The notes beneath the pieces are model-generated. The model did not search any database. It saw only the letters and a program-made list of their open reading frames with translations, and was not told the origin of the DNA. Source: a virus. From it: DNA of 64,000 nucleotides. The translations under genes were made by a program, and so were the position numbers. Below are positions 1 through 64,000 of this stretch, piece by piece. The DNA is taken from the IMG/VR virus record IMGVR_UViG_3300009481_000012, positions 6,075 to 70,074 of that record; one strand, 5' to 3'. How positions within the stretch are numbered: position 1 is the first letter of the stretch; each line of letters begins with the position of its first letter.

Positions 1-2
1 AA

Positions 3-938
3 CCTTTTCAGTATCCGTGGGCGGTAGAAATTACTACTAGACATGAAAAAGTTCATTGGATTGAGGATGAGTTAGATTTATCAGAAGACGTTACTGATTG
101 GAAAAACGGTAAAGTTACGGAAATAGAAAAAGAATATATAACAAATATTCTTAGACTATTTACGCAGTCAGACGTTGCTGTTGGACAAAATTACTATGAT
201 CAGTTTATTCCTAAGTTTAAGAATAATGAAGTTAGAAATATGTTTGGATCTTTTGCTTCAAGAGAAGGTATACACCAGAGAGCTTATGCTCTATTAAATG
301 AAACTCTTGGTCTGCCTGACTCTGAATATCATGCTTTTCTAGAATATACTGAGATGGTGGAGAAGATAGATTTTATGATGGATTCACATATTGGCTCACA
401 AAGAGGGCTTGGGTTAGCATTAGCAAAATCTGTATTTAACGAAGGTGTTGCTTTGTTTGCGTCTTTTGTTATGTTACTTAATTTTCAAAGAGCTGGAAAG
501 ATGAAAGGCATGGGAAAAGTAGTAGAATGGTCAATAAGAGATGAATCTATACACGTAGAGGGTGTATCCAAGGTATTTAGGCAATACTGTATCGAACACC
601 CTAGAATAGTTGGTGACAAATTTAAAAGCGAAATCTATGAAATGTCAAGAGTTGCGGTAGAACTAGAAGATAAATTTATTGACTTAGCCTATTCTATGGG
701 AGAAATAGAAGGACTAGAAGCTACCGAAGTGAAAAAATACATTAGATATATCACAGATAGAAGACTGCTACAGTTAGGATTAAAGCCTAACTTTAAAGTT
801 AAAGAAAATCCTTTACCTTGGTTAGAGTGGATTTTGAATGGCGCTGACCACACAAACTTCTTTGAAAATAGAGTAACTGAATACGAAGTAGCAGGATTAA
901 CAGGTTCTTGGGATGACGCCTACTCAAAAGCCGCTTAA
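3..938 (+). CDS. nrdB: Ribonucleotide reductase class Ia beta subunit (5' truncated by window)
   Basis: Frame open from base 3 (PFQYPWA...HEKVHW); di-iron motifs REGIHQRAY, EGVALFASF, IRDESIH; C-terminal NFFENRVTEY. Confidence 0.95.
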   Translation, partial: PFQYPWAVEITTRHEKVHWIEDELDLSEDVTDWKNGKVTEIEKEYITNILRLFTQSDVAVGQNYYDQFIPKFKNNEVRNMFGSFASREGIHQRAYALLNETLGLPDSEYHAFLEYTEMVEKIDFMMDSHIGSQRGLGLALAKSVFNEGVALFASFVMLLNFQRAGKMKGMGKVVEWSIRDESIHVEGVSKVFRQYCIEHPRIVGDKFKSEIYEMSRVAVELEDKFIDLAYSMGEIEGLEATEVKKYIRYITDRRLLQLGLKPNFKVKENPLPWLEWILNGADHTNFFENRVTEYEVAGLTGSWDDAYSKAA

Positions 939-955
939 AGGAGAATCACATAAAA

Positions 956-1666
956 GTGAGTAAAAATGGCAACAATGGAACACGCTGGATTAAATTAGAT
1001 GATTTAATAACAGTAACTCCGCTAACAACGAGTCAAAAATTTGCTTTTGAAGCATATAAAAAAGACAATAAAAGTCTAATATTACATGGGAGTGCGGGAA
1101 CCGGAAAAACATTTATCTCTATGTATCTTGCTCTAGAAGAAATATTGGAAAAGAATAATAGGCACTATAATAAACTTTATATCATAAGAAGTGTTGTACC
1201 TACCAGAGATATAGGATATTTACCTGGGGATAAAACAGAAAAAATAGAAGTCTATGAAGATCCTTATATGTCAATTTCAGCGGAACTTTTTGAGTGTAAA
1301 GACGCTTATGACAAATTAAAAACTCAAGGAGCCGTCGAATTTTTACCTACCTCTTTTATTAGAGGAGTAACTTTTGATAATTCAATAATTATTATTGATG
1401 AGTGCCAAAACCTTAACTTCCATGAACTAGACTCTGTTATTACTAGAATAGGTAGAGACTGTAAAATTTTATTTTGTGGTGATTTTTATCAAACAGACTT
1501 TGTAAGAGATACTGAAAAGCAAGGGTTAAAAAAATTCATAAAAATCTTGAACCATTTGCCACAATTTGCTAAAATAGAATTCTCTAGTGATGATATTGTA
1601 AGAAGTGATATTGTAAAAGCTTACATATTAGCTAAAGACCAGCTCAAAGAGCAGGGAGTCATATAA
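956..1666 (+). CDS. phoH: PhoH-family ATPase
   Basis: GSAGTGKT Walker A, IGYLPG, FIRGVTF, IIIDECQN, CGDFYQTD, DIVRS. Confidence 0.95.
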   Translation: MSKNGNNGTRWIKLDDLITVTPLTTSQKFAFEAYKKDNKSLILHGSAGTGKTFISMYLALEEILEKNNRHYNKLYIIRSVVPTRDIGYLPGDKTEKIEVYEDPYMSISAELFECKDAYDKLKTQGAVEFLPTSFIRGVTFDNSIIIIDECQNLNFHELDSVITRIGRDCKILFCGDFYQTDFVRDTEKQGLKKFIKILNHLPQFAKIEFSSDDIVRSDIVKAYILAKDQLKEQGVI

Positions 1667-1681
1667 GAAAGAAGAAATTAT

Positions 1682-2122
1682 TTGTCAAGCAAAAGTAAAA
1701 TTAAAGGTTCTGCTTATGAAGCTAAAATAAGAGATTACTTAACTAAAGAATTAGATATAGAATTTAAACGTATGCCACTCAGCGGATCGTTAGAGTATCT
1801 TAAGGGAGATCTTTGGACACCTCACGATACTGCTGCGTGGCCTTATTGTATTGAATGTAAGCATTATAAAGAAGTTAACTGGAATGGGTTACTCACAGCA
1901 ACATCTTCTGATTTATTAAATTTTTGGCGACAAGCACAAAGAGAAGCAGAAGTTATGAAGAAAAAACCTTTAGTTATTTATAGATGGAATAGGTCTAAAG
2001 ATTATGTGTGCTGGGACGATGATGTAGAAATAGAACATTACATAGAGTGTAATGTGTTTGATTGTAAGTTTAAAATGGGATTATTAAATGAGTGGATTAC
2101 AGAAATTAAAAGTCGCCTTTGA
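1682..2122 (+). CDS. PD-(D/E)xK nuclease, T5 D14-like Holliday junction resolvase
   Basis: SKIKGSAYE...R.PLSG...KGD...IECKHY; T5-like position upstream of a D15-like gene. Confidence 0.8.
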   Translation: MSSKSKIKGSAYEAKIRDYLTKELDIEFKRMPLSGSLEYLKGDLWTPHDTAAWPYCIECKHYKEVNWNGLLTATSSDLLNFWRQAQREAEVMKKKPLVIYRWNRSKDYVCWDDDVEIEHYIECNVFDCKFKMGLLNEWITEIKSRL

Positions 2123-3281
2123 TAATTTTGATGATAAAGGTCCTTTACCTAACTTAAACGATTCTATTTATTTTAATAATTGGTATAAAATTAGTAGTTT
2201 TAATGAGAGAGTACATGGATTTTTTACAATCCCTGCTGTATTAGTAAAAATGTGGAAAGAAGACCGAGTAGAATTCGTAAAAAAAGAAAATCTTGGTTTA
2301 TGCGACAGAGCAATATACCCGATAAAATTTTACACTAATGAAGCAGTTGATTATTTTTGTTACTTTGCTGACACAGGGCTTGGCCCAAGAAAACCTTTTT
2401 TTCATTATGAAGATTCTGAAAAAATAAGTCATGTTCTTATTTGTTTAGATGGGGAGCCGATAACTGAGGGATCTTTTTATAATATAAAAAACATACTCAT
2501 AAGTAATGGAGTTCCTAAAGAAAAATTAGTATTTATAGTAAACAACCCTTTTTGGGAGGATAAAGAAGTAAAAATAGTAGTAGGAACTAATGAAGTAAAC
2601 CTGATTGCCTACCTTTCTATGTTTTCTGATTACAAAATTAATAATTTGCCAAAGGAGAAAAAATTTTGTATTCTTAATCATAGTGCAAATTCAAATTATG
2701 ATTTTAGACAAGCTACGTTAAATGCTTTAGAAAAAAGAAATTTATTAAGATATGCAGACTATTCTCATCAACCTGTTGAAAAAATTAGGTATGTTACAGA
2801 CAAACCCATACCCTCTATGTTTCGTAAGTTATTAGACAACTCAGATACTAGAATAAAAGAAACAAAACTACTTAATGAATCAATAGAAAACAATTCTTAT
2901 TTTTCTTTGGTTTTAGAAGCGTACTATAAGTCTTTTTTTGCAGGAAAATTATATATCACGGAAAAATCTTTACGACCTATGCGGTGGAAAAAACCCTTTA
3001 TAGTAGTGGGGCAACTAAATACATTAAAAGCATTACAAAAAATTGGGTATAAAACGTTTCATCCCTTTATTGATGAAAGCTATGATACAGAAGACGATCT
3101 TGACAAAAGATTTATAAAAATAATGATAGAAGTAGAAAAACTGTGTAATAAAAGTTTAGATGATCTACAAGAGTTTAATACTAAAATTAAACACATATTA
3201 GAGCATAACCATAAACACTTTGAAACCAGAATAAAAAGTGTGGAAAATTATTTATTAGGATTAACAAATGAAAATATTTGA
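2088..3281 (+). CDS. Hypothetical protein with glycosyltransferase-like (GT10-like) C-terminus
   Basis: YFSLVLE...ITEKSLRPM..KPFIVVG...GYKTF..FIDESYD motif typical of marine phage GT-like proteins. Confidence 0.5.
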   Translation: MSGLQKLKVAFDNFDDKGPLPNLNDSIYFNNWYKISSFNERVHGFFTIPAVLVKMWKEDRVEFVKKENLGLCDRAIYPIKFYTNEAVDYFCYFADTGLGPRKPFFHYEDSEKISHVLICLDGEPITEGSFYNIKNILISNGVPKEKLVFIVNNPFWEDKEVKIVVGTNEVNLIAYLSMFSDYKINNLPKEKKFCILNHSANSNYDFRQATLNALEKRNLLRYADYSHQPVEKIRYVTDKPIPSMFRKLLDNSDTRIKETKLLNESIENNSYFSLVLEAYYKSFFAGKLYITEKSLRPMRWKKPFIVVGQLNTLKALQKIGYKTFHPFIDESYDTEDDLDKRFIKIMIEVEKLCNKSLDDLQEFNTKIKHILEHNHKHFETRIKSVENYLLGLTNENI

Positions 3282-3786
3282 CTTTAAAAAAATTAATATT
3301 GACACTGCTCCCTATTTATCCGTAGATTGGGAAAACTATCGTTGTTCGTGCATACAACACCAAAAATCAGAACAAGCAGATTTACACGATGAAGGGTTTC
3401 CTGATACTTTGTGTTTAGAAAACACCACTATTTATCAAAAGTTTTTTACAAAAGAGGACGTGGATTTTAAAGAACTCGAAGAACAATTAAATATGGAAGT
3501 GGCAACTGTATCAGCAATTTTACAAAAACCAGGTAACATAATTCCGTGGCACAGAGATATGTTTTATCAAATTACTAAAAAATTTCCAAACAGAAAAGAA
3601 GAAAAAGTCAGAGCTAATATGTTTTTAACTGATTGGGAAAATGGACAATTTTTGCAGTTTGATGACGAAGTTATTACTCATTGGAAAAAGAACACAGGGT
3701 ATGTATTTAATAATCAAGTGTTACACCTATCATCAAACGCAGGACTGCGTAATAAGGTTACTCTACAAGTTTCGGGATTTTACTGA
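3268..3786 (+). CDS. 2OG-Fe(II) oxygenase / cupin-fold protein
   Basis: PGNIIPWHRD (HxD), distal H in VLHLSSNAG. Confidence 0.7.
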   Translation: MKIFDFKKINIDTAPYLSVDWENYRCSCIQHQKSEQADLHDEGFPDTLCLENTTIYQKFFTKEDVDFKELEEQLNMEVATVSAILQKPGNIIPWHRDMFYQITKKFPNRKEEKVRANMFLTDWENGQFLQFDDEVITHWKKNTGYVFNNQVLHLSSNAGLRNKVTLQVSGFY

Positions 3787-4646
3787 TGGATTTAAGAGGG
3801 GCAAAAGCGATACCAGACTTAGAAATAATAGAATGGTTATACACTTTTGATATAGTAGATAATCTTTATGATAAAAATATAAAAGAAAAATTTATCGGAA
3901 CATTCAAAAAATGGGTTGTTGCCAGTAAAAATAATAACTTAAAAAATTTACACTTATTTAAAAACGTAAAAACCTGTAACGGTACTGCACATGCTTTTGA
4001 TACCTTTCACTGGAGACATAGAAATAAAAGATTTTTATTCTTTAGGGGTGAGTTTATGTATCATAGTGCGTGTTTTAAAAAAAATATAAACTGGGGCTAT
4101 TTAAACGATACTGAAATTACAGAGAATGATGCCATAATAATGTCTGTACCTTTCAGTGATTACGGAAAACAACACCCAACTTTATCTGGTATCCTTACTA
4201 CCTGTGACGCTATGAACCTTCCTGTTCTTTTAGATTTCGCTTATCTCCCTTGCACAAAAAATATTAATGTTGATCTATCTCATAAATGTATTGATATGAT
4301 AACTTTTTCTTTATCAAAAGCATTTTATGGTGCTGAAAATTTGCGTCTTGGTATTAGGTTTGAAAAAGAAGACACAGATGATTCAATTGATATCTTAAAT
4401 TCTGTAAACATGGTAAATAGTATGAGTTTGGGAATAGGAATAGAGTATATGGATAAATTTTCTCCAGATTATAACTGGGATAAGTATGGTAAAGCATATT
4501 ATAAAGTTTGCAGAGAAAATAACCTAGAACCTACAGATTGTGTACTATTTGGTATAGGTGGAGATGAGTGGGCAGAATATAACAGAGGAAACGAAGCTAA
4601 TAGGGTATGTATCTCAGAATTAATTAGGGACAAATATATATGTTAG
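3786..4646 (+). CDS. PLP-dependent transferase (fold type I)
   Basis: VLLDFAY (PLP Asp), TFSLSKAF (Schiff-base Lys), LRLGIR. Confidence 0.7.
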   Translation: MDLRGAKAIPDLEIIEWLYTFDIVDNLYDKNIKEKFIGTFKKWVVASKNNNLKNLHLFKNVKTCNGTAHAFDTFHWRHRNKRFLFFRGEFMYHSACFKKNINWGYLNDTEITENDAIIMSVPFSDYGKQHPTLSGILTTCDAMNLPVLLDFAYLPCTKNINVDLSHKCIDMITFSLSKAFYGAENLRLGIRFEKEDTDDSIDILNSVNMVNSMSLGIGIEYMDKFSPDYNWDKYGKAYYKVCRENNLEPTDCVLFGIGGDEWAEYNRGNEANRVCISELIRDKYIC

Positions 4647-5302
4647 CAATATGTGGTAATAGTTTTAGCTACGGTACTGAGGAGGGTACATGGCCAAAAA
4701 TACTAGCTGATAAGCTTAACTTGCCTTTACTAAATATGTCTGCATGTGGTGCAAGTAATTATTTTACTTGCTATCAAATAGAACACGTTTTAAAATATAA
4801 TCCTAAAATAATTATAATTGTATTAGCGGGTAGTGATAGATTTGAGCTTGATGATGATGATTCTGGAAATAAAGCATCGGTAGAAGATTTTAATTTTAAA
4901 ATAGATGAAGTTAGTTATTCTCCTTTTTCTAAGAAACCTACTATACATTCAGGAAACGTTATTAGTCATATTAGAAACTATCACATAAAACAAATTAAAA
5001 ACCATTTAATGCAACATTCTCACAGGTTACAAGCACAATATCAGTCTTGGTGTCTTCAACATATGATATCTAAAATAGAGTGTACCTATAGACTTTATAG
5101 AAATATTTATCCAGAATATCATAAAGATGTAAAAATATATAAAAAAGAAGAGTTTTATGGGTTAGACCAATTATCTGGGTGGAGAAACAACGGCCCTTAT
5201 GATTTTGAAAAAGAGCATTTAAAAGGAAACAAATCAACAAATCATTTAAATATAGAAGAAAATTTAAAATTTGCAGAGTGGGCATACAATGACTTGCAAT
5301 AA
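4640..5302 (+). CDS. SGNH/GDSL-hydrolase-like protein
   Basis: N-terminal CGNSFS, NMSACGASN, C-terminal NHL. Confidence 0.55.
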   Translation: MLAICGNSFSYGTEEGTWPKILADKLNLPLLNMSACGASNYFTCYQIEHVLKYNPKIIIIVLAGSDRFELDDDDSGNKASVEDFNFKIDEVSYSPFSKKPTIHSGNVISHIRNYHIKQIKNHLMQHSHRLQAQYQSWCLQHMISKIECTYRLYRNIYPEYHKDVKIYKKEEFYGLDQLSGWRNNGPYDFEKEHLKGNKSTNHLNIEENLKFAEWAYNDLQ

Positions 5303-6278
5303 TGAGTGGGATCAATTAGAAGAAGTTATAGTAGGATCAGCGATAGGGAGTAAAATACCTAAACCTAATAAAAGTTTAATGAGTTGTATGTACCCAACAT
5401 ATACTGAAAAAGAAATATTAACATCTTCAGGTCTTTTTCCAGCATGGTTAGTAGAGGAACAAGAAGAAGACTTAGATGCACTAAGTAATACTCTAAAAAG
5501 TTTAGGAGTAAAAGTTCATAGGCCAGATTCAACGAAGAAACCAGAGTACCATTACCACTGCCCTAGAGACTTAACTTTAATTGTTGGAAATACTATAATA
5601 GAAACCCCATCTCCGTTAATTGATAGAAAAAATGAAACTCAAGCATATAAAGATATTTTTACTAAAAAATGGAAAGACGGCTATAAATGGGTTAAAGCCC
5701 CAACCCCAAGCTATAAAGAAGAAAATTATCAAACTGATGATATAGATAGAAAACCGACTCTTTTAAATAAAGAACCCATGTTTGAAGCTGCTAATTGTAT
5801 GAGGATAAATAATGATATTCTTTATCAAGTAAGCAATACAGGAAACGAGCTGGGAGGTCAATGGTTACAAGATATTCTTATGGACAAAAAAGTACATATT
5901 TTACATGATTTATATTCATATGCACATCTAGATAGTACAATTATTCCTTTGAGAGAAGGTTTAGTTTTATATAATGCTAGTCGAGTAACTCAGGAAAATG
6001 AGCCGAAGTTATTTAAATCATGGGACAAGATATGGATCGATGAGTGTTATAGTGCTAGTAATAAGACAGAGCTTCCTTGGGGAGCAAGTGCGTGGATTGG
6101 ATTAAATCTTCTAAGTGTAAATCCTAATCTTGCAATAGTAGATAAGAAACAAAAAAAGTTAATACAAAAACTTAAGAAACATAAAATTGAGGTCATTCCC
6201 TTAGAACTAAGACATGACAGAATTATCAGTGGTGGTTTCCACTGCGTGACTTTAGATTTGAGTAGAAAAGCAACATAA
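5289..6278 (+). CDS. Amidinotransferase (glycine/inosamine-phosphate amidinotransferase family)
   Basis: NEWDQLEEVIVG, CPRD, FEAAN, HLDST, GGFHCVTLDL (catalytic Cys); ATG at 5289 preferred over TTG at 5271. Confidence 0.9.
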   Translation: MTCNNEWDQLEEVIVGSAIGSKIPKPNKSLMSCMYPTYTEKEILTSSGLFPAWLVEEQEEDLDALSNTLKSLGVKVHRPDSTKKPEYHYHCPRDLTLIVGNTIIETPSPLIDRKNETQAYKDIFTKKWKDGYKWVKAPTPSYKEENYQTDDIDRKPTLLNKEPMFEAANCMRINNDILYQVSNTGNELGGQWLQDILMDKKVHILHDLYSYAHLDSTIIPLREGLVLYNASRVTQENEPKLFKSWDKIWIDECYSASNKTELPWGASAWIGLNLLSVNPNLAIVDKKQKKLIQKLKKHKIEVIPLELRHDRIISGGFHCVTLDLSRKAT

Positions 6279-6290
6279 GAATAATATTAT

Positions 6291-6319
6291 TTGACTCTAT
6301 GTTTATATATTGCTATAAT
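6291..6319 (+). promoter_or_regulatory. Sigma70-type promoter
   Basis: TTGACT-17 nt-TATAAT with extended TG, upstream of the flap endonuclease RBS. Confidence 0.85.
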
Positions 6320-6343
6320 ATATAAATACAGAAAGGAAATATT

Positions 6344-7198
6344 ATGAATACCAAAGCGTGGAACGATTTGGCAGAGGTAGAAAACGCTTCTGCTGCAGCC
6401 ACTAACCTATTACTAATAGATGCTAATAATTTAGCATTTAGGTGGTTACAAAGAAAAAATGTAGATAACTTTACAGAGGACTTTATAAGAACTATTGAAA
6501 GTTTATCTAAAAGCTATCAAGCTAAACGAACAATAGTTTGTTTTGATTTTGGAAGAAGTTACTATAGAAATGAACTTCTTACTACATATAAAGCAAACAG
6601 AAAAAAACCAACCGACCCAGAAACTGTGGAAAAATTTGATAAATTTTTCTCTTGTTTAAATGTCATACCTGATTTAATTCCATTTGAAAATTACAAATTT
6701 AGAGGCATAGAAGCTGACGATATTATCGCATATTTATGTAATAATATTTCTCCTTCCTATGAACACACATGGTTAGTTTCAAGTGATAGAGACTTGTTTC
6801 AATTAATTAATAATGAAGTTTCTATATTTAATATGTTTTCTAGGAAAGAAATAACTATAGATACTCTTATCGAAGACTATCAAGTAACTCCAGAAGAATA
6901 TATGTTATCAAGAATACTTGAAGGAGATAAAAGTGATAATATTTTAGGGGTAGAAGGTATTGGGCCAAAACGCGCTCAAACATTGGCAAGAGAATATAAA
7001 ACTCTCGATAACTTAATAGAATCTTTACCCATTAAACCCGCAAAAGCAAAATTTTTAAAAAATTTGAATGACAGTAAAGAAATTTTATTACGAAATGAAA
7101 AACTCATTACTCTAAAGAAACATAATGAATTAGCAATAACAGCAGGTAAACACGGACAAGAAGCGTGGGAGGAGTTACAAGGTGTCTCAACATCTTAA
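6344..7198 (+). CDS. 5'-3' exonuclease / flap endonuclease (T5 D15-like)
   Basis: LLIDANNLAFR, YKANR, EADDIIAY, SSDRDLFQL, GDKSDNILGVEGIGPKRA. Confidence 0.93.
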   Translation: MNTKAWNDLAEVENASAAATNLLLIDANNLAFRWLQRKNVDNFTEDFIRTIESLSKSYQAKRTIVCFDFGRSYYRNELLTTYKANRKKPTDPETVEKFDKFFSCLNVIPDLIPFENYKFRGIEADDIIAYLCNNISPSYEHTWLVSSDRDLFQLINNEVSIFNMFSRKEITIDTLIEDYQVTPEEYMLSRILEGDKSDNILGVEGIGPKRAQTLAREYKTLDNLIESLPIKPAKAKFLKNLNDSKEILLRNEKLITLKKHNELAITAGKHGQEAWEELQGVSTS

Positions 7199-7778
7199 TG
7201 TAAAAATAGAAAAAAGCGAACTCGCTAAACAACTCGAAGAAAAATTAGGTATTACTTGGAATTTACAACAACAATACCCTTTTGACGCAGGATATGATTT
7301 AAGATCTTGTGAGCCTGATGAAATAGTATTAGAACCTAATAATAGAGAAACTGTAGGAACAGGATTATACTTTCAAATAGATAATCCTTTTTGGGAAATA
7401 CAAATTAGACCTAGAAGTGGGTTAGCCCACAAAAATGGTATAATGATAGTTAATAGTCCGGGAACAGTAGACTTTGCTTATAGAAATGAAGTAAAAATCA
7501 TACTCTATAATTCGGGTGACAGAGTTTTTACTATATTTCCAGGAGATCGTATAGCACAGGCATGCTTTAGACCTGTGCCTCAAGTATCTTTTGAGTATGT
7601 AGACGCAATAGAACAAACAGTAATACTCTCTAACGCACACCCGTGGGTACAAGAAGAAAAAGTAAAAAAACGAGGTTTAGCAAAAAGACCAAAAAGAGAA
7701 ACTGTCTCTCTCAATGAAGATGACACAGAAGAATTAATTATTAATAGAGGAGGGTTTGGTAGTAGTGGTACTAAATAA
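7182..7778 (+). CDS. dut: Trimeric dUTPase
   Basis: AGYDL, RPRSGL, GTVDFAYR, GDRIAQ, RGGFGSSG. Confidence 0.93.
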   Translation: MSQHLNVKIEKSELAKQLEEKLGITWNLQQQYPFDAGYDLRSCEPDEIVLEPNNRETVGTGLYFQIDNPFWEIQIRPRSGLAHKNGIMIVNSPGTVDFAYRNEVKIILYNSGDRVFTIFPGDRIAQACFRPVPQVSFEYVDAIEQTVILSNAHPWVQEEKVKKRGLAKRPKRETVSLNEDDTEELIINRGGFGSSGTK

Positions 7779-7980
7779 ACTAAAAGACCCTGTATTTTGG
7801 TTATTTAAAATAAATATAGAGTTTTTATTATTAGAAATTTATTTATTTTTTATTGATAGGTTTACCTTATCACAATTGTTTGTTATACTACTAGGTAACG
7901 TAGCTTTATTCGCTATAACTTATATGGTTCGAGAAACAAGAGATTTAAATCAAAGATTAAAGAAATGGTTAAAAATATGA
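7756..7980 (+). CDS. Small membrane protein
   Basis: Two hydrophobic stretches; fills the gap between dut and thyX; start uncertain. Confidence 0.5.
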   Translation: MVVVVLNKLKDPVFWLFKINIEFLLLEIYLFFIDRFTLSQLFVILLGNVALFAITYMVRETRDLNQRLKKWLKI

Positions 7981-8642
7981 ATGTAAAATTAGTATCCTAC
8001 TCACAAACGCCTGATCAAGCGTTTATTGGGCTTGACTCTGTGCAAGACATTGTAGCATATTGTGCAAGGGTGTCTAACCCAGATAATCAAAATAATAAAG
8101 AAACAAGCGAAAAATTAATTCGCTATTTAATTAAGCACGGGCATTGGTCACCTTTAGAAATGGCTAGTGTTTGTTTGGAAATTGAAACTACTAGAGACAT
8201 AGCTAGACAAATTTTAAGACACCGCTCTTTTTCATTTCAAGAATTTAGTCAACGATATGCTGATCCAACTAAAGATTTAAAGTTCACTACAAGAGAGGCG
8301 AGGCTACAGGACACTAAGAATCGTCAGAACAGTATCGAAACGGAAGATGCTAGTCTACAGGCGAACTGGGAACTGCGACAGAGTCAAGTAATGCAGGAAT
8401 CTCTTGAGGCATACAAATGGGCAATTAAGAATGGTATAGCCAAAGAACAAGCTAGGGCAGTACTACCAGAAGGCAATATAGAAAGTAGACTTTATATGAA
8501 TGGTACTCTTCGATCATGGGTTCACTACATAGAGCTTCGTAGTGGATACGGTACTCAAAAAGAACACATGGAAATAGCTCGCGCTTGTGCTGATGCTATA
8601 GAACCAATATTTCCAATGATTAAGGAATTTGTTAGCGAATGA
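7977..8642 (+). CDS. thyX: Flavin-dependent thymidylate synthase
   Basis: HWSPLE, RHRSFSFQEFSQRY signature, AKEQARAVLP, TQKEH. Confidence 0.95.
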   Translation: MNVKLVSYSQTPDQAFIGLDSVQDIVAYCARVSNPDNQNNKETSEKLIRYLIKHGHWSPLEMASVCLEIETTRDIARQILRHRSFSFQEFSQRYADPTKDLKFTTREARLQDTKNRQNSIETEDASLQANWELRQSQVMQESLEAYKWAIKNGIAKEQARAVLPEGNIESRLYMNGTLRSWVHYIELRSGYGTQKEHMEIARACADAIEPIFPMIKEFVSE

Positions 8643-9043
8643 TCGTAGGGTTTACTTGTAGTGCTTTTGATTTACTACATGCAGGTCATGTAATAATGTT
8701 AAGAGAAGCAAAAGAAAAATGTGACTATTTAATGGTAGGACTTCAAGTAGACCCTAGCCATGATCGTAAAGATAAAAACTCTCCAATACAAACAATTGTT
8801 GAAAGATATACACAACTTAAAGCAATAGGTTATGTTGATGAAATTATACCTTATGGATCAGAAAAAGATTTAGAAGATATATTAGAAATGTACCCAATTA
8901 ATATTCGTATTTTAGGAGAAGAGTATAGAGACAAAGACTTTACTGGTAAGGATATTTGTCGTAAAAGAGATATAGATTTATACTTCAATAAAAGAGACCA
9001 CAGGTTCAGCACTACTGATTTAAGAAATAGAGTTTGTGAATGA
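8639..9043 (+). CDS. Cytidylyltransferase (TagD-like)
   Basis: FDLLHAGH (HxGH), VGLQVDP, R.H.FSTT. Confidence 0.88.
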   Translation: MIVGFTCSAFDLLHAGHVIMLREAKEKCDYLMVGLQVDPSHDRKDKNSPIQTIVERYTQLKAIGYVDEIIPYGSEKDLEDILEMYPINIRILGEEYRDKDFTGKDICRKRDIDLYFNKRDHRFSTTDLRNRVCE

Positions 9044-10170
9044 TATGTTTTTTAACTCAATACTACAGCGGTTTAGGCCACAGTATGCGGATAAAGCATA
9101 TTGCGGAAGAGACAGCAAAATTTACAGACTGTTGTATTGTCAATCATTTATTTAAACCACCTTTAGAAATTAAAGGTATTAAGAAAGAATATACACTAGT
9201 CAAAGACGAGGACTATGACCACACAGAGCCAAATATTTTTAAGGCTTTAATGAAAGAACCTTTAGTTATAAAAAGAATAGCTAGGTGGAAAGATTTTTTA
9301 AATAATAATAATATTAGTGTAATAGTGTCTGAAGGATTTCCTTTTTGCAGACATCAGTGGGCGTTTGAATTATTTTCTTTTTTTGAAGCTGCAAAAGCAA
9401 AGAACATAAAAATCATAAGCAGTATTAGGGATTTTCCTTGGGACGAACCACACGAACAAGGGTTAAAAGACTGGGTAGCAAAAACGCAGAATCTAGTTGT
9501 TAAACATTACCTAGATAAAATATTAATTCACGGTGACCCAAAAATATTACCTCTATTACCTGATTCTTTATCTTTTTATGATCCAGCTTTATTATATAAA
9601 GAAATAGAGTCAAAAATAGAATATACAGGGTATGTTACTAACCCCAAACAAGAAAAACATAAAAGATTAAATAATAAAGTTTATGTGAGCGTAGGGCTTA
9701 ATAAAGAAGAAAGTTTGTCAATATTTTCTAATATACTAAGAGCCGCAAAAGATTTTCCAGAATTAGATTTTATAGTTCTTATGGCAAATAAAAAACTAAA
9801 AAACAAAATAGGAATTCGTAAAAAAAGTAATATATTAGCTGTAGACTATATTCCTAATTTATCTAAATTAGTAGAGTCCTCTACTATGTTTATTACTTAT
9901 GGGGGTTATAACAGCACAATGGAAATAATATCTAGTGGAACCCCTAGTATTATTATTCCAAGAGAAGATGGTGGAAAAGTTGAACAATTTGTCCGTAGTT
10001 ATGTTATGAAACCTTATGATCTATTTAAAGTGTGTTCTGTAAGAGATTTAAAAAATATTTCTAAATACATAAGAGAGATACTAAATGAGTATGACGAGTT
10101 TCCAAAGAATTGTGAGTTTGATTTAGATGGCACAAGAAAAACAGCTAAAATTCTCCTCGAATACAATTAA
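9040..10170 (+). CDS. GT-B glycosyltransferase (GT28 C-terminal-like)
   Basis: GLGHSMR, YTGYV, FITYGGYNSTME, IIIPR..EQ..R. Confidence 0.85.
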   Translation: MICFLTQYYSGLGHSMRIKHIAEETAKFTDCCIVNHLFKPPLEIKGIKKEYTLVKDEDYDHTEPNIFKALMKEPLVIKRIARWKDFLNNNNISVIVSEGFPFCRHQWAFELFSFFEAAKAKNIKIISSIRDFPWDEPHEQGLKDWVAKTQNLVVKHYLDKILIHGDPKILPLLPDSLSFYDPALLYKEIESKIEYTGYVTNPKQEKHKRLNNKVYVSVGLNKEESLSIFSNILRAAKDFPELDFIVLMANKKLKNKIGIRKKSNILAVDYIPNLSKLVESSTMFITYGGYNSTMEIISSGTPSIIIPREDGGKVEQFVRSYVMKPYDLFKVCSVRDLKNISKYIREILNEYDEFPKNCEFDLDGTRKTAKILLEYN

Positions 10171-10708
10171 AAAATTAAAAGACGAAAAAATTAATTGGCA
10201 AAAAGGTATTGAAAATAATGAGTGGACTTGGATACAATATTTTAAAGAACAAAATGATTTTAGTCTTGGGTTTAAGTTGTGTGAGAAAGATGCTTGGATA
10301 GCAAGAACTTTAAAAACAAAAAAGAAAAGATATAAGTTTAAAGAATGTAAAACTTTAGTATTAGTAGGGTCAGGGCTATATCCTTATAGCTTATTTGATA
10401 TACACAAACAGTATCCATATATCAACCTCATTGGGTTAGATTACGATGAAAGATGTGTAAAAGTTGGTAACCTTTTAATTAAAGCCGCTAATGTTGAAAA
10501 TAAGATTACTATATTACATATGGATGGAAATGATTTTGAGTATTCTAAACTAGAACACGAAGATTTAGTATTTCTAAGCGTAGACATAGAAACTAGGGCT
10601 GTAATATATAATAAAGTTTTAAAAACTAGTAAAGCAGATGTGTATGTTTGTGAACCACACAATAAATGGTTGATAAATATGATAGAAAAAAGCCCTCAAG
10701 AAGATTGA
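10127..10708 (+). CDS. Class I SAM-dependent enzyme (methyltransferase / nicotianamine-synthase-like)
   Basis: LVLVGSGLYPYS, GLDYD, MDGND. Confidence 0.6.
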   Translation: MAQEKQLKFSSNTIKKLKDEKINWQKGIENNEWTWIQYFKEQNDFSLGFKLCEKDAWIARTLKTKKKRYKFKECKTLVLVGSGLYPYSLFDIHKQYPYINLIGLDYDERCVKVGNLLIKAANVENKITILHMDGNDFEYSKLEHEDLVFLSVDIETRAVIYNKVLKTSKADVYVCEPHNKWLINMIEKSPQED

Positions 10709-10716
10709 GGGCTTTT
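10688..10716. terminator. Bidirectional intrinsic terminator between convergent blocks
   Basis: AAAAGCCCTCAA-GAAGA-TTGAGGGCTTTT perfect stem with T tracts on both strands. Confidence 0.9.
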
Positions 10717-10719
10717 GTT

Positions 10720-10884
10720 TTAGAATGAATATTCTTTGGGAATAAATCTTCCTTTTTTAAATACTTTTACTTTTGGTGATTTTGTTGTTCTTTTTTTGTA
10801 CCCACCATCACGCAAATATCTTCCTTTTTTGGTTACTTTTGCATGACGAGATTCTCGTAAAAAAGACGGTGTGAGATATGTCAT
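10720..10884 (-). CDS. Small basic protein, 54 aa (not in ORF track)
   Basis: MTYLTPSFLRESRHAKVTKKGRYLRDGGYKKRTTKSPKVKVFKKGRFIPKEYSF; abuts upstream stop, ends at terminator. Confidence 0.7.
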   Translation of the reverse strand: MTYLTPSFLRESRHAKVTKKGRYLRDGGYKKRTTKSPKVKVFKKGRFIPKEYSF

Positions 10885-11121
10885 TTAAGGGTTTTTATCT
10901 TTAGAAGGTACTCCATAATCAAGGGTTCTTCTAGGAGTTTCACCTGCTCTAACACCTTCACCATTATAAACAGCTTTAAGATTAGATAAAATACTGTCTC
11001 CAGCTAAATATCTAGCCTTAACTTTTTCAACTCTTTTAACGTCTGGTGCAATGTCTCCATATCGGTTACTACCGATCTGGACGATTTCATTATTACCAAG
11101 ACCTCCAGGTTTAGCAACCAT
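10885..11121 (-). CDS. Hypothetical small protein
   Basis: AAGGAG RBS, tight packing. Confidence 0.75.
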   Translation of the reverse strand: MVAKPGGLGNNEIVQIGSNRYGDIAPDVKRVEKVKARYLAGDSILSNLKAVYNGEGVRAGETPRRTLDYGVPSKDKNP

Positions 11122-11132
11122 ATTAGATCTCC

Positions 11133-11384
11133 TTATTTGTTATATCCGCGTCCTTTAACGGGGGCGCCACCATTTTCTGCAGAGGGAGCGTTTTCGCCCA
11201 TTGAGCCATTGGCATCAATATACCCTTTAGCAGCTTTCATCATGGCATTTTTACCGACGGCACCTGGCTGGTTATAATTACCTTTTGAAGAGGAACCACC
11301 CATCGCGGTCTTATCAACAGACCCCGCATTTTTGTAGTTCTCTGGTGTGCCAGTAACGTCAAATCCAATTACTTTTCTAGCCAT
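11133..11384 (-). CDS. Hypothetical Gly-rich small protein
   Basis: AAGGAG RBS before MARKVIGFD at 11384. Confidence 0.75.
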   Translation of the reverse strand: MARKVIGFDVTGTPENYKNAGSVDKTAMGGSSSKGNYNQPGAVGKNAMMKAAKGYIDANGSMGENAPSAENGGAPVKGRGYNK

Positions 11385-11616
11385 TGTAAATTTCTCCTTT
11401 TGAAATATTATACGAATTTCCACTCGTATTTGCAATATTAACTTCTTGTATTATAGCATCAATATTATCATGCCAGAAGTTTAAAAACTTATGAACTCTG
11501 GAAAAATGGGGGGAAATATCTGAAGTCTGCCAGACGAATTCTTGCAATATATTATTATAGTCTGGGAGCCAGTAAAGAACTTGAACTAATACAAGCTCTC
11601 TCTCAAATATAATCAC
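11377..11616 (-). CDS. Usg-family protein
   Basis: LYWLPD..ILQEFVWQ..D..P.F....KFL.FW...I pattern of the alphaproteobacterial Usg family. Confidence 0.75.
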   Translation of the reverse strand: MIIFERELVLVQVLYWLPDYNNILQEFVWQTSDISPHFSRVHKFLNFWHDNIDAIIQEVNIANTSGNSYNISKGEIYNG

Positions 11617-11630
11617 CCCATTAAGTCCTA

Positions 11631-12362
11631 CTACGAAATTGCAGCTATAATGGTCTCAGTGTGGTTACCCGCGTTAGCGGCAGCAGCATGAGAGCCACGA
11701 ACTGTGATTGTTGGTGCGAGTCCAGCAGCAATTGAAGTTGCATAGCTGTTAGCACCTGTAAATGTGCAATGCTCAATAGTCATATTACCATTGGATAGCG
11801 CACCTGAATCACTAGCAATCGTGCAATATCTCATCGTTACAACACCGGAACAGTGTTGAACAATACCATATCCTGGGCCTACTGTGGTTCCCAGTTCACA
11901 ATGATCAAGAGTGATTGCGGCGTTCATGTTTACACCCGCAGCACCCGCAGCGTTAGCGTCTGTGACACCAGCAGTAACTGCACCGTTTGCAAGAGCAAGA
12001 GCAGCACTCCTAGCATTACCATCAGTTCCGTTAATCACGGAATCAAATACTTTAACTGTAACATCTGTATTACCAACAATTAGTCCAGCAGCATTAATCG
12101 TTACGTTTTTAATAACAACGTTTGCTCCTTGAGATGTCGCGTCAGGGACTGAAAATCCAGCGAAGACAACATCATCTCTATCACCAACACCAACAATTGA
12201 TACATCCGCAACGTTAGCCGTGCGTGGGTCAGCATAAGAGCCAGGATAAACTAGAATAGTATCTCCCGATCCCAAAATTGATGTGGGAATCTCTTCAACG
12301 CTTTTAAACTGAGCATTATCTGTTAACTCAGGGCTTACTTTATGAATAGCTTTATTTGCCAT
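11631..12362 (-). CDS. Right-handed beta-helix (pectin-lyase-like) protein
   Basis: GDTILVYPGSY start motif and repetitive beta-strand pattern. Confidence 0.6.
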   Translation of the reverse strand: MANKAIHKVSPELTDNAQFKSVEEIPTSILGSGDTILVYPGSYADPRTANVADVSIVGVGDRDDVVFAGFSVPDATSQGANVVIKNVTINAAGLIVGNTDVTVKVFDSVINGTDGNARSAALALANGAVTAGVTDANAAGAAGVNMNAAITLDHCELGTTVGPGYGIVQHCSGVVTMRYCTIASDSGALSNGNMTIEHCTFTGANSYATSIAAGLAPTITVRGSHAAAANAGNHTETIIAAIS

Positions 12363-12384
12363 TAGTCTATTCTCCTTTTAAAAT

Positions 12385-12588
12385 TTATTTACGTTTACTC
12401 GATCTTCGGGATTTCCCTAGAGCGATCGCGACGGCTTGTAATCTCTTAGCTTTATTTGAAGAGATTCCACGCCTTTTTGCAAGTGTAGAAATAGCTTTTT
12501 TTCTAGATTTACCTACACCCTTCTTTTTAGTTAATTCTTTTATGTTTGCAGAAATTACTTTCTTACTTTTACCTTTTTGTAACGGCAT
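12385..12588 (-). CDS. Small basic protein
   Basis: MPLQKGKSKKVISANIKEL...QAVAIAL; K/R-rich. Confidence 0.75.
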   Translation of the reverse strand: MPLQKGKSKKVISANIKELTKKKGVGKSRKKAISTLAKRRGISSNKAKRLQAVAIALGKSRRSSKRK

Positions 12589-13372
12589 CGTCTAATTTAA
12601 TCTCCACGGTACATTCTTTAATAGATAAAGATTCTTCTCTTTCACTACTATGTACCAAATAATCTCTTAACGAATCTAAGTAAGCATTACTAACTGCTAA
12701 CTTATTAGTCCACCAACTAGGTAATGATGCTTCTCCATCAGCAGGTAAAGCATTATATATATCAGCTACATTTTCTGTAATTTGTCTACAAGCTCTATTC
12801 GCAGAAGCAACATCTGTATGTCCGTCTTTTGTTGTTGTTAAGTTTTCCTGTTCAAATGTTTTCATTCCATTACCCATTTCTTTTAAATTATCTTCCCACC
12901 AACTAATTTCAGGATCTAAAACTCCATCATCTATAATTCTTTTTAATCTTCTATCGTATTCTTCTCTAGTAGCAGGTGCGTCACCGTTTACAGCATTAAT
13001 TACAAATTGTAACGTCGCAGCAGCTATTGATAGACTCGCGCACTTACCTATAACCCACCCATTTAACTCATCAATCATAATTGTAGGAGAAGCAGTTTTT
13101 AAAGCCCCAACCATTTCATGCGGAACTTTAAAATATAAACCGCCTTCTACATAAATTTTTGCGGGATACGGGTGCAGTTTATTTGTGTTTGAATCAACGA
13201 TACGAACAAAATCAAAACCGTCAATATTTTTAAATACAACCGCATATCCTTCATTTGTTTCGGGATTTTTCTCTACATAAGAAGGGGTGCCAAACTTGTC
13301 CATCAACTTGATGACAAAACTTTTTGGACCTTCATATTTCCAATCACCTATTTCAATACCCTTATATTCCAT
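12569..13372 (-). CDS. Hypothetical protein
   Basis: 267-aa ORF with AGGAG RBS and own promoter; C-terminal DGHTDVASA...LPSWWTNKL module. Confidence 0.75.
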   Translation of the reverse strand: MEYKGIEIGDWKYEGPKSFVIKLMDKFGTPSYVEKNPETNEGYAVVFKNIDGFDFVRIVDSNTNKLHPYPAKIYVEGGLYFKVPHEMVGALKTASPTIMIDELNGWVIGKCASLSIAAATLQFVINAVNGDAPATREEYDRRLKRIIDDGVLDPEISWWEDNLKEMGNGMKTFEQENLTTTKDGHTDVASANRACRQITENVADIYNALPADGEASLPSWWTNKLAVSNAYLDSLRDYLVHSSEREESLSIKECTVEIKLDDAVTKR

Positions 13373-13401
13373 AAGATGCTCCTTGTTTATTCTATAATAT
13401 C

Positions 13402-13440
13402 ATTATAGAGTAAAGATTTTTAAATAGCCAATCTTATTTT
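13402..13440 (-). promoter_or_regulatory. Putative late promoter
   Basis: AAAATAAGA-TTGGCT-18 nt-TATAAT on minus strand. Confidence 0.55.
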
Positions 13441-13477
13441 AATTACCTACTTGATTAGCAGGGCTAAACCTATTTAT

Positions 13478-14464
13478 TTAATTGTCAATTTGATTTGACG
13501 CATTAAAAAGAGTAATTTCTCCTGTCTCTAAGTCTTCTTCGGTTTTTTCTCTACTACTGACTATTTTTCCACATTGTGATTTACATAAACTAAAACTTCT
13601 ATCATACCCTTGTAAAAATTGTTGTAATTTGTTCCAATAATCATAATTTAAAATTTTTTCTAGGGGAACTTCTAGTCCACTAAATAATTTTTCATGATCT
13701 TTCATATAATAAAACCTAGAATTATCTTTATCATAATAATGACCTCCCGTCCAACAACACCTAAAAACTAATCCTTCTGGAGAAATGTACCATTTTCCCC
13801 AATCATCCCACGAACAAATAATCTTTTTAGGAATTTTTGATAAGTCTTTTTTTCTTTTAACGTGTCTATAAATTCCATCTTTCGGTGGGTGAAAGTCTCT
13901 ATTTGTAGTAACCGTACTAAAAGTAGAAAAACCATAATCTATTGCTAGTTGTTTGGCTTTTTCTATTTGATGTTGGTTATAATCAAATACGATATATTTC
14001 CAGTGCACGCTTGCTCTATTAGTATCAATAACAGACTTGGCGTTATTAAGAACTTTGTTAAAGTCAGTATTAATTCTATACCTAGAGTGTGTATCTTCTA
14101 ACCCATCTAAATCAAAATTTATTATATCTAGTTTATCTAAAATATTACCTACGTCTGTCCAATAATCGTGGTCATGAATTCCTCCATTAGTATGTATTAA
14201 CAATTTCGTGTCATGTTCTTTAACATAACTTATAATTTCTCTAAACTGTTTATTCATAACAGAGTCTCCAAAATTACCATTGAAGACCAACCACTCTAAA
14301 TTTTTGAGCAATTCGGGATAAAATAGTTTTTGGAAATTATCTAATGTAATAGTATATTTAGGGTCATTTAAATTTACCCTAAGAGGTTTTATTCTATGAC
14401 AAGCCGGGCATTTTGCGTTACATCTAAATGTTAACTCGGTAGTCAATTGTCTTATTTTTTTCAC
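13478..14464 (-). CDS. Radical SAM protein with C-terminal SPASM/twitch-like Cys motif
   Basis: CNAKCPAC (CxxxCxxC), HTNGG, YISPEGLVFRCC, CKSQC. Confidence 0.88.
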   Translation of the reverse strand: MKKIRQLTTELTFRCNAKCPACHRIKPLRVNLNDPKYTITLDNFQKLFYPELLKNLEWLVFNGNFGDSVMNKQFREIISYVKEHDTKLLIHTNGGIHDHDYWTDVGNILDKLDIINFDLDGLEDTHSRYRINTDFNKVLNNAKSVIDTNRASVHWKYIVFDYNQHQIEKAKQLAIDYGFSTFSTVTTNRDFHPPKDGIYRHVKRKKDLSKIPKKIICSWDDWGKWYISPEGLVFRCCWTGGHYYDKDNSRFYYMKDHEKLFSGLEVPLEKILNYDYWNKLQQFLQGYDRSFSLCKSQCGKIVSSREKTEEDLETGEITLFNASNQIDN

Positions 14465-14465
14465 A

Positions 14466-16316
14466 TTACGCCCATCGTCTAATCATTAATCTTAGCCCTG
14501 CAGGAATATTAGCCGCAGGTTCTACGAATTGTACTACTCCAGCACTAGGAATTACAAAATCATTATCTGATCCTCCAAACTGCCTAGTCTGTCTTACTCC
14601 ACTTAGTACAACTTCTATTCTATCAATAGCGGTTACTGAAGCTCCTATTCCATAAGCATTTGCTCCAGATACTGTAGTAATCACATTGTGTTGAGGTGCG
14701 AGAGTACTACCTGACGCAGTTGCTACGTTATCTTGCACCACGTTTAAGTTTGCATTTAGCCTAACAAAGGTTGCGTGATCATTAGCTAGAGGGTCAACTC
14801 CTCGAGTTAAAATTACTCCAACATTAGCTGTACCTCTAACATCTAAATTATATTCAGAAGTGGCTGTAGCGTCACCAATAATTATATTTGCTGCTCCAGT
14901 AGCATCGTGTGTTCTAATTACTGCATTAGCTGGCTGACCAATACTAAAGGTAGATGCCACAGGAGCTGTGTTACCTACTATGCCTAACCCTGTTCCTACT
15001 ACTGATCGTCCTGTTACTGTTGAAGCGCCTGTGACAGATAGACCAGCTGCAAAAGTAGCTCCTCCATCTGCTGCTAGAGTTATCGCTGCAGCAGTAGTAG
15101 CTGTCCCAATAGTGCCTGTATCTTTAATTTTGATGTCATCTTTAAAAGTAACAATACCACCGCTACTAACTTGCATAGCATCTGTGGCACTGGCTGATCC
15201 AAGGTTGCCATCATCAGGAACTATTACTCCTGCGTCTCCTGAGAGCACAAGAGATTCCGCAGTTACATGTCGAGCATTTAAGTTTGCAGCACTTGTTGCA
15301 CTTATAGCGGTATTAGTATGGGGGTCTCTAGTGTGGGCTACTACAACTTTATTTACTGATTCATCATAACCAATAAAGACATTTCCTTCTGCTCCGCGAC
15401 TTACCATAAGTCCTGTATCTAAACTAGGACTTCCGCTTGCGTTTTTAGCCGCAAGTATAATTCTATCTTCGACAGTTAAGTTTGTAACATCTTGGCTAAC
15501 AGTATCACCACTAACCGTTAAATTACCTGTAATAGTTAAATCGTCAGCTACAGTAACAGCTCCGTCTCCCGCTATTGTTAAAGCAGCTGCTGTCGTCGCA
15601 CTACCAATTTGACCTCCATCAGCAACAGTAATGCCTGCGCTATGAACGCTTCTATCACTAAAAGTAACTGCTCCAGCAGCAGCTATCGTAATAGCAGCGG
15701 CATCGGTAGCAGTTCCTATGGTGCCTCCATCTTTAATTTTAATATCGTCTTTAAATGTAACTACACCATCAGCTGCAATTTGAATAGCATCAGTGGCTCC
15801 GGTAGAGCCAATATCCCCATCGTTAGGAACTATAAAAGAAGTTGCAGTAAGAGCGCCAGTATTAGCAGTCCCCCTTACATCTAATCTGTGTGGAGTATTA
15901 GTACCAATATCACCGTGTCCAATTATGACATTGCCGCCATTGTTTTGTGTACCGTAGTTAATGATAACGTTAGCAGGAGTCCCTAAAGTTAAAGAAGAAG
16001 CCGCAGGGTTAGTGTTAGCTATACTAAATGAGTCTGCAGATTTGTCAAAAAAGTATTTACCACTGCCAATATTTAAATCAGTGGTTGCGTCAAGAATAGC
16101 AGCTACGTTATCTTGTACTACGTCTATATTTGCTGATAAGTTAGCTTGTAACGCTACTACGTTTTCTGAAACTTGAGACGCGTTTGCGCCCGCACCAAGG
16201 TGCCTACTCTGAACAGCATTATTAGCTAGGTGCCTAGCTATTATGACATTACTGCCAATACCTGCTGTTCCTAAAGCATTAGCCCCGATAACGGTACTAC
16301 TAATTTTTGTAACCAT
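14466..16316 (-). CDS. Tail fibre / virion appendage protein
   Basis: A/G/T-rich, ~31-aa repeats (G.IG.AT...AI.IA..G.VTF.DDI.IKD). Confidence 0.7.
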   Translation of the reverse strand: MVTKISSTVIGANALGTAGIGSNVIIARHLANNAVQSRHLGAGANASQVSENVVALQANLSANIDVVQDNVAAILDATTDLNIGSGKYFFDKSADSFSIANTNPAASSLTLGTPANVIINYGTQNNGGNVIIGHGDIGTNTPHRLDVRGTANTGALTATSFIVPNDGDIGSTGATDAIQIAADGVVTFKDDIKIKDGGTIGTATDAAAITIAAAGAVTFSDRSVHSAGITVADGGQIGSATTAAALTIAGDGAVTVADDLTITGNLTVSGDTVSQDVTNLTVEDRIILAAKNASGSPSLDTGLMVSRGAEGNVFIGYDESVNKVVVAHTRDPHTNTAISATSAANLNARHVTAESLVLSGDAGVIVPDDGNLGSASATDAMQVSSGGIVTFKDDIKIKDTGTIGTATTAAAITLAADGGATFAAGLSVTGASTVTGRSVVGTGLGIVGNTAPVASTFSIGQPANAVIRTHDATGAANIIIGDATATSEYNLDVRGTANVGVILTRGVDPLANDHATFVRLNANLNVVQDNVATASGSTLAPQHNVITTVSGANAYGIGASVTAIDRIEVVLSGVRQTRQFGGSDNDFVIPSAGVVQFVEPAANIPAGLRLMIRRWA

Positions 16317-16327
16317 ATGAGGTTCTC

Positions 16328-16789
16328 CTAATTATCGGAGTCTTCTACTTCTAACTCCTTGAAAAATTCTTCTAGGTAATCTTTTTGTTCGACACCTTCG
16401 TCTTCCCCGTCTTCAAAAAACTCTTTAATAAAGTCTTCTACTTGTTCATCTACAGAGGGTGGTTTTAATAAATCATCCCATTCTTCATCTATACAAGCTC
16501 TTTTAGTTAAGTCTTTAAAATATGTAATCTCTTCTTCTGTTAATTCTGCGTTAGGCGTGTCATCTAAAAATTTCTTTTCATAAACGCTCATAGAGGGAGA
16601 TTCTTCTAAATAAACTGAATAACAAGAACCGGCTAGTATTTCTCCTAATTTTGGTTCTAATTCAATAAATTTATCAAAAGGAAAACTTCTTTCTATCTGT
16701 TCCCCTTTTTCCCCTCGTTCAAATTTTCTATAATTAGCATACACTAATTTGCCTTCTATGTCAAAGGCATTAAATTTAATAATCTCCAT
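16328..16789 (-). CDS. Hypothetical acidic protein
   Basis: AGGAG RBS; D/E-rich C-terminus. Confidence 0.7.
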   Translation of the reverse strand: MEIIKFNAFDIEGKLVYANYRKFERGEKGEQIERSFPFDKFIELEPKLGEILAGSCYSVYLEESPSMSVYEKKFLDDTPNAELTEEEITYFKDLTKRACIDEEWDDLLKPPSVDEQVEDFIKEFFEDGEDEGVEQKDYLEEFFKELEVEDSDN

Positions 16790-16799
16790 TATTCTCTCC

Positions 16800-17840
16800 T
16801 TAAAGTTTTATAATAAAATTCACTACAGATGTAGGGAATATCATGTTAGGTGTAATAGCAGCGTGTGCAGCAACTGCAGTAACTGCTGTTGCTTGTGAAG
16901 AGTCTTTTGCTGAAGTAGCAAAGGTTGCTGTAGTCAAAGAGTGCGCAGCAATTGTAGTAGACTCTGAAGGCTTAGTAGCACTACCAGGCATTTGAGGTGT
17001 TTGGGCACCCAAAGTACTGTTATTAGATCCTTTACCTAGTAATATCCTATCTCTTAAATCAGGAACGTTAAATGTATTATTACCGTTTCCTGTCCCAAAA
17101 GCTGTACTTACTACCCCAAATAAGTTAGCGTTAACTCCTGTGCGAGAAATAGCCGCCCCATCACATAACAAATATCCAGAAGGTGCAGAACTTCCCCCAT
17201 ACCCAGAAATAACTCCAGTAGGTGTTAAAGCTGTTTCTACAAAATTATCTAACTCATGTATTGTTATAGAGGCTGCAGTGATCTTTACATTACTAATATT
17301 TCTATCTGTTACTTTTGCTGTTGTAACGGCGTTGTCCACTAACATTGTCGAAGTAACTCCGTTTGTTGGGGGTATACCCACATCAGTGAAGTTAGAAGCT
17401 GAGTTCGCTCCTTTTATCATTAGCCTAATATTTGAAGGAGTTGATGATGCAGCTGTTGATCCAAAAACAGCTACTAACTCTCCAATTTGATATGAACCAA
17501 TGTTTGCTGTTGCCCCAACAATATTATCTTCGTATCTAGAACCTATTCCAACCCTAGTAAAGTTACCTCCGGGTCCTTCAGCGCCTTTTTTATCTGCCGT
17601 ATCACTATTAATGTAAAGTGCTTTTCTACCTGCATCATAGTATAACAGACCGTATGTCCTAGAATCTGTAAAAGCAACTGCGGCAGATCCGTCATCCGTA
17701 AAGTTAGATGCCGCAGGAGGCACCGATGAATAGAAGTTCTGAGCTAGTGATTGCAAACTTCCATTTATATGAGTTCTCGAAGTTGATAACGCTGTTGATG
17801 CAGTCGTTAAAACAAACGTATTTGATGTGCCTGTAGCCAT
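16800..17840 (-). CDS. Tail fibre with phage tail collar domain
   Basis: PTGVISGYGGSSAPSGYLLCDG...LF...TFNVPDLRDR; ends VNFIIKL. Confidence 0.85.
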   Translation of the reverse strand: MATGTSNTFVLTTASTALSTSRTHINGSLQSLAQNFYSSVPPAASNFTDDGSAAVAFTDSRTYGLLYYDAGRKALYINSDTADKKGAEGPGGNFTRVGIGSRYEDNIVGATANIGSYQIGELVAVFGSTAASSTPSNIRLMIKGANSASNFTDVGIPPTNGVTSTMLVDNAVTTAKVTDRNISNVKITAASITIHELDNFVETALTPTGVISGYGGSSAPSGYLLCDGAAISRTGVNANLFGVVSTAFGTGNGNNTFNVPDLRDRILLGKGSNNSTLGAQTPQMPGSATKPSESTTIAAHSLTTATFATSAKDSSQATAVTAVAAHAAITPNMIFPTSVVNFIIKL

Positions 17841-17853
17841 TTTTTAATCTCCT

Positions 17854-20800
17854 TTAAATTCCTTGTGCCACAAAATCTAATACTACACCTGTAGAAGGTG
17901 CTTGATCAGATGAGTTAACGACATTAATATTTGCTCCTGTATTTGTTGAGCCTATAACTGTTGCAATTTTTCCTATTGATCCTACAGGTGTCATAGTAAT
18001 GAATGGGGGTTCAATAAACCCAGCAGAGGAATAGTCTACCGCCGTGTTCCCCCCAGTATCACTAGTTCCTGCAAAAGTAACTCTAGCCCTAAACTCTTGA
18101 GTTGGTTTGTCTACTGTATACTCAAAAGTATCTAACGTAAAATTAGTTTCAGTCGGTTTTGCGTTTGTTATAATTTCTCTGATTTGGAAAAATCTAGCCA
18201 ATCTTGACCCAGTACTAAAAGTAGTGAATCTATCATCAGAAGTTCCAGAAAACGTACTAATATTTACATTACCATTAGCAAAAAATGGATCAGACTCAGA
18301 AGTTCTAATTTGTGTAACTCTTGATAAAGCACTAGAATCTCCTAAGAACGTAGTTGCTGCAGAGGAAGAATCTGAAAACTGGTTTAGATCTACTAGTTTA
18401 TATGAACTCGCAACGGTTGTCAAGTTAGCAAATGCATTAGCTCCTGTTGATGCCCCGTTAGCATGATATACTTTTCCTAATTTAATCTCATCTGCGTCAA
18501 TTACACTAGCAATTAGAGCATATGAATTAGCATTAGAATAATCCCCTAAATCTACAACTCCGCTACTAGAGTAGGCTGAGTGACCTGCTGAAGTATTAAT
18601 CGCTTCATGAAGTACTCCACCAGAAGAATAAGTAGTGAAAGCACTACTATTTGTTCCCGAAAGCTCAAAAGTATTTGTAGTTTTATTAGCGACAGTAAAA
18701 ACAAGGCCGTTTAGTTCCGTCATACCTACTACGCCTTGAATAATTACTTTATCTCCATCACTTAGCCCGTGTCCAGAAGCAGTTACAACTGCAGGGTTTG
18801 CTTTAGTAACTGCTGAAATAGTAACACCAGATTTAGCTGTATAATTAAATAATTGAAGAGTAGTATTTGATGTACTTCTAGTTACATAGACTTCTCTACT
18901 ATTTAGCTGTGTCATACCTACTACGTCATGTATAATACTTCTTGTTGCAGGGGTAGTCGTTGCTAAAAAATGGTCAGCAGATACAGTTATAATACCCGGC
19001 TCTGCTTGTGTTATTGCTGTAATAGTTTTAACTCCCGCTCCGTCTGAAAACGTAGTTGAATACTGTCCATCATTCCAAATTGCAAAAACATTACCAGAAG
19101 CTCCACCACTTGTTAGAGTTTGATTTGGGGCATTAAAAGATACAGCTGCTGCAACCGTATTACTAAAACCAAGAACTGTGCCTACCCCTTCAGAACCACC
19201 TAACCCTGTATCTTTCAATATAGTGTTGTCACTACTAACTTCTGTAACTCCTGTGGCCTTATCTTGGTGTAGAGTATTCCAGTCTGTAGAGGTGGTTGCT
19301 GTGCCTTGTATATTAGCCGTTAAACTAACAGACGTTAAAGCACCTATATCTCTTACTTGTGTTTGATATATTGATTGACTTCCTGTAGCTAAAATATCAG
19401 TAGGACTACCACTTATTACGGAAAATCCTATAGCAGTACCATTAGCATTATCAACTAACGAAGTAGGTTGTGCGGATATAGATAAGCCTGCAGTATTTGA
19501 GTTTGCTAAACTTGGGAAGTTAAATTCAGTTCGATTATCTAGCGGTACCCCTGATACGACGTTACCTCCAGGATTATCTTCACTATAAGATTGTAATAAG
19601 AACAACTCGGCTAATTTTACTGAGGTAAAAGTTACACCAACTACGTCTGTACTTAAGTTACCACTAGTATCACGAGTTTTAGCTAAATAAGTAAACGTTC
19701 CAAATGTGTCAATAGCAGCTACTTTTCTGGTTGACCCAGAACTAACTACAATGAACTCTGGAGCATTAACAAAAGCAGAAGCAAAGTCATCGGGCTGCAC
19801 TGTGCCGTGTGCTCTTTTAATGACAATATCTCTTAAATCTGGGTCAAACAACGAACCGTCTGCATTAGTAACATACGCCCAGAATAAGTGAATGTTTTCT
19901 CCTAATTGAGAAACACTAAAGTTTTGAATATTTTGTGGAGGTGCTTGTTTACCTAAAATAGCTTGGCTTTTTTCTAAGGTTACTCCTTTAATTGCTTTAT
20001 TTAAAGCAGTAACTCGTACTGTTATATTATTAACACTAGAGGTTAGTCCACGATCAACATTGTTAATAGTAAATCTCATTTTACCATCAGTGTCTACCCC
20101 AGTAGAAGGAAGCTTGACGGTATTAAAAGAAGTTAAATCTGCAGCTTCGCCCCCTAACTTATAAGAAAGTTCATAGTCAGTAACACTCTGATTTTGAAGA
20201 TGATCAAACTCTACTGTTACCCTTGTTACAGCACCAACAGACTGTTCAATATATAAAGATTCTGAGATAAGTAAGTTTTCTACTCTTTGAATAGGTATTT
20301 CATTAATTAAAATAGATTCGGTTACAATAGGACTTCTTCTACCTGCTTGGTTAACGTTTTGTGCCCTCAATACGTAAAGTCCGGGATCGACTGCTCTTAC
20401 CAACCTATCAGCGGGCGTTTGAAAACCATCAAAAGTTGTTGGAGTTAATACGGAGTAGATGGCATTATTAGCGAGAGAGAACGAGCCTGGGAATAATGTT
20501 TTGTTATAATCAAAAGTAAAACTGTTACCGAAAACATTATTAGTTGTTCCTATAGGATCGGGGCTAATATTAACAGCTACAGTTCCTCTAGTATTAGAAC
20601 GTAATTGAGATCCTAAAGTTACCCTATACATATTATTAGCTGTTAACGAGGCATTAAAATCAGCGCTATCTGTAGAATAAGAAGCGTTAACTATAGAATA
20701 AACATTTCCAGAATGAAACTGTAAATTATCTCCCGGCTCGACGGCAGGAACAGTATAATGCTCTGCTTCTATTCTAATTGTAGCTTCTGTGCTTAAGCCG

Positions 20801-23800
20801 GGAACAGTTATTGAATCATTAGCCGAGCTAGTAAAATTCCAGTCTCCTGTAGTTTTTTCTATTCCATCTATAAATACTCTCACTGATTCTTTAAAAGGTG
20901 CACCTCTTACTAAAGGTTGTATAAAACTTGAACTAGCAGTTAGATTTCCTGTAATAACATTGCTATGTATCTCAGTGAAACTACTACCAGAAATATATAA
21001 AGACCTATTATCCATAAACCTAGTATCTACTAATTGATTAATAGAAACATAGAAAGGAGGAGTAGGAAGTTGGTCAAGTAGTGTTGATTCTCCAGAGTGT
21101 TCGTTTTGTATTTTTATTGTTCCTGCATCCATTGTTGTAGAGTGAGAGACAATATTAGCACTATATTGAGTAAGTCTAGTACCGTGATCGACAAATCCTA
21201 ATAATCCAGTTCCTGTATTGAGTTTTTGATTTAAATCAAAAGAAACTCTATCAAAACCTTTTAAGACGTTAGCAACAGCTCCTCCTCCATCATTAACTTC
21301 TAAAACGTGTTTCATTTGATTAATATCAAAAGCCAGATTTAAAGATTTAATACTAAATTGTACGTTCCCATTAGAGGTATCTGTTACATCAGGGTTTGTT
21401 ACTGCGTCCACTAACAGTTTTATTTCTCCTGTATTAGTTTTAAAACCATTTTTACCTGACAAGATAGACACTTCTCCATTAGCTAAAGGAGAGGTATTAG
21501 ACGCGGTAAAAGTTGTTGTTCCTGTATTTGCATTGGAAGTTAGGTAAGGAACAAAATTAAAATCAGGGCTAGCGATTGATAAATCAGTTTCTAAGAAAAG
21601 TGGGTATCCTGTTTGATCAGTAAATACATCAACTAATAAATCATTTGTGACAGAACCATCACCCAACTCTCTAGGTCTAGAAGATAAATTAAGTTCGGGT
21701 GCTGGTGGCGGTGTTAGAGGAGATACCGTATCATCATACCTAACAGGTACATAAGCAATTAAAGAGTCAGAATCAACATATACATTAGAAATATATTCAA
21801 CTCCTGTAATAGTTACATCCTCTTCTGTGCCTCTTGCTATAGAAGTAATTTTAAACAGTCTATCATTCTGAGAAGTATAAAAATTATCAGGGTCACTCCC
21901 TGTTTCTCCAAAAGACCAAAGATCTCCTTTTTTAGGAACATTGTTAGCTAAAAAGTCTCTTCCACTAGCAAAAGCTTTTGTTTTATAATTAAATCTTGCT
22001 ACAGTTTCAATCTCTAATAAATCTATACCTGAGTCTGCATTACCCGTAGAGTTTGCAGTAAAAGAAACATTGTCTACTAGATAATAGTCAATTCTATCGG
22101 ATGCCATACCAATTACTCTCACTGCGAGGGGGTTATTATTACTAGTAAAAGTGCTAGCGGTAATAGCAGGACTAGTAAAATGTTCTAAAAGAATATTAGC
22201 ATTTGTTACACCCCCACCTGTTATTTGAGAATCCGCAGCCACTTTTCCCCCAAATCCATAAGCAATCCCTCCTTGTTTAGTAGCAACAGTTATAACATCT
22301 CCGACTACTAGATTAAGAGCATCTACTCCACATTGAAATTCTACTTGTCTTCTTAAATATTTAGAAGACGCAATCAAATATTGTCCGTATCGAGATGCTT
22401 GACTTCTTCGAGTAACTCCTGCTAAATCAACAGTAGTAATGTTTTCTATTTGATTTCTATCTCTTAAAGCTTCTTGGTCATCAATTCTTACTACTTCTCT
22501 TTTAAAGTGGTTCGCGGGTTCGATGTAAGATACATCTACTCCTGTTATGATGTCACTTTCTTTAGTTCCAGAAAACTTTAAAGTATCTCTTTTAATATTT
22601 GCGTCATTGAATATAGCAACAGGGGTGTCTTCTGGTATGTCAATATTTAATGTAATTTTACCCCCTGCGTAATATAATAGTCCTCTAAATGTTGAAGTAA
22701 TTTTATTAACAGTATCCATTACCTGAACATCTTCTTGTATACTAATATCATTCATGAATCTGCGTTCTTTTACTTGAACACCTCTATCTAATCCTACTAG
22801 TATCTCTCTAACAGTTGAGAATAATCCTAAAGGTTTATGCCTAAAGGTTCCGTCTGCAAACCCGTCTACTCCAACAAAACCTCCTGTAGTAAAATCACAG
22901 GCATCACAATATTGGGCAACTTTATAGAACATAAATTTATCTATATTTTCTTCGTCTATTCCTAGTCCATAGGTTTTATTTGTTAAAATATCATAAACAA
23001 TCCAAATCGGGTTTTGAGTCCAAGAGTATACAAAAGTACCGTCCCAAACACCTTGATAAATTATCGGGTTTGCATTAAATTGTTCTGAGGTTAGTGTCAC
23101 GGTGGCCGTAGCCGTCATACCGGTTAGTGTGTGGCTAGCTCCAGATCCTGATGTTATATCAATAGCTGTTCCTGCATTAGCGTTTGACGCACTAGTTGCT
23201 AGCTTTACTGTATTAGCGTCAATTTTAATAATAAATACTCCCCCAGAAGCAACACTAACACCTGTTCCAGAAATAGCAGTACCTCCACCAGCGCTGTAAG
23301 TTGCTTGATCTCCTGTAGCAAAAGGATGTCCTGAAAGGGTTATAGTTTCTGACCCATCACTAACTGCGGATGCCCCATTAAAAGTTATAGCAGCAGGGGC
23401 TGCGATTGCCACTGTAGGAGTAGTAGTATAGTTACTTCCTACATTTGATATATTAATAGTAGTAACTTTGTTAGAAGATATTGTTGTAGTAGCTCCGGCA
23501 CCACTGCCCCCTCCTCCAGAAATAGTGACAGAAGGAGTAGCGTCTGAAGCATATCCAGATCCGTTAGTTTGTATGCTAATAGAACTAACTTTTCTTTTAG
23601 CCGTACCTTCTACAGTGGTTTGTAATCGGTAACCTCTCTGAGTATAACCAACTTGAGTTGATTCTCCATTAATAGTTATAGTGCCTGTTTCTGGAACTTC
23701 AAGCTGTCTCCAATCTATTTCTCCATTAGATAAAACAGGTTGATTGTAATTAGCAGGAACTTTAACTAAAAGACCTTTTATTAAAGAAGTAAATGTGGGA

Positions 23801-25065
23801 ACTCTACCCTCATGCTCATTAAAAGATTTAATAGCATAACCAATTAAAGAAGTTCTAGGATATGCCATATCGTCAAACTCTATCTCATCCCAACCAACAA
23901 ACTGAACATTGTCTTGAGTTCTGTTAGAGTCACTATCAGAAGAAGTTTTTTCTATTGTAAATTTATATCCATCAAGCGATCTAGAAGTTTCTGGAATTAA
24001 AATATCTCTTTGAAATTTAAATCTCGTGTTGGTTTTTCCACTAACTGTTCTACCATCTTCCCCTAATTCAGCGATTAAAGTTGTACCTGTTCGATCAAAA
24101 ACTTGAATAGTAATAGAAACACTAGAACCCGAAACATTACCGTTTCCATCAGATTTTTGAAGTCCTTGAATAATAAAGTTAAATCTTATCTTGTCCCAAT
24201 CTTTTGCGCTAGTATTTTGTAAGATAACTGATGCTTTTGGAATACCTTCTACATTACCCTTTTTTAAACTTACAGCGTTATTTAAATTTTGAGGAGTGAT
24301 AGTCTCAGCACCAAACACAGCTAAAGGCTCTTGTGTTAGAGTTCCTGTCGTCGTTAAGGTTTTAAAAACTTCATTATTTTCTTCTCCGTCTCCATCAATA
24401 TTAATTAAGTCATCAACAGCTCCCTCGTTAATCTCAATATCTTGGGGGCCGTTAGGATTAATTCTATAAATAGGACCTTCTCCCAAAGCAACTGTGAGAA
24501 ATAAAATGTCAGTTGAAAATAATGTATTAGGAGATTCTGTTGCAGCCGCCCTCGCTCCACCTCCTCCTTTTCCTCCGCCTTTGTTAGACAGGCGAATTCC
24601 TTGACAAATATAGTTATGATAAGTATTAACTGTTAAATTATATACCGTTTCATCTAAATAATCTTCGCTTTCGATAGATAAAATTTTACTAAAATCGTTG
24701 TCCTCTAAAGTTAAGTATTCTCCAACTTTCCAATCTTTAGCTTCTTTATATTCATTACTCTCATCATATAAATAATGATTATCTGTGACTCGCAACACAC
24801 CTTTTTCATGTGTAAGAGTTAATATATACCCTACTGTTTTAGAAGGAACATGCTCCCAAGTCTTTTCTACAAAAGATGCCCAACGTTTATCGTTATCATC
24901 AAAACAATATACTTTATCATTAATTTTTATATCTTCAATAGGAATTTCTCCATGAGGAGTAGACACTAAAGATCCTGCTGGAAAACAGCCTCCTCCTCCT
25001 TTGCTTCCAGATATGATAGGGACAGACCCTCCATTAACATTGGTATATTTTTTATATACACTCAT
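17854..25065 (-). CDS. Central tail tip / host-specificity protein (lambda J-like) with N-terminal Hint domain
   Basis: ALGEGPI, YPRTSLIG, WTQNPIWIVYD, AQYCD, GVTRRSQASRYG; FnIII-like and E1-FCCH-like repeats; follows L-K-I genes. Confidence 0.9.
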   Translation of the reverse strand: MSVYKKYTNVNGGSVPIISGSKGGGGCFPAGSLVSTPHGEIPIEDIKINDKVYCFDDNDKRWASFVEKTWEHVPSKTVGYILTLTHEKGVLRVTDNHYLYDESNEYKEAKDWKVGEYLTLEDNDFSKILSIESEDYLDETVYNLTVNTYHNYICQGIRLSNKGGGKGGGGARAAATESPNTLFSTDILFLTVALGEGPIYRINPNGPQDIEINEGAVDDLINIDGDGEENNEVFKTLTTTGTLTQEPLAVFGAETITPQNLNNAVSLKKGNVEGIPKASVILQNTSAKDWDKIRFNFIIQGLQKSDGNGNVSGSSVSITIQVFDRTGTTLIAELGEDGRTVSGKTNTRFKFQRDILIPETSRSLDGYKFTIEKTSSDSDSNRTQDNVQFVGWDEIEFDDMAYPRTSLIGYAIKSFNEHEGRVPTFTSLIKGLLVKVPANYNQPVLSNGEIDWRQLEVPETGTITINGESTQVGYTQRGYRLQTTVEGTAKRKVSSISIQTNGSGYASDATPSVTISGGGGSGAGATTTISSNKVTTINISNVGSNYTTTPTVAIAAPAAITFNGASAVSDGSETITLSGHPFATGDQATYSAGGGTAISGTGVSVASGGVFIIKIDANTVKLATSASNANAGTAIDITSGSGASHTLTGMTATATVTLTSEQFNANPIIYQGVWDGTFVYSWTQNPIWIVYDILTNKTYGLGIDEENIDKFMFYKVAQYCDACDFTTGGFVGVDGFADGTFRHKPLGLFSTVREILVGLDRGVQVKERRFMNDISIQEDVQVMDTVNKITSTFRGLLYYAGGKITLNIDIPEDTPVAIFNDANIKRDTLKFSGTKESDIITGVDVSYIEPANHFKREVVRIDDQEALRDRNQIENITTVDLAGVTRRSQASRYGQYLIASSKYLRRQVEFQCGVDALNLVVGDVITVATKQGGIAYGFGGKVAADSQITGGGVTNANILLEHFTSPAITASTFTSNNNPLAVRVIGMASDRIDYYLVDNVSFTANSTGNADSGIDLLEIETVARFNYKTKAFASGRDFLANNVPKKGDLWSFGETGSDPDNFYTSQNDRLFKITSIARGTEEDVTITGVEYISNVYVDSDSLIAYVPVRYDDTVSPLTPPPAPELNLSSRPRELGDGSVTNDLLVDVFTDQTGYPLFLETDLSIASPDFNFVPYLTSNANTGTTTFTASNTSPLANGEVSILSGKNGFKTNTGEIKLLVDAVTNPDVTDTSNGNVQFSIKSLNLAFDINQMKHVLEVNDGGGAVANVLKGFDRVSFDLNQKLNTGTGLLGFVDHGTRLTQYSANIVSHSTTMDAGTIKIQNEHSGESTLLDQLPTPPFYVSINQLVDTRFMDNRSLYISGSSFTEIHSNVITGNLTASSSFIQPLVRGAPFKESVRVFIDGIEKTTGDWNFTSSANDSITVPGLSTEATIRIEAEHYTVPAVEPGDNLQFHSGNVYSIVNASYSTDSADFNASLTANNMYRVTLGSQLRSNTRGTVAVNISPDPIGTTNNVFGNSFTFDYNKTLFPGSFSLANNAIYSVLTPTTFDGFQTPADRLVRAVDPGLYVLRAQNVNQAGRRSPIVTESILINEIPIQRVENLLISESLYIEQSVGAVTRVTVEFDHLQNQSVTDYELSYKLGGEAADLTSFNTVKLPSTGVDTDGKMRFTINNVDRGLTSSVNNITVRVTALNKAIKGVTLEKSQAILGKQAPPQNIQNFSVSQLGENIHLFWAYVTNADGSLFDPDLRDIVIKRAHGTVQPDDFASAFVNAPEFIVVSSGSTRKVAAIDTFGTFTYLAKTRDTSGNLSTDVVGVTFTSVKLAELFLLQSYSEDNPGGNVVSGVPLDNRTEFNFPSLANSNTAGLSISAQPTSLVDNANGTAIGFSVISGSPTDILATGSQSIYQTQVRDIGALTSVSLTANIQGTATTSTDWNTLHQDKATGVTEVSSDNTILKDTGLGGSEGVGTVLGFSNTVAAAVSFNAPNQTLTSGGASGNVFAIWNDGQYSTTFSDGAGVKTITAITQAEPGIITVSADHFLATTTPATRSIIHDVVGMTQLNSREVYVTRSTSNTTLQLFNYTAKSGVTISAVTKANPAVVTASGHGLSDGDKVIIQGVVGMTELNGLVFTVANKTTNTFELSGTNSSAFTTYSSGGVLHEAINTSAGHSAYSSSGVVDLGDYSNANSYALIASVIDADEIKLGKVYHANGASTGANAFANLTTVASSYKLVDLNQFSDSSSAATTFLGDSSALSRVTQIRTSESDPFFANGNVNISTFSGTSDDRFTTFSTGSRLARFFQIREIITNAKPTETNFTLDTFEYTVDKPTQEFRARVTFAGTSDTGGNTAVDYSSAGFIEPPFITMTPVGSIGKIATVIGSTNTGANINVVNSSDQAPSTGVVLDFVAQGI
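24583..24987 (-). other. Hint (intein/BIL-like) domain, J residues 27-161
   Basis: Block A CFPAGSLV, block B VTDNH, blocks F/G VYNLTVNTYHNYICQGIRLSN; 135 aa, no endonuclease; +1 residue is Lys. Confidence 0.9.
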
Positions 25066-25772
25066 TATGCAAAACTCTCCGAAACTTTGATTATGTCATT
25101 TTTACCATGACTCAAGCTTTTTACGTACCCGCTTATCATTTGTCCTCCAATTCTAGTCGCTCCATAGTTCATCCCAAGAGGAAACCCTACTTCAATAGTA
25201 TTATTTACACCAGTAAACAAACTATTTTGAGTTTTTGATCCATCATCGACAATAGTGCCTCCTGGTTGTGCCCTATTTGGAGGTTTCTGTACTATACTCA
25301 TTATTCCTTGTAAAGCCATTGAAGCGCCAAACATTGCTATGTTAGTATAAGTAACAGCCATACCTGCTACCGAGAAAGCTGTTGCTCCCATTCCAGAAAA
25401 CATGCCCGCGCCTCCTAGAGCGACCGGAGCCAGGTAAAAAGCCATTGCCATAATAGCGACACCAAGAGCTATTTGCATAAAACCCCCGTTACCACCAGCA
25501 CCTATTAAAGAAGGCACTAAATAATAAACAGCATCTTTTTCTAGTTTTTTATTAGCTTGTACGTCTGCTAAGTTAACTCTTTTTTTATTTTTATCCAAAA
25601 AGAAGAAATCTCTATTAAAATTAGTTTTTAATTTTTTCAATAATATATTAAACTCTGGAAAAGAATTTATCATAAAACTCATTAAAGAATGATAATCACG
25701 ACAATTAATAGTCAGTTCTCTTTTATCTTTAAAATATGGTTTTAAATTAGAGTGTATAACTAAAGTAATCAT
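25065..25772 (-). CDS. Tail assembly protein I-like (ubiquitin-like domain), copy 2
   Basis: LVPSLIGAGG, hydrophobic middle, FTGVNNT..G.P..NYG..RIGGQMIS. Confidence 0.82.
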   Translation of the reverse strand: MITLVIHSNLKPYFKDKRELTINCRDYHSLMSFMINSFPEFNILLKKLKTNFNRDFFFLDKNKKRVNLADVQANKKLEKDAVYYLVPSLIGAGGNGGFMQIALGVAIMAMAFYLAPVALGGAGMFSGMGATAFSVAGMAVTYTNIAMFGASMALQGIMSIVQKPPNRAQPGGTIVDDGSKTQNSLFTGVNNTIEVGFPLGMNYGATRIGGQMISGYVKSLSHGKNDIIKVSESFA

Positions 25773-26440
25773 GTCCCAAAACTCTCAGACACTTTTATAA
25801 GATCACCTTTTCCGTGGTTTAAGCTTTTTACAAACCCACTCACTAATTGTCCAGATACTCTAGGTAACCCATAATTAACAGGTACATTATTATTACTTGA
25901 AGTTGTATTCTGGAGACCAGAAAACATATTATTATCTATTCTTTCTTGGTTATCTGCTATTTGTTTTTCTGGAGGTTTAGGAGTTTCTTGCATTAGCCCC
26001 ATTATCCCCCCTAATATCATATTTAGTCCTGTTGACATCATCATTTTTCCAAGAGTTGTTCCTAAAAGTTGAGTCCCAGCAAGGCCAGGAAAAGCAAAAG
26101 TAGCACCAATTAAAGCAATACCTATAGCAATTTGTAGAAATGACCCTTTTTTACCTCCAGCTCCTGCCATCATAGGAACTAAAAATAATGATGAGTGATT
26201 TTCTTTAAATTTATTGAACTCATACACCCTAGATTTAATTAACTTTTTATTTTTATCTAATAAACATAAATTTTCTAGAACTTCCGTTGCTTGTACTCTT
26301 CTAATATAATTTCCAAGATTTGGAAATAGGTGAGAAATAGCAGAAACTAAAGAAGTAAAATCATCACAAGTTATTGTGTGATTTTTTACCCCATCAGTAT
26401 ATTTCAATAAAGAACGATGAAATTCTAGCGTAATTTTCAC
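25769..26440 (-). CDS. Tail assembly protein I-like (ubiquitin-like domain), copy 1
   Basis: LVPMMAGAGG, FLQIAIGIALI, FSGLQNT...VPVNYG..RVSGQLVS. Confidence 0.82.
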   Translation of the reverse strand: MKITLEFHRSLLKYTDGVKNHTITCDDFTSLVSAISHLFPNLGNYIRRVQATEVLENLCLLDKNKKLIKSRVYEFNKFKENHSSLFLVPMMAGAGGKKGSFLQIAIGIALIGATFAFPGLAGTQLLGTTLGKMMMSTGLNMILGGIMGLMQETPKPPEKQIADNQERIDNNMFSGLQNTTSSNNNVPVNYGLPRVSGQLVSGFVKSLNHGKGDLIKVSESFGT

Positions 26441-26805
26441 TTTAAATACTCTTCCTTAAATTCGTCAAATTTAATTGCGTCTATTTTTTTATCGAGCCAA
26501 TAAATATAAAATTTATTACTAAATCCTACAATAAATTTAAATTCTTCAAACACGGCTCCTTGTTTATCCTCTTCACTAGGTATAGGGTTCTCTTCTCCTG
26601 GGTGAGAATGAAATATTCCCCAACAGTTGTCTTCATATTCCCATAGTATTTCTGGGTCAACAATAAAAGTATCTTTAGGTAAAGGACTTATATTCTTAGC
26701 AGGCACGTATTTAAAGTCTTTTGTTACAAGCCCACAACATTCTTTGGGGTATTCAGCTTGTGCGTGTTTACCCATATCGTTAATTAATGTTGAAAACAAA
26801 GTCAT
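26437..26805 (-). CDS. JAB/MPN metalloprotease (lambda K N-terminal-like)
   Basis: YPKECCGLV and FHSHP-x6-SEED JAMM motif. Confidence 0.9.
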   Translation of the reverse strand: MTLFSTLINDMGKHAQAEYPKECCGLVTKDFKYVPAKNISPLPKDTFIVDPEILWEYEDNCWGIFHSHPGEENPIPSEEDKQGAVFEEFKFIVGFSNKFYIYWLDKKIDAIKFDEFKEEYLK

Positions 26806-27232
26806 CTGCTAATCCTTTCCATCTAAAAAGCCCTAAAGTGTATTGTTTATAATAGTTTCCATAAGGAGAAATCCAAGAGTTTCTATCTATCATTGTTTGT
26901 AAAAGTTTATTTTTTTCTACTAATAAAGCACAATGATTTATTTTATTAGTTGATCCAATACTCATTATTGCTACATCAAAAGGTAAAACGTCTTTTAATA
27001 ATATTTCTTCCCATCCTAGGTTAGAGTTTCTAAATTGTGTAAAAGGATTTGTATCTATTTTATTATACCAATCTTGATCTACAATATTACAAAAATCTTG
27101 AGTAGAGTAGGGAATTATAATATTTTTTTCGTTTTTATATACTAGTCTAATTAAGTTTAAACAATCTATTCCAGTTTCTGGACTACTCCCTAAGTGCTTA
27201 TAAGGAAAGCCTTTATATTTTTCATACCACAT
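26780..27232 (-). CDS. NlpC/P60 peptidase (lambda K C-terminal-like)
   Basis: GFPY..G....GIDCLNL, NHCAL. Confidence 0.8.
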   Translation of the reverse strand: MWYEKYKGFPYKHLGSSPETGIDCLNLIRLVYKNEKNIIIPYSTQDFCNIVDQDWYNKIDTNPFTQFRNSNLGWEEILLKDVLPFDVAIMSIGSTNKINHCALLVEKNKLLQTMIDRNSWISPYGNYYKQYTLGLFRWKGLADDFVFNIN

Positions 27233-27233
27233 T

Positions 27234-27653
27234 TTACCCCTCTTTACGTCTATATATGCTATGTAGCTGTTCTCTCCATATTTGGTTTAAGGACGAAATC
27301 ATAGATGAAGACTCTTCTTCTATGTGAATAAATTTATTTCCTCCTACATACATCCCAAAATGAATTGGTCTATTTTTCTTAGATTTAAATATTATTACAT
27401 CATATTCTTGTATGTCTGTTAATTTAATTCTTTGTGCGTTTGCTGCAATCCACTCTTCTATTTTTTCTAAAGTAATTTTAAACTTCCATCTTCTACCCTC
27501 TGTGGGTTTGCCTTCTGACAAATTTAAATGTGTCCATAAACTTTTAAAAACGTCAGATTTTAATTCTTCTTTATAAATTTTTTCAATTAAAGTAATACAA
27601 TTTACATTTTGATAATCGTGTTTTATGCCTAAGTAGTTTACATAATCTGTCAT
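27234..27653 (-). CDS. NlpC/P60 peptidase
   Basis: NCITLI, HFGMYVGGNKFIH. Confidence 0.8.
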   Translation of the reverse strand: MTDYVNYLGIKHDYQNVNCITLIEKIYKEELKSDVFKSLWTHLNLSEGKPTEGRRWKFKITLEKIEEWIAANAQRIKLTDIQEYDVIIFKSKKNRPIHFGMYVGGNKFIHIEEESSSMISSLNQIWREQLHSIYRRKEG

Positions 27654-29641
27654 TATTTAGGAATAGTCCTACCCGTACCAGGAAAGCCCCCAAAGTGAAT
27701 AGTGTTATTTCTAATCTGACAAGATTCAAAACTCTTACCGCACTCATCTCCTTGAGTGCTGCCTGCAGTTTGATTATTAGCAGCAATTGGGTTTGCGTTT
27801 GCACTTAAACTAGTCCCAGGAATTGTCCCTCCAGCGGGGCCGGGGTACTGGCACTCTTCTCCTTTATAAACCCACTGACAAGTATTTTTATAATACTTTC
27901 TTTTTGGAACTCTGAGTTTAAAAAATTGTAACCAACTTGTTAAAGAAAAAGTAGCAACTTTTTCATCTAACCCCGATAAAGCATCAATTTTAAATACATC
28001 TTCTACATAAGCTTCATCATCACTATCTATATTTTCAATTAACAACGGATCTCCTACTGTTATTTCTAACGCAGCGTTTGTAAATATAAACCTATTTTCT
28101 TCTATTGCATCTATAGTTGCTATAAAACTATTACTTCTACTTTTTACGTTATCTCCAACCCTATAAGGTAATGCGGTACTAACTTCAACCACGTTTGCAA
28201 AAGCTCCATCTACTCTAGAATACTCAGGCCAATAATCTAAAAAGTTAGAAAAAGTAGACTTAATTTCTACTACCGCACCTAATAGATCACGAGAATCCAT
28301 TTTTTCTCTTTTCCATTCTCCAGCTACGTCTGCCGTAGTGCTTATAGTAAATGAAGCATTGTCGGTTCCATAAGCATCTCTAACTGTTTGGCTAAAATTT
28401 AAGCCTTTTGTTCTTTGTGCCGCTAAAACTGTTGTGTGTTCTGAGTCTGCATAAGTTGCGTCAGTAGGAATTGTTCTAGGGTCAATTCCTGTTAGTACTT
28501 CGCCGTTAACAACAGCGTAACAAGCATTGGAAGTGTTGTTGCCCACTAAATCTGGGTTTTCAGATATTTGCGTAATTAGTCCATCAAAGTTAGATATATC
28601 AATACTTACTTCATTAATTTTACCCGAAGAGTCTATCTCTAATCCGCCGCTGTTGATAGGCATAGGGGTGTAGTTAACCCCTCCAAATTCTACATTATAA
28701 GTTACGTCAGCGTTTAAATCTCCCCTAACTTCAGCAAACCTAAGAGGAAAGCCGTCTGGCCAGCTTCTACCTTCTCCATCGTTTGTCGGGTTACCTTCTT
28801 CATTCGGTTTATACCACTCGCCCGGGTAGTATATACTATATAATCTAACAACAGGGTTTTGGATGAAAGCATTTCTTTCTCTGATGTAATTAGAGTTTAT
28901 AACATTAGTAATAGCAAAGTTAGCCCCATTTTTTTGCTCACTAAAAGAAGCAGCAGTAAAAGGGATAGTTTCATTATTTCCAGTATCTACTCTAACGTCT
29001 ACAGCAAAAGCGTTAGCAGAAACCCAATTATCATAATTAACTTCATACTCAAATTCAGTAGTTTCGTCTGCTACTATTGAGGCATCAATAGTTGGCAGTA
29101 TTAAGTCACTTAAAAGAGTTGCAACTCTTTGTGGGTTATTAGTGAGAGACTCTCTTAACCCTGATTTTGTAAAAGTAGTACCAGAAGTTACTGGAGAAAT
29201 AGGTTTAATATCAAACCCTGTATTTCCTAAAGTTGTGCTAGGAAAATTAATATTTTGTTTAGGTATAATTCTATTATTTATAAATACATCAAAATTATCT
29301 AAAGTAACATTACTTAAAGATAAAGCTTCAGAGGGTAGAGAAAAAGTATTTGTTGCTCCATTAATTATAAAGGCATTACCATTTACAGTAGTTGAAGAAC
29401 TATTACTATAAGCAACAGAAATAGCGTTTGAAGCTACTAGGTTAAATACTGACCTTGCATTTTCTCCAACTACAAATTCTTGATTTACATTAGCCACTTT
29501 AACTTTAATATTAGCATTGGCAGCATCAACAGCTACTACTTCTCCACTAGTAGCTGTTACATTACTAAGAATAGTATCTCCTGCAGCGATTACATCTGGT
29601 TGAGTAACTGTTAAAATGTAATCATACGTGCGGGTAGTCAT
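27653..29641 (-). CDS. Minor tail protein L-like, N-terminally extended
   Basis: C-terminal CQWVYKGEECQY...DECGKSFESC...FGGFPG four-Cys motif of lambda gpL. Confidence 0.85.
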   Translation of the reverse strand: MTTRTYDYILTVTQPDVIAAGDTILSNVTATSGEVVAVDAANANIKVKVANVNQEFVVGENARSVFNLVASNAISVAYSNSSSTTVNGNAFIINGATNTFSLPSEALSLSNVTLDNFDVFINNRIIPKQNINFPSTTLGNTGFDIKPISPVTSGTTFTKSGLRESLTNNPQRVATLLSDLILPTIDASIVADETTEFEYEVNYDNWVSANAFAVDVRVDTGNNETIPFTAASFSEQKNGANFAITNVINSNYIRERNAFIQNPVVRLYSIYYPGEWYKPNEEGNPTNDGEGRSWPDGFPLRFAEVRGDLNADVTYNVEFGGVNYTPMPINSGGLEIDSSGKINEVSIDISNFDGLITQISENPDLVGNNTSNACYAVVNGEVLTGIDPRTIPTDATYADSEHTTVLAAQRTKGLNFSQTVRDAYGTDNASFTISTTADVAGEWKREKMDSRDLLGAVVEIKSTFSNFLDYWPEYSRVDGAFANVVEVSTALPYRVGDNVKSRSNSFIATIDAIEENRFIFTNAALEITVGDPLLIENIDSDDEAYVEDVFKIDALSGLDEKVATFSLTSWLQFFKLRVPKRKYYKNTCQWVYKGEECQYPGPAGGTIPGTSLSANANPIAANNQTAGSTQGDECGKSFESCQIRNNTIHFGGFPGTGRTIPK

Positions 29642-31278
29642 CAGTCATAAACCTCTTTTAACTTAAACTTTACTGTGTAATAGTTATTTTGTAAACTAGC
29701 GTTTGAAGCATCAGAAAATACGTGAGTAATTCCTAAAGAACCATCAAACCTTGCTTGTATATTACCAATTTCATTGATGTGTGTCAAGTCAAAAGTGAAA
29801 GTTTCAAATGAACCATTTCTAGACCTGTAAAACTGTTCAATTGCATGTTTTTCTACTCCTGATATGTTAGTATATGAAATATCAAAATCACGTTTAGAAC
29901 GACGACTTCTTAAAGTACGTTTTTCATACCCACCTTGAGAAGTAAACTGCACTACATCAAATTCAGTTGAAGTAGAAAACCCTTTATCTGGTTTTCTATC
30001 TGCCATAGAAGTAAATCTATCAAACGTTTCAGTAGTACTGTCAAAATGTCTTATTACTAGCGTATCATTTGATTGTAAAGGAGTGTGTATACGAGTGAGT
30101 TCTGTTCTAGGTGCCACAAAAGTTCTGTCATAAACTCTTGTCTCATTAACAAATCTAAAAGAGTCTATAAAACCTTTTAAATTTTCTCTGGTAGCAGCAC
30201 TAGTTGTGTTTATTCTACCTATATCAAAAGTTCCAGTAGGAGTTATCGAATAGTTGACGGCATTATCTTCTTGAACCATTGTTCCATTAACAAAAAGTCT
30301 TGAGTGTGCTTCACTTCTATCATGAGTAATCGCTAAATGAACAAATGTATCGGCACTAATAGATCCTCCTTGTAAATCTGCGACTGTTGCTCCACTTTCT
30401 TTTACAGTCCACTGAATTTTATTATTAGCCATCCTACTTAGCTTAACAAAGTTATTATCATCTGTACGGTGAGAAAATACAGTGTTAGCCGCACCAAGGT
30501 CCTCAAAACGGGCAAAACATTCTATACTAAAAGAACCTGTATATGCAAAATCATTGCTATCTGTAAAACTAACAACATCAGTTCCCGCGTTAAAAGCAGC
30601 TGCAGAGTTTCCATACTTTTTAGTGCTACTTAGTGTTACTCCGGACACTGTAGCGGCTCCTCTAGCTTTAATGCTTTCATCAGTGAAATTTTTTCCAAAA
30701 TTTAACAACAAGATAGTATCAGCAGACTGTCCAATAGTAATACCACCACTACCTAAATTTCGTGAAATAGAGCCTGTAGCAGTTTCTGGTTCTGTGTTAG
30801 ACGCTGGAAAAACATAAGCTTCTTGCGTTTGTTCAACACCAGAAAGCGTTACTAGTAAATCGTTTTTAGAATTAACTTGGGTTTGTGTAGGTGTAGGAAA
30901 GTTTTGTATTTCTCCATTGATTATGTAAGCGTTTGAGTTTATGGTTTGAATATCTGCTGCTGTGTTATTATACTCTACATACCTAACTTGGGGGAAAATA
31001 CGGGTTGTTCTATATCTAGAGGGAAGAGTTATTACTTTTAGTGCAAGAGCTGATGCTCCTGGAGCTGATACAAAAGTAATAGAGTTACCACTATTAGAAG
31101 TAACATATGTTGAAGTATCTTGAATAATCCCGTCTACTGTTGCAACTACCTCACCAACATGCTCTACAGTAGTTGACAAATTAAATTCTCTAACAGTTCC
31201 TGTATCTGAATAGTTGGTAGTACCTACAGTGGTAAAACTAGTTGTTGTAATTGTTGCGTCTGAGGGATAAGTAGCCAT
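29641..31278 (-). CDS. Distal tail protein (lambda M-like) with LamG/ConA domain
   Basis: C-terminal F..GYEKR...EQFY.SR.G..ETF.F; internal FSIECFARF...HLAIT..LFVNG...GFIDSFR. Confidence 0.75.
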   Translation of the reverse strand: MATYPSDATITTTSFTTVGTTNYSDTGTVREFNLSTTVEHVGEVVATVDGIIQDTSTYVTSNSGNSITFVSAPGASALALKVITLPSRYRTTRIFPQVRYVEYNNTAADIQTINSNAYIINGEIQNFPTPTQTQVNSKNDLLVTLSGVEQTQEAYVFPASNTEPETATGSISRNLGSGGITIGQSADTILLLNFGKNFTDESIKARGAATVSGVTLSSTKKYGNSAAAFNAGTDVVSFTDSNDFAYTGSFSIECFARFEDLGAANTVFSHRTDDNNFVKLSRMANNKIQWTVKESGATVADLQGGSISADTFVHLAITHDRSEAHSRLFVNGTMVQEDNAVNYSITPTGTFDIGRINTTSAATRENLKGFIDSFRFVNETRVYDRTFVAPRTELTRIHTPLQSNDTLVIRHFDSTTETFDRFTSMADRKPDKGFSTSTEFDVVQFTSQGGYEKRTLRSRRSKRDFDISYTNISGVEKHAIEQFYRSRNGSFETFTFDLTHINEIGNIQARFDGSLGITHVFSDASNASLQNNYYTVKFKLKEVYD

Positions 31279-31280
31279 TT

Positions 31281-34200
31281 TTACATTGCTCCCCTAATTC
31301 CTTGTCTAATTGGGCCGTTGTTTTTCAAATCTCTAGTGACAATATCCACAATAATTGTCTCTGGAGTAACTTGAACACTTGGCGATTGTGTCGTTTCTTG
31401 AGCAGTTCCTTCGTTATGCATATTAACTACTACATTCTGTGTACCGCCCATAGTTCCATGAGCGTTCATTGCATTTAACGCTGGTCCTCCAATAGCTTTT
31501 GCCATTGGCTTGCGAATTACAAACTCACCTGGCTCTAATAAGGTAGGAATTCTATCTCTTAACATCCCACCTGCTGCCATTCTTTTGATTAAACCTCCGT
31601 GTGCTGCAAACCCAATTGTAGGTGGTAGAATAGAAGGAGAAACAGGAACACCTACTGTCGGTGCTACACTTGCACCTCCTCCTCCAAAAATACCACTAAA
31701 GAAGTCTCCAATACCGCCAAAGATGCCGCTAAAGAAGCCTCCGCCTCCGCCTGAGCCTCCGAGACTGCTGAACAAGTTGCCAACAAAATCAAATACTCCT
31801 CGTCCTGCCTCTAACAAAGCGCTTCCAAAGTCTCCTAAGACAGTTCCAACTTTACTAAACATATCTGTTAAGAAGTTTCCGCCTGTGTCTGCTCCAGCAC
31901 CCAAATCTTCAACTTTGAGTGCGGCAGCATCGCACTGATCTTTAAGTATTTTAGTTGGGTTAGCGGCTGCAACGCTCGGAGCCATAGTTACTAGCATAGC
32001 TGTTCCTCCAGTAGAGGCAACCAAGGCATCTTCAATCTTTTTATCTGGGCCAAAACCAAAAGCTCCCAACACTTTCTCATTAATAAAGTTTTCTACAGGT
32101 TTAACTACCGTTCTATCAAATATTTTTGCTTGAATATCTTTTGCAATATTTAAAAAGGTTTCTTTGAATCCTTCTTTAAAGTTTTCCATTGTTAGTGTGC
32201 CTTCGATCATGGCAGCGTTTAAATCTCGTAGTCCTTGCCCAATGCCTTCAGACAAAGAAGAAGCTACATCTTTAGCAATTTGTAACATTTCATTATCTGC
32301 GTCTGCAAAAGCAGCTGCTAAGTTTTTGGTGCTAATCCCTGCTTCGTTTAGCTCATTAGTTAACTTTTGAAGTTCAGTAGCCGTAATGGTTGCGTTATTT
32401 TTTATCTTTAGCTGGATATCGGCAAGAGCTTCTTGTGCTTTAAGGCGTGCGTCAGCCTCAGCAGCAGATCTCTTACCTCCGACATTTTTTTCTTGTAGGG
32501 TAGCAATCTCTGTTGACTGACTTTTCATTTTCTTTAAAGTTCCTAAAAGACCTGCATTATCATCAGCTAGGTCCGCTATAATGGCGTTAATATCATTAGT
32601 AGCATCATCTATTTGTCCTAGTCTTACTTCATCACCCATTCTGGCGGTTCTTTCTTGTTCTACAGTTCTACCACCTTTCGCAAACTTGTCTCCTTCTATC
32701 ACCTCTTGTCTTGCTACTCTATCAGCAGCAAGTATGCGAGCCATTCCCTCAACATGACTTTCAAAACCTTTTAATTGTTTGTCAAGTAACTTCACTTGTG
32801 CTTCAGTTTGTTTTATTTGTAGATCTCGGGTTGATTTATCAGAGGCAATTTTTGCCTTATCGAGAGCTGCTTGTGCGGCAAATCTTTTTGCTATTAAACC
32901 ACCACCTTCTTTACCACCTAATTGTGCTTGTAATTCTTTTTGTTGTTTTTCTAGAGAAGCTTTTTCTAGTTTTGCTCTTTCTCTTATAGTATCTTTTTGA
33001 GCTTCTATCGACAATCTTAAAGCTTCTAGATCGCTTCTAGCGATTCTAAGCTCTAGCGCTCTTTGTTTTCCTGGACTCAACAGATCGCCAAACTCAGCAG
33101 CAATATCACTTGCTCGCTGGTTTGCTCCTTGTCTAGCTAAATCAGCTCCTTCTGCCCGAACTTTAGCTAAATTTCTTTCAGCTTCAAGTGTTTTTAAACT
33201 ATTAGCAAGAGCTTTTTGTTCACTTTTAATTCTTTGCTCACTTAGTTTAAGTGCACGATCAGCGTCTTGTAAAGCATTTTGCTGTTTTAAAAGAGTAATT
33301 TGGTTTTTATATGCTAAAGTTTGTTTGTCTAAACTTTTTTCTAATTTTTGACTCTCTTCAACAATTTTTTGGAATTGCCCAACAATAGCTAACTCTGCTG
33401 TACGAGCTAAAGCGGCTCTTTGTTTTTGTATATCGTTAAGCTTCTCAGCCTCTTTTCCTCCAGCCCTTTGAGTGGCTAAATCCTCTCGTCCTAGATCATA
33501 CATTTTTTGTAACTGTTGTAATTGAGAAGCTTCTTGTTCTGATTTCTTTACTGTTAAATCAAAATTATCGACATTATTTTTAGACACTAAAATGTTCATC
33601 TTACTAAGTTGGGAAGAAGCTTTAATTTCAGCAGAATAAGTTTCCATTATTTGTTTTCTTGCTTTTAAAATCGCCATCTGCGCTTCTATATTTTTATTAT
33701 TTGCATCTAAATCTGTTTGAGCTGCGGAAGCTATGTCTTTTGCTCTTTGACTTTCTTCTTTTTTTAGCTTTGTAATTTTAGCTACCATTGCGCCACGTTT
33801 TTGCTCAAGCTGTTCTAGGGTAGCTGATCCACTACGCATAGCTTCTATAAGGTTAGCCTGAAGTTGTTGAGTTTGTAACAAACTTGTTTCAATTTTTTCT
33901 TCTTCATGCTTGCGTGCTCGGGCCTCTATCGACAACTTATTAAATTCTTGCTGTGTTTTAAATCTTGCTCTCATCGTTTGTAGAGCTGTCCTTTCATTTT
34001 TAATTGCGTCATTTGAAAAGCGTAGTGCTCCTTCTTCTGCTACGAGCAATTTATTAGCAGATTCTAGCGTCATTCCTGTAGCTTTTGCAAATATTTCTCG
34101 TCCACGCAAAGAGCCTCCAGATTCTCCAGCAAACTGTTTCCCCATTTTTTCAATAGCGGCTTTTAGTTCGGGGTTAGTATCTAAGTTCACTTTTAATTTT

Positions 34201-36086
34201 TTAGCAAAAGCGGTTACAAAAGCCTCTGAGCTTCCAATACCAGCAGCACCTGCGTCTTTAATTACGCTTTGAAAAGCGCTTCTAACATCACCACCACTTA
34301 TAGACCTCTTGAGTTGTCTATTTGGATCTATCGTCCTCTGATCTCTTTTTTGAGCCGCTTCTAAATTTCTAAGGTCTCTTTCGGCAACACGTCGGCGAAA
34401 CCGGCTTAGGTTTTGATCTTCTGACCTAACTCGTGCTTCTTGAATACGTAAAGTCCTGGCAGCTATTCTTCGTTCCGTGTCGATTCTAAGATTTTCATTT
34501 ACTTTAAGTCTTGCCTCAAATTTAGCATCTTTTTCAACCCCTATGTCAAGAGATTTAGCTGCAGCTGATGCTTGTCTTGCTTCTTTAGTTACCCCCAAAA
34601 GCTCTTTAAAAAACCTTACTGCTTGAGTAAGCTTTTCAATAACTGGGTCTAACCAGCCAAAAGCTTCTAACACAGTGGCCCCGACAGCAATTAGTATGGA
34701 TAGATAACTAATAATTAAACTAATCCAAGAAAGCGCTCCGAGAGCAGCCTTACCTGCTATTCCTAAAGCTTTACCGAGTCCTATAGCAGCAGCTCCAGCA
34801 GTTCTCGCTATAGGGCCAAACGCTCTTAATCTTGCGTTAGCTGCAGTTTGTGCTGTAGTAAATGCAGTAATTCTTCTCTGGAGAAGTGCTATTCTAGCAC
34901 TTGCGGCCTTAGTAGATTTACCACTCTCTTCTAGTGCTATTTTCTCTCTCTTTAACAAGGCAATTTCTTGTGCTACTATTTTGTTATACCTACGAGTTTC
35001 TGATGTTGTAATTGTTTGAGCTTTAGCTTTTTTAGTTAAAGACTTAAACTCAGCATCATTTTCAGCAGTTGCTCTAGCCACATTAAGATTTACTTCTTTC
35101 ATAGAATCTGAGAAAGCTAAATTAGCTTTACCTATTCGTCTGGTGCTACTTAAATTATCTTGTAAGTTGTCTGTAGAGGTTCTAAGATTGGCATTAAATC
35201 CTGCCAATCTCTGAGAGGCTTCTCTCATAGCTGTTCCGAAAACTGTTCTAATTAAAACACCCATTAAACCAATTGCAGCAACAGGAGAAGTCAATGCTTC
35301 TGCAAGAGGAGCAAGAGCGTTAGCTATTGTTCCACCAATCTCGGTCGCTAGATCGCTAACCGTAGCGGCTAATTTTTCAAGGGATTGTGCGGCAGTATCC
35401 GCTTCGATATCAATATCTTTGTATTTTCTTGCACCTTCTTCTGAAACTGCATTAGCAAAAGCTTGTCTTTTTTCAAATCTTGTTAATTGACTCGCGACTT
35501 TGCCTACAGAAGCAGCATAGGCTTCTGCAGCAGGCTCAATTCTAGTAAAAATACCTAATTCGTCTAAAAGTTCTGGTTCTAACTTAACAGCACCTCGAAC
35601 AAGGCGTTGAAATGAATCTGTTAAGTCTCTGCCTAATGCTCTAGAAGCTCTCATAGCAACATCAGTAAAACCCTCTAGTTGCTCTGTACTAAACCCAGAA
35701 GATAGAGCTAAGTTAGCAAGTTCAGCTGATTGGACTAGTGATAGTTGTCCTTTAGTAATTCTCTGAATCATATCTAAAACTTCAGGACCACTCTCTCCAA
35801 CAGCGTTAGCTAAAGCGTTAACTCCAGCAAGAGTTTGTTCAGCTCTTGCTGCTCTATTTAAGGCATCAAAAGCTGCAGAAAGAGCAAAGATAGTAGCAGC
35901 CGCTCCCGCGTATGCAGAAACAAGTCCACCTAATCCTGACGCTTGAGCAGAGAATTGTCTACCAGCAGAAGCGCTGGCTTGACCAAGACGAGTTTGTTGG
36001 CGACCAACAGATTCTATATCTTTGGCTGCTTTTTTGGTTCCTCTGGCCTCGACCATAATCTTTACTTTAGAAGTTTGTTCTGCCAT
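31281..36086 (-). CDS. Tape measure protein (T5 pb2-like)
   Basis: 1601 aa, Ala/Lys/Glu helical; GLVSAYAGAAA, LGRDLTDSF.RL..G..KLEPELLDELGI; C-terminal D.IP.LL.PGEFVI. Confidence 0.92.
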   Translation of the reverse strand: MAEQTSKVKIMVEARGTKKAAKDIESVGRQQTRLGQASASAGRQFSAQASGLGGLVSAYAGAAATIFALSAAFDALNRAARAEQTLAGVNALANAVGESGPEVLDMIQRITKGQLSLVQSAELANLALSSGFSTEQLEGFTDVAMRASRALGRDLTDSFQRLVRGAVKLEPELLDELGIFTRIEPAAEAYAASVGKVASQLTRFEKRQAFANAVSEEGARKYKDIDIEADTAAQSLEKLAATVSDLATEIGGTIANALAPLAEALTSPVAAIGLMGVLIRTVFGTAMREASQRLAGFNANLRTSTDNLQDNLSSTRRIGKANLAFSDSMKEVNLNVARATAENDAEFKSLTKKAKAQTITTSETRRYNKIVAQEIALLKREKIALEESGKSTKAASARIALLQRRITAFTTAQTAANARLRAFGPIARTAGAAAIGLGKALGIAGKAALGALSWISLIISYLSILIAVGATVLEAFGWLDPVIEKLTQAVRFFKELLGVTKEARQASAAAKSLDIGVEKDAKFEARLKVNENLRIDTERRIAARTLRIQEARVRSEDQNLSRFRRRVAERDLRNLEAAQKRDQRTIDPNRQLKRSISGGDVRSAFQSVIKDAGAAGIGSSEAFVTAFAKKLKVNLDTNPELKAAIEKMGKQFAGESGGSLRGREIFAKATGMTLESANKLLVAEEGALRFSNDAIKNERTALQTMRARFKTQQEFNKLSIEARARKHEEEKIETSLLQTQQLQANLIEAMRSGSATLEQLEQKRGAMVAKITKLKKEESQRAKDIASAAQTDLDANNKNIEAQMAILKARKQIMETYSAEIKASSQLSKMNILVSKNNVDNFDLTVKKSEQEASQLQQLQKMYDLGREDLATQRAGGKEAEKLNDIQKQRAALARTAELAIVGQFQKIVEESQKLEKSLDKQTLAYKNQITLLKQQNALQDADRALKLSEQRIKSEQKALANSLKTLEAERNLAKVRAEGADLARQGANQRASDIAAEFGDLLSPGKQRALELRIARSDLEALRLSIEAQKDTIRERAKLEKASLEKQQKELQAQLGGKEGGGLIAKRFAAQAALDKAKIASDKSTRDLQIKQTEAQVKLLDKQLKGFESHVEGMARILAADRVARQEVIEGDKFAKGGRTVEQERTARMGDEVRLGQIDDATNDINAIIADLADDNAGLLGTLKKMKSQSTEIATLQEKNVGGKRSAAEADARLKAQEALADIQLKIKNNATITATELQKLTNELNEAGISTKNLAAAFADADNEMLQIAKDVASSLSEGIGQGLRDLNAAMIEGTLTMENFKEGFKETFLNIAKDIQAKIFDRTVVKPVENFINEKVLGAFGFGPDKKIEDALVASTGGTAMLVTMAPSVAAANPTKILKDQCDAAALKVEDLGAGADTGGNFLTDMFSKVGTVLGDFGSALLEAGRGVFDFVGNLFSSLGGSGGGGGFFSGIFGGIGDFFSGIFGGGGASVAPTVGVPVSPSILPPTIGFAAHGGLIKRMAAGGMLRDRIPTLLEPGEFVIRKPMAKAIGGPALNAMNAHGTMGGTQNVVVNMHNEGTAQETTQSPSVQVTPETIIVDIVTRDLKNNGPIRQGIRGAM

Positions 36087-36400
36087 TAGCTTTTTCTCGC
36101 TTGTTGAGCTTTTCGTTGTTGCTCGTAAAATTTAGAAGCTTCTGCTATTATATGCAAAAGTAAATCAAAGGCTTCTCTATTGCCTTCAATTCCATACAGT
36201 TCCATAATATCTCCAAGACCAGCAAAATCTTTTCCTAACCAAACACCATTCATACCCTCTATTTTATCAGGTAATACTTGAAATAAAGTTAAAGCAACTT
36301 GTCCTTCATAAGATAAATCTTTTGGTTCTAGCGGCATCTCTTCTGGATCAGGTTCCCAATCCATTTGTTCACACATTAAGAGATACTGCTCTTGGCTCAT
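36086..36400 (-). CDS. Tail assembly chaperone, frameshift extension (gpT-like)
   Basis: YLLMCEQM.WEPDP; frame stays open back to the slippery site at 36439. Confidence 0.8.
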   Translation of the reverse strand: MSQEQYLLMCEQMDWEPDPEEMPLEPKDLSYEGQVALTLFQVLPDKIEGMNGVWLGKDFAGLGDIMELYGIEGNREAFDLLLHIIAEASKFYEQQRKAQQARKS

Positions 36401-36867
36401 CCCCCCGTTTTGGAACTGGCTACGGAGGTAGTTTGTGAGTTTTTTTCGTCGGTTTCCTTTTTAGTAATTGAAAATTGTTCAAACTCGTTCATGGTATCAG
36501 TAATAAACTGATCAAAAATGGTGGAATTAGTTATCAAATCTCTGGCTTCTTCTATAGAATATTCAATATCTTCTTCTCCGTCCATACCACTAATATCAAC
36601 AGGAAGTAACATAGGCATATGTTTTACTTTAAGACCTTTCCAGCCTTTAACTGCTTTTTCTGTATATGCAGCTAGAAATTTATCATTATCAATTTCTTCT
36701 TCCCTCTGACGAGTTCTTTTATTAAATTTAAAAGATAGACTTTGATTTCTAATCTTAACCAAATCTTCTCTATTCAAATATACTAAACTGATGGTGAATC
36801 CTTCAATATCTGGAAACTCAACATCGACGACCGTATCAGTCGCCATTAGGGATGCAATTTTGCTCAT
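36397..36867 (-). CDS. Tail assembly chaperone (gpG-like)
   Basis: Between tail tube and tape measure genes; GGAGAGGGG RBS before ATG at 36867. Confidence 0.85.
   Translation of the reverse strand: MSKIASLMATDTVVDVEFPDIEGFTISLVYLNREDLVKIRNQSLSFKFNKRTRQREEEIDNDKFLAAYTEKAVKGWKGLKVKHMPMLLPVDISGMDGEEDIEYSIEEARDLITNSTIFDQFITDTMNEFEQFSITKKETDEKNSQTTSVASSKTGG
36439..36445 (-). other. -1 programmed frameshift slippery site A AAA AAC
   Basis: GAA AAA AAC in frame 0; -1 frame reads LTNYLRSQFQNGG into MSQEQYLL with no stop. Confidence 0.85.
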
Positions 36868-36894
36868 TTTCCCCTCTCCTTTCATAAATAAAAA

Positions 36895-36967
36895 GGGTGT
36901 CCATCGATTTCAACTTGAATCCAGCCGAGGGGATAAGCTAGATACATTGTTAACACGATGAACACCC
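36895..36967 (-). terminator. Long stem-loop / probable leaky terminator after the tail tube gene
   Basis: GGGTGTTCATCG...CGATGGACACCC followed by TTTTT, with nested inner stems. Confidence 0.7.
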
Positions 36968-37007
36968 ACATGAATTTTTTTCTAACCCCTCTTTAGAAAT
37001 TATTTTA

Positions 37008-38315
37008 TTACGCGGCTTGAGTAACGAAAGTTACGTTTGCTCCTGCACCTTTTTGCGCTGTTGTTTCTTGCGCCATAAATTCAGCACTAATTCCAATAAC
37101 ATCTTCAATAGTATGTGTTGGGAAACTGAATTGAGTCGCTTGCATATCAATAGCAAAGTAAGGAGCTGTTGCGCCACCAATTTTAAGGTTTGCGCTTGCA
37201 CCTTGAGCTGTTTGAGTAGCTGTGTTAGAAACAATATTGCGTAAGAAGGTTGCTGAGTTATCAGCAGCCGCTCCGCCACTTCTCAAGTAAGCACTAATCG
37301 AACCAGTAATGGATTGAACTCCAGTAAACTGAGTGATTGGCTGGTTAAGAGAAGCTAATTCTTCCGCCGTTAGATATGTAATATTATTATTAATATCGAA
37401 TGTTAGTCCTGTAACGGGGAAGGTGTGTTTAGCAGGATCTGTACCTCCAGACCCATCTGTAATATCAATTGTAGATAAGCGGTTTTTAATAAACTCTGCG
37501 CTAGTAGCAGCACTTGCAACATTATAAGAGTTCCAAGGATGGAACTTAGAAGTGTTTACTGTAGTACCGTTAGTCTTAAAGATATCAATCGAAGACGCGG
37601 AAGCAACAGTAGTACCGTTGTTTAGAACACCTCCAAAGACGTTAATAGCAACGTTTCTTGGTGCTCCTGTAAGTTCTACAAGATTGGTGGCAAAGCCAGT
37701 CCAAGTTGTAGTAGCGATTCCATCAATAGCAGCATCAATTGACGCTTGGTTAACAGCGGCGTTAGCCAGCTGATAAACAACGTTATCAACTTTCATGTAA
37801 AGATGGTTTTCTGTTGCAGTAGCAAAGTTTGGATTACAAGCAGCAACGTTTGCAGAGGCAGAACGATTACGGTTCTCCCATTTTGCAATAGTAGTTACGG
37901 CAGTTGATTGCCAAGCACTTTGTAATTGTGTGCCTGTAGCAGGTGACGTAGCACTTAATAGTGCTTGCCATAAGAACCAGTCAGCGACTGGTAATGCGTT
38001 ACCACTTTCGTGCTGGTTGGTAGTTGCGGCTCCTGTTACTCCAGTGGCTCGTGTGGGTTTTAAATAACACTGGAAATTCCAATCAACCGGGTTAATAGCT
38101 GTATTGAACCTCTGTGTAGAACGATCTGGTGTTAAACCACTTTCGAGCGATGTAATATCTTGAGTTGCTGCAGATTGACTAAAAGCAAATCCAGCTAAAA
38201 CTTCTACTTCGTAGGTATTAGCGGGACTCATTGTAGTAGCCGCAGCCCCACCGTTAAGATCGACGGTGGAGTAAAAAACTTTTGTATTTCTTTGTAAATT
38301 TAGCGATGCAGCCAT
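37008..38315 (-). CDS. Major tail tube protein (T5 pb6-like)
   Basis: LQRNTKVF, VLAGFAFSQ, RFNTAINPVDWNF, AIDGIATTTWTG. Confidence 0.9.
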   Translation of the reverse strand: MAASLNLQRNTKVFYSTVDLNGGAAATTMSPANTYEVEVLAGFAFSQSAATQDITSLESGLTPDRSTQRFNTAINPVDWNFQCYLKPTRATGVTGAATTNQHESGNALPVADWFLWQALLSATSPATGTQLQSAWQSTAVTTIAKWENRNRSASANVAACNPNFATATENHLYMKVDNVVYQLANAAVNQASIDAAIDGIATTTWTGFATNLVELTGAPRNVAINVFGGVLNNGTTVASASSIDIFKTNGTTVNTSKFHPWNSYNVASAATSAEFIKNRLSTIDITDGSGGTDPAKHTFPVTGLTFDINNNITYLTAEELASLNQPITQFTGVQSITGSISAYLRSGGAAADNSATFLRNIVSNTATQTAQGASANLKIGGATAPYFAIDMQATQFSFPTHTIEDVIGISAEFMAQETTAQKGAGANVTFVTQAA

Positions 38316-38332
38316 TTTTTAAGCTCCTTTAA

Positions 38333-38785
38333 TTATTCTTCTAATTCGTATATAACATTTAGGTTAACTTCGCCAATACCATAAGGTTCTATTAATCCTT
38401 CATCTGTTGATATACTGGTAATACTGATTTGTAAAATTCCCTTATCGGCTTGTGATCCTATACCATATATAACGTGTTCCACATCATCAATTATATTTTC
38501 TAAGCCGTCTTGAGATTGTTCTTGTTTTACATAACAACGAATAACCAAAGGAAGATTCGCTGTAGTAAAACTTTGAGTGTCGTAAGCTCTAGTCTCGACT
38601 CCCGCAGTTACATATAAAGACGGAAAGTCATTAACTTCGTCTATAAACTTTAATCTTCTAAAAACATTATTTGATAGATTAAAATTATATGTATAATTTG
38701 AATCAAATCCAGAAGCTTGTTTGTCTATTGACTTCAGCTGTGTGACAAGGAAATTTACGATTTCTCTTCTTCGACTATTTGCCAT
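38333..38785 (-). CDS. Tail terminator (T5 p142-like)
   Basis: RRREI, NNV...LKFIDEVNDFP, TDEGLIEPYGIGE. Confidence 0.85.
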   Translation of the reverse strand: MANSRRREIVNFLVTQLKSIDKQASGFDSNYTYNFNLSNNVFRRLKFIDEVNDFPSLYVTAGVETRAYDTQSFTTANLPLVIRCYVKQEQSQDGLENIIDDVEHVIYGIGSQADKGILQISITSISTDEGLIEPYGIGEVNLNVIYELEE

Positions 38786-38809
38786 TTATTTTTCCCTAGT
38801 CTATTATTG

Positions 38810-38850
38810 AGTATAACAGACCCTACTAGTATCTGCAATCCTTATTTTTT
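38810..38850 (-). promoter_or_regulatory. Putative late promoter
   Basis: AAAATAAGGA-TTGCAG-17 nt-TATACT with extended TG. Confidence 0.6.
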
Positions 38851-38870
38851 TACATCTAATAAAAATGTAA

Positions 38871-40142
38871 TCAAAATCCTTTCAGAATGTTAAATTGTCT
38901 CCCGACCTGTCTTTGTGTTATATTTCTTATACTACCTTCTATCGTCTCACTAGGTGCTCTTCCAGTACCTTCGTGAACTTGATAAATAGGATTATAATAA
39001 TATCTAATTAAATTTCCTCTAATTTGAGTAAAAACACTTTTAACAAATCGTCCAGTTCTATTAGTTAAAATTTCTTCACTTAAGGGAGGTCCTTTTACAG
39101 GGCCTTTTGGCATACGCGCATACAAAGATCGTTGTATAGATGCAGTAAGTTGAGCGCTAGTGATAGTGGGTTGCATACTTCTTTGTCTTTCGCCTTTACG
39201 CTTACGTGTCCCCTTAATTCTACCTTTTGTCATTGGAATACTAGCGCCTGATGGGTATTCCATTATCATATCAAAATCAATGCCTGCTGCTGTACCTCTT
39301 ACTTTTGCTTTGCCAGGTAAGGATTGTAGTTGGTCCACAAAATCTTCTGTTGAACTTGTTGCTATTGCTGGAGCAGTGGCTAATAAACTATTAATTAACT
39401 GTTTTTCAAAAGTTTCAGTTAATTTTAAAACAAGAGCGGCATCCTTTTTTTCCATAGTGAAAGGTTGGGGAGCAGTAAATTTATTTAAAGGAAATGATAT
39501 ATTTATTACATCAACTGACGAAAGAGCATTTCCACTTTTACTTTTTGTATATTTAGCAATTTGTAGAAGTTTTGCTTTTTGATAAAACCGCATAAATAAA
39601 TCAGGATCATTTTTTTTAATTAAATCAAAAAATTTAGGAGCACCTCCTAAAGCAGTTCTAGCGGCTCTTAATACCCCTTCCTTGTTTTGTATATCTATTC
39701 CTGGGTCAGCTTGTCTTGCTGCTGTTTTTATTGCTTCTGTTAAAGATAGTGATCCTACTTGTTGCCCGCCTTCCATAGCAAAAGGAGAAGCTTGTCCAAT
39801 AGTCGCTCCCTCTTTTCCTCCACGAGTTGCTTTTGCTTCTATTTCTGTTACGTCTTCTAGCCCAAGAGCTGCAGCCAAAGGCGCAGATATTTCTTTTGCG
39901 TTAATCTCAAAATCTGGAAGAAGACGGACGTTACCCCCTCTAACTTTTGCTTGAACAAATCTACCTAGTTGGGTTTCTATTGCTTCTTGTGCTGCTTCGC
40001 CGCGTAGTTTGCTTTTTCTCTTTCCTCCAACAATAGGTCTACCGCCCCTTTTTATTCCACGTAAAAAATCAGCATAATTATCCAGCAATTCTGGTTCAGT
40101 AATTCTTACTCTAAATGCCGTAATCCCTGCAGGAGGTGCCAT
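38871..40142 (-). CDS. Tail completion protein (T5 p143-like)
   Basis: Position; C-terminal LTNRTGRF...YY..PIYQVHE...SIRNI. Confidence 0.7.
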   Translation of the reverse strand: MAPPAGITAFRVRITEPELLDNYADFLRGIKRGGRPIVGGKRKSKLRGEAAQEAIETQLGRFVQAKVRGGNVRLLPDFEINAKEISAPLAAALGLEDVTEIEAKATRGGKEGATIGQASPFAMEGGQQVGSLSLTEAIKTAARQADPGIDIQNKEGVLRAARTALGGAPKFFDLIKKNDPDLFMRFYQKAKLLQIAKYTKSKSGNALSSVDVINISFPLNKFTAPQPFTMEKKDAALVLKLTETFEKQLINSLLATAPAIATSSTEDFVDQLQSLPGKAKVRGTAAGIDFDMIMEYPSGASIPMTKGRIKGTRKRKGERQRSMQPTITSAQLTASIQRSLYARMPKGPVKGPPLSEEILTNRTGRFVKSVFTQIRGNLIRYYYNPIYQVHEGTGRAPSETIEGSIRNITQRQVGRQFNILKGF

Positions 40143-41455
40143 TATTCAATTATCCTGTATAAATCTAGAACTCTTTTAATGTGGGGTGGGAAGTTTGCTG
40201 TAAGAGCGGGCCTATTGACTGATTCACCTGCTAGAGAAAATCCAGCCCGGTCTTGCTCTTCTTTATGAAGTAATTTAATATAATCTAGAGTAGCTAGTTT
40301 TAAATCAAAAGGAATTTCTCCGCTCTCATACCCCGCCCGATAATTAACCTTAATTGCTTGAGGAAAGTTCTGAAAAGTACTCGGCCCATGTAAGCTTAAC
40401 TTTTGGTAACCAGCGCCAGAACCTACGTTCCTACTAACTTCTCCTATGTCCTTTTTAAAAATAAATTGAGCGTCAGATGCGTGTGAATCACTTACAGTGA
40501 CGTCTGCATTTGCTCCTTCAAAGTGAAGTAACAAAACAGTGTCATCATCTGTTAAGTGTTGATACTCAGGGGCGGTAAACGCTCCAGAATAGTGAGATGA
40601 TTTAGAAATTCTTAACTCATCCATATATCCTGTAAAATGTGCAGGAGTTGTATTACCTGATTTTGCAATAAGTAAGTCGCCACTAAAGTTTGGAGCATCT
40701 ACAGTTTTTGCTACTGTAACTGTACTACCTATTTGTGTGCCATTCCTAAATAGTTTAAGAGAAGTTCCACTTTTACTTACTGCTAAGTGATTAAAAGTAT
40801 TAGCTGTATAACCGCTAGTAGCAGCGTGTGCAACATTCATAACTTCAGTTCCTGCATCTACTACTCTAAACTGTAGCCCTTCTACAGCATTATATCTAAA
40901 TTGCCAAAAATCATTAGCATCTTGATATTGTTCCACTAAAACTTGTGAAGCACTAAAACTAGCAAATCTAGCTTGTACATCAATAGTAAAATCGTCTGTA
41001 TCAAACCACCAATCGTCCCCATTAGAGGTTGTTATAAAATCACCATCTCCATCAAAGTATACTGAAGATTGTCCAAATTTTTTAATTCTTGTAGTTAAAT
41101 GAGTGTCCCCAGAAACGTCCATAGTATGATTATCTGTATCTAAATTAACCATAGTTCCTCCAGAAGCTGGAGGGTCTAAACTCTCATAACGAGTTCCGTC
41201 ATATTCAAAAACAGAATACACATTTGCTAAAGGGAGTCGAGAAGTAAAAACCGAACTGAAGCCACCATCAAAAGTTTCTTGATAGTTATTAGCTAATACT
41301 TCCCTACCTATGTAGTGCTCTACAACTCCACATGCGTAGTTAGTAGCATTTGCTAATCTACCATCATGAGTATCACTATTAATACTTAGATAATCTTTTA
41401 CATCTGCTAGAGCAATATATGGATATTTTCCTAAATTACTTTCAGTGATAGCCAC
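40142..41455 (-). CDS. Head-tail connector (head completion) with inserted LamG/ConA domain
   Basis: LADVKDYL...VEHYIGR and YRAGY..IPFDLKLA...RVLDLYR flanking KFGQSSVYFDGDGD...GYMDELRIS. Confidence 0.8.
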   Translation of the reverse strand: MAITESNLGKYPYIALADVKDYLSINSDTHDGRLANATNYACGVVEHYIGREVLANNYQETFDGGFSSVFTSRLPLANVYSVFEYDGTRYESLDPPASGGTMVNLDTDNHTMDVSGDTHLTTRIKKFGQSSVYFDGDGDFITTSNGDDWWFDTDDFTIDVQARFASFSASQVLVEQYQDANDFWQFRYNAVEGLQFRVVDAGTEVMNVAHAATSGYTANTFNHLAVSKSGTSLKLFRNGTQIGSTVTVAKTVDAPNFSGDLLIAKSGNTTPAHFTGYMDELRISKSSHYSGAFTAPEYQHLTDDDTVLLLHFEGANADVTVSDSHASDAQFIFKKDIGEVSRNVGSGAGYQKLSLHGPSTFQNFPQAIKVNYRAGYESGEIPFDLKLATLDYIKLLHKEEQDRAGFSLAGESVNRPALTANFPPHIKRVLDLYRIIE

Positions 41456-41472
41456 ACTACTTCCCCTTTATA

Positions 41473-41811
41473 TTATTTTTTCCAGAATGATTTTTTTGCG
41501 GGAGCAGGGTCTTCTTCTACTTCCTCATCTTCATCATCATCTTCATCGTCTTCGTACTCGTCTTCATCCTCTTCGTCGTCGTACTCGTCTTCATCTTCTT
41601 CTTCTTCTGCAATTTCACGCTCTGCGTCAACACCGAACTCTTCTTCGACAACTTCTTCTGGAGCGTCTTTAGCCCAGTCTGCGACAAAGTCGTCTAACTG
41701 TGCTAGTCCATACCCATGTTTCATGGCCCAATTCTTTACTTCTTCTTCTGTTTTAAAACCTTCTGCTTTGGCTTTCTCAACATCAGAAGCGACATCTGCA
41801 TAATTTGTCAT
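41473..41811 (-). CDS. Highly acidic small protein
   Basis: Long D/E run; AAAGGAG RBS; directly downstream of the capsid gene. Confidence 0.8.
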   Translation of the reverse strand: MTNYADVASDVEKAKAEGFKTEEEVKNWAMKHGYGLAQLDDFVADWAKDAPEEVVEEEFGVDAEREIAEEEEDEDEYDDEEDEDEYEDDEDDDEDEEVEEDPAPAKKSFWKK

Positions 41812-41833
41812 TTATCTTCTCCTTTTTACTAAT

Positions 41834-41866
41834 AAGGGGAGGCAGATAAGAAACCTACCTCCCCTT
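41834..41866 (-). terminator. Hairpin after the major capsid gene
   Basis: AAGGGGAGG...CCTCCCCTT inverted repeat; weak U tract. Confidence 0.6.
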
Positions 41867-41898
41867 GGGTTAGTCAACTATGTAAAGCTAATTAGTTA

Positions 41899-43296
41899 TT
41901 AACCAGCTTCAATTAACGATGCATATGCAAAGTTTGTTGCGTCAAGAGCCGCACTGCCATTAGAGCTAAGTGCTTTGAAATCAAAGCGGGTGCTCATATA
42001 CATTGCAGTGACCTGCTGACGAGGTTCGTACTCGCTCTCAATTTCCATGCCACGGCGTTCAGCAATAATGAACCCTGGCTTGTAAACGAGAACACCGAGT
42101 TCGTTACCTGTGCTACCAACATTATCCATGAACTCAGAGATAACAATCGGAATACCATAGATGGCACCAACTGCACCTGTGAGATAAGTAGCATTAGGAC
42201 CGAACTTATCGACCGTGCGGAAGTCAGAGAAGCTGACCAGTTCGTTGTAGCCTTCAACAGAAGTTACATAAACTAGGTGATCACCTAACTGAAGTCCGTA
42301 TTTACCCATTTTGGCACGAGCAGAAGCGATGTCAGAGGCATCAGCCTTATCGTTTCCACCACCTGTGGTCGTTCTTAGACCAGCGATGTCATCGGCAAGA
42401 GTAGCAACACCTTTAATTACTGATCCATAGCCAGCACCTGCGGTAATTGCGTTTGTCGGGGAAGCTGTGAAGCCGGAAAGGCTCCCTGTTCCACGAAGAA
42501 TTCCTTTGTCAATGGCGCGGGCCAAACGACGTGTCGCAGCGCGACGGAGGAAATCCATAAGAGGTAGAACTGTATCCTCTTCTTCATCCTTGGCTAAGTG
42601 TGTTGTAGCCATGAACTTATGAGGGGTGAGTTCTACAGCACCGATGGTGTTCTGATTTGTGGTCGGAACATTAGTCGCATCAGCAATACCTGTGGCAAAC
42701 GTGCCAGAAGCAAACTGAGCAACATCGCCGTCAGTGTCTTCCTTTGCGACAGGAATTCTAAATGTCTTCGCATCTACTTGAATTCTGTCAAACATAGGAG
42801 CAATTACTAGTTGCTGTTCCATTTCCTCATACACATTGGATGAGAAGTTAGATAGGAACTGGTCAACTGCAGTAACAGCTTTAATTTTCTGTCCCATCTT
42901 CGTATCGAAGGGGTCAGAGCGGCCAAGGGCAGTAGCAAGCATATATGCATTTGTCATGTCCTTTGAGGAAAACTGCTCTTTACTTGTGTGAGAGGTTTCC
43001 TGATAAACCATTTTAGATTGTGAGAGGGCAGAAATCTGCTCCTCGTATTTTTTCATCTGAGCCTTAAGTTCTGCAACTTGCTCAGTTTCTGCGGGAGTAT
43101 AACTTCCCTTTTTCTCCTGGGCATCTGCCTCAGAAAGAATTGCCTCACCAGTCTTTTCAACAAGCTCGGCAACTCGCGGCTCGGAAACCGCAGCAGGTGC
43201 ACTCTTTTCTTCAACTGCGGGTGCAGTCTCGATAGGTGTATCTGTCTGGGCTTCATTTTTAACAACGATTGGATCGCCAACGTCTTGTGTCGCCAT
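41899..43296 (-). CDS. Major capsid protein from an internal start (465 aa)
   Basis: AAGGAG upstream of in-frame ATG (MATQDVGD); codon usage becomes more biased downstream. Confidence 0.75.
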   Translation of the reverse strand: MATQDVGDPIVVKNEAQTDTPIETAPAVEEKSAPAAVSEPRVAELVEKTGEAILSEADAQEKKGSYTPAETEQVAELKAQMKKYEEQISALSQSKMVYQETSHTSKEQFSSKDMTNAYMLATALGRSDPFDTKMGQKIKAVTAVDQFLSNFSSNVYEEMEQQLVIAPMFDRIQVDAKTFRIPVAKEDTDGDVAQFASGTFATGIADATNVPTTNQNTIGAVELTPHKFMATTHLAKDEEEDTVLPLMDFLRRAATRRLARAIDKGILRGTGSLSGFTASPTNAITAGAGYGSVIKGVATLADDIAGLRTTTGGGNDKADASDIASARAKMGKYGLQLGDHLVYVTSVEGYNELVSFSDFRTVDKFGPNATYLTGAVGAIYGIPIVISEFMDNVGSTGNELGVLVYKPGFIIAERRGMEIESEYEPRQQVTAMYMSTRFDFKALSSNGSAALDATNFAYASLIEAG

Positions 43297-44904
43297 TGTT
43301 TCATTCTCCTTTGAATTAATAGTTTTATGACCGTGAAGCATTAGAGCTAATTCTTTTTCCTCAACTTCACCTGACTTAATCTCGTTCAATTCCTGAATTT
43401 GATTAATCATATGATTCGCAACTTGATAATTTGTATCTGTCCATTCATCTGATGGAGTAATTTTCAAATTGATAGTCTTATTTAGTTTTTCTTGATCGTC
43501 TTCGGTATTTACCTTCGACTTCAAATCGTATAGTTCTTGTTCACTTAAAGTAACAAGATGATTAAACGTATCTTTAATTTCTACCCGATCTTTATCTGTA
43601 AACGTTTTTGTTGGAATTTCTGTTAAAGTAATATCAAACTTTGTCCCTAAATCCCAATTATTGACGACAGATAAAGTCTTGGCATCAACGTCAACACTAT
43701 TATCTAACGATTTTCCATTTAAGTCAACTTCTAAAAGTTGATAAATAGGGTTTTGGGCGGTTGCCAATTTAATGACTTTCCACCGCTTATTTTGGTATTT
43801 CACAAAATCATCATGTGTTAACCGTGATGTTTCCGTGCTGAGAAGATTAACAAAAGGAATGGGGTCGTAAGGATCAGCACTAATTGCTACATCCTCATCT
43901 TCATCTATTTCCTCTTTATCCATTTCCTCTACTTCAGAAGACGTTGACAGTGTCACCGTTGATTCTTCAGTATCAGTAATGGCCTCTTCAACAGAAACAC
44001 CAGATGTTTCATCAAGTTCATCATCAGTTTTAATATCTGTTGAATTCTCACTCATTTCTTCATCTCCTTTTCTGTTTTCCGATTCTGTTAAGAGATTCAT
44101 AGACCCATTACCCATCGCCTCAGACGGGGATAGTGGTCTTTGTTCCTCCATAACTTCGTTTTGCATTTCACTAGGTTTTACCATGAAAACCATTTCATGC
44201 GTGTGTGAAGTAGGCTTTTGGGCCTCTACTAGTTTATAATATCTAATCTCATGGAAGTGTTTTTCACCATGAGAAGTGTAAGTCGTGACTCCGTTACCAA
44301 CCTCGTCTACCTCAGTTGTGTGGTAATGTCCACCAACGTAAGCAGTAACGCCTACACTAACGTCATTCGCTTTCTTTTCTTCATTATTTTTAACGAATTG
44401 TTCTTTAAATTGTTGGTATTCTGTGTTATCTTCAAAACTTTTGCTAACACTAAACAAACTTTCTTGATTACAAGGAACACTAACAACACTAATTTCTAAT
44501 AATTCTACGTCAGTAATTCTCATTGTGTCAGAGTCTCTATCGTAATCTCCGTCCTTAACTCTAAAACCTACACTAAAACTTTTTAAGGCTCCATCTTCGA
44601 TTAAAGTTTGAACACCGTGTAATTTTTCAGCAGCCTGACTAACAGCAGCTTCTACATAAATGCCTTTTTTATCAACAGTAATATTATCTACTCGTCCAAT
44701 AGGTTTTCCGTGGTCATGTTGATAAAGTAAAACAGGATTTTTTCTATAGTTATCTACCCCTTTTGCCCAAGCAGTTGCAGGTATGATATCACCAGACCGA
44801 TCTTTATCTGTGGTGTTAGCATATCCAGCAATTTTAAGGGATCTATCTTTTTTTACGAGTCCTTTTTTTTCTAAGGGACTGTTATAATAAAATGTTTTAC
44901 TCAT
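41899..44904 (-). CDS. HK97-type prohead protease fused in frame to the major capsid protein
   Basis: IAGYANT..KDRSGD, LLYQHD..KPIG, FSVGF, LLEISVVSVPCN; C-terminal T5 pb8-like capsid. Confidence 0.92.
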   Translation of the reverse strand: MSKTFYYNSPLEKKGLVKKDRSLKIAGYANTTDKDRSGDIIPATAWAKGVDNYRKNPVLLYQHDHGKPIGRVDNITVDKKGIYVEAAVSQAAEKLHGVQTLIEDGALKSFSVGFRVKDGDYDRDSDTMRITDVELLEISVVSVPCNQESLFSVSKSFEDNTEYQQFKEQFVKNNEEKKANDVSVGVTAYVGGHYHTTEVDEVGNGVTTYTSHGEKHFHEIRYYKLVEAQKPTSHTHEMVFMVKPSEMQNEVMEEQRPLSPSEAMGNGSMNLLTESENRKGDEEMSENSTDIKTDDELDETSGVSVEEAITDTEESTVTLSTSSEVEEMDKEEIDEDEDVAISADPYDPIPFVNLLSTETSRLTHDDFVKYQNKRWKVIKLATAQNPIYQLLEVDLNGKSLDNSVDVDAKTLSVVNNWDLGTKFDITLTEIPTKTFTDKDRVEIKDTFNHLVTLSEQELYDLKSKVNTEDDQEKLNKTINLKITPSDEWTDTNYQVANHMINQIQELNEIKSGEVEEKELALMLHGHKTINSKENETMATQDVGDPIVVKNEAQTDTPIETAPAVEEKSAPAAVSEPRVAELVEKTGEAILSEADAQEKKGSYTPAETEQVAELKAQMKKYEEQISALSQSKMVYQETSHTSKEQFSSKDMTNAYMLATALGRSDPFDTKMGQKIKAVTAVDQFLSNFSSNVYEEMEQQLVIAPMFDRIQVDAKTFRIPVAKEDTDGDVAQFASGTFATGIADATNVPTTNQNTIGAVELTPHKFMATTHLAKDEEEDTVLPLMDFLRRAATRRLARAIDKGILRGTGSLSGFTASPTNAITAGAGYGSVIKGVATLADDIAGLRTTTGGGNDKADASDIASARAKMGKYGLQLGDHLVYVTSVEGYNELVSFSDFRTVDKFGPNATYLTGAVGAIYGIPIVISEFMDNVGSTGNELGVLVYKPGFIIAERRGMEIESEYEPRQQVTAMYMSTRFDFKALSSNGSAALDATNFAYASLIEAG

Positions 44905-46178
44905 TAAATTTCATCCTCTGTGGGGGCGTCCCCATTTATATCTTCCTCTGCACTGGGTCTACCTCCTTGAGTAGGGTCGGTAGCGCTACCAGTAATGTTT
45001 TGAGGAATTCTAATACTATCTGAGTCGCCTTCTTCAAGTTTTGGGAATCTTAATCCTCGTCTTGCCTCATTCGGAGTGATTATTCCCGTGTTAACCAACG
45101 TTGAATAATAAATCGCTTGAGTTCTATTATCAGGTTGTAAAGATAGTATAGCAGTTTTATCGGGTCTTATGCTAATGTTATTATTAAAGAAATGAGAAAA
45201 AGCACTACAAAATTGCTCTAAAATAGGTAATACTGTGTGGTTATAGAATAAAACCTGATTAGCTTGTATATTCGCGTTATTGCCACTTTTTAACATTACG
45301 TAAGGTACTCCAAGAGCTTTAGCCATATCTTGTTGAATTCTTTCAATAGAGTTTTCAAAATCTAATTCATTAAAATTTATTTGAGAAAACTTATCAATTT
45401 TTAGTCCACCATCTAAAATTGCAGGAGAACGAGCGCCATTAAATAAACTTGTGTAACTCTGTCTCCAAGATTCTAAAAGTCTATATTTAATTTTTTGGCT
45501 TAAAACATTGTCTGTTGTAAGAACAAAACCAGGAACAGCATTATTTTTAAAGAACTGTCTTTGAAAGTTAATCATATAATAATACAATTCGAAAAGTCTT
45601 TCTAGTGGGCGAAGCCTACTATAGCCTCTAAATATACTTTCTTCATTTTCACTCTTAACATGAATTATTTCATTAGGTAAAAACTGAATAGCCTCAGACT
45701 TTCTAGCCTTACCGTATCCAAACAAATCTGACTCGCTTTGGTTTCTTAAAAGATAATTATAGTGAGAAACGAAAGCTCTTTCATCAGGAACGATCTCCAT
45801 ATCATTAGCAGGAATTACATAAACCGCACCACCTTCTTGATCTTTATCGTAATAAAAAAAAGCGTTACCATCTAGAAAAAAATCTAGAAAAGCACGCCTA
45901 AATAATCTGACCCTATCTTCAAAAGGATTTGGTTTATTTTGTAAAAGTTTATGAACTTTCTTAGAAGGAGAACCTCCTTCAATAACAAGAGGCACCTCAA
46001 TTAAAGCATTAATAACTATATCTACAGAACGATGAACAATTTCAATCTCTCTATAAGCTTTTTCAAAGTCTACAATATTTTCAGGACTTGAAAAAGGCTC
46101 CTGAGCAGCGATAGATGGCTGAATAGGATTAAGTTTTTCTGAAAGATATTGTCTCCATGCCGGAACACCCTGTGCCAT
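44904..46178 (-). CDS. Portal protein
   Basis: EKLNPIQ, LL..KPNPF, LDGNAF, FFKNNAVPG, ALGVP, GIITPNEAR. Confidence 0.93.
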   Translation of the reverse strand: MAQGVPAWRQYLSEKLNPIQPSIAAQEPFSSPENIVDFEKAYREIEIVHRSVDIVINALIEVPLVIEGGSPSKKVHKLLQNKPNPFEDRVRLFRRAFLDFFLDGNAFFYYDKDQEGGAVYVIPANDMEIVPDERAFVSHYNYLLRNQSESDLFGYGKARKSEAIQFLPNEIIHVKSENEESIFRGYSRLRPLERLFELYYYMINFQRQFFKNNAVPGFVLTTDNVLSQKIKYRLLESWRQSYTSLFNGARSPAILDGGLKIDKFSQINFNELDFENSIERIQQDMAKALGVPYVMLKSGNNANIQANQVLFYNHTVLPILEQFCSAFSHFFNNNISIRPDKTAILSLQPDNRTQAIYYSTLVNTGIITPNEARRGLRFPKLEEGDSDSIRIPQNITGSATDPTQGGRPSAEEDINGDAPTEDEI

Positions 46179-46181
46179 TTT

Positions 46182-46547
46182 TTAATTTTTCTCCTTTTGG
46201 ATTTCAACCCATTTTTTTACTTTTGTTACCATTAGATTGTCATATCTTTGCCCAAATATATTATGTAATCTTTCGTGATGACTTTTACATAAAGTTAAAG
46301 CATTATCGTTAGATAGTTCCCAAAAATAATCTTCTTCAAATTGTTCTCTATAGACAGTTATTTCTTCTACAGTATTTATTTCTTTTATGTTATTTTTCAC
46401 ACACCAAGAATTAAATAATTCAGAAACACTATAAAGATGGTGAAACTCTAGTTTGTCCTTTGAGCCACAAATATAACAATTATCTGTTTTTTGATAACGT
46501 TTTTTCAAATAATCTCTAATATATTTTACAGGAAATCTTTTTAACAT
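46182..46547 (-). CDS. HNH endonuclease (T5 nicking-endonuclease-like)
   Basis: KYIRD, CYICG...LEFHH, TLCKSHH.RLH. Confidence 0.85.
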   Translation of the reverse strand: MLKRFPVKYIRDYLKKRYQKTDNCYICGSKDKLEFHHLYSVSELFNSWCVKNNIKEINTVEEITVYREQFEEDYFWELSNDNALTLCKSHHERLHNIFGQRYDNLMVTKVKKWVEIQKEKN

Positions 46548-46559
46548 ACCAGATAAATT

Positions 46560-47225
46560 TTACTTACTTTGTTCGTAGTGTAGCTTTTTAAAATCTTCTA
46601 TTATTTTCCACCTCATTTTAGCGTGATCAGGGTGTTTATTTAACCCAACATCTTTTTCGGGTAATAAAGTAACCTCTGTTGCAATAGTTCTGTGTTTACT
46701 TTTAAAATAGTGAGAAAAAGCTAAAGAAACTAGTAAATCGTCTCCTCTTTTTATTCTTCCCCAAGGCTTAATATAAGTATCAAATACTTTTCTTAAACTA
46801 TCATTATCTACCGCTAAACAAGACCCTACAGCATAGTCCACTTTCTTATCTACGCACCAAACATCAATTAAGTCTTCGTACTTTTTAGCGTTGTTACTAT
46901 TTTTACCATACACACTTATAAGAGATTTGGGAAATTCAGCTACATTCTTTCTTAATTTAAATAAGCAATGTTTAGTAGGTAAAATATCATCATCTAATAT
47001 GATAGAATATTTAGATTTAGATTTAGCTGCCCAATACCAACGCTCAATACACCACTTATTTTCTTTATTATTATGAAAAAGAACTTTTGATATTTCAAGA
47101 TTGTTTTTCTGTCCATTATTTACTACCACAATAGGCATAAAACCTTGAAAACGATAGACAATTCTTAAAACATTTTCTAATCTTTTATAATTTAGTATGA
47201 TTAATTGAGTGTCTCTCATAATCAT
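46560..47225 (-). CDS. GT-A glycosyltransferase-like protein
   Basis: ILNYKR, VVNNG, ILDDD (DxD), RGDDL. Confidence 0.75.
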   Translation of the reverse strand: MIMRDTQLIILNYKRLENVLRIVYRFQGFMPIVVVNNGQKNNLEISKVLFHNNKENKWCIERWYWAAKSKSKYSIILDDDILPTKHCLFKLRKNVAEFPKSLISVYGKNSNNAKKYEDLIDVWCVDKKVDYAVGSCLAVDNDSLRKVFDTYIKPWGRIKRGDDLLVSLAFSHYFKSKHRTIATEVTLLPEKDVGLNKHPDHAKMRWKIIEDFKKLHYEQSK

Positions 47226-48493
47226 GATGCAGCAAATATCCCAACAGAGCGTTTTTGGTGAGTATAAATTGCGTACCTAATAGCATCACTAGCATGAGAT
47301 GCCCAATCGTGTACAGGTTTCGGATTTTCAGTCCTAGGATTCCATTTATAACTACTTACTGAAGAGTAACAATGTGCGCATTTATTTACATCAAACTGTA
47401 TACGGTCATTCTCTACTAAAACTTGTACTGCGGCAATTCCATCATTAACTGACTTTATAGCATTTTCACAATAAATATCATAGTCGTATGCTAAATCTGC
47501 TTTAAGTTGTTGAGCAGCACTATCAATGTATATAGAGTCTATACCCCACTCATCTATTTTTTCTTGAATTTCTTCTGCAAGACTGCTGGTGGTAGTTTCG
47601 TTTGATACATACTCATCTAATAAATAAAAAGTATCTCCATCTGTCGCTATCACCACAAAAACATTTTCATCTCTGTACCCAACATCTAATCCTGCTATAA
47701 ATTCAAACCTTCTGTCTCTAGGTTGTATATTAGAAAGATCAAGTAAGTGTTTGTCTTCACTTAATTCATAAACCTGTTGTTCTGTTGTTGTCCATTCACA
47801 CTCATACTCTTGAGCAAATAACTTTCTAGTAGACGATCTTCTAGCTTCTTCTATGTCTTTTTCTTGTAAGAGATTGTTAGACCTCCAAGTATGTAAACCA
47901 CTTCCCCACTCAGGAAACTCATTATCTTCTCCTCGTAAAAAGTAAGAGTATAAATAGTTACCTTTTCCTCTTGGGGTAGATATAAACAACGCTCTAGAAT
48001 CTTCAAAAGTTGATAGCGCAGGTCTTAAGTCTCTAGTAAAATATTCATCATCATCAATAATAGCTGCCTCATCTACAATTAGTAAATTAGCTGCTCTTCC
48101 TACCAAACTATCTCTATTATTGGCACTTAGTAGCCTAAAAGTAGATCCGTTTATAAGTTTTACGACTTTATCTTTTTGATTAAACCTATCTACTTCAATC
48201 TGTAGATTTTTAATAATATCAGTAGTATAATCCCAAATAATTGAAGATAGTGAAAAATTTGGAGCAACGATCATCACTTGTTGATTAGGTTCAAGTAACT
48301 TTGCAAAAGCTAAAACAGCTGCTCCTAAGCTCTTTCCTGTTCTTCTTGCGGAAATATGAACCCAAAAACGATGCTCATCTAACCCTGTAGCCATGTCCCA
48401 TTGGCTATTATTAAAGGCTATTCCGTTGTGTTCATTAACAATAAGTTTAGTTAGTAGCCTTTCGATAGGTATTCTAAAATAACTTTCTGACAT
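47222..48493 (-). CDS. Terminase large subunit
   Basis: SARRTGKS, LLIVDEAA, FISTPRG, FAQEY, GLDVGYRD, HDWASHASDAIRY. Confidence 0.95.
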   Translation of the reverse strand: MSESYFRIPIERLLTKLIVNEHNGIAFNNSQWDMATGLDEHRFWVHISARRTGKSLGAAVLAFAKLLEPNQQVMIVAPNFSLSSIIWDYTTDIIKNLQIEVDRFNQKDKVVKLINGSTFRLLSANNRDSLVGRAANLLIVDEAAIIDDDEYFTRDLRPALSTFEDSRALFISTPRGKGNYLYSYFLRGEDNEFPEWGSGLHTWRSNNLLQEKDIEEARRSSTRKLFAQEYECEWTTTEQQVYELSEDKHLLDLSNIQPRDRRFEFIAGLDVGYRDENVFVVIATDGDTFYLLDEYVSNETTTSSLAEEIQEKIDEWGIDSIYIDSAAQQLKADLAYDYDIYCENAIKSVNDGIAAVQVLVENDRIQFDVNKCAHCYSSVSSYKWNPRTENPKPVHDWASHASDAIRYAIYTHQKRSVGIFAAS

Positions 48494-48512
48494 TTCCCCT
48501 CAAGTCTTTTCT

Positions 48513-48812
48513 CTAGCCCCACTTTATATTACTAAATGCTGCGAGTGCCGCTATAATAGCTGCTACAGTTGTTCCTACAAAAAACAAAGTCCGTAAACTT
48601 GTTTTACCTTGTGTTGCTAGTGTTTTTAATTCTAAAATTTCTTTGTGTACCGAATCAAGCTTTTCTTCATAAGAAGTAAAAGTACTTAATATATTTTCAT
48701 ATCTTTCTTCACAAACGGCTTCGTGAGTGCTCAAGTGAGTTTTAGTCTCTTGAGAACGCTCATGTAGTACGTTAATGTCTTTTTCAAAATGAGACTTCAG
48801 TTCATCGGACAT
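48513..48812 (-). CDS. Coiled-coil protein with C-terminal transmembrane segment
   Basis: HEAVCEERY motif then hydrophobic tail. Confidence 0.6.
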   Translation of the reverse strand: MSDELKSHFEKDINVLHERSQETKTHLSTHEAVCEERYENILSTFTSYEEKLDSVHKEILELKTLATQGKTSLRTLFFVGTTVAAIIAALAAFSNIKWG

Positions 48813-48824
48813 TACACTATTACC

Positions 48825-49637
48825 CTACTCTTTAATATAGAAATTTACAACAGCTGTTGGAAAAATCATATTAGGAGTAATAGCTGCGTGAGCTGCTACC
48901 GCTGTTACAGCTGTTGCCTGCGAGGAGTCTTTAGCTGATGTAGCAAACGTGGCAGTTGTTAAACTGTGTGCTGCAATCGAAGTTGATTCTGAAGCTTTTA
49001 CGGAACTTGCAGACATCGAACCAGTCATGGTTCCCAAAGTGTTGTTATTTGTACCCTTTCCGAGAAGTAATCTATCTTTTAAGTCTGGAATAGCAAAGGT
49101 GTTGTTTCCGTTTCCAGCACCAAATCCAGTACCAATAGCATTAAATAATCTCGAGTATGTTGTTCTAAGAGGTGTTGCACCATCACAAAGTAAGTAACCA
49201 TTTGGGGTGGCCGTAGCGCCGGATGCTATGATAGTTCCTGCAGGAACTAGTTCTGCTGCGACTCCTTGCACATTAGCCTGGGTTAGTCCCCCAATTGTTG
49301 TTGCAATTGTAGATACATTGGCTGTGCCTCTAATATCTAAATTGAACCCGCTAGTAGCTGAAGCATCTCCCATTATAAGATTAGCTACTCCTGTAGCACT
49401 TACTCTAATAACGGCATTTGCAGGTGTTCCAAAACTCGTTGTACTTGCTGCAGGGTTAGTATTTCCGGAAAGACCTAAGTCTCCTCCTTCAACGGGAACA
49501 AGAATTCCTCCTGCAGTACTGCCGTCGTGAATCCTGATCTGATCTAAATCAGTATCAACCGACAATTCACCTACAGCACCTGTAAAGGAGTTGTTTTGTG
49601 AAGTTGTTCCTCTTCGTAGTTGTAATTGAGTTGGCAT
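48825..49637 (-). CDS. Fibre with Mtd-like N-terminus and tail collar domain
   Basis: QLQLRRGTT...FTGAVGELSVDTD...HDGSTAGG; PAGTII...PNGYLLCDG. Confidence 0.85.
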   Translation of the reverse strand: MPTQLQLRRGTTSQNNSFTGAVGELSVDTDLDQIRIHDGSTAGGILVPVEGGDLGLSGNTNPAASTTSFGTPANAVIRVSATGVANLIMGDASATSGFNLDIRGTANVSTIATTIGGLTQANVQGVAAELVPAGTIIASGATATPNGYLLCDGATPLRTTYSRLFNAIGTGFGAGNGNNTFAIPDLKDRLLLGKGTNNNTLGTMTGSMSASSVKASESTSIAAHSLTTATFATSAKDSSQATAVTAVAAHAAITPNMIFPTAVVNFYIKE

Positions 49638-49654
49638 TTTTTAATTCTCCTTAA

Positions 49655-50827
49655 TTATGACAGAGCGCCTTGATCTGCTGTTCCTAATTGTCTTGATGGG
49701 TCTGTTAATAAATCTAATACTGTTAATGCGCTAGTGGCAATATTAAAAGCGTCGTTAGTACCGCCAGTAACCGCTCCACAATCATGATTAGACCCTAATA
49801 TTGTTACAGGGTTTGTAGTGGTACTAATAGTAGTAAAGCTTAAAGTACCTGACCCATCAGTTACTAGTGCTTGTCCATCACTACCATCTGCTGTTGGCAT
49901 AGATAGCGCAACACTGTTTGTTGTTAAAATAAGTTTGCTTCCGTCAGATGAAATAGATTCACCCGCATCATGAAATTGTAGTGTAGGGGAACCTCCAGTA
50001 TCTGTTAGTTTTAGTCCTGTATTGTGAACGTGTTCTAAAACAATTTCGTCATTTCCACCAAAAGAAATCGTAGCTCCATCATGCTGAAGTTCCAAATCTT
50101 GGGTGAGAGTAACATCTCCATCCGAGCCAATTGCAATTGCGTCTCCATCTGTAGCAGAACCAATAGTACCTGCATCAGGTACGGTAATATTACCGGCAAA
50201 AGTTATATTCCCATTACCAGCAATTCCAATTGCGGTAGGGGTAGTTGCAGAGCCAATGGTTCCTGTGTCTTTAATTACTAAATCATCTACAAAGGTTACG
50301 ACACCTGTTGAAGCAATTGTAATTGCTCCAGCAGAACTTGCAACACCAATCGTACCACCATCTTTGATTAGAATATCGTCTTTAAATGTTACGATGCCGT
50401 CAGAGGCAACTGTCATTGCATCTACGGCAGATGCGGCGCCTATTGTTCCACCATCTTTAATTAGTATATCATCTGCAAATGTTACAATACCTGTGGAGGC
50501 AATCTGCATTGCAGCTGTAGAACTAGCAGAACCGATGTTACCATCATCAGGAACAATTACACCGCCATCAGCAGAAAGCGTGATAGTGGTGGCAGAAATT
50601 GCTCCTGTATTAGCAGTTCCTCGAACGTCAAGAGTGTGTCCAGAAGTTACAGCAGTTGCTCCAACAATAGCATTTGTTGTGGCTAATACTGTACCAATAA
50701 CATGAGCGTTAGCGGAAGGATTCTCAAGTCCTCCAAGAGTAATTCTGTTTTGTGTTGCGTGTACATTAGCTACATTAGTAACGTCTGCACCTAGTCCACC
50801 TAGAAACTTATCAACTCTAGTTACCAT
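49655..50827 (-). CDS. Fibre protein with ~31-aa repeats
   Basis: Tandem GTIG.AS...A.TIAS.G.VTF.DDILIKD repeats; P.ADG.DGQAL.TDGSG.LSF. Confidence 0.75.
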   Translation of the reverse strand: MVTRVDKFLGGLGADVTNVANVHATQNRITLGGLENPSANAHVIGTVLATTNAIVGATAVTSGHTLDVRGTANTGAISATTITLSADGGVIVPDDGNIGSASSTAAMQIASTGIVTFADDILIKDGGTIGAASAVDAMTVASDGIVTFKDDILIKDGGTIGVASSAGAITIASTGVVTFVDDLVIKDTGTIGSATTPTAIGIAGNGNITFAGNITVPDAGTIGSATDGDAIAIGSDGDVTLTQDLELQHDGATISFGGNDEIVLEHVHNTGLKLTDTGGSPTLQFHDAGESISSDGSKLILTTNSVALSMPTADGSDGQALVTDGSGTLSFTTISTTTNPVTILGSNHDCGAVTGGTNDAFNIATSALTVLDLLTDPSRQLGTADQGALS

Positions 50828-50959
50828 TTACTTTTTCCTTTTTCGGGTAGCAGCCTTGACATACCTTTGATTTTTTTTCATAGATTGTGTGGGCTTAGAA
50901 CGTACAATACCCCCTCTTACAGGTTGTAGTTTTTTATGAGCAGGTCCTTTATGCGGCAT
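50828..50959 (-). CDS. Small basic protein, 43 aa (not in ORF track)
   Basis: MPHKGPAHKKLQPVRGGIVRSKPTQSMKKNQRYVKAATRKRKK; TAATG coupling. Confidence 0.7.
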   Translation of the reverse strand: MPHKGPAHKKLQPVRGGIVRSKPTQSMKKNQRYVKAATRKRKK

Positions 50960-51186
50960 TATCTATATTTCCTAGAAACTAAATGTTTAAAAGGAGTTTT
51001 ATCTGCACAAAATTCTTCCTCATTCATTCCTGTAGGACGGCGACCTACGGCTTTAGTCACCATACGTCCAAGAGGCGTATAAAAAACACACCAAGGTTGT
51101 GTCTTTTTCCGTTTAGTATCACGACTCATAGTCTGCCAACGAGCAGGCCCATAGTCTGATTTGGGAATTCGTTTCATTTTTGCCAT
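50959..51186 (-). CDS. Small basic protein
   Basis: 75 aa, K/R-rich, downstream of a promoter. Confidence 0.7.
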   Translation of the reverse strand: MAKMKRIPKSDYGPARWQTMSRDTKRKKTQPWCVFYTPLGRMVTKAVGRRPTGMNEEEFCADKTPFKHLVSRKYR

Positions 51187-51194
51187 AATACTTT

Positions 51195-51232
51195 ATCCTA
51201 CTAGAAATATATCAAGGTGTCAATCTTAATTT
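51195..51232 (-). promoter_or_regulatory. Putative late promoter
   Basis: AAAATTAAGA-TTGACA-17 nt-TAGGAT. Confidence 0.6.
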
Positions 51233-51252
51233 TGTAAACTCTCTAATAAACT

Positions 51253-52167
51253 TTAAAATTTGCGTATTTCTAACTCAAGACCTGAAGCCAACGTAGCATC
51301 TTTAAATTGTACATTGTGGGTAGAGTTTCCCAAAACATAGTTATTTTCGCCTTGATACACGCCACTTAAATAAACTAATACTTTATCTATATCACTCGTT
51401 GCCCCGCCCGTTGCATAGCTATTTGCCGTTGAAGTAGTATGAAGAATATTAGCTGCGGTAACAGCAGGGGAAGAAGAAGCAATACCTGCCGCAAGATCAG
51501 CTGCATTACTTGTAGAAGATTTAGCATCTAATTGAGTTTGAATTGCATCAGAAACTCCATCTAAGTGTCCAAGCTCTGTAGCAGTAACAGCACTTATAGC
51601 TATCTTACCAGCGCCGTTTGTTACCATTGCTCTAGAGGCAGTTAAGTCACCTGTTAATACTGTAGATATAGCTCCAACAACGTTAGCAGCTCTTCTAGCT
51701 TCAATAGCTGTTTGTTCTGTTACGTTAGCAACTCTTCTAGCTTCTACAGCTGTAACGATTGTAGCGTTAGCAGTTATCCTAGCTTGTAACGCTGTATCTT
51801 CGTTAGTTGAAATAGTTACGTTAGCAGCTCTTCTAGCTTCAATAGCTGTCTGCTCTGTTACGTTAGCAACTCTTCTAGCTTCAATAGCAGTAACGGTTGC
51901 AGCATTAGCAGTTATTCTAGCCTGTAACGCTGTGTCCTCATTAGTCATGATAGTTACGTTAGCAGCTCTTCTAGCTTCAATAGCTGTTTGTTCTGTTACG
52001 TTAGCAACTCTTCTAGTTTCTACATCACCAGAAAAAGCAGTCACTGCCTCTGCAAGTGTCATTTTTTTAGTTTGGTCGGCACTAACGTCTACAACAACAA
52101 AAACGTCTGTATCAACGGAATCTGTTGCTGATAGCGCTGTTAGGTCTGTGATTTTTACGTTAGCCAT
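51253..52167 (-). CDS. Coiled-coil fibre protein
   Basis: MANVKITDL start, heptad repeats, LTASRAM, TELGHLDGV..IQTQLD motifs of phage fibres. Confidence 0.75.
   Translation of the reverse strand: MANVKITDLTALSATDSVDTDVFVVVDVSADQTKKMTLAEAVTAFSGDVETRRVANVTEQTAIEARRAANVTIMTNEDTALQARITANAATVTAIEARRVANVTEQTAIEARRAANVTISTNEDTALQARITANATIVTAVEARRVANVTEQTAIEARRAANVVGAISTVLTGDLTASRAMVTNGAGKIAISAVTATELGHLDGVSDAIQTQLDAKSSTSNAADLAAGIASSSPAVTAANILHTTSTANSYATGGATSDIDKVLVYLSGVYQGENNYVLGNSTHNVQFKDATLASGLELEIRKF
51681..52016. repeat. Tandem 138-bp coding repeat (~2.4 copies, with internal 42-bp subrepeats)
   Basis: GTTAGCAGCTCTTCTAGCTTCAATAGCTG at 51682, 51820 and 51958. Confidence 0.9.
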
Positions 52168-52180
52168 TTATGTTCTCTCT

Positions 52181-52555
52181 TTATGGGACTAGCTGCTCTG
52201 ATGCTATAATATCTCCACCTTGTGTTAATAAGAAACCTCCATCTTGGGCAGTGAGCCTAAATAACGCAGGGTCTAATCCATTTCCTGCAATGCCTCTATT
52301 GTTTTGCGTTAGCAAGACATTATTGTCTTGTGTTAATAGTAGATCTAGGGGATCAGGTATTAGATCAGACGTAATATCATTTGGTTCAAAAAGTATTAAC
52401 GCAGGCTCACCGGGGTCAGCCCTAAGTTGTTGTCCTCTTAAAATTCTTCCATCTTGCGTAGTTATATATAAAAAATCTTGTTGTTGTTGCGTAGAAGCTG
52501 CGGTTCTAGCAATAGACGCAAGAGTAATACCTAGACCTGAGCCAAGACCAGCCAT
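52181..52555 (-). CDS. Hypothetical virion protein
   Basis: Repeated (L)TQD(G/N)..LL motif. Confidence 0.65.
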   Translation of the reverse strand: MAGLGSGLGITLASIARTAASTQQQQDFLYITTQDGRILRGQQLRADPGEPALILFEPNDITSDLIPDPLDLLLTQDNNVLLTQNNRGIAGNGLDPALFRLTAQDGGFLLTQGGDIIASEQLVP

Positions 52556-52905
52556 TATTCTCTCTCGCTTATATACACTATTCCTGTCGAGCTAACTGCT
52601 ATAAAAGAAGCATGAGTATGATAATCCACAGTGCTAGATATATCTGTGCCTAGTGCCATATCCAAAGGCACATTTGCGGGAATATAATGACTACTAGAAG
52701 TAGCAGTTACACTAGAATCGCCAGTAGCAAAATGCATAGGCTCATCACAAGTAACTGTAATCACTTGAATTCCACTAGTAAACGCAGAAGTTCTTTGTGC
52801 TGTAGAGGAGGTTACAGAAGTTAGCTTTTGTGCCCCACTATCCCTAAACCGTAAAACCGGAATAGGTGCTCCAGCAGAATCTCTAGGTTGTTTAGCCGTT
52901 GCCAT
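52555..52905 (-). CDS. Hypothetical small beta-rich virion protein
   Basis: Tight coupling; resembles 58042..58362. Confidence 0.7.
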   Translation of the reverse strand: MATAKQPRDSAGAPIPVLRFRDSGAQKLTSVTSSTAQRTSAFTSGIQVITVTCDEPMHFATGDSSVTATSSSHYIPANVPLDMALGTDISSTVDYHTHASFIAVSSTGIVYISERE

Positions 52906-53347
52906 TGAACAAATCCTTCATGAGCTTGTCATAATTATTAATTTGCACCGCTACTTGAGGACTTGCTTTTTTAGGTTTAGCTGTTTCTTCCAGCTCGTTA
53001 AGATGTTTCATCCAATCTAACAAATCTCTCTTAGACCAGACTCCAGATTCTAGAGCATCTTGCACTTTTTGTTCTATCACTTGGTTGACAAGTTTCATAC
53101 GGCGCACACGATTTAAGTATCCTTGTGTTACATAAACATTATCAATATATTTACGTACATCATCTTTGTCCAAAACGGCAGCTACTCTATCTTGAGAAAC
53201 GCCATACTCTTTAGCAATTTTATCCACCCCTTCTCCTGCCAAATAATCATTAGCGATAGCGAGAAGAACTGGATCAAGCTTGGGAGTTTCCAGACTTTTA
53301 TTTAGTGCATCTACATCGTGTTTAGGTGCCAGTACTTCTTGTGTCAT
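52892..53347 (-). CDS. Terminase small subunit (T5-like)
   Basis: IANDYL...V.KYIDNVY..QGYLN...SKRDLLD...QINNYDKLM. Confidence 0.8.
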   Translation of the reverse strand: MTQEVLAPKHDVDALNKSLETPKLDPVLLAIANDYLAGEGVDKIAKEYGVSQDRVAAVLDKDDVRKYIDNVYVTQGYLNRVRRMKLVNQVIEQKVQDALESGVWSKRDLLDWMKHLNELEETAKPKKASPQVAVQINNYDKLMKDLFNGNG

Positions 53348-53407
53348 CTTTTATCCTCTGCGGCGCGGAACATCCAATTAAAATAACGTTTCGCGATTTT
53401 TTTAGGG

Positions 53408-53992
53408 TTATCCATTAACCAACTCATTTTTTTCTTTCAAAATTTTATATACGTCAATCGCAAATTGAATATTATGTTTGTGTGACATATGGTTATTAAC
53501 AATTTCTTTATCTATATCATGAACCCAGTAGTCTGTTGTAAGCGATTCAGCGTTTTTAAACTTGTAATGAGCTTGTTCAGACCAGTATAAGTGTAACGTG
53601 GGTTGATTCTCTATTAAGCTTTCCCAATGTTGATAGTCCTTTTTATCAAGTGCAGGAAGATTAAAAAAGGTGTCAGGCCTGTCGGGTAGCGTATGAAAGA
53701 TGATAGTGTAATCTCTTTCTTTATTTAAAGTTTGCTCGTATACATGCTTTATTGTAGACTCTGCTGCTCCAGAAATTCCATATCCATAAATTTCTACTTC
53801 AAGTAATTGAGCCAATAAATAAACCCAAGTTCTCATAAGCACATGATTTACAGGAGGAGCATCTGCAAACGAATCTCCATAAAGATTAATGTGTTTACCT
53901 TTAAAGCTTGTTGGTAACACTATTACAGGTAGTGAGGCAGGTTTATTATATTCTATTTCAGACTCTACTATAAATGTCTCTTTAGCAGCCAT
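53408..53992 (-). CDS. SGNH-hydrolase-like protein
   Basis: YGDSFAD, YGISGAAE, NHMS. Confidence 0.6.
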   Translation of the reverse strand: MAAKETFIVESEIEYNKPASLPVIVLPTSFKGKHINLYGDSFADAPPVNHVLMRTWVYLLAQLLEVEIYGYGISGAAESTIKHVYEQTLNKERDYTIIFHTLPDRPDTFFNLPALDKKDYQHWESLIENQPTLHLYWSEQAHYKFKNAESLTTDYWVHDIDKEIVNNHMSHKHNIQFAIDVYKILKEKNELVNG

Positions 53993-53994
53993 TT

Positions 53995-54345
53995 CTACCT
54001 TTTCTTTCGAGGGTTAGAGGCCTTGGACCCTCCGGGTCCGGCCCACAAAACTTTACGCGCCCAATAGTTTGCGGAAAATTTGTCATCTTTGGTCGAGCGT
54101 CCGCCCTTACCTTTTATGCCCGCGGAGCGGGCCAGGTAGCTTCGTCGGGCAGAAGCAGAGTAGTTATGACCATAGCCTTTTTGTCCGAACTCTACTACAC
54201 GAATGTTCTCGCCTTTTTTAGCGAGAACACGCATTTTTTTCTTAGAATCAGATGGAGCACGTTTAGGCTTGTTGAATCCAGGAAATCGTTCTCCTCGATA
54301 TACAACTCCTCCTTTTGTTCTTTTAGTATCCTTCGTAGTAGCCAT
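53995..54345 (-). CDS. Small basic protein
   Basis: GFNKPKR, FGQKG, RRSYLARS, KFSANYWARKVLW. Confidence 0.8.
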   Translation of the reverse strand: MATTKDTKRTKGGVVYRGERFPGFNKPKRAPSDSKKKMRVLAKKGENIRVVEFGQKGYGHNYSASARRSYLARSAGIKGKGGRSTKDDKFSANYWARKVLWAGPGGSKASNPRKKR

Positions 54346-54600
54346 CTACTTTCTCCTATATGATCTTGTTTTCTTCGCAATTTTCTTTGGTTGTCTTACA
54401 AACTGTTTTCCAGCCTTTGTGCCACGACGTTTAGCCGCGTTTGTAGCGCGTTTCTCCGCAGGAGAAAGAGCGCTCCACGCAGCTTTCGGAAGATACCTTC
54501 CACGTTTGGCACGGGGTTTTTTCGATTCTCCTTTTGAAGAATAACCCCATTTTTGTTTAGTCCAAGCCTTCAAAGATCGTTGCGACTTTTTCAAAGCCAT
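54346..54600 (-). CDS. Small basic protein
   Basis: SQRSLKAWTKQKW...RYLPKAAW..LS..EKRATN..KR. Confidence 0.8.
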   Translation of the reverse strand: MALKKSQRSLKAWTKQKWGYSSKGESKKPRAKRGRYLPKAAWSALSPAEKRATNAAKRRGTKAGKQFVRQPKKIAKKTRSYRRK

Positions 54601-54601
54601 A

Positions 54602-54769
54602 TTACTTCTTCTTTTTCTTTTTTAAGATAGCCTTCTGAAGAGCGGGAGGAAGCTTCTTTTGAGCGGACGTAAGTCCGCCACCGCCGTTCTTCTTCATGCC
54701 GTTTTTCTTTTTCATACCATTCTTCATGGTTTTCTTTCCGTTATTTGCTTTTTTACTGTGCATAGCCAT
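54602..54769 (-). CDS. Lys-rich micro-protein, 55 aa (not in ORF track)
   Basis: MAMHSKKANNGKKTMKNGMKKKNGMKKNGGGGLTSAQKKLPPALQKAILKKKKKK; GGAG RBS. Confidence 0.75.
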   Translation of the reverse strand: MAMHSKKANNGKKTMKNGMKKKNGMKKNGGGGLTSAQKKLPPALQKAILKKKKKK

Positions 54770-54773
54770 TTTT

Positions 54774-55157
54774 TTATCTCCCTGTTAATTTATTTACCCA
54801 AGGGGCAACTTTTGTTATCACATATCTTTTACTGAATAACTCTTGATCTACCTGTTCTTTAAGCTTGTCCGTAATTTCTTCAACAGATACTCCTTCATTA
54901 TTAGAAAGTTTTTCTAAAACCCAATCTAACGCCTGTTCTTTAGTAACTTCATCATATTCAACAAAATTATCAAAGTCAGGATCATCTAACCCTACAGAGC
55001 CTGAGACCCAAGCTTTGGTATTATTTTCACCGTCGGTAGCTACTAACTTCCAATAGATGCACTTAATTACGTTTTCAAGATCTTCTCTATCTTGAGGCGA
55101 CCAAGTATTTTGATCAACGTCAATAGGTCCGATCTCCCAGTCATATGTTGTATCCAT
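54774..55157 (-). CDS. Hypothetical protein (possibly fibre-associated)
   Basis: W.I...V...YW...A...GSVGL....F..Y..VT......WV pattern common near phage fibres. Confidence 0.65.
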   Translation of the reverse strand: MDTTYDWEIGPIDVDQNTWSPQDREDLENVIKCIYWKLVATDGENNTKAWVSGSVGLDDPDFDNFVEYDEVTKEQALDWVLEKLSNNEGVSVEEITDKLKEQVDQELFSKRYVITKVAPWVNKLTGR

Positions 55158-55159
55158 GT

Positions 55160-56170
55160 TTATTCTCCTAATAAGTATATCTTTTGTTCTTTAGATATTT
55201 TTTCGTCAATAATATTTTGACTCACACTAGTAAATTCGTTAGTTTTTCCTGCCCACTCATTATAAGTATCAACACACTGACTAAAATTAGTGATACGATT
55301 CTTTTTTTCTTCTAACGTGGTCATTTTAATTGGTACACCTTGAACTAACTTACGTTCAGCGACTAATTTTTTTTGATAATCTATTAACCTGTCCGAATAA
55401 TCAAAAAATGTTTCAATCTGATAATTTTTAAAAAAGTCATTGTACATTTTGCTAAATTTATATAACATTACACTATGTTCTTGCAAAGTAATTTTCCACT
55501 TATCTTTCATAGAAAACTTAGACCCCGTTATTTTTGCTAACACTTTGTCTATATTTGAATGTATGTCCTCGTAATTCACTTCTTGTGCATCAGGAAAATT
55601 ATCACGTACCCAATAAATATAACGTTGATATTGATTAAGTTTATTTGTCATAAAATCTACATCAATATCGTATGTAGTAGAATCTCTATGGACACTCAGC
55701 CTTTCCACAATACTGTACACATTTAACTTACCAGTAAATTTTCTTATACTCCAACTTAGTGCATACTCAAAGGGGTTTCTAGTACAATATAAAAACTTAT
55801 CAAAAAACTTGTTATTACAAGCATCATATAAAAAAGTATAATCTTCTTTAGAGTTTCTCTCGATAATCTCAGGAGAGGGAGGTTTTCCTGGCCCTCCTAT
55901 AATTCCTCGTGATCTTTTTTCTACATGATACTCTGCTAATCTACTTACAATATTAGCGCGATTACTTTTTAATAATTCTACAATTTCTTCTAGAGATTGG
56001 TCATACCCTTGAGGACTTTTATACAAATTATTATTTTTATCTAAAGCTAGTCCGTTTAGTAATTCGTGGGTATTAAAATACTCATTATTACTAGAGTTTA
56101 AAAATAACGTAAGTGCTCTTTGTAAATAGGTACTCCCTACACCGTCAGGAGTTAGCACAAGATAATTCAT
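55160..56170 (-). CDS. Sulfotransferase-like P-loop protein
   Basis: LTPDGVGSTYL, RNPFEYALS, VNYED. Confidence 0.55.
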   Translation of the reverse strand: MNYLVLTPDGVGSTYLQRALTLFLNSSNNEYFNTHELLNGLALDKNNNLYKSPQGYDQSLEEIVELLKSNRANIVSRLAEYHVEKRSRGIIGGPGKPPSPEIIERNSKEDYTFLYDACNNKFFDKFLYCTRNPFEYALSWSIRKFTGKLNVYSIVERLSVHRDSTTYDIDVDFMTNKLNQYQRYIYWVRDNFPDAQEVNYEDIHSNIDKVLAKITGSKFSMKDKWKITLQEHSVMLYKFSKMYNDFFKNYQIETFFDYSDRLIDYQKKLVAERKLVQGVPIKMTTLEEKKNRITNFSQCVDTYNEWAGKTNEFTSVSQNIIDEKISKEQKIYLLGE

Positions 56171-56256
56171 TTATACTCCAGTATAGCAAGTTCGGAAATA
56201 TTCCACAAACCATTTTATTTCTTTTTTCTTCGTTTTGCAGTGATTTTTTCTTTTTT

Positions 56257-56919
56257 TCAAAATACGCCTTCCCAATTTAAATTGTTTTTAAAATGTCTAG
56301 TTAATTGAATCGCTAATAGCATACTTCCATGTATCGTCATGTGATTTGCTGAAAAATTTCTATATCTTTCATCCACTTTTCTTTTCTTTTTTATCGGTAA
56401 GCCTGCCCAATATTCTGAATTTGCAAATTTTAAATGATAATCAGTTTTAAAAGATACTCCATTAGTAAATTTATATAAGGGGTCCGCCCAGTATAAATGA
56501 ACAGTAGGATACTCTTCGCACAAGTTGTCCCAAACTTTATAATCTTTTACTGTCAGATGTGGTTGATTATAAAACCTATCTGCCCTTGTTGGAATAGTGT
56601 GATAAATAATAGTAGCGTCTCTAGGCTCATCAACAGTTTTATTATGTATTTTATAAATTAACTGCTCACTTGCCATCTGAACCCCATAAGAAATAACCTC
56701 TGCACATAAAAAACAAGCTAAAAAATGCTGCCATGAGTGAACATTATTATCTGTTTCTGAGTCAGGGTTTTCTTTATCGTCATAATGTTGTTTTGCCCCG
56801 TCTGCGTATGAGTCGCCATAAACTATAATTCGTTTGTTAGTTTTTATTGGAGGCGAAAAAACATAAGGAAGTGTTGGATAGTTAACAACTTCAATTTTTT
56901 TATTTATTACGGTAACCAC
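56257..56919 (-). CDS. SGNH-hydrolase-like protein (paralog of 53408..53992)
   Basis: YGDSYAD, YGVQMASE, HLYW, NHMT; start uncertain. Confidence 0.6.
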   Translation of the reverse strand: MVTVINKKIEVVNYPTLPYVFSPPIKTNKRIIVYGDSYADGAKQHYDDKENPDSETDNNVHSWQHFLACFLCAEVISYGVQMASEQLIYKIHNKTVDEPRDATIIYHTIPTRADRFYNQPHLTVKDYKVWDNLCEEYPTVHLYWADPLYKFTNGVSFKTDYHLKFANSEYWAGLPIKKKRKVDERYRNFSANHMTIHGSMLLAIQLTRHFKNNLNWEGVF

Positions 56920-57097
56920 CTCCGGCTCTCTTGTACGCAGCAGCAAGCATTTGAGCTTTACGAGCTGACCATTGTCCTGGCGCCCCACCTTTGCCTCCTG
57001 ATTTAATTCTGCTGAATAAACGTTTTCTCATAGTAGGCTTAGTGTAATTACCTGCTTGATTTACTTTAGATTTTGCTTTCTTTTTTCTAACTGCCAT
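56900..57097 (-). CDS. Small basic protein
   Basis: NYTKP.MRKRL...GGAPGQWSARKAQMLA..YK.AGGGY; AGGAG RBS. Confidence 0.8.
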   Translation of the reverse strand: MAVRKKKAKSKVNQAGNYTKPTMRKRLFSRIKSGGKGGAPGQWSARKAQMLAAAYKRAGGGYRNK

Positions 57098-57223
57098 TTA
57101 TCGTCTCCTTGTATTTGGATTTTTAATTATTATTTTTGGTTGCTTAATCTTTGTTCCAACCCAGACGCCCACTCCGTAAGAAAGAATTATAAAACCAAAA
57201 AATAAAACACCTTCTATCGTCAT
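57098..57223 (-). CDS. 41-aa single-pass membrane protein (not in ORF track)
   Basis: MTIEGVLFFGFIILSYGVGVWVGTKIKQPKIIIKNPNTRRR; fills the gap exactly. Confidence 0.6.
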   Translation of the reverse strand: MTIEGVLFFGFIILSYGVGVWVGTKIKQPKIIIKNPNTRRR

Positions 57224-57232
57224 TTTTAATAA

Positions 57233-57778
57233 TCACCCCCACATTGTATTTAATTCTGTTTTTCTATCGTAGTTCTTATAAAACGTAACAAAAGGGGGTG
57301 TGGTAATCATACACATAACTCTAATTTGACTAGATGCATTTATTACGCGGTGTCTAACCCCGAATCTTGTATTATAGCAATATCCCATCTCGTAAGTATC
57401 TATAGAACCGTCTTCAAACTCTATATAACTATTTTTTGGAATTATGATCGGTAACATTATGCCCCTAGAAAATTCATCTGGGTTATCTGTGTCTTTATGC
57501 CATGGGATGCTACTTTTGGGCAGTAAAGAGTGCATAAAAACATGTTCTGGAATCCAATTTATATTTTTTAGCATCCACCTCATAAAACTTTTTGAGTTTT
57601 TACCAGCTTCCGTTAAATTTTGACCCTCCATGAGGCTAAGATTTTTCCAACTAGGAGCGTTATCATGTCTCTTATGAGAAAACTTTAAAAAAGGTAATAT
57701 CTCCTTAAATATTTCTTTATAAGGAGCTTGATCAATATCAAGTTTTTTTAAGTACTGTCCCAAAATTACTATCCCCAA
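57233..57778 (-). CDS. 2OG-Fe(II) oxygenase (Asp/Asn beta-hydroxylase-like)
   Basis: LLPKSSIPWHKD, HRVINAS..R. Confidence 0.75.
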   Translation of the reverse strand: MGIVILGQYLKKLDIDQAPYKEIFKEILPFLKFSHKRHDNAPSWKNLSLMEGQNLTEAGKNSKSFMRWMLKNINWIPEHVFMHSLLPKSSIPWHKDTDNPDEFSRGIMLPIIIPKNSYIEFEDGSIDTYEMGYCYNTRFGVRHRVINASSQIRVMCMITTPPFVTFYKNYDRKTELNTMWG

Positions 57779-57924
57779 TCAGGAATAGTACATCGTTCAC
57801 ACCTACAATTCTTACAAACCTCTATGCGTTCCATTTCTGCGTACCCTGTTACGTCTTTAATAAGAGGTACTCCACAGTGGGACTCGTGTCCGCAGTTTTT
57901 ACAGGTGACAGAACTTGTGGGCAT
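57769..57924 (-). CDS. Cys/His-rich micro-protein, 51 aa (not in ORF track)
   Basis: MPTSSVTCKNCGHESHCGVPLIKDVTGYAEMERIEVCKNCRCERCTIPDWG; TAATG coupling. Confidence 0.75.
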   Translation of the reverse strand: MPTSSVTCKNCGHESHCGVPLIKDVTGYAEMERIEVCKNCRCERCTIPDWG

Positions 57925-58031
57925 TACTCGTTCTCACAACAAGAACAAGGGTTATCCTCTGTGCAATCACAAGGATCACAAGTGCAAAGAGGATCTTTAC
58001 AATCAGGATTATTACAATCTATTCCTACCAT
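57924..58031 (-). CDS. Metallothionein-like micro-protein, 35 aa (not in ORF track)
   Basis: MVGIDCNNPDCKDPLCTCDPCDCTEDNPCSCCENE; AGGAGAG RBS; 9 Cys, no aromatic residues. Confidence 0.75.
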   Translation of the reverse strand: MVGIDCNNPDCKDPLCTCDPCDCTEDNPCSCCENE

Positions 58032-58041
58032 TTAATCTCTC

Positions 58042-58362
58042 CTAAAAATCAGATTTCATTTCGTGAACACTTAATTTGCCTGTAGCAATAGTGTTGTGAC
58101 TAATAACAGCTACCTTATCTCCGGCATTTACTTTAGCCCACAAAGGCGAGTGTGCGTGTAAAACAATACTGGCAGTAGCTACAGCAGTTGGATTAGACCC
58201 AAACTCAACAAAACATGTATTATTTGCTGCAAGTCTCACAATTTTAGTTTCAGCATTAAACGCAGCCGACTGTGCAGAACTTGTTCCGATAGCTACTACC
58301 TGTTCAGTGGCACTACCAGTTGCGTCAATTATTGGATACCCTCTATCAAATACTGATGGCAT
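58042..58362 (-). CDS. Small beta-rich virion protein
   Basis: SAQSAAF...VRLAA...CFVEFGSNPTA; AGGAG RBS. Confidence 0.7.
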   Translation of the reverse strand: MPSVFDRGYPIIDATGSATEQVVAIGTSSAQSAAFNAETKIVRLAANNTCFVEFGSNPTAVATASIVLHAHSPLWAKVNAGDKVAVISHNTIATGKLSVHEMKSDF

Positions 58363-58366
58363 TTTC

Positions 58367-58567
58367 TTATCTCCTTTTAAACCCTATAGGTTTTGTATAT
58401 TTAACAGGATATCCTAATTTTCGGGTTTTTTCAATAAATTTTTCTAAACGTTTGGTTGAAAGCCTACCACTTATGGCTAACTTTCGTATACGATTTCCCC
58501 CTTTTACGTTAACAGGCCTGCCCGGTGCTGTAACTTTAGGAAATTTATACTGTTTCTGCTTGTTCAT
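58367..58567 (-). CDS. Small basic protein
   Basis: K/R-rich, AGGAG RBS. Confidence 0.7.
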   Translation of the reverse strand: MNKQKQYKFPKVTAPGRPVNVKGGNRIRKLAISGRLSTKRLEKFIEKTRKLGYPVKYTKPIGFKRR

Positions 58568-59018
58568 ATCTAATAATCACTCCTATATTAACAACTCCAA
58601 AGGGTTCATACAATCCTTCATCGGTTTCTACTGAATCAACTCTAGCATCCACTATTTGAAAAGTATCATTATTAGCTTCTATTGCCATAGTGTTAATAAC
58701 AAACTCAATGTCATCAACTAAATCTTCTGCTGTATCTAAAGAGTTTTCTGATTTTACATATCCACGAATCTGAAGTCCCATTGTACCAAAACGCACTCCA
58801 GCACCTATTTCTAATCTATCTTCTGTCCCTGCTGATACACACAAAGTAGGAAAGTCATTGATTTCATTTAAAAACTTTAACCGCCTAAAAACATTATTAA
58901 ATACGTTTGTTTTATATTCGTAACCACTACGTGTTGGTGCTTTACGAGAATCGGTATTCCCATTAATTCTTTTAAGCTCTGTAACTACAAAGTCTATTAT
59001 TTGAGTTCTTCTACTCAT
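58545..59018 (-). CDS. Second tail-terminator-like protein (paralog of 38333..38785)
   Basis: SRRTQI, NNVFRRLKFLNEINDFP, TDEGLYEPFG. Confidence 0.8.
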   Translation of the reverse strand: MSRRTQIIDFVVTELKRINGNTDSRKAPTRSGYEYKTNVFNNVFRRLKFLNEINDFPTLCVSAGTEDRLEIGAGVRFGTMGLQIRGYVKSENSLDTAEDLVDDIEFVINTMAIEANNDTFQIVDARVDSVETDEGLYEPFGVVNIGVIIRYEQAETV

Positions 59019-59460
59019 TCTCGTACACCTTTTTTATAAACTCATCTACAGATAAGTCTGATTCTTTAATTTTTCGCACCATGTGTGTATGTAACACACT
59101 TCTAAAACGCATTGGAAGGGGAGAGCGATTCAAAATCCACTTAAATAAAAATTTTTTCGATTGCTCATCCGTGCAACCTAAATGATTGTCTTGTAACCAT
59201 TGTTGATAACATTGCCACTTAGGAATAGAAAAACCAACAAATTCATTATATTCTAGATCTTCTTTTTTTGGCGTCCAATGTGGATGAAAAGGTGTTCCTA
59301 AATCTAAACACTCAAATCCGTTCGGGTCTACCGGAACTCCTTGATCGTTATATCCTACAGGAGGGTCTCCTGGCCAATAATAATTTACATTCTCGTCTTC
59401 TTCAAAATAGTCTGTAGCGTATACTAAAGGACCATATTTAATATATTCTTTTTGGCTCAT
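59011..59460 (-). CDS. Hypothetical protein
   Basis: 149-aa ORF, GGAGAGG RBS. Confidence 0.75.
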   Translation of the reverse strand: MSQKEYIKYGPLVYATDYFEEDENVNYYWPGDPPVGYNDQGVPVDPNGFECLDLGTPFHPHWTPKKEDLEYNEFVGFSIPKWQCYQQWLQDNHLGCTDEQSKKFLFKWILNRSPLPMRFRSVLHTHMVRKIKESDLSVDEFIKKVYENE

Positions 59461-59881
59461 TTATATAGTTTTCCTCTCCATCAAAATCAGAAGGTGTTTC
59501 CACTAATATATTATCAGTATTATCATATAAATTATCTGCTATTTTAATAAAAGTTTCTAAAGACTCTATACTTTGACTTTTTACAATTCTTTTATCTAAT
59601 CTTTTTACTTTATAATTAGGGTGCATATCTGTCCACTTATCAAATTTTTGTATGTCTTGAGGAAAAGTAAAAGTAAAAACCTCCCCAACCTCAGAAGTAA
59701 CTTCTAATTTTTTAGTGTATCCTGCAACTAGCATTTGTAATGTAGGCTCTTCAAGTTGTAGATACTTTATTTTACTGGTTGCTTTTACTCTCATATAAAT
59801 ATCATGCCTAATATGAGCACCATGAAAATCAATAATCTTTTTTACACTTAGTAGCTCGTAATTTTCTGTTTCGTGAATCAT
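59438..59881 (-). CDS. Hypothetical protein, first gene of the leftward block
   Basis: ORF; ATG at 59881 chosen because ATG at 59896 falls inside the promoter spacer. Confidence 0.65.
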   Translation of the reverse strand: MIHETENYELLSVKKIIDFHGAHIRHDIYMRVKATSKIKYLQLEEPTLQMLVAGYTKKLEVTSEVGEVFTFTFPQDIQKFDKWTDMHPNYKVKRLDKRIVKSQSIESLETFIKIADNLYDNTDNILVETPSDFDGEENYINEPKRIY

Positions 59882-59886
59882 AGGTA

Positions 59887-59915
59887 ATGGTAACATTACA
59901 AGATTATCTTGTCAA
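59887..59915 (-). promoter_or_regulatory. Promoter at the head of the leftward block
   Basis: TTGACA-17 nt-TACCAT with extended TG. Confidence 0.6.
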
Positions 59916-60012
59916 GTTTTCTCTTGCAGATTTTCAAAAAATCCCGTCTCGAGGCCGGGGGCAGGTAGCCAGCGCGGGCGGTAGGGGTCAAGTCCTACTA
60001 ACCGCCCCTTAT

Positions 60013-60633
60013 TTAATGCACGGTCTCGAACCAGCTGGCGATCACGTCAGGATTGGCGCGGAAGCTCGTGCCTTTGCTTCGCAACTCGATCCGCACTTGA
60101 CCGTTGCGGATGCTATCAATGAAACGGCTAGGGACAATCTTCCGGCAGACTGTCAAGGCGTCGAAGGTTACTTGATCGCCTTGCTTGGTTGCCTTGACCA
60201 TTGCTAGGTTAGGCATCTTCTCGGCAATGCGAGAGATCAGCGTGGCCTTGTCCCATGCAACCAAGCGATCACCGTTATGCTCGACAACAAACTGATCGCC
60301 TTGTTCGGTCAGGCCGTCACCGACACGGACGGTTGACTTGCCACGCTTGGCTTTGATCTCGGCAGGCTTCAAGCTAGGGAAGCAAGCACCGTCGATGCAA
60401 CGAATCATTTCACCCTTGCAGGAAAAGATTGTTAGCTCGCCCGTCCGATAATGCACCTTTGCCTCGGTTGCAATCTCGGCAAAGTCGGCACCCTTTTGGT
60501 TGCCAACAATGCCACCGACCATGAGGGCCTCAAACAATTCTCCGACGGCCCCTGCTGATTTTCTGGTAACGGCGTGGGGCTGGCTGGCTACTTGGGCGAA
60601 GCGGTTGTTTAAATCTTCAAAGCTGTTTAACAT
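60013..60633 (-). CDS. MvaI/BcnI-like (MutH-related) PD-(D/E)xK endonuclease
   Basis: GAVGELFEALM...NQKGADF...EAK...LTIFS; C-terminal GTSFR. Confidence 0.7.
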   Translation of the reverse strand: MLNSFEDLNNRFAQVASQPHAVTRKSAGAVGELFEALMVGGIVGNQKGADFAEIATEAKVHYRTGELTIFSCKGEMIRCIDGACFPSLKPAEIKAKRGKSTVRVGDGLTEQGDQFVVEHNGDRLVAWDKATLISRIAEKMPNLAMVKATKQGDQVTFDALTVCRKIVPSRFIDSIRNGQVRIELRSKGTSFRANPDVIASWFETVH

Positions 60634-60660
60634 CTGAATAACTCCCTAATTGATGATCTA

Positions 60661-60689
60661 AATATACTCTATCCCGTCATGGATTGCAA
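60661..60689 (-). promoter_or_regulatory. Sigma70 promoter for the endonuclease
   Basis: TTGCAA-17 nt-TATATT with A-rich UP element. Confidence 0.75.
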
Positions 60690-60738
60690 CCCCTAATTTG
60701 CATTTTTTTACGTTTTTTTGCACTAAATAACCCTTTAA

Positions 60739-60751
60739 TATCAATGACTTA
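60739..60751 (+). promoter_or_regulatory. IHF consensus site
   Basis: TATCAATGACTTA = WATCAANNNNTTR. Confidence 0.7.
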
Positions 60752-60829
60752 GGGCGCCCCCGGGCGTGACATTTATGCAACACTTTTGGGGTAAAATAGA
60801 AAAAAATGCGATTTAATGCGAATTAACTG

Positions 60830-60858
60830 TTTACATTAGCGGCGACATGGGCTATACT
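60830..60858 (+). promoter_or_regulatory. Sigma70 promoter (divergent from the endonuclease promoter)
   Basis: TTTACA-17 nt-TATACT, A-tract UP element. Confidence 0.8.
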
Positions 60859-60885
60859 CTCTACATGATCAAGAAAGGAAACATC

Positions 60886-61095
60886 ATGAAAAAGACAGTT
60901 ACCACTAACACCTTCGCTGGACCTATCGCTACTACTTTCGAATTGGTTAAGCATAACGTTGGGAACCCAAGCGAATACTGGGCCATCCTATTCGTTGAAA
61001 AAGAAGGGCAATCCCTTCAAAATAAATGGGGCGGATTCACCGTCCGAAACACTGGTAAGCCAGCGTATATGAAAAAAATCTGGAAGGAGCTATAA
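60886..61095 (+). CDS. Pre-early-type hypothetical protein
   Basis: AAAGGA RBS before MKKTVTT. Confidence 0.7.
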   Translation: MKKTVTTNTFAGPIATTFELVKHNVGNPSEYWAILFVEKEGQSLQNKWGGFTVRNTGKPAYMKKIWKEL

Positions 61096-61097
61096 AA

Positions 61098-61307
61098 ATG
61101 GCTTTCAAAAATAAAGCACTCGAAAATGCCATCAAGCAAATTGAGGCGCTCAATACTCCTGAAGCGATCATGGCTCGGCACAACGAGCTAATGATTGCAC
61201 GTTCTAAGGAAATGAACGCCAGCCCTCGCGGTCGTCACTTCATCGCGAAATATGGTGATCCAATTGAGCAATTAAATAAATTGCCAAAACGCGATTTTTT
61301 TGCCTAG
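61098..61307 (+). CDS. Pre-early-type hypothetical protein
   Basis: AAGGAG RBS. Confidence 0.75.
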   Translation: MAFKNKALENAIKQIEALNTPEAIMARHNELMIARSKEMNASPRGRHFIAKYGDPIEQLNKLPKRDFFA

Positions 61308-61313
61308 CGGGGG

Positions 61314-61344
61314 TTGACATTCGGTCCCACAATCCCCATATTAT
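61314..61344 (+). promoter_or_regulatory. Sigma70 promoter
   Basis: GGGG-TTGACA-17 nt-CATATT. Confidence 0.7.
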
Positions 61345-61376
61345 ATATATCGAAACAGTAACAAGGAATTAAAATT

Positions 61377-61532
61377 ATGATGACACGTAAACACTTTCAA
61401 ATTATCGCAGACGCTCTTTTAGAAGCTAACGCAACTATTGAGCAGGTTAAAATCATGGCCAAGGAATTGGCTTCAACTAACCCTCGTTTCGATAAAGATC
61501 GTTTCATTCTTGCCGCTATGAATTGGGAATAG
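61377..61532 (+). CDS. 51-aa protein of the phage NPRFD..RF family (not in ORF track)
   Basis: MMTRKHFQIIADALLEANATIEQVKIMAKELASTNPRFDKDRFILAAMNWE; AAGGA RBS. Confidence 0.8.
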   Translation: MMTRKHFQIIADALLEANATIEQVKIMAKELASTNPRFDKDRFILAAMNWE

Positions 61533-61536
61533 GGGG

Positions 61537-61565
61537 TTGACACCCTCACCCTTTTCTGGCATAAT
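61537..61565 (+). promoter_or_regulatory. Sigma70 promoter
   Basis: GGGG-TTGACA-17 nt-CATAAT with extended TG. Confidence 0.8.
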
Positions 61566-61599
61566 CTAACCATTGAAACAGCAACAAGGAATTAAACAA

Positions 61600-61779
61600 A
61601 TGTCAAATTCATATTACGCAATGCAAGACGCTAAAATGGCCGCCGCTCTTGATGGCTTAAATTGGGGCCGCATGGGTTCCGCTAAACAAGACAAATATAT
61701 TGCCGCTGAAATGGTCAAGCGTGGATATGTCAAACAATCATACATGGGTGCAGGCTCATGGAAATGGGGGAAAAAATAA
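61600..61779 (+). CDS. Hypothetical 59-aa protein
   Basis: AAGGA RBS before MSNSYYAMQ. Confidence 0.7.
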   Translation: MSNSYYAMQDAKMAAALDGLNWGRMGSAKQDKYIAAEMVKRGYVKQSYMGAGSWKWGKK

Positions 61780-61937
61780 TGGGAACGAATGAAGCCAGCC
61801 GCAACATGACACGCGAACAGCTACAGCGTGTCGATGCGACAATGTATCACTGGAAACAGGCCAACCCCAACGCCATGCATGGCGAATGGGAACGGGCTTG
61901 GGTTGCAACCGCTCAACAAATGGGATTCGTCAAATGA
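61779..61937 (+). CDS. Hypothetical 52-aa protein (not in ORF track)
   Basis: MGTNEASRNMTREQLQ...QQMGFVK; TAATG and ATGA couplings. Confidence 0.65.
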   Translation: MGTNEASRNMTREQLQRVDATMYHWKQANPNAMHGEWERAWVATAQQMGFVK

Positions 61938-62107
61938 AAAAACTAGCTAAAGTTAATGGACACCTTGCAATTTTATGTTTGGTGCTGGCAGGCATATCGT
62001 TCGCCGTCAATGGGGATAACTGGATTTGGACGCACTATGTCGGCGTGTTCGGTGCGGTAGTCTGTGCTGTGGGTTGCTATGCGGCTTGGTTAGCAGAGGA
62101 CTGCTAA
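61934..62107 (+). CDS. Small two-TM membrane protein
   Basis: MKKLAKVNGHLAILCLVLAG...; ATGA overlap. Confidence 0.65.
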   Translation: MKKLAKVNGHLAILCLVLAGISFAVNGDNWIWTHYVGVFGAVVCAVGCYAAWLAEDC

Positions 62108-62171
62108 CCTCTTGATTTTAAAGGGAAAATCGGCCCCGGGGCGCGATTTTGTCAATGATATCAATGACTTA
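62105..62171. repeat. Inverted IHF pair flanking a GC-rich palindrome
   Basis: TAACCTCTTGATT (62105-17, minus IHF), AAAATCG-GCCCCGGGGC-G-CGATTTT (62126-50), TATCAATGACTTA (62159-71). Confidence 0.8.
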
Positions 62172-62194
62172 GCTTATATGACGCGCCAGCTGGA

Positions 62195-62215
62195 TGCGAA
62201 TGATTCTCATTTGCA
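62195..62215. promoter_or_regulatory. Fur-box-like palindrome
   Basis: TGCGAATGATTCTCATTTGCA; 13/19 match to GATAATGATAATCATTATC. Confidence 0.45.
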
Positions 62216-62236
62216 ACACAACCCCGCTCGGCAGAG

Positions 62237-62251
62237 GAACAAAACGTGAAC
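62237..62251. promoter_or_regulatory. Alphaproteobacterial LexA (SOS) box
   Basis: GAAC-AAAACGT-GAAC = GAAC-N7-GAAC. Confidence 0.55.
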
Positions 62252-62324
62252 ATGAGTCATCCCGGGCGCGAAACATTGTTGCGCAAATCGACTAAACAAA
62301 ACAATAAAATGATGCAGAAAGTTA

Positions 62325-62353
62325 TTGACATTGGGGACAGGATGCACTATATT
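62325..62353 (+). promoter_or_regulatory. Sigma70 promoter
   Basis: TTGACA-17 nt-TATATT; near-duplicate of 62682-62710. Confidence 0.85.
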
Positions 62354-62363
62354 ATACATATAA

Positions 62364-62430
62364 ACAGAGAGATAGGCCTACTGGCGAACCGATGGGGTTC
62401 TAGATTTAACTGAATCGCCGCTCTCAGGAG
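62364..62430 (+). ncRNA. Candidate structured 5' leader, copy 1
   Basis: Long untranslated leader; shares ACAGAG, TACTGG-hairpin-TAG and ACTGAA with 63751-63822. Confidence 0.5.
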
Positions 62431-62439
62431 ACTAAAAAA

Positions 62440-62637
62440 ATGGAAAAGAATGTTTGGAAAATCGGAACCCCTTTTACTGATCACAACCAAATTCCTGCCC
62501 ATGTCGAGCAGGTAATTCTGGACAATGCAGACGCTCGATCTGCTTGGCAGATTCCACTGGATCAAATTAACGATTGGCTCTTTAACAATTGGGACGGCGA
62601 AGACTCCGATAACCCAGTTTGGTATGGTGTGGCTTAA
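62440..62637 (+). CDS. Hypothetical 65-aa protein
   Basis: AGGAG RBS. Confidence 0.75.
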   Translation: MEKNVWKIGTPFTDHNQIPAHVEQVILDNADARSAWQIPLDQINDWLFNNWDGEDSDNPVWYGVA

Positions 62638-62681
62638 ATGTCACACCCCCCAATAAATCGACATAAAAGGCAAATTAGCTA

Positions 62682-62710
62682 TTGACATTGGGGACGTAAA
62701 GCACTATATT
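62682..62710 (+). promoter_or_regulatory. Sigma70 promoter
   Basis: TTGACA-17 nt-TATATT. Confidence 0.85.
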
Positions 62711-62735
62711 AAGAGCATAACAAAGAGAGGTTGCT

Positions 62736-62912
62736 ATGACTAAAAAAGAAATCGAATACTATCAAATCAAGTGGAAAGAAGCCAACCAACAGGCACGCAA
62801 GCTGTGGGCGGTTTATAAGGAAAAGCCAACCAAGGCCAACCAAAAACTCGCAAGCCAAGCCTATGACAAAGCAGACGCTTTGATTGCCAAAATTGTAGGG
62901 GAGCCAGTATAA
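62736..62912 (+). CDS. Hypothetical 58-aa protein (not in ORF track)
   Basis: MTKKEIEYYQIKWKEANQQ...IVGEPV; GAGG RBS. Confidence 0.7.
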   Translation: MTKKEIEYYQIKWKEANQQARKLWAVYKEKPTKANQKLASQAYDKADALIAKIVGEPV

Positions 62913-63061
62913 TGCGACAAGGTATGCTGACATATCGCCAATGGGTCAATGATACCGACAAGGCCATTGACAAGTTTAAAATTGAAATGCAACGCTTGCA
63001 AGAGCGTTGGGATGAAATCGAGAAAAGAGAGAGGGAGCGAGTCGATGCAAGTGAAAACTAA
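62912..63061 (+). CDS. Hypothetical 49-aa protein (not in ORF track)
   Basis: MRQGMLTYRQWVNDTDKAI...DASEN; TAATG coupling, GGAG RBS. Confidence 0.65.
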   Translation: MRQGMLTYRQWVNDTDKAIDKFKIEMQRLQERWDEIEKRERERVDASEN

Positions 63062-63203
63062 AAGCGTAGCCAACTATATGGCAATTCGATATGAAGTAAA
63101 GTCGAGAAACGAAGACAACCTTGACAAAGCAGAAAAGCTGGCACTCAAAGCAATGAGCTGGTACGAAATCGCATCTGGAATGAAGGACGAAAATGATGAG
63201 TAA
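63045..63203 (+). CDS. Hypothetical 52-aa protein
   Basis: GGAG RBS before MQVKTKSVANY. Confidence 0.65.
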   Translation: MQVKTKSVANYMAIRYEVKSRNEDNLDKAEKLALKAMSWYEIASGMKDENDE

Positions 63204-63321
63204 TGAAATGAAAAACGCTTTGCGTGATATGGCAAAACACCCCTTCCGCACGTTCGGAGAATTTGTCGCACTGTTCGGAATGTTCTTTGTAGGTTTTCTA
63301 GCTTTGATTGCGTTTGCATAG
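63193..63321 (+). CDS. 42-aa membrane protein (not in ORF track)
   Basis: MMSNEMKNALRDMAKHPFRTFGEFVALFGMFFVGFLALIAFA; AAGGA RBS. Confidence 0.6.
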   Translation: MMSNEMKNALRDMAKHPFRTFGEFVALFGMFFVGFLALIAFA

Positions 63322-63419
63322 GGGTATAAAAATGATTGTCAGATCAAAAGTAAAAATCTCAACACTCAGCAATCGACGCAATTTTGCTTGCTTGGTTTGG
63401 AAGTCGAAAAACAAAGATA

Positions 63420-63693
63420 AATCAAAGGGTTAGAGGGCCCCGGGGGACAGCCCGGGGCTGACCGCGCCAGTAGTAAGTGTAAAAATTAGCGCCAGTAGTA
63501 AGTGTAAAATTTAAGTATGAAATTTAAGTAGTAAATATGAGTTGACCCGGGGGCGGCTAAGTCCTTGATTTTAAAGGGTTTTATGTGTGAAAAAAATGCA
63601 AAAAAGTGAAAAAAAATGAAATTTAAGTAGTTGATTTTAAAAGATAAATTCATGGTCAAAAACGCCGATTCGGTCTTTAATATCAATGACTTA
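63420..63693. repeat. Non-coding island: four IHF sites, three CCCGGG cores and a 21-bp direct repeat
   Basis: IHF matches at 63420(+), 63558(-), 63624(-), 63681(+); GCGCCAGTAGTAAGTGTAAAA at 63464 and 63489. Confidence 0.8.
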
Positions 63694-63706
63694 CAGCCAC
63701 ACCGAT

Positions 63707-63735
63707 TTGACTTATGGAGAGTTTTAGTATAGAAT
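63707..63735 (+). promoter_or_regulatory. Sigma70 promoter
   Basis: TTGACT-17 nt-TAGAAT. Confidence 0.8.
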
Positions 63736-63750
63736 ACACATATTAAATCA

Positions 63751-63822
63751 ACAGAGCGACTTTACTGGAGCCGTCAAACGGCTAGGGTAAAAACCACTGA
63801 AAAGGTCGCTCACTTTTAGGAG
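63751..63822 (+). ncRNA. Candidate structured 5' leader, copy 2
   Basis: GAGCGAC/GTCGCTC closing stem, GCCGT-CAA-ACGGC and GGT-AAAA-ACC hairpins, then AGGAG. Confidence 0.55.
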
Positions 63823-63830
63823 TTTAAAAT

Positions 63831-64000
63831 ATGGCTAAAATTGAAAACACCATTCGTCAGATCACCGCTTCCGATGTTCAGTTTCTAACTGAAAATGAGT
63901 GCCGAGATGTAATAGGTGTTCTTGCTATCAAGCAAGAGACTATAAGTGGGCGAGAGGTTGATATTCTACAGGCTTGCGAGGATCGTGTGTTCGATGTAGA
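63831..64000 (+). CDS. Hypothetical protein (3' truncated)
   Basis: AGGAG RBS; MAKIENTIRQITASDVQF... open to the window end. Confidence 0.7.
   Translation, partial: MAKIENTIRQITASDVQFLTENECRDVIGVLAIKQETISGREVDILQACEDRVFDV

Follow-up and report, generated by a model that had tools for sequence, protein, structure and literature searches.

BIL domains and tail-tip modules

Type A BIL domains are reported to lack a nucleophile at the +1 position and to be capable of splicing when the freed amino group attacks the thioester; cleavage products predominate in the assays described (PMC4031507). BILs are described from bacterial proteins that are not conserved and often secreted, where they occupy hypervariable regions (PMC7765530). 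BIL2 of BUBL1 from Tetrahymena thermophila is reported to form a Lys-epsilon isopeptide, with ATP-free transfer of the ubiquitin-like (Ubl) domain to other proteins (PMC8616854). For lambda-like tail modules, cleavage by the JAB protease is predicted behind the Gly that ends the I beta-grasp (PMC1779556). In the 64-kb window (the whole stretch of phage DNA analyzed), the gpJ-like protein carries a Hint domain which, judged from the sequence, is located where a short leader meets the gpJ-like body, at a Gly-rich junction (GG^KGG) that is conserved. The minus strand is the coding strand for every gene described here (Table 1).

Table 1. Features of the Hint-bearing tail-tip locus, in window positions
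Feature	Positions	Strand	Basis
gpJ-like central tail/tip attachment protein, 2403 aa	17854..25065	-	ORF, Pfam, tblastn, lambda J alignment
J leader (N-flank), 26 aa, end VPIISGSKGGGG, Ubl-tail-like motif	24988..25065	-	ORF reading, motif count, AF2, co-fold
Hint, 135 aa, C27 to N161; block B T94-D-N-H97; end S160-N161	24583..24987	-	Pfam, PDB match, AF2, Foldseek
C-flank K162GGGKGGGG, Gly/Lys-rich start of J body	24556..24582	-	ORF reading, lambda J alignment
11-nt direct repeat AAAGGAGGAGG, upstream copy, from K22 on	24992..25002	-	Sequence reading
11-nt direct repeat AAAGGAGGAGG, downstream copy, from K166 on	24560..24570	-	Sequence reading
gpI-like protein 1 (J-proximal), 235 aa; Ubl = residues 1-94 (25491-25772)	25065..25772	-	ORF, lambda I alignment, AF2, Foldseek
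gpI-like protein 2 (distal), 223 aa; Ubl = residues 1-96 (26153-26440)	25769..26440	-	ORF, alignment
Stand-alone JAB/JAMM metalloprotease, 122 aa; E22, H66-S-H68, S77, D80	26437..26805	-	Pfam Prok-JAB 6.6e-11
NlpC/P60 protein, 150 aa	26780..27232	-	Pfam 8.2e-9
Second NlpC/P60 protein, 139 aa	27234..27653	-	Pfam 5.3e-8
gpL-like hub protein, 662 aa; Phage_tail_L at C-terminus	27653..29641	-	Pfam 3.2e-25

The J insert is a Hint domain

The gpJ-like protein contains the Pfam domains FNIII-A_GpJ, Phage-tail_3 and E1_FCCH, and its residues 165-1100 matched lambda gpJ homologues by tblastn (27-31% identity). It starts with MSVYKKYTNVNGGSVPIISGSKGGGG (26 aa), after which the Hint motifs follow in the order C27...TDNH...IRLSN161. 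The layout given in the first-pass annotation (26-aa leader, 135-aa Hint, KGGGKGGGG) was confirmed by ORF reading. In a Pfam search of J 1-300, PT-HINT (PF07591) scored 30.8 bits (cut-off 27.7) and was the sole Hint family above its cut-off, with three other Hint families matching below theirs; on whole J, PT-HINT scored 27.3 bits, slightly below the cut-off. The best sequence match in PDB is the Clostridium thermocellum BIL domain 2lwy (E 5.9e-5). An AF2 model of the insert (block-mean pLDDT 73-94) retrieved 6y75 (BIL2 of Tetrahymena BUBL1; E 6.3e-11, TMt 0.82) and then 2lwy (E 6.6e-11, TMt 0.87) as top Foldseek matches, followed by mini-inteins and Hedgehog; the BIL likeness suggested earlier, including that to a ciliate Ubl-BIL, is borne out by these structural matches. 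The insert is a genuine Hint domain. As first annotated, the +1 residue is K162, not Cys, Ser or Thr, and a homing endonuclease is absent; Pfam found none in J, and the 135-aa insert is too small for one. The best reading of sequence, model and analogy is a type-A-BIL-like Hint, with intein-like fold and chemistry and no +1 side-chain nucleophile.

Two departures from the usual residues were seen. The penultimate residue is Ser, not His, in the window copy and its seven nearest relatives (8/42 Hint-bearing relatives, see below), and the block F position, Asp in most inteins, is Asn in 38/42 copies. These departures, and a relative (P0127) with Val at position 1 and an intact His-Asn, were counted against the explanation preferred below.

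Conservation and inheritance

In one search, the Hint was found in 42 of 120 J relatives, always at the GG^KGG site; the other 78 are Hint-less. A single branch (support 99) of the tree of 120 J proteins parts the two groups, which amounts to one change in Hint presence; a wider tree of 151 J proteins has six changes, at least two of them forced. Gly(-1), Cys1, H46, T68-x-N70-H71 and the terminal Asn (Hint numbering) are invariant in 42/42, so that position and catalytic residues are conserved, the opposite of the sporadic and degenerating domain that the first-pass annotation had named as a refutation. Outside the invariant residues, the Hint of the window copy's subclade shares 30-41% identity with the others; mean identity among the 42 is 47% for the Hint versus 58% for the adjoining part of J. 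Hint and J distances are correlated (Mantel r 0.50; as high in 0/999 permutations), the insert matches its surroundings in GC content (0.30-0.35), and neither the J tree nor the distance comparison gave a sign of Hint mobility. These sequence comparisons are best read as vertical inheritance within a large uncultured phage clade. The two AAAGGAGGAGG copies have a spacing of 432 nt (144 codons); a recombination event joining them would excise the Hint and leave the reading frame intact. With this repeat on both sides, a domain that is only a passenger should perhaps have been lost more often, yet losses are few; this too was counted against the preferred explanation.

At +1, the 42 close relatives have Lys (25) or Gly (17), and 48 further J-type copies likewise have Lys (12) or Gly (36); Cys, Ser or Thr was found in 0/42 and 0/48. 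The +1 Lys, singled out in the first-pass annotation, is therefore not a special feature, since it alternates with Gly. Poly-Gly follows the +1 residue, and a Lys is present within six residues after the Hint in 42/42. The domain ends in His-Asn in 34/42 relatives. Intact termini were counted in end-to-end profile matches only, which biases the following counts toward intact copies: three J proteins carry two tandem Hints (53-79% identical) with Cys1 and His-Asn in both; and complete copies in Hint arrays of 2-5 in non-J proteins also keep both. Cys1 is retained in relatives even with N-flanks of 3-8 residues. The N-flank is 13-26 aa long among the 42 and shorter than 12 residues in 12 of the 48 further J-type proteins, down to MKG (3 residues).

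Leader, I proteins and JAB protease

The first-pass annotation likened the leader end to the Ubl ends of the two I proteins, VPSLIGAGG (residues 86-94 of the 235-aa protein) and VPMMAGAGG (residues 88-96 of the 223-aa protein). In plus-strand ORFs of the fetched loci (397,057 residues), the motif VP-x-h-x-G-(0-3)-GG occurred 109 times, 52 in I ORFs, 57 in J ORFs and 0 in others. The likeness thus stands as a motif shared by I and J, but it is not tied to the Hint: the leader motif [VILTA]P-x-h-x-G is present in 41/42 Hint-bearing and 78/78 Hint-less relatives. The leader itself is not a Ubl domain. AF2 predicts a hairpin of the 26-aa peptide (strands 7-10 and 13-18, pLDDT 54-72), and a beta-grasp domain is absent from the N-flanks of the 42 relatives. 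In relatives, Cys1 is preceded by G-x-x-G, which may be compared with the residue after GAGG in the I proteins. In the 78 Hint-less relatives the leader-GG-K junction is an ordinary peptide bond.

The I proteins are ubiquitin-like, as proposed: the N-domain model of gpI-like protein 1 (block-mean pLDDT 74-92) matched CysO, MoaD, SAMP1 and Urm1 by Foldseek, indicating a MoaD/CysO-like beta-grasp. Beyond the Ubl, this protein has a hydrophobic Gly/Ala linker and a TAPI-C-like end. It shows 25% identity to lambda I, with P and G of the VP..G motif invariant, and 39% (84/218) to gpI-like protein 2. The stand-alone 122-aa JAB protein is above the Pfam Prok-JAB cut-off and has its JAMM residues intact; they are invariant in 20/20 aligned orthologues. 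Of the association of twin I genes and JAB with the Hint, the first half held (twin I genes at 14/15 Hint loci versus 0/41) and the second did not, as the JAB gene is found family-wide, at Hint-bearing and Hint-less loci. At L010, a distant J locus that carries the Hint, M, L, I and J genes are present, and the interval from L to I contains neither a JAB nor an NlpC gene.

Co-folding of JAB with J 1-34 gave a score of 0.85 (runs 0.85, 0.56 and 0.86; best of three controls 0.01), with J 15-24 contacting JAB 45-49, 66-69 and 77-83. The runs had at least 81% of contacts in common and a partner pLDDT of at least 61. The mark used was passed by 58/80 solved complexes and 2/110 mismatched pairs, a calibration that is only rough since the co-fold was built on its own alignments. 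The J leader is predicted to sit in the JAB catalytic groove, which is a new lead: JAB may dock on the leader or trim it. The score may also come from a memory of solved JAMM-ubiquitin-tail complexes.

Proposed processing of J and alternatives

It is probable, from sequence conservation, models and analogy, that the Hint removes itself from J in one form or another. That religation of the flanks through the freed alpha-amine is the main outcome has, in our estimate, a little less than an even chance. Based on the conserved residues and solved relatives, an N-S acyl shift would convert Gly26-Cys27 to a Gly thioester, cyclization of Asn161 would free Lys162 with its alpha-amine, and this unhindered amine would attack the thioester to form a normal peptide bond between leader and J body. 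Gly, not Lys, would donate the amine in the 17 close relatives and 36 further copies with Gly at +1. Hydrolysis (plain cleavage) would be a side reaction. The ligated product would be J as in the 78 Hint-less relatives, with the same leader tail (VP-x-h-x-G-x-GG) as the I-protein Ubl domains. Ligation rather than mere cleavage is suggested by the leader motif kept in 41/42 Hint-bearing proteins, by Cys1 retained behind N-flanks of 3-8 residues, by tandem copies keeping Cys1 and His-Asn at internal junctions that would otherwise be free to decay, and by flanks of Gly at -1 (42/42) and Gly/Lys plus poly-Gly at +1.

Cleavage at both ends without ligation is the less likely form of self-removal. 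The leader would be discarded, alone or together with the Hint, and mature J would start at K162GGGK, like lambda J; the Hint would then do autonomously the job predicted for JAB at the GG/K bond of Hint-less relatives. The predominance of cleavage products from type A BILs is consistent with this, and lambda J lacks a leader, its extreme N-terminus aligning with the post-Hint Gly/Lys segment. Residue 1 of lambda J is reported to be visible in the virion (PMC12617516), so the leader is dispensable for the J fold and religation is less obviously needed. The Hint also lies where the leader tail would exit the predicted JAB groove (contacts to residue 24, junction 26/27), Cys1 after G-x-x-G resembles the residue after GAGG in I, locus L010 carries the Hint and lacks JAB and NlpC genes in its L-to-I interval, and P0127 kept His-Asn with Val at position 1. 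However, the leader motif is still conserved in Hint-bearing proteins, their loci keep the JAB gene with all catalytic residues, internal junction residues are retained in tandem copies just 53-54% identical, and Cys1 is invariant with 3-residue N-flanks, whereas a C-terminal cut alone would not need it.

The first-pass annotation also raised Ubl-like conjugation. In this scheme, a Lys epsilon-amine (K162, K166 or a Lys of another tail protein, e.g., I) would attack the Gly26 thioester. The isopeptide-linked leader would be a mini Ubl-like tag removable by the JAB protease, giving an E1-independent conjugation/deconjugation cycle or a decoy for defence systems that conjugate a Ubl. Such chemistry in J is possible in principle, but it is unsupported and we consider it improbable. 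The top structural match to BIL2 of the BUBL locus with its reported isopeptide chemistry, the I-like leader tail, its predicted ubiquitin-tail-like binding to JAB, the Lys close behind every Hint and the co-occurrence with twin I genes are compatible with it, and the central tail fibre is reported as the target of the Bil defence system (bioRxiv 10.1101/2023.09.04.556158). Against it, +1 is often Gly, the leader is a peptide of 13-26 aa and not a beta-grasp domain, N-flanks down to 3 residues leave little to conjugate, and leader-GG-K is already an ordinary peptide bond in Hint-less relatives. The thioester could transfer only the N-flank, never J itself, and no E2-like or acceptor feature was found. 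An inactive Hint that stays on J and adds an N-terminal domain to the tail tip is very improbable: Ser for the penultimate His, Asn at block F and the missing +1 nucleophile fit inactivity, but there is no variation at Cys1, T-x-N-H or the terminal Asn (42/42) while the rest drifted to 30-41% identity between subclades. The lambda tip lumen is described as occupied by gpI and gpH trimers (PMC10721106, PMC11101478), and three additional 15-kDa domains would presumably not fit. Scarcely credible is a classical (class 1-3) intein with its side-chain nucleophile elsewhere. The fold, blocks A, B and G and a conserved site in an essential protein are intein-like, but the +1 test failed in all 42 and 48 copies, the flanks offer only Gly and Lys, and endonuclease and mobility signs are absent. 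The reading we prefer makes the Hint a resident that removes itself rather than a device for conjugation.

Comparison with known systems

In polymorphic toxins, PT-HINT domains stand before the toxin modules; the J domain stands before a tail-tip protein. The type A BIL 2LWY, the best sequence match among solved structures and second-best fold match, shares with the J Hint Cys1, the terminal Asn and the absence of a +1 nucleophile; the window copy ends Ser-Asn, not His-Asn. Unlike BILs, the J Hint keeps to a single fixed and conserved position in an essential phage virion protein, with which it is co-inherited, and its flanks are near-invariant (Gly at -1, Lys/Gly at +1 in poly-Gly). BIL2 of BUBL1 (6Y75, 6TMM) resembles J in a Gly-Gly-ending segment before and a Lys after the Hint. 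Its N-flank, however, is a whole ubiquitin-like domain, reported to give a Lys-epsilon isopeptide (PMC8616854), and that of J is a 26-aa peptide; with 19% sequence identity and +1 Gly in many J relatives, the likeness is one of fold and flanks only. Class 1 mini-inteins (Ssp/Npu DnaB, gp41-1 and Mtu RecA splicing domains) share the fold (TMt 0.73-0.86), blocks A and B, the terminal Asn and a conserved insertion site, which is empty (GG^KGG) in relatives of J. They differ in their sporadic occurrence, while the J Hint is clade-wide and vertically inherited, with all copies lacking a +1 Cys/Ser/Thr and an endonuclease. The gene order and families are those of the lambda gpL-gpK-gpI-gpJ module (TAPI Ubl and TAPK JAB; Iyer et al., 2006), including the MoaD-like, Gly-ending beta-grasp N-domain of I. 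Unlike lambda, K is split here into a stand-alone JAB and two NlpC/P60 proteins, I is duplicated, and J starts with a leader bearing the I-Ubl tail motif followed by the Hint. Most likely, the chemistry is of a known kind and the setting is new: a conserved place beside the Ubl-like and protease genes of a phage.

Tail-Tip Module and the gpJ Homologue

The source record comprises 70,074 bases (estimated 62% complete), of which the window covers 64 kb, and carries a lambda-like tail-tip module with the whole set of genes on the minus strand (see table). The J ORF belongs to the gpJ family by its Pfam matches (FNIII-A_GpJ, 9.4e-11; Phage-tail_3, 2.7e-16), and a tblastn search with J matched 1725 phage records, the best of them annotated as lambda gpJ homologues. 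The first-pass annotation had described J as starting with a 26-aa leader ending in VPIISGSKGGGG, followed by a Hint domain of 135 aa (C27...T94-D-N-H97...S160-N161) and then K162GGGKGGGG; this layout was confirmed. A megablast search of positions 22000-29000 against 50,697 phage records found no match, i.e., no close cultured relative. A host scan with the J alignment against the genomes of 185,579 species found three weak loci (28-38% identity), none of them informative.

Features of the tail-tip module and of the J gene
Feature	Coordinates	Strand	Basis or remark
Tape-measure protein	31281-36086	minus	First in transcription order of the module
Gly-rich repeat, C-terminal part of the tape-measure protein	31281-31700	minus	
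M-like protein, 545 aa, Laminin_G_3 domain	29641-31278	minus	Pfam
gpL homologue, 662 aa	27653-29641	minus	Pfam
NlpC/P60 protein	27234-27653	minus	Pfam
NlpC/P60 protein	26780-27232	minus	Pfam
JAB protease, 122 aa	26437-26805	minus	Pfam
gpI-like protein I-2 (distal)	25769-26440	minus	Alignment with lambda I
gpI-like protein I-1 (J-proximal)	25065-25772	minus	Alignment with lambda I
gpJ homologue J, 2403 aa	17854-25065	minus	Pfam; tblastn to annotated lambda gpJ homologues; lambda J alignment
Direct repeat, first copy	24992-25002	minus	11 nt
Direct repeat, second copy	24560-24570	minus	11 nt
E1_FCCH match, J residues 2092-2154	18604-18792	minus	Pfam

The gpL homologue and the protein at the M position are both far bigger than their lambda counterparts; in the former, the Phage_tail_L domain is confined to the last ~125 residues and the end is Cys-rich. 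J carries an E1_FCCH match (ubiquitin-activating enzyme E1 FCCH domain; E 4e-15, above the Pfam cut-off), apparently with a similar repeat just upstream. Such kinship with a ubiquitin-system domain is odd next to ubiquitin-like (Ubl) and JAB genes. E1_FCCH is precomputed for many Hint-less J relatives and is thus not tied to the Hint, and the most probable identity of this region of J is a fibre domain folded as a small beta-barrel. The C-terminal part of the tape-measure protein contains a Gly-rich, Phe-containing repeat (GGSGGGGGFFSGIFGG...GGGGAS). Lambda gpH is cleaved near its C-terminus in a Gly-rich region, and PMC12617516 gives the responsible activity as unknown. A role for JAB or NlpC at the tape-measure repeat may merit consideration.

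Identity and Fold of the Hint Domain

The J insert has the N-terminal nucleophile (C27) and block B (T94-D-N-H97) of the Hint superfamily. Among the Pfam profiles, PT-HINT matched J 1-300 at 30.8 bits (cut-off 27.7) and whole J at 27.3 bits, just short of the cut-off; Intein_splicing, Hint and Hint_2 stayed under their cut-offs. The domain is closer to bacterial intein-like (BIL) domains than to inteins as judged by phmmer against PDB sequences: the best match was 2lwy, a C. thermocellum BIL (E 5.9e-5), and the next was an intein (0.097). The AF2 model, made from 21 sequences, has a block-mean pLDDT of 73-94 for residues 31-160. J residues 163-300 fall below 50, and the packing of leader, Hint and J body is unreadable in this model. 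Foldseek against the PDB returned 65 matches at E <= 0.001, and among the matches listed all are inteins, BIL or Hedgehog domains. The top two are 6y75 (BIL2 of Tetrahymena BUBL1; E 6.3e-11, TMt 0.82) and 2lwy (6.6e-11, TMt 0.87), followed by the DnaB, gp41-1 and RecA mini-inteins and the Hedgehog autoprocessing domain. No endonuclease was found in the Hint, which measures 129-135 aa without an insert across 42 Hint-bearing J relatives.

Distribution and Inheritance

Searching J 1-420 against proteins between 1321 and 4206 aa long yielded 221 matches (E <= 0.001); the best 120 of them were examined. A Hint is present at the same site in 42 (hereafter the close relatives) and missing from 78. 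The N-termini of the Hint-less proteins read M...VP-x-I-x-G-A-K-G-G-K-G-G-G-G...PNSLFSTD. Because these 78 relatives have the leader and an uninterrupted junction, the leader is the ordinary N-terminus of the J family and the Hint sits exactly in GG^KGG. When the 120 proteins are placed on a tree by their J part (Hint columns left out; this and all other trees were made with FastTree and are unrooted), Hint presence maps as one change with a branch support of 99.

Exhaustive searching without a profile, across 1.84 billion representatives, returned 3244 matches at E <= 0.001. The best 150 of these were examined and added 145 proteins, 116 with a Hint and 29 Hint-less J proteins. Fifty-one of the 116 are J-like, with 48 complete copies, all N-terminal to the J domain; the other 65 are non-J-like and hold 134 complete copies. 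A wider tree, of 151 J N-termini including 54 that have a Hint, requires six changes, at least two of them forced by well-supported branches, against a shuffled mean of 44.4. In tblastn of J 1-300 against the 50,697 phage records (E <= 1e-3), only two Vibrio phage helicase inteins were found, and none under a J gene.

The Hint evolves faster than J (mean identity 47% vs 58%), and in the window's subclade it has only 30-41% identity to the other subclades. Pairwise Hint and J distances are correlated (Mantel r 0.50; 0 of 999 permutations as high), and the GC content of the insert equals that of its surroundings. Recent acquisition of the Hint was rejected on these two grounds. A sporadic, degenerating Hint, the outcome named in advance as speaking against a functional module, was not seen: there is a single change on the tree of 120 and the catalytic residues are invariant. 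The picture is one of long vertical inheritance with few gains or losses and no homing. An 11-nt direct repeat, AAAGGAGGAGG, flanks the Hint with its copies 432 nt apart, and recombination between them would delete the Hint in frame. That losses are few despite this repeat hints that the Hint may not be a pure burden.

Three J-like proteins (P0133, P0152 and P0179) carry two N-terminal tandem Hints; the copies are 79, 54 and 53% identical, respectively, and both are intact. Among the best 150 of the 3244 matches, P0143, P0135, P0183, P0146 and about 40 more are non-phage-like proteins with two to five tandem Hints of this subfamily. The array copies are spaced only by KG, KGG or KGGG, with ...ARGGGG before and a Gly-rich stretch after them. 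Within one protein they are 36-63% identical, nearly identical where recent, and the complete copies all keep Cys1 and His-Asn. Two of the scanned array proteins have a C-terminal Tim44-like domain. We know of no description of such Hint arrays.

Catalytic Residues and Flanks

All 42 close relatives share Gly-1, Cys1, His46, Thr68-x-Asn70-His71 and the terminal Asn without exception. In the C-terminal His-Asn of type A BILs (Hint domains without a +1 nucleophile), the Asn is thus kept in 42/42; the position before it holds His in 34 proteins and Ser in 8, the latter being the window copy, which reads Ser-Asn, and its seven nearest relatives. Flanks and termini were counted in end-to-end profile matches only, so intact copies are favoured in all these counts. 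A few Hints are defective: position 1 is occupied by Val in P0127, and P0255 has lost an internal segment.

Among the close relatives, 25 carry Lys and 17 carry Gly at +1, and none has Cys, Ser or Thr there. In the 48 further J-type copies, position -1 is Gly (45) or Ser (3) and +1 is Gly (36) or Lys (12), again with no Cys, Ser or Thr. The 134 non-J copies have Lys (110), Gly (12), Ala (4) or another residue (8, two of them Ser) at +1. On sequence grounds, the missing +1 nucleophile defines an entire subfamily of Hints, flanked by Gly at -1 and by Lys or Gly at +1. The Lys at +1 to which the first-pass annotation had drawn attention is therefore not special, since Lys and Gly alternate in both J sets, and a family rule making this Lys the acceptor was rejected for the same reason. 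A Lys does occur within six residues after the Hint in 42/42 close relatives, but only 25 have it at +1. In the window the N-flank is 26 aa long; it spans 13-26 aa in the relatives and 3-41 aa more widely.

Neighbourhood and Twin I Genes

Loci were counted when the contig reached from J back to the JAB gene, with repeats removed (L017 is the same as L001, and L014 the same as L003). One I gene is present in 41/41 Hint-less loci and two in 14/15 Hint-bearing loci, L085 having one. The stand-alone JAB gene is no peculiarity of this phage: it is found in all 56 distinct loci counted, having one being the counting criterion. It occurs with two NlpC/P60 genes in both groups, the pair being present wherever the contig reached. 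I-1 and I-2 of the window are 39% identical. In the I tree, the two copies form separate orthologous groups within the window's subclade, and copies from the same genome group together in L026, L087 and the L051/L063 pair, two of these joins having long branches; repeated duplication or gene conversion is suggested. The association of twin I genes with the Hint is real in the data. It may reflect shared ancestry, because there is essentially one transition on the J tree; the co-occurrence may also point to a real functional link. A distant module (L010:5974-13587) has lambda-like M, L and I genes and then J with a Hint; no JAB or NlpC/P60 gene lies between L and I, and its J leader is without the VP motif.

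Leader, I Proteins and JAB Protease

The motif VP-x-h-x-G-(0-3)-GG occurs 109 times in the 397,057 residues of plus-strand ORFs from the fetched loci, 52 times in I and 57 times in J proteins, with no others. In I proteins it ends an N-domain with a block-mean pLDDT of 74-92 (AF2), and Foldseek matches of this domain are CysO (3.5e-4), MoaD, SAMP1, Urm1 and ubiquitin. The I proteins are built like gpI (TAPI), with an N-terminal ThiS/MoaD-like beta-grasp domain that closes on a conserved Gly, then a hydrophobic linker rich in Gly, and lastly a TAPI-C domain. In alignment with lambda gpI, the I tail lines up with VPRVAGA..GG, the P and G of VP..G are invariant and the C-terminal block is conserved. 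Pfam PF06805 gave no match to the I proteins at E <= 0.01. Iyer et al. recognised a Ubl domain in gpI, predicted cleavage by the JAB of gpK behind the final Gly of that domain, and noted some prophages in which TAPI and TAPJ are fused (PMC1779556). The J leader is predicted as a hairpin (AF2) and not as a complete ubiquitin-like domain.

The JAB motif (E22, H66, H68, S77 and D80) is invariant in 20/20 orthologues from Hint-bearing and Hint-less loci (Prok-JAB 6.6e-11, Pfam). Co-folding of JAB with J 1-34 scored 0.85 (runs 0.85, 0.56 and 0.86) vs 0.01 for the best control, on a scale that the use of custom alignments leaves only roughly calibrated and whose mark was reached by 58/80 solved complexes and 2/110 mismatched pairs. 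At least 81% of contacts recur between runs, with a partner pLDDT of 61 or more. In the model, JAB strand 46-49 pairs with J 16-20, and the H-S-H and S..D residues lie in contact with J 20-24. As model confidence, the co-fold supports binding of the J leader to JAB; the score may partly reflect the likeness to solved JAMM-ubiquitin complexes. If the prediction is true, the Hint lies at or adjoining the bond that JAB would address. That the J leader is a true JAB substrate or docking site across the whole family, Hint-less members included, is conceivable but somewhat doubtful. It would then be the first concrete target of a tail-assembly JAB besides gpI.

The annotated 199-aa lambda K (L089:1277-1876) matches only the C-terminal part of the Prok-JAB profile (63-112; 23.3 bits vs a cut-off of 25) and has a full NlpC/P60 domain. 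A 149-nt unannotated gap precedes it, and the deposited start may be too far downstream.

Proposed Processing of J

Self-removal of the Hint from J is the reading that would explain these sequences, because Cys1, T-x-N-H and Asn are invariant in an otherwise drifting domain. The lambda tip lumen is crowded, being filled by gpI and gpH trimers (PMC10721106, PMC11101478), and self-removal would fit since three extra 15-kDa domains would probably not be accommodated there. Type A BILs have a route without a +1 nucleophile, in which a thioester is formed, Asn cyclises and the freed alpha-amine attacks the thioester (PMC4031507). By this route the Hint would be excised and the leader ligated to the J body, a tentative reading that we place slightly below an even chance. 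It is favoured over plain double cleavage because Gly at -1 and poly-Gly at +1 would leave thioester and amine unhindered, because the leader motif is kept in 41/42 Hint-bearing proteins, and because Cys1 is kept even with N-flanks of three to eight residues. The same preference follows from tandem copies that keep both termini at 53-54% identity (two of the three two-Hint J proteins) and from the arrays of up to five copies in non-J proteins, which do so as well. Cleavage products were dominant in type A BIL assays (PMC4031507). Release of the Hint by double cleavage without ligation would agree with lambda J, which is leaderless and whose first residues align with the post-Hint Gly/Lys segment, and with the detection of gpJ residue 1 in the lambda virion (PMC12617516). 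The predicted JAB site at the junction, the L010 module without JAB and the Val at position 1 of P0127 also count for it. Given the conserved leader and termini, we consider double cleavage the less likely of the two.

The BUBL structural match and the JAB co-fold with the leader would also suit a conjugation in which the leader would serve as a minimal mimic of a ubiquitin tail and the Hint would act as E1 for it. The Gly26 thioester would be transferred to a Lys epsilon-amine, with K162 or K166 of J or a Lys of a twin I protein as proposed acceptors, giving an isopeptide-tagged tail-tip component from which JAB would remove the tag in assembly. However, +1 is Gly in many relatives, N-flanks can be tiny, the leader is without a Ubl fold, and the same junction is an ordinary peptide bond in the 78 Hint-less relatives, all of which make conjugation improbable. 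If true, it would equip a phage tail with an ATP-independent cycle of Ubl-like conjugation and deconjugation, or else with a decoy for host defences that conjugate Ubls.

Comparison With Known Systems

Most known intein-like domains are either inteins, which lie in replication enzymes, or BILs, which lie in variable proteins secreted by bacteria. The present set is a new placement: a large, vertically inherited group of Hints in an essential virion protein, always at one Gly-rich site and always without a side-chain nucleophile at +1. In the full-text literature covered, subscription journals apart, no paper was found that describes such a domain, be it Hint, BIL or intein, for the J protein or central tail fibre of a phage; related papers deal with inteins of terminase and ribonucleotide reductase (PMC3556154, PMC5105087). 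Apparently able to work between Gly and Lys flanks, these Hints are a natural collection that is relevant to traceless, cysteine-free protein ligation. The roles of the gpI Ubl and the gpK JAB in lambda-like tail assembly have been open since 2006, and the junction between the leader GG and K, which resembles the gpI Ubl tail and is predicted to lie in the JAB groove, offers a second, simple candidate JAB substrate.

As judged from sequence and models, the predicted chemistry and the nearest relatives of the Hint are those of type A BILs, and the window copy and its relatives likewise have no Cys, Ser or Thr at +1. BILs are placed in variable regions of non-conserved bacterial proteins (PMC7765530), whereas the J Hint belongs to a phage gpJ homologue, where it is fixed at GG^KGG in a conserved N-terminus. 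Unlike BUBL-type Ubl-BIL units, it is preceded by a predicted hairpin of 26 aa and not by a complete Gly-Gly-ending Ubl. It differs from class 1 inteins in its +1 residue (Cys, Ser or Thr in 0/42 and 0/48 copies), in having no endonuclease and in a distribution that is neither sporadic nor mobile (one change on the tree of 120; Mantel r 0.50). Its placement is intein-like: an essential protein carries it at a single conserved site, and relatives show that site empty. In its inheritance, the J Hint is like neither BILs nor inteins.

What the first reader, a model, noticed from the sequence alone, without database searches (positions are those of the whole stretch)
62364..63822. Repeated structured 5' leader RNA with compensatory changes
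Seen: two leaders, each between a strong promoter and an AGGAG RBS, share one layout. Copy 1 (62364-62430): ACAGAGAG..TACTGG-C-GAACC-gatgg-GGTTC-TAG-attta-ACTGAA..CTCTC. Copy 2 (63751-63822): ACAGAGCGAC..TACTGG-A-GCCGT-caa-ACGGC-TAG-ggtaaaaacc-ACTGAA..GTCGCTC. Stem sequences differ but still pair, while junction bases are identical. Inference: a cis-regulatory RNA, protein-binding/anti-termination element or small ribozyme. I do not recognise it as a known family.
Basis: partly seen in the sequence, partly recalled or inferred. Interest (0 to 1): 0.75.

Follow-up and report, generated by a model that had tools for sequence, protein, structure and literature searches.

The report
Portable junction RNA of marine phages
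A small folded RNA module with an invariant core, absent from the RNA family catalogue, sits at the start (sometimes the end) of the first genes expressed by uncultured ocean phages related to T5; what it does is untested.

Summary
Both leaders are units of one RNA module: closing helix P1, ACUGG+N, hairpin P2, UAG, then a short linker (copy 1) or a third mini-hairpin P3 (copy 2), ACUGAA, and P1'.

I found about 30 distinct units in 14 viral and 11 metagenome contigs. The core hardly varies, though the searches mostly required it. All three helices covary: 92% of cells paired, 13 of 15 pairs changed on both sides, slid controls 38-46%. No Rfam 15 family matches.

The module is portable:
- Most units lie just after strong sigma70-type early promoters and 23-30 nt before a start codon.
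- Some are nested inside each other's P2, arranged in tandem, possibly circularly permuted, intercistronic, placed after a stop codon with a U-tract, or promoter-driven with no gene behind.
- Different genes follow them, and some orthologous leaders lack the unit.

The host phage is T5-like, and the region is its Dmp-containing pre-early region.

Function is unknown. My best guess (about 0.35) is a junction read by conserved host machinery that protects or boosts early phage RNAs. A new self-cleaving ribozyme, a ligand aptamer and a put-like antiterminator remain open.

The parts
62325..62353 (+). Early promoter of unit A (TTGACA-17-TATATT)
   Evidence: One search gives 11 of 12 consensus matches. 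The near-identical promoter at 62682-62710 has a short leader without the unit.
62364..62425 (+). Unit A, linker type with no P3. P1 is 62367-71/62421-25 plus 62375-77/62417-19. ACUGG 62380-84, J = C 62385, P2 62386-62400, UAG 62401-03, linker 62404-08, ACUGAA 62409-14.
   Evidence: Orthologous units in L005, L006, L030, L032, L033 and L016 have covarying P2 and P1.
62426..62637 (+). AGGAG (62426-30) and a 65-aa ORF (62440-62637) with no family
   Evidence: Homologues follow type-A units in 7 of 10 related loci; 3 have a short leader without the unit.
63707..63735 (+). Early promoter of unit B (TTGACT-17-TAGAAT)
63754..63811 (+). Unit B, a three-way junction. P1 63754-63/63802-11, ACUGG 63764-68, J = A 63769, P2 63770-82, UAG 63783-85, P3 63786-95 (GGT-AAAA-ACC), ACUGAA 63796-63801.
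   Evidence: Model R2 scores it at 75.7 bits. Covariation.
63818..63998 (+). AGGAG (63818-22) and the start of an acidic ~90-aa protein gene (63831 to the contig end)
   Evidence: All 15 related loci that hold upstream sequence carry a unit before this gene.
62088..62119 (+). Terminator-like hairpin plus T-run that closes the preceding transcription unit
62158..62171 (+). ATATCAATGACTTA box upstream of the unit-A promoter. It fits the IHF-site consensus as I recall it.
   Evidence: The same box lies at 60738-60751 and 63680-63693, and before unit-bearing promoters in L016, L035 and L036.
63680..63693 (+). The same box upstream of the unit-B promoter

Best explanation
SHOWN. The two leaders are copies of a portable RNA module of about 55-70 nt. 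Three helices with free sequence meet at a junction whose roughly 14 bases are nearly invariant: ACUGG+A/C, UAG (rarely UAA) and ACUGAA (rarely ACUGCA). P1 is the closing helix. P2 can be any length and may itself carry another unit. P3 can be replaced by a 5-6 nt linker. The module lies on the sense strand of the early, Dmp-containing region of uncultured marine T5-like phages, and in at least four other groups of viral contigs that share no detectable protein with them.

INFERRED, my committed mechanism. The function resides in the junction alone, acts at the RNA level, and does not depend on which gene follows. The junction is a docking site for a conserved host component. Candidates are an RNA-degrading or RNA-processing enzyme, the ribosome, or RNA polymerase.

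Phages place the module at the boundaries of their first transcripts. Most units begin a few nucleotides from the transcript 5' end and stop just before the Shine-Dalgarno sequence. Some sit at the 3' end as the terminator stem. Placed there, the module would shield or boost these RNAs during take-over, or titrate the factor when it is arrayed or expressed alone.
For: Structure and covariation:
- 20 units aligned to model R2 show 92.0% of cells paired and 13 of 15 pairs changed on both sides. None of 500 shuffles reached this, and slid controls gave 37.7-45.8%.
- An ungapped MAFFT alignment of 11 type-B units, not fitted to any model, gave 92.1% paired and 9 of 15 pairs, with slid controls of 30.9-43.6%.

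Specificity:
- I searched 99 loci (823 kb), of which 98 were fetched for an exact match to one of two core patterns and one (L147) for a TAC- start only. Only 7 hits in 6 loci reached E<=1, and those are the ones with stems.

Gene independence:
- Units precede a 65-aa ORF, an acidic ~90-aa ORF, an HTH protein, a 78-aa ORF, a basic 49-aa peptide and two unrelated ORFs in L065.
- 3 of 10 type-A gene homologues have a short leader without the unit.
- L032 keeps the unit but only a 7-codon remnant behind it.
- L036 site 1 is a promoter plus two nested units with no ORF.

Function in the junction:
- Units nest through P2/P1 (L016 x3, L036 x2) and occur in tandem.
- P3 is absent in 5 of 29 distinct units.
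- L054 probably shows a permuted unit entered through P3.

Position at transcript boundaries:
- 17 of 27 sites have a strict sigma70-type promoter whose -10 ends 19-29 nt before ACUGG.
- 21 of 27 have a start codon 23-30 nt after ACUGAA.
- In L016c, L128 and L210, P1 is followed by a U-tract. L128 and L210 lie directly after a stop codon and before the next promoter. L016c lies 8 nt after a stop codon, between two cistrons.

No phage-encoded reader:
- No protein family is shared between the window clade and the L065, L054, L128 or L210 fragments.

Early, T5-like setting:
- TerL is about 40% identical to Demerecviridae.
- A neighbouring gene is a T5 Dmp homologue, 28% identity, E 5e-15. Dmp lies in T5's first-step-transfer DNA.
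Against: - No factor is identified and nothing was tested at the bench.
- An invariant junction with free helices fits a ribozyme or a ligand aptamer equally well.
- The very regular distance to the start codon argues for a cis role in translation rather than titration.
- Many genomes hold only one or two units, which is few for a sponge.
- The contigs are fragments (3-62% complete), so a phage-encoded reader could lie outside what I hold.
- Core invariance is partly built in, because most units were found with patterns that require the core. The model-based and protein-anchored searches did not require it. Among their hits, the only core substitutions were ACUGCA in L034 (found by the model) and UAA.
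- The alignment was fitted to the model's structure.
Confidence: 0.35

Rival explanations
1. A new class of small self-cleaving ribozyme. It would trim phage early transcripts at their 5' leaders, between cistrons and after stop codons, leaving 5'-OH or 2',3'-cyclic phosphate ends that escape end-dependent decay.
For: - About 14 invariant junction bases sit among three freely covarying helices.
- One helix is optional, and the module tolerates insertions in P2.
- L054 probably shows circular permutation. As I recall, permutation is typical of hammerhead and twister ribozymes.
- The genes that follow are unrelated, and some positions are intercistronic or post-gene.
- The units occur in unrelated phage contigs with no shared protein.
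Against: - No known ribozyme family matches, so this would have to be a new class, which is rare.
- The core does not contain the hammerhead motifs as I recall them.
- Russian-doll nesting of three units is not known for ribozymes.
- Type A lacks a whole helix.
- No read-level end data were available. The RNA-library data were contigs only.
Confidence: 0.2
2. A ligand-binding aptamer, that is a phage riboswitch for a global signal such as a nucleotide, an alarmone or a defence second messenger. Ligand binding would stabilise P1. That would free the Shine-Dalgarno sequence in leaders, or complete a terminator where P1 is followed by a U-tract.
For: - Three-way junctions with a conserved core and variable stems are the usual aptamer look.
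- The units sit in 5' UTRs that end 0-15 nt before the Shine-Dalgarno sequence.
- In 9 of 16 leaders the pyrimidine-rich P1 3' strand can pair weakly with the Shine-Dalgarno sequence when P1 is open: 3-4 bp, -1.9 to -3.4 kcal/mol.
- Three units have P1 directly followed by a U-tract.
- Nucleotide-metabolism genes lie nearby: a Dmp homologue, PPK2, and a weak below-cut-off match to nucleoside deoxyribosyltransferase.
Against: - The alternative pairing is weak and is absent in L003B and L005B.
- The genes controlled are unrelated small ORFans.
- Nested arrays, a stand-alone unit without a gene and a permuted form are unusual for riboswitches.
- Orthologous genes do without the unit.
Confidence: 0.15
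3. A put-like processive antiterminator. The nascent module would bind the transcribing host RNA polymerase and carry it through downstream terminators of the early region.
For: - There are two copies per genome, each about 60-70 nt and just downstream of early promoters, with differing stems. By the passages I read of PMC9378689, HK022 putL and putR have the same layout and act without any phage protein.
- Terminator-like modules separate the early transcription units.
- The stand-alone L036 site 1 lies upstream of such a module and the dmp-like gene.
- No phage reader protein was found.
Against: - The architecture differs. put is two side-by-side stem-loops forming a V with a triplex, whereas this is a junction closed by P1.
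- In three cases the unit itself looks like a terminator, with P1 followed by a U-tract.
- Units sit immediately before start codons at a fixed distance, which antitermination does not require.
- The only clear + strand intrinsic terminator near the window copies lies upstream of unit A's promoter, not downstream of a unit.
Confidence: 0.15
4. A passive end-structure. The module would simply be a stable fold that hides the 5' end, or forms the 3' terminal hairpin, and slows host RNases, with no specific partner.
For: - P1 recruits the conserved first transcribed bases (AACAGAG...), leaving only a few unpaired 5' nucleotides.
- 3'-terminal examples carry U-tracts.
Against: - A plain hairpin would do the same job. 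This does not explain about 14 near-invariant unpaired bases kept across unrelated phages.
- Predicted stability is unremarkable, with z from -0.6 to -2.9.
Confidence: 0.1
5. A DNA-level operator. The direct repeats ACTGRA ... ACTGAA just downstream of promoters would be half-sites for a DNA-binding regulator.
For: J is A in 18 of 29 units, which gives ACTGGA and ACTGAA direct repeats at about +15 to +55.
Against: - Spacing varies from about 29 to more than 100 bp.
- Three intervening helices covary, which DNA binding does not explain.
- Every unit I placed relative to flanking genes lies on their sense strand.
- Units also occur far from promoters.
Confidence: 0.03

Closest known systems
HK022 putL/putR antiterminator RNAs (PMC9378689; passages read)
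   Same: Both are about 70-nt RNAs. Both come as two copies per phage, placed downstream of early promoters. In both, the copies have related but different sequences. Neither has a dedicated phage protein.
   Different: put is two adjacent stem-loops forming a V with a triplex, not a junction closed by a helix. I could not compare sequences: I found no put match among the Rfam results, and the paper's alignment is in supplements I could not see. The present module also occurs after genes, nested, and with U-tracts.
Small self-cleaving ribozymes (hammerhead, twister, pistol, hatchet, twister-sister)
   Same: A compact multi-helix junction with about a dozen invariant unpaired bases. Free helices and optional stems. 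Permuted forms. Frequent in phage DNA, as I recall.
   Different: No hit to any Rfam ribozyme model. The junction strands (6, 3 and 6 nt: ACUGGN, UAG, ACUGAA) do not match the hammerhead core as I recall it. Cleavage is untested.
Three-way-junction riboswitch aptamers (e.g. the purine class)
   Same: P1-closed three-way junction in a 5' UTR, with a conserved junction and covarying stems.
   Different: No Rfam match. No conserved loop-loop contact. No consistent expression platform. The genes behind it are unrelated. Units nest and can stand alone.
Modular nested early-leader RNAs of T4-like cyanophages
   Same: Uncatalogued folded modules at the very start of early transcripts of ocean phages, nested and swapped between relatives, and not tied to the downstream gene.
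   Different: Different phage group. I could not see their sequences, so identity of the motif is untested. My pattern scans of IMG/VR returned only 8 contigs outside the window's clade with true units, which argues against a large shared family.
5'-terminal stabilising stem-loops and intrinsic terminators
   Same: Position at the transcript 5' end with few unpaired bases, or a stem followed by a U-tract at the 3' end.
   Different: Those need no conserved unpaired sequence. Here the junction bases are the conserved part.

Membership tests
Any Rfam 15 family | Covariance-model score at or above the family's gathering score | tested here: not met
   Zero matches over the whole window. At E<=10 over 62100-64000 there are only PYLIS_6 (inside the ORF), F6 (63431-63464, minus strand) and ST7-AS1_2 (minus strand, 18.3 bits against a cut-off of 50). 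In 8 related loci at E<=0.1 the only hits are a tmRNA and tRNAs, none on a unit.
HK022 put RNA | Two adjacent stem-loops (V shape, first stem a triplex) with no closing helix | tested here: not met
   Units are closed by a covarying P1 of 5-10 bp and have a three-way or two-way junction. put architecture is taken from PMC9378689 passages.
HK022 put RNA | Located downstream of early promoters, in two copies | tested here: met
   17 of 27 sites have a strict promoter 19-29 nt upstream of ACUGG.
HK022 put RNA | Suppresses termination by binding the RNA polymerase beta' zinc-binding domain | not testable with these tools
   Needs transcription assays.
Hammerhead ribozyme | Conserved core (CUGANGA, GAAA and UH, as I recall it) around three stems | tested here: not met
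   Junction strands are ACUGG+N, UAG and ACUGAA. There is no Rfam hammerhead hit.
Self-cleaving ribozyme (any class) | Site-specific self-scission | not testable with these tools
   The RNA-library data available were contigs, which cannot show RNA ends.
Riboswitch | An expression platform that alternates with the aptamer | tested here: inconclusive
   Weak pairing between the P1 3' strand and the Shine-Dalgarno sequence in 9 of 16 leaders, none in L003B or L005B. A U-tract follows P1 in 3 of 27 sites.
Riboswitch | Association with genes of one pathway | tested here: not met
   Downstream genes are unrelated ORFans.
Intrinsic terminator | G+C-rich stem followed directly by a U-run | tested here: inconclusive
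   Seen for L016c, L128 and L210 only. The two window copies do not fit: unit A has no U-run, and unit B has only UUUU two bases after P1.

The most novel reading that the evidence does not exclude
The module is a new class of small catalytic or sensing RNA. The boldest form is a self-cleaving ribozyme that T5-like and other marine phages place at both ends of their first transcripts, so that the RNAs carry decay-resistant termini during host take-over. A riboswitch for a host-state or defence signal is the close second.
Probability: 0.2. Interest if true: 0.9.

Novelty: new member of a known kind. Interest (0 to 1): 0.7.

Why it matters
Orphan RNA motifs with an invariant junction, free helices and portable, permutable placement have repeatedly turned out to be ribozymes, riboswitches or binding sites for core machinery.

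This one is short, well defined, and found in 20 of 24 listed marine, aquatic and subsurface sequencing runs from 13 studies. It sits on the very first transcripts of T5-like phages, the stage at which the phage disarms its host. Standard assays can therefore address it directly.

Whatever its function, it shows that these phages build early expression cassettes from interchangeable parts: an IHF-like box, a promoter, the RNA module and a Shine-Dalgarno sequence. A compact natural leader or terminator module could also be useful as a genetic part.

Tried and rejected
- **Rfam:** nothing relevant.
- **blastn of 60000-64000 against GenBank phages:** no match. tblastn of the type-B protein against the same collection: no match.
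- **Model R1 (4 type-B units)** was too sequence-specific. It missed type A with default filters, and with filters off it mixed true units with noise.
- **MAFFT** could not align the types structurally.
- **The model-made alignment A10** placed type-A P2 as an insertion, so I did not build a third, general model. Type A is documented by pattern and script only.
Metagenome records could not be searched whole.
- **R2 on T5, My1, JSF10 and IW18:** no hit at E<=1. The first-look filter may miss weak ones.
- **Genome-contig scan for the CTT...TAG sub-type:** 2 hits, neither with stems. This tests only one flank variant.
- **C-type pattern:** only the 3 contigs already known.
- **Co-occurring protein:** none found, but the contigs are fragments.
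- **RNA libraries**. Contigs from four runs overlap the leaders and the genes behind them. Examples are 62390-62537 and 63760-64000, and two contigs carry variant unit halves as loose ends. They are contigs, so they show neither transcription for certain nor RNA ends. Stretches without cover mean nothing.
- **Shine-Dalgarno sequestration as a switch:** weak and inconsistent.
- **Thermodynamic z-scores** are unremarkable.
- **L054 parsing:** R2 reads it as two tandem units at 21-23 bits. I prefer the nested-permuted reading because it gives good helices and is the centroid fold, but only one such element is known, in 4 near-identical contigs.
- **Borderline hits I judged to be chance:** L009, L012, L023, L024, L026, L172, the L155 group, and four minus-strand window hits.
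- **Paper searches** for the core words and for marine phage junction motifs found nothing on this motif.
Full report
**Setting**

The window is bases 6075-70074 of a 70,074-base IMG/VR virus record, judged 62% complete. Structural genes run on the minus strand up to about 60.6 kb, including a terminase, portal and tail proteins.

From about 60.65 kb to the contig end there is a plus-strand block of small ORFans. Six sigma70-type promoters drive it.

The large terminase is about 40% identical to those of Demerecviridae, the T5-like phages. In relatives the same block holds a homologue of T5 Dmp, with 28% identity and E 5e-15. In T5, Dmp lies in the first-step-transfer, pre-early DNA. So the finding sits in the equivalent of a T5 pre-early region.

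The phage is common in the sea. Of 24 runs listed, 20 hold the stretch or part of it, from 13 studies of marine, aquatic viral or subsurface metagenomes.

**The observation**

Both copies are as described. Each follows a strong promoter and ends just before AGGAG and an ATG.

The shared layout occurs twice in the window against 0.09 expected, and none of 100 shuffles gave two or more.

Three refinements:
- Copy 2's spacer is itself a 3-bp hairpin with an AAAA loop.
- Copy 2's closing helix is 10 bp.
- Copy 1's closing helix has an internal loop.

Folding energy alone is only mildly better than shuffles, with z = -1.44 and -2.88.

**Relatives**

An adjacent 206-aa protein led to 11 related viral contigs. 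A relaxed core pattern hit L003 once, and L005, L006 and L013 twice each. All hits were on the expected strand and at the orthologous places. One further hit, in L009, was chance.

Pattern scans of IMG/VR gave:
- L016, among 10 stretches of which 6 were chance.
- No new type-B contig, among 7 stretches of which 3 were chance.
- L054, L067, L084, L103 and L065, among 79 stretches.
- L128 and L210, among 97 stretches.

A protein-anchored scan of metagenome contigs with the gene that follows copy 2 gave 12 loci. Eleven carry units. The twelfth, L039, has no upstream sequence.

A scan of one genome per prokaryote species for one sub-type gave 2 hits, both without helices. Four cultured Demerecviridae gave nothing with model R2.

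**Anatomy**

Across 29 automatically parsed distinct units, plus a few I parsed by eye, the plan is: P1, ACUGG, one base, P2, UAG, P3 or linker, ACUGAA, P1'.

Variation in those 29 units:

| Element | Counts |
|---|---|
| Single base after ACUGG | A 18, C 11 |
| Second junction strand | UAG 27, UAA 2 |
| P3 position | hairpin of 3-4 bp in 24, linker of 5-6 nt in 5 |
| Third junction strand | ACUGAA 28, ACUGCA 1 |

A second ACUGCA sits in the permuted reading of L054.

Loop sequences are not conserved.

Covariation is strong. In an ungapped MAFFT alignment of 11 type-B units, 92.1% of cells pair and 9 of 15 pairs change on both sides. Slid controls give 31-44%.

In 20 more diverse units aligned by model R2, 92.0% of cells pair and 13 of 15 pairs change on both sides. 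None of 500 shuffles reaches any of the measures, and slid controls give 38-46%. That second alignment is fitted to the model and so leans towards it.

As a specificity control, R2 was run over 99 loci (823 kb). Of these, 98 were fetched for an exact match to one of the two core patterns and one (L147) for a TAC- start only. R2 reports 7 hits at E<=1, exactly the ones that have helices.

Ascertainment caveat: most units were found with patterns that demand the core, so its invariance is partly built in. Two searches did not demand it. One was the protein-anchored test: 15 of 15 loci with sequence upstream of the type-B gene carry a unit. The other was the model searches. Among their hits, the only core substitutions were ACUGCA in L034 (found by the model) and UAA.

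**Portability**

This is the main new result.

1. *Nesting.* In L016 a roughly 300-nt leader holds three units nested like Russian dolls, the P2 of one being the P1 of the next. A fourth unit, with UAA, follows. L036 has a nested pair, and a nested pair plus a tandem unit.

2. *Probable permutation.* In L054 and three near-identical contigs, an outer unit's P3 is a long helix. At its tip it carries a unit whose P1 is capped by a loop. The centroid fold agrees. R2 can also read the region as two weak tandem units.

3. *Varied positions.* Among 27 sites, many of them orthologous:
   - 17 have a strict promoter whose -10 ends 19-29 nt before ACUGG.
   - Five more share a weaker promoter-like sequence that I saw by eye.
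   - 21 have a start codon 23-30 nt after ACUGAA.
   - L016c lies between two cistrons and is followed by U7.
   - L128 and L210 lie directly after a stop codon. P1 is followed by a U-rich tract, then the next promoter.
   - L054 lies between a stop codon and a promoter.
   - L036 site 1 is a promoter and two nested units with no ORF behind.
   - L032 keeps a type-A unit in front of a 7-codon remnant.

4. *Gene independence.* Unrelated ORFs follow the units. Three of 10 homologues of the type-A gene (L003, L029, L040) have a short leader in which the first transcribed bases run straight into the ribosome-binding site. In the window itself, the promoter at 62682-62710 is nearly identical to unit A's promoter but has such a short leader.

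5. *No shared protein.* The held fragments of L065, L054, L128 and L210 share no protein family with the window's clade.

**Reading**

The function must reside in the junction, act at the RNA level, and not depend on the neighbouring gene or, as far as can be seen, on a phage protein. Four points support the RNA level: sense strand only, helices covary, lengths vary by non-multiples of three, and UAG is kept.

Gene independence argues against a classical gene-specific riboswitch or an autoregulatory operator.

The 5' strand of P1 is made from the conserved first transcribed bases. In most leaders the RNA 5' end is therefore almost flush with the fold. In three cases P1 plus a U-tract looks like the transcript's 3' end.

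I commit, at about 0.35, to a docking module for conserved host machinery, placed at the boundaries of the first phage transcripts to protect or boost them, or to titrate the factor when arrayed or expressed alone.

The rivals are close:
- **New self-cleaving ribozyme (0.2).** The core, permutation and promiscuous context fit. Nesting and the helix-less type A fit less well.
- **Ligand aptamer for a global signal (0.15).** The alternative pairing of the P1 3' strand with the Shine-Dalgarno sequence exists but is weak and inconsistent.
- **put-like antiterminator (0.15).** Copy number and position match the description of putL and putR in PMC9378689 (passages). The architecture differs.
- **Passive end-structure (0.1).**
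- **DNA operator (0.03).**

**Comparison with the known**

No Rfam family matches. Two full-text searches found no paper on this core. It fails the defining architecture of put and the core of the hammerhead as I recall it.

Earlier notes of this scan describe modular, nested early-leader RNAs in T4-like cyanophages. The theme is the same. I could not test whether any module is shared.

I file it as a new orphan structured-RNA family, a known kind, with an unusually clear and portable architecture. It is a strong candidate for bench work.

Noticed in passing
window 60738-60751, 62158-62171, 63680-63693; also L016 5259-5272 and 5402-5415, L036 ~2817-2830: The box ATATCAATGACTTA (or TATCAACAACTTA) recurs upstream of early promoters, often 10-15 bp before the -35 element. 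It fits the IHF-site consensus as I recall it.
   Followed up: partly
window 62110-62127 and 63553-63582 versus 60730-60751 and 63672-63693: A ~20-nt element (TAAGTCnTTGATnTTAAAGGG) and its reverse complement flank A-rich spacers between transcription units. In some places it follows a hairpin like a terminator. It is conserved in L016 and L036. Its role is unknown.
   Followed up: no
window 63466-63511: Two tandem copies of a ~21-25-nt repeat (GCGCCAGTAGTAAGTGTAAAA), followed by repeated AAATTTAAGTAG words, just after a G+C-rich hairpin at 63436-63460.
   Followed up: no
window 62682-62735: A promoter nearly identical to unit A's promoter but with a short leader and no unit. It is a natural unit-less control next door.
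   Followed up: partly
L210 824-1298 (-): An alphaproteobacterial-type (permuted, two-piece) tmRNA gene on a viral contig that carries a unit, at 121 bits. This hints that at least this phage infects, or integrates in, Alphaproteobacteria.
   Followed up: no
L036 684-755 and 770-850 (+); L005 1218-1288 (-): tRNA genes lie next to the early region of the window's relatives.
   Followed up: no
L016 4329-4961, L016 3862-4329, L036 1398-1910, L005 806-1066 (-): The early region encodes a PPK2 polyphosphate kinase (E 2.8e-43), a T5 Dmp homologue and a DUF6899 protein. This is nucleotide metabolism in a pre-early setting.
   Followed up: partly
L016 5943-6092: The intercistronic unit L016c is followed by a very basic 49-aa peptide with a weak DUF7230 match (E 2e-4, below the cut-off).
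   Followed up: no
L005 (-) 1990-1725; L065 (-) 86-22: Other long leaders behind early promoters hold different hairpins. The L065 one may be a degenerate unit (AATGG ... CCTGAA with a 6-bp closing helix).
   Followed up: no
L034 301-338: A type-B unit otherwise identical to the window's has ACTGCA instead of ACTGAA. The same substitution is seen in the inner unit of L054.
   Followed up: partly
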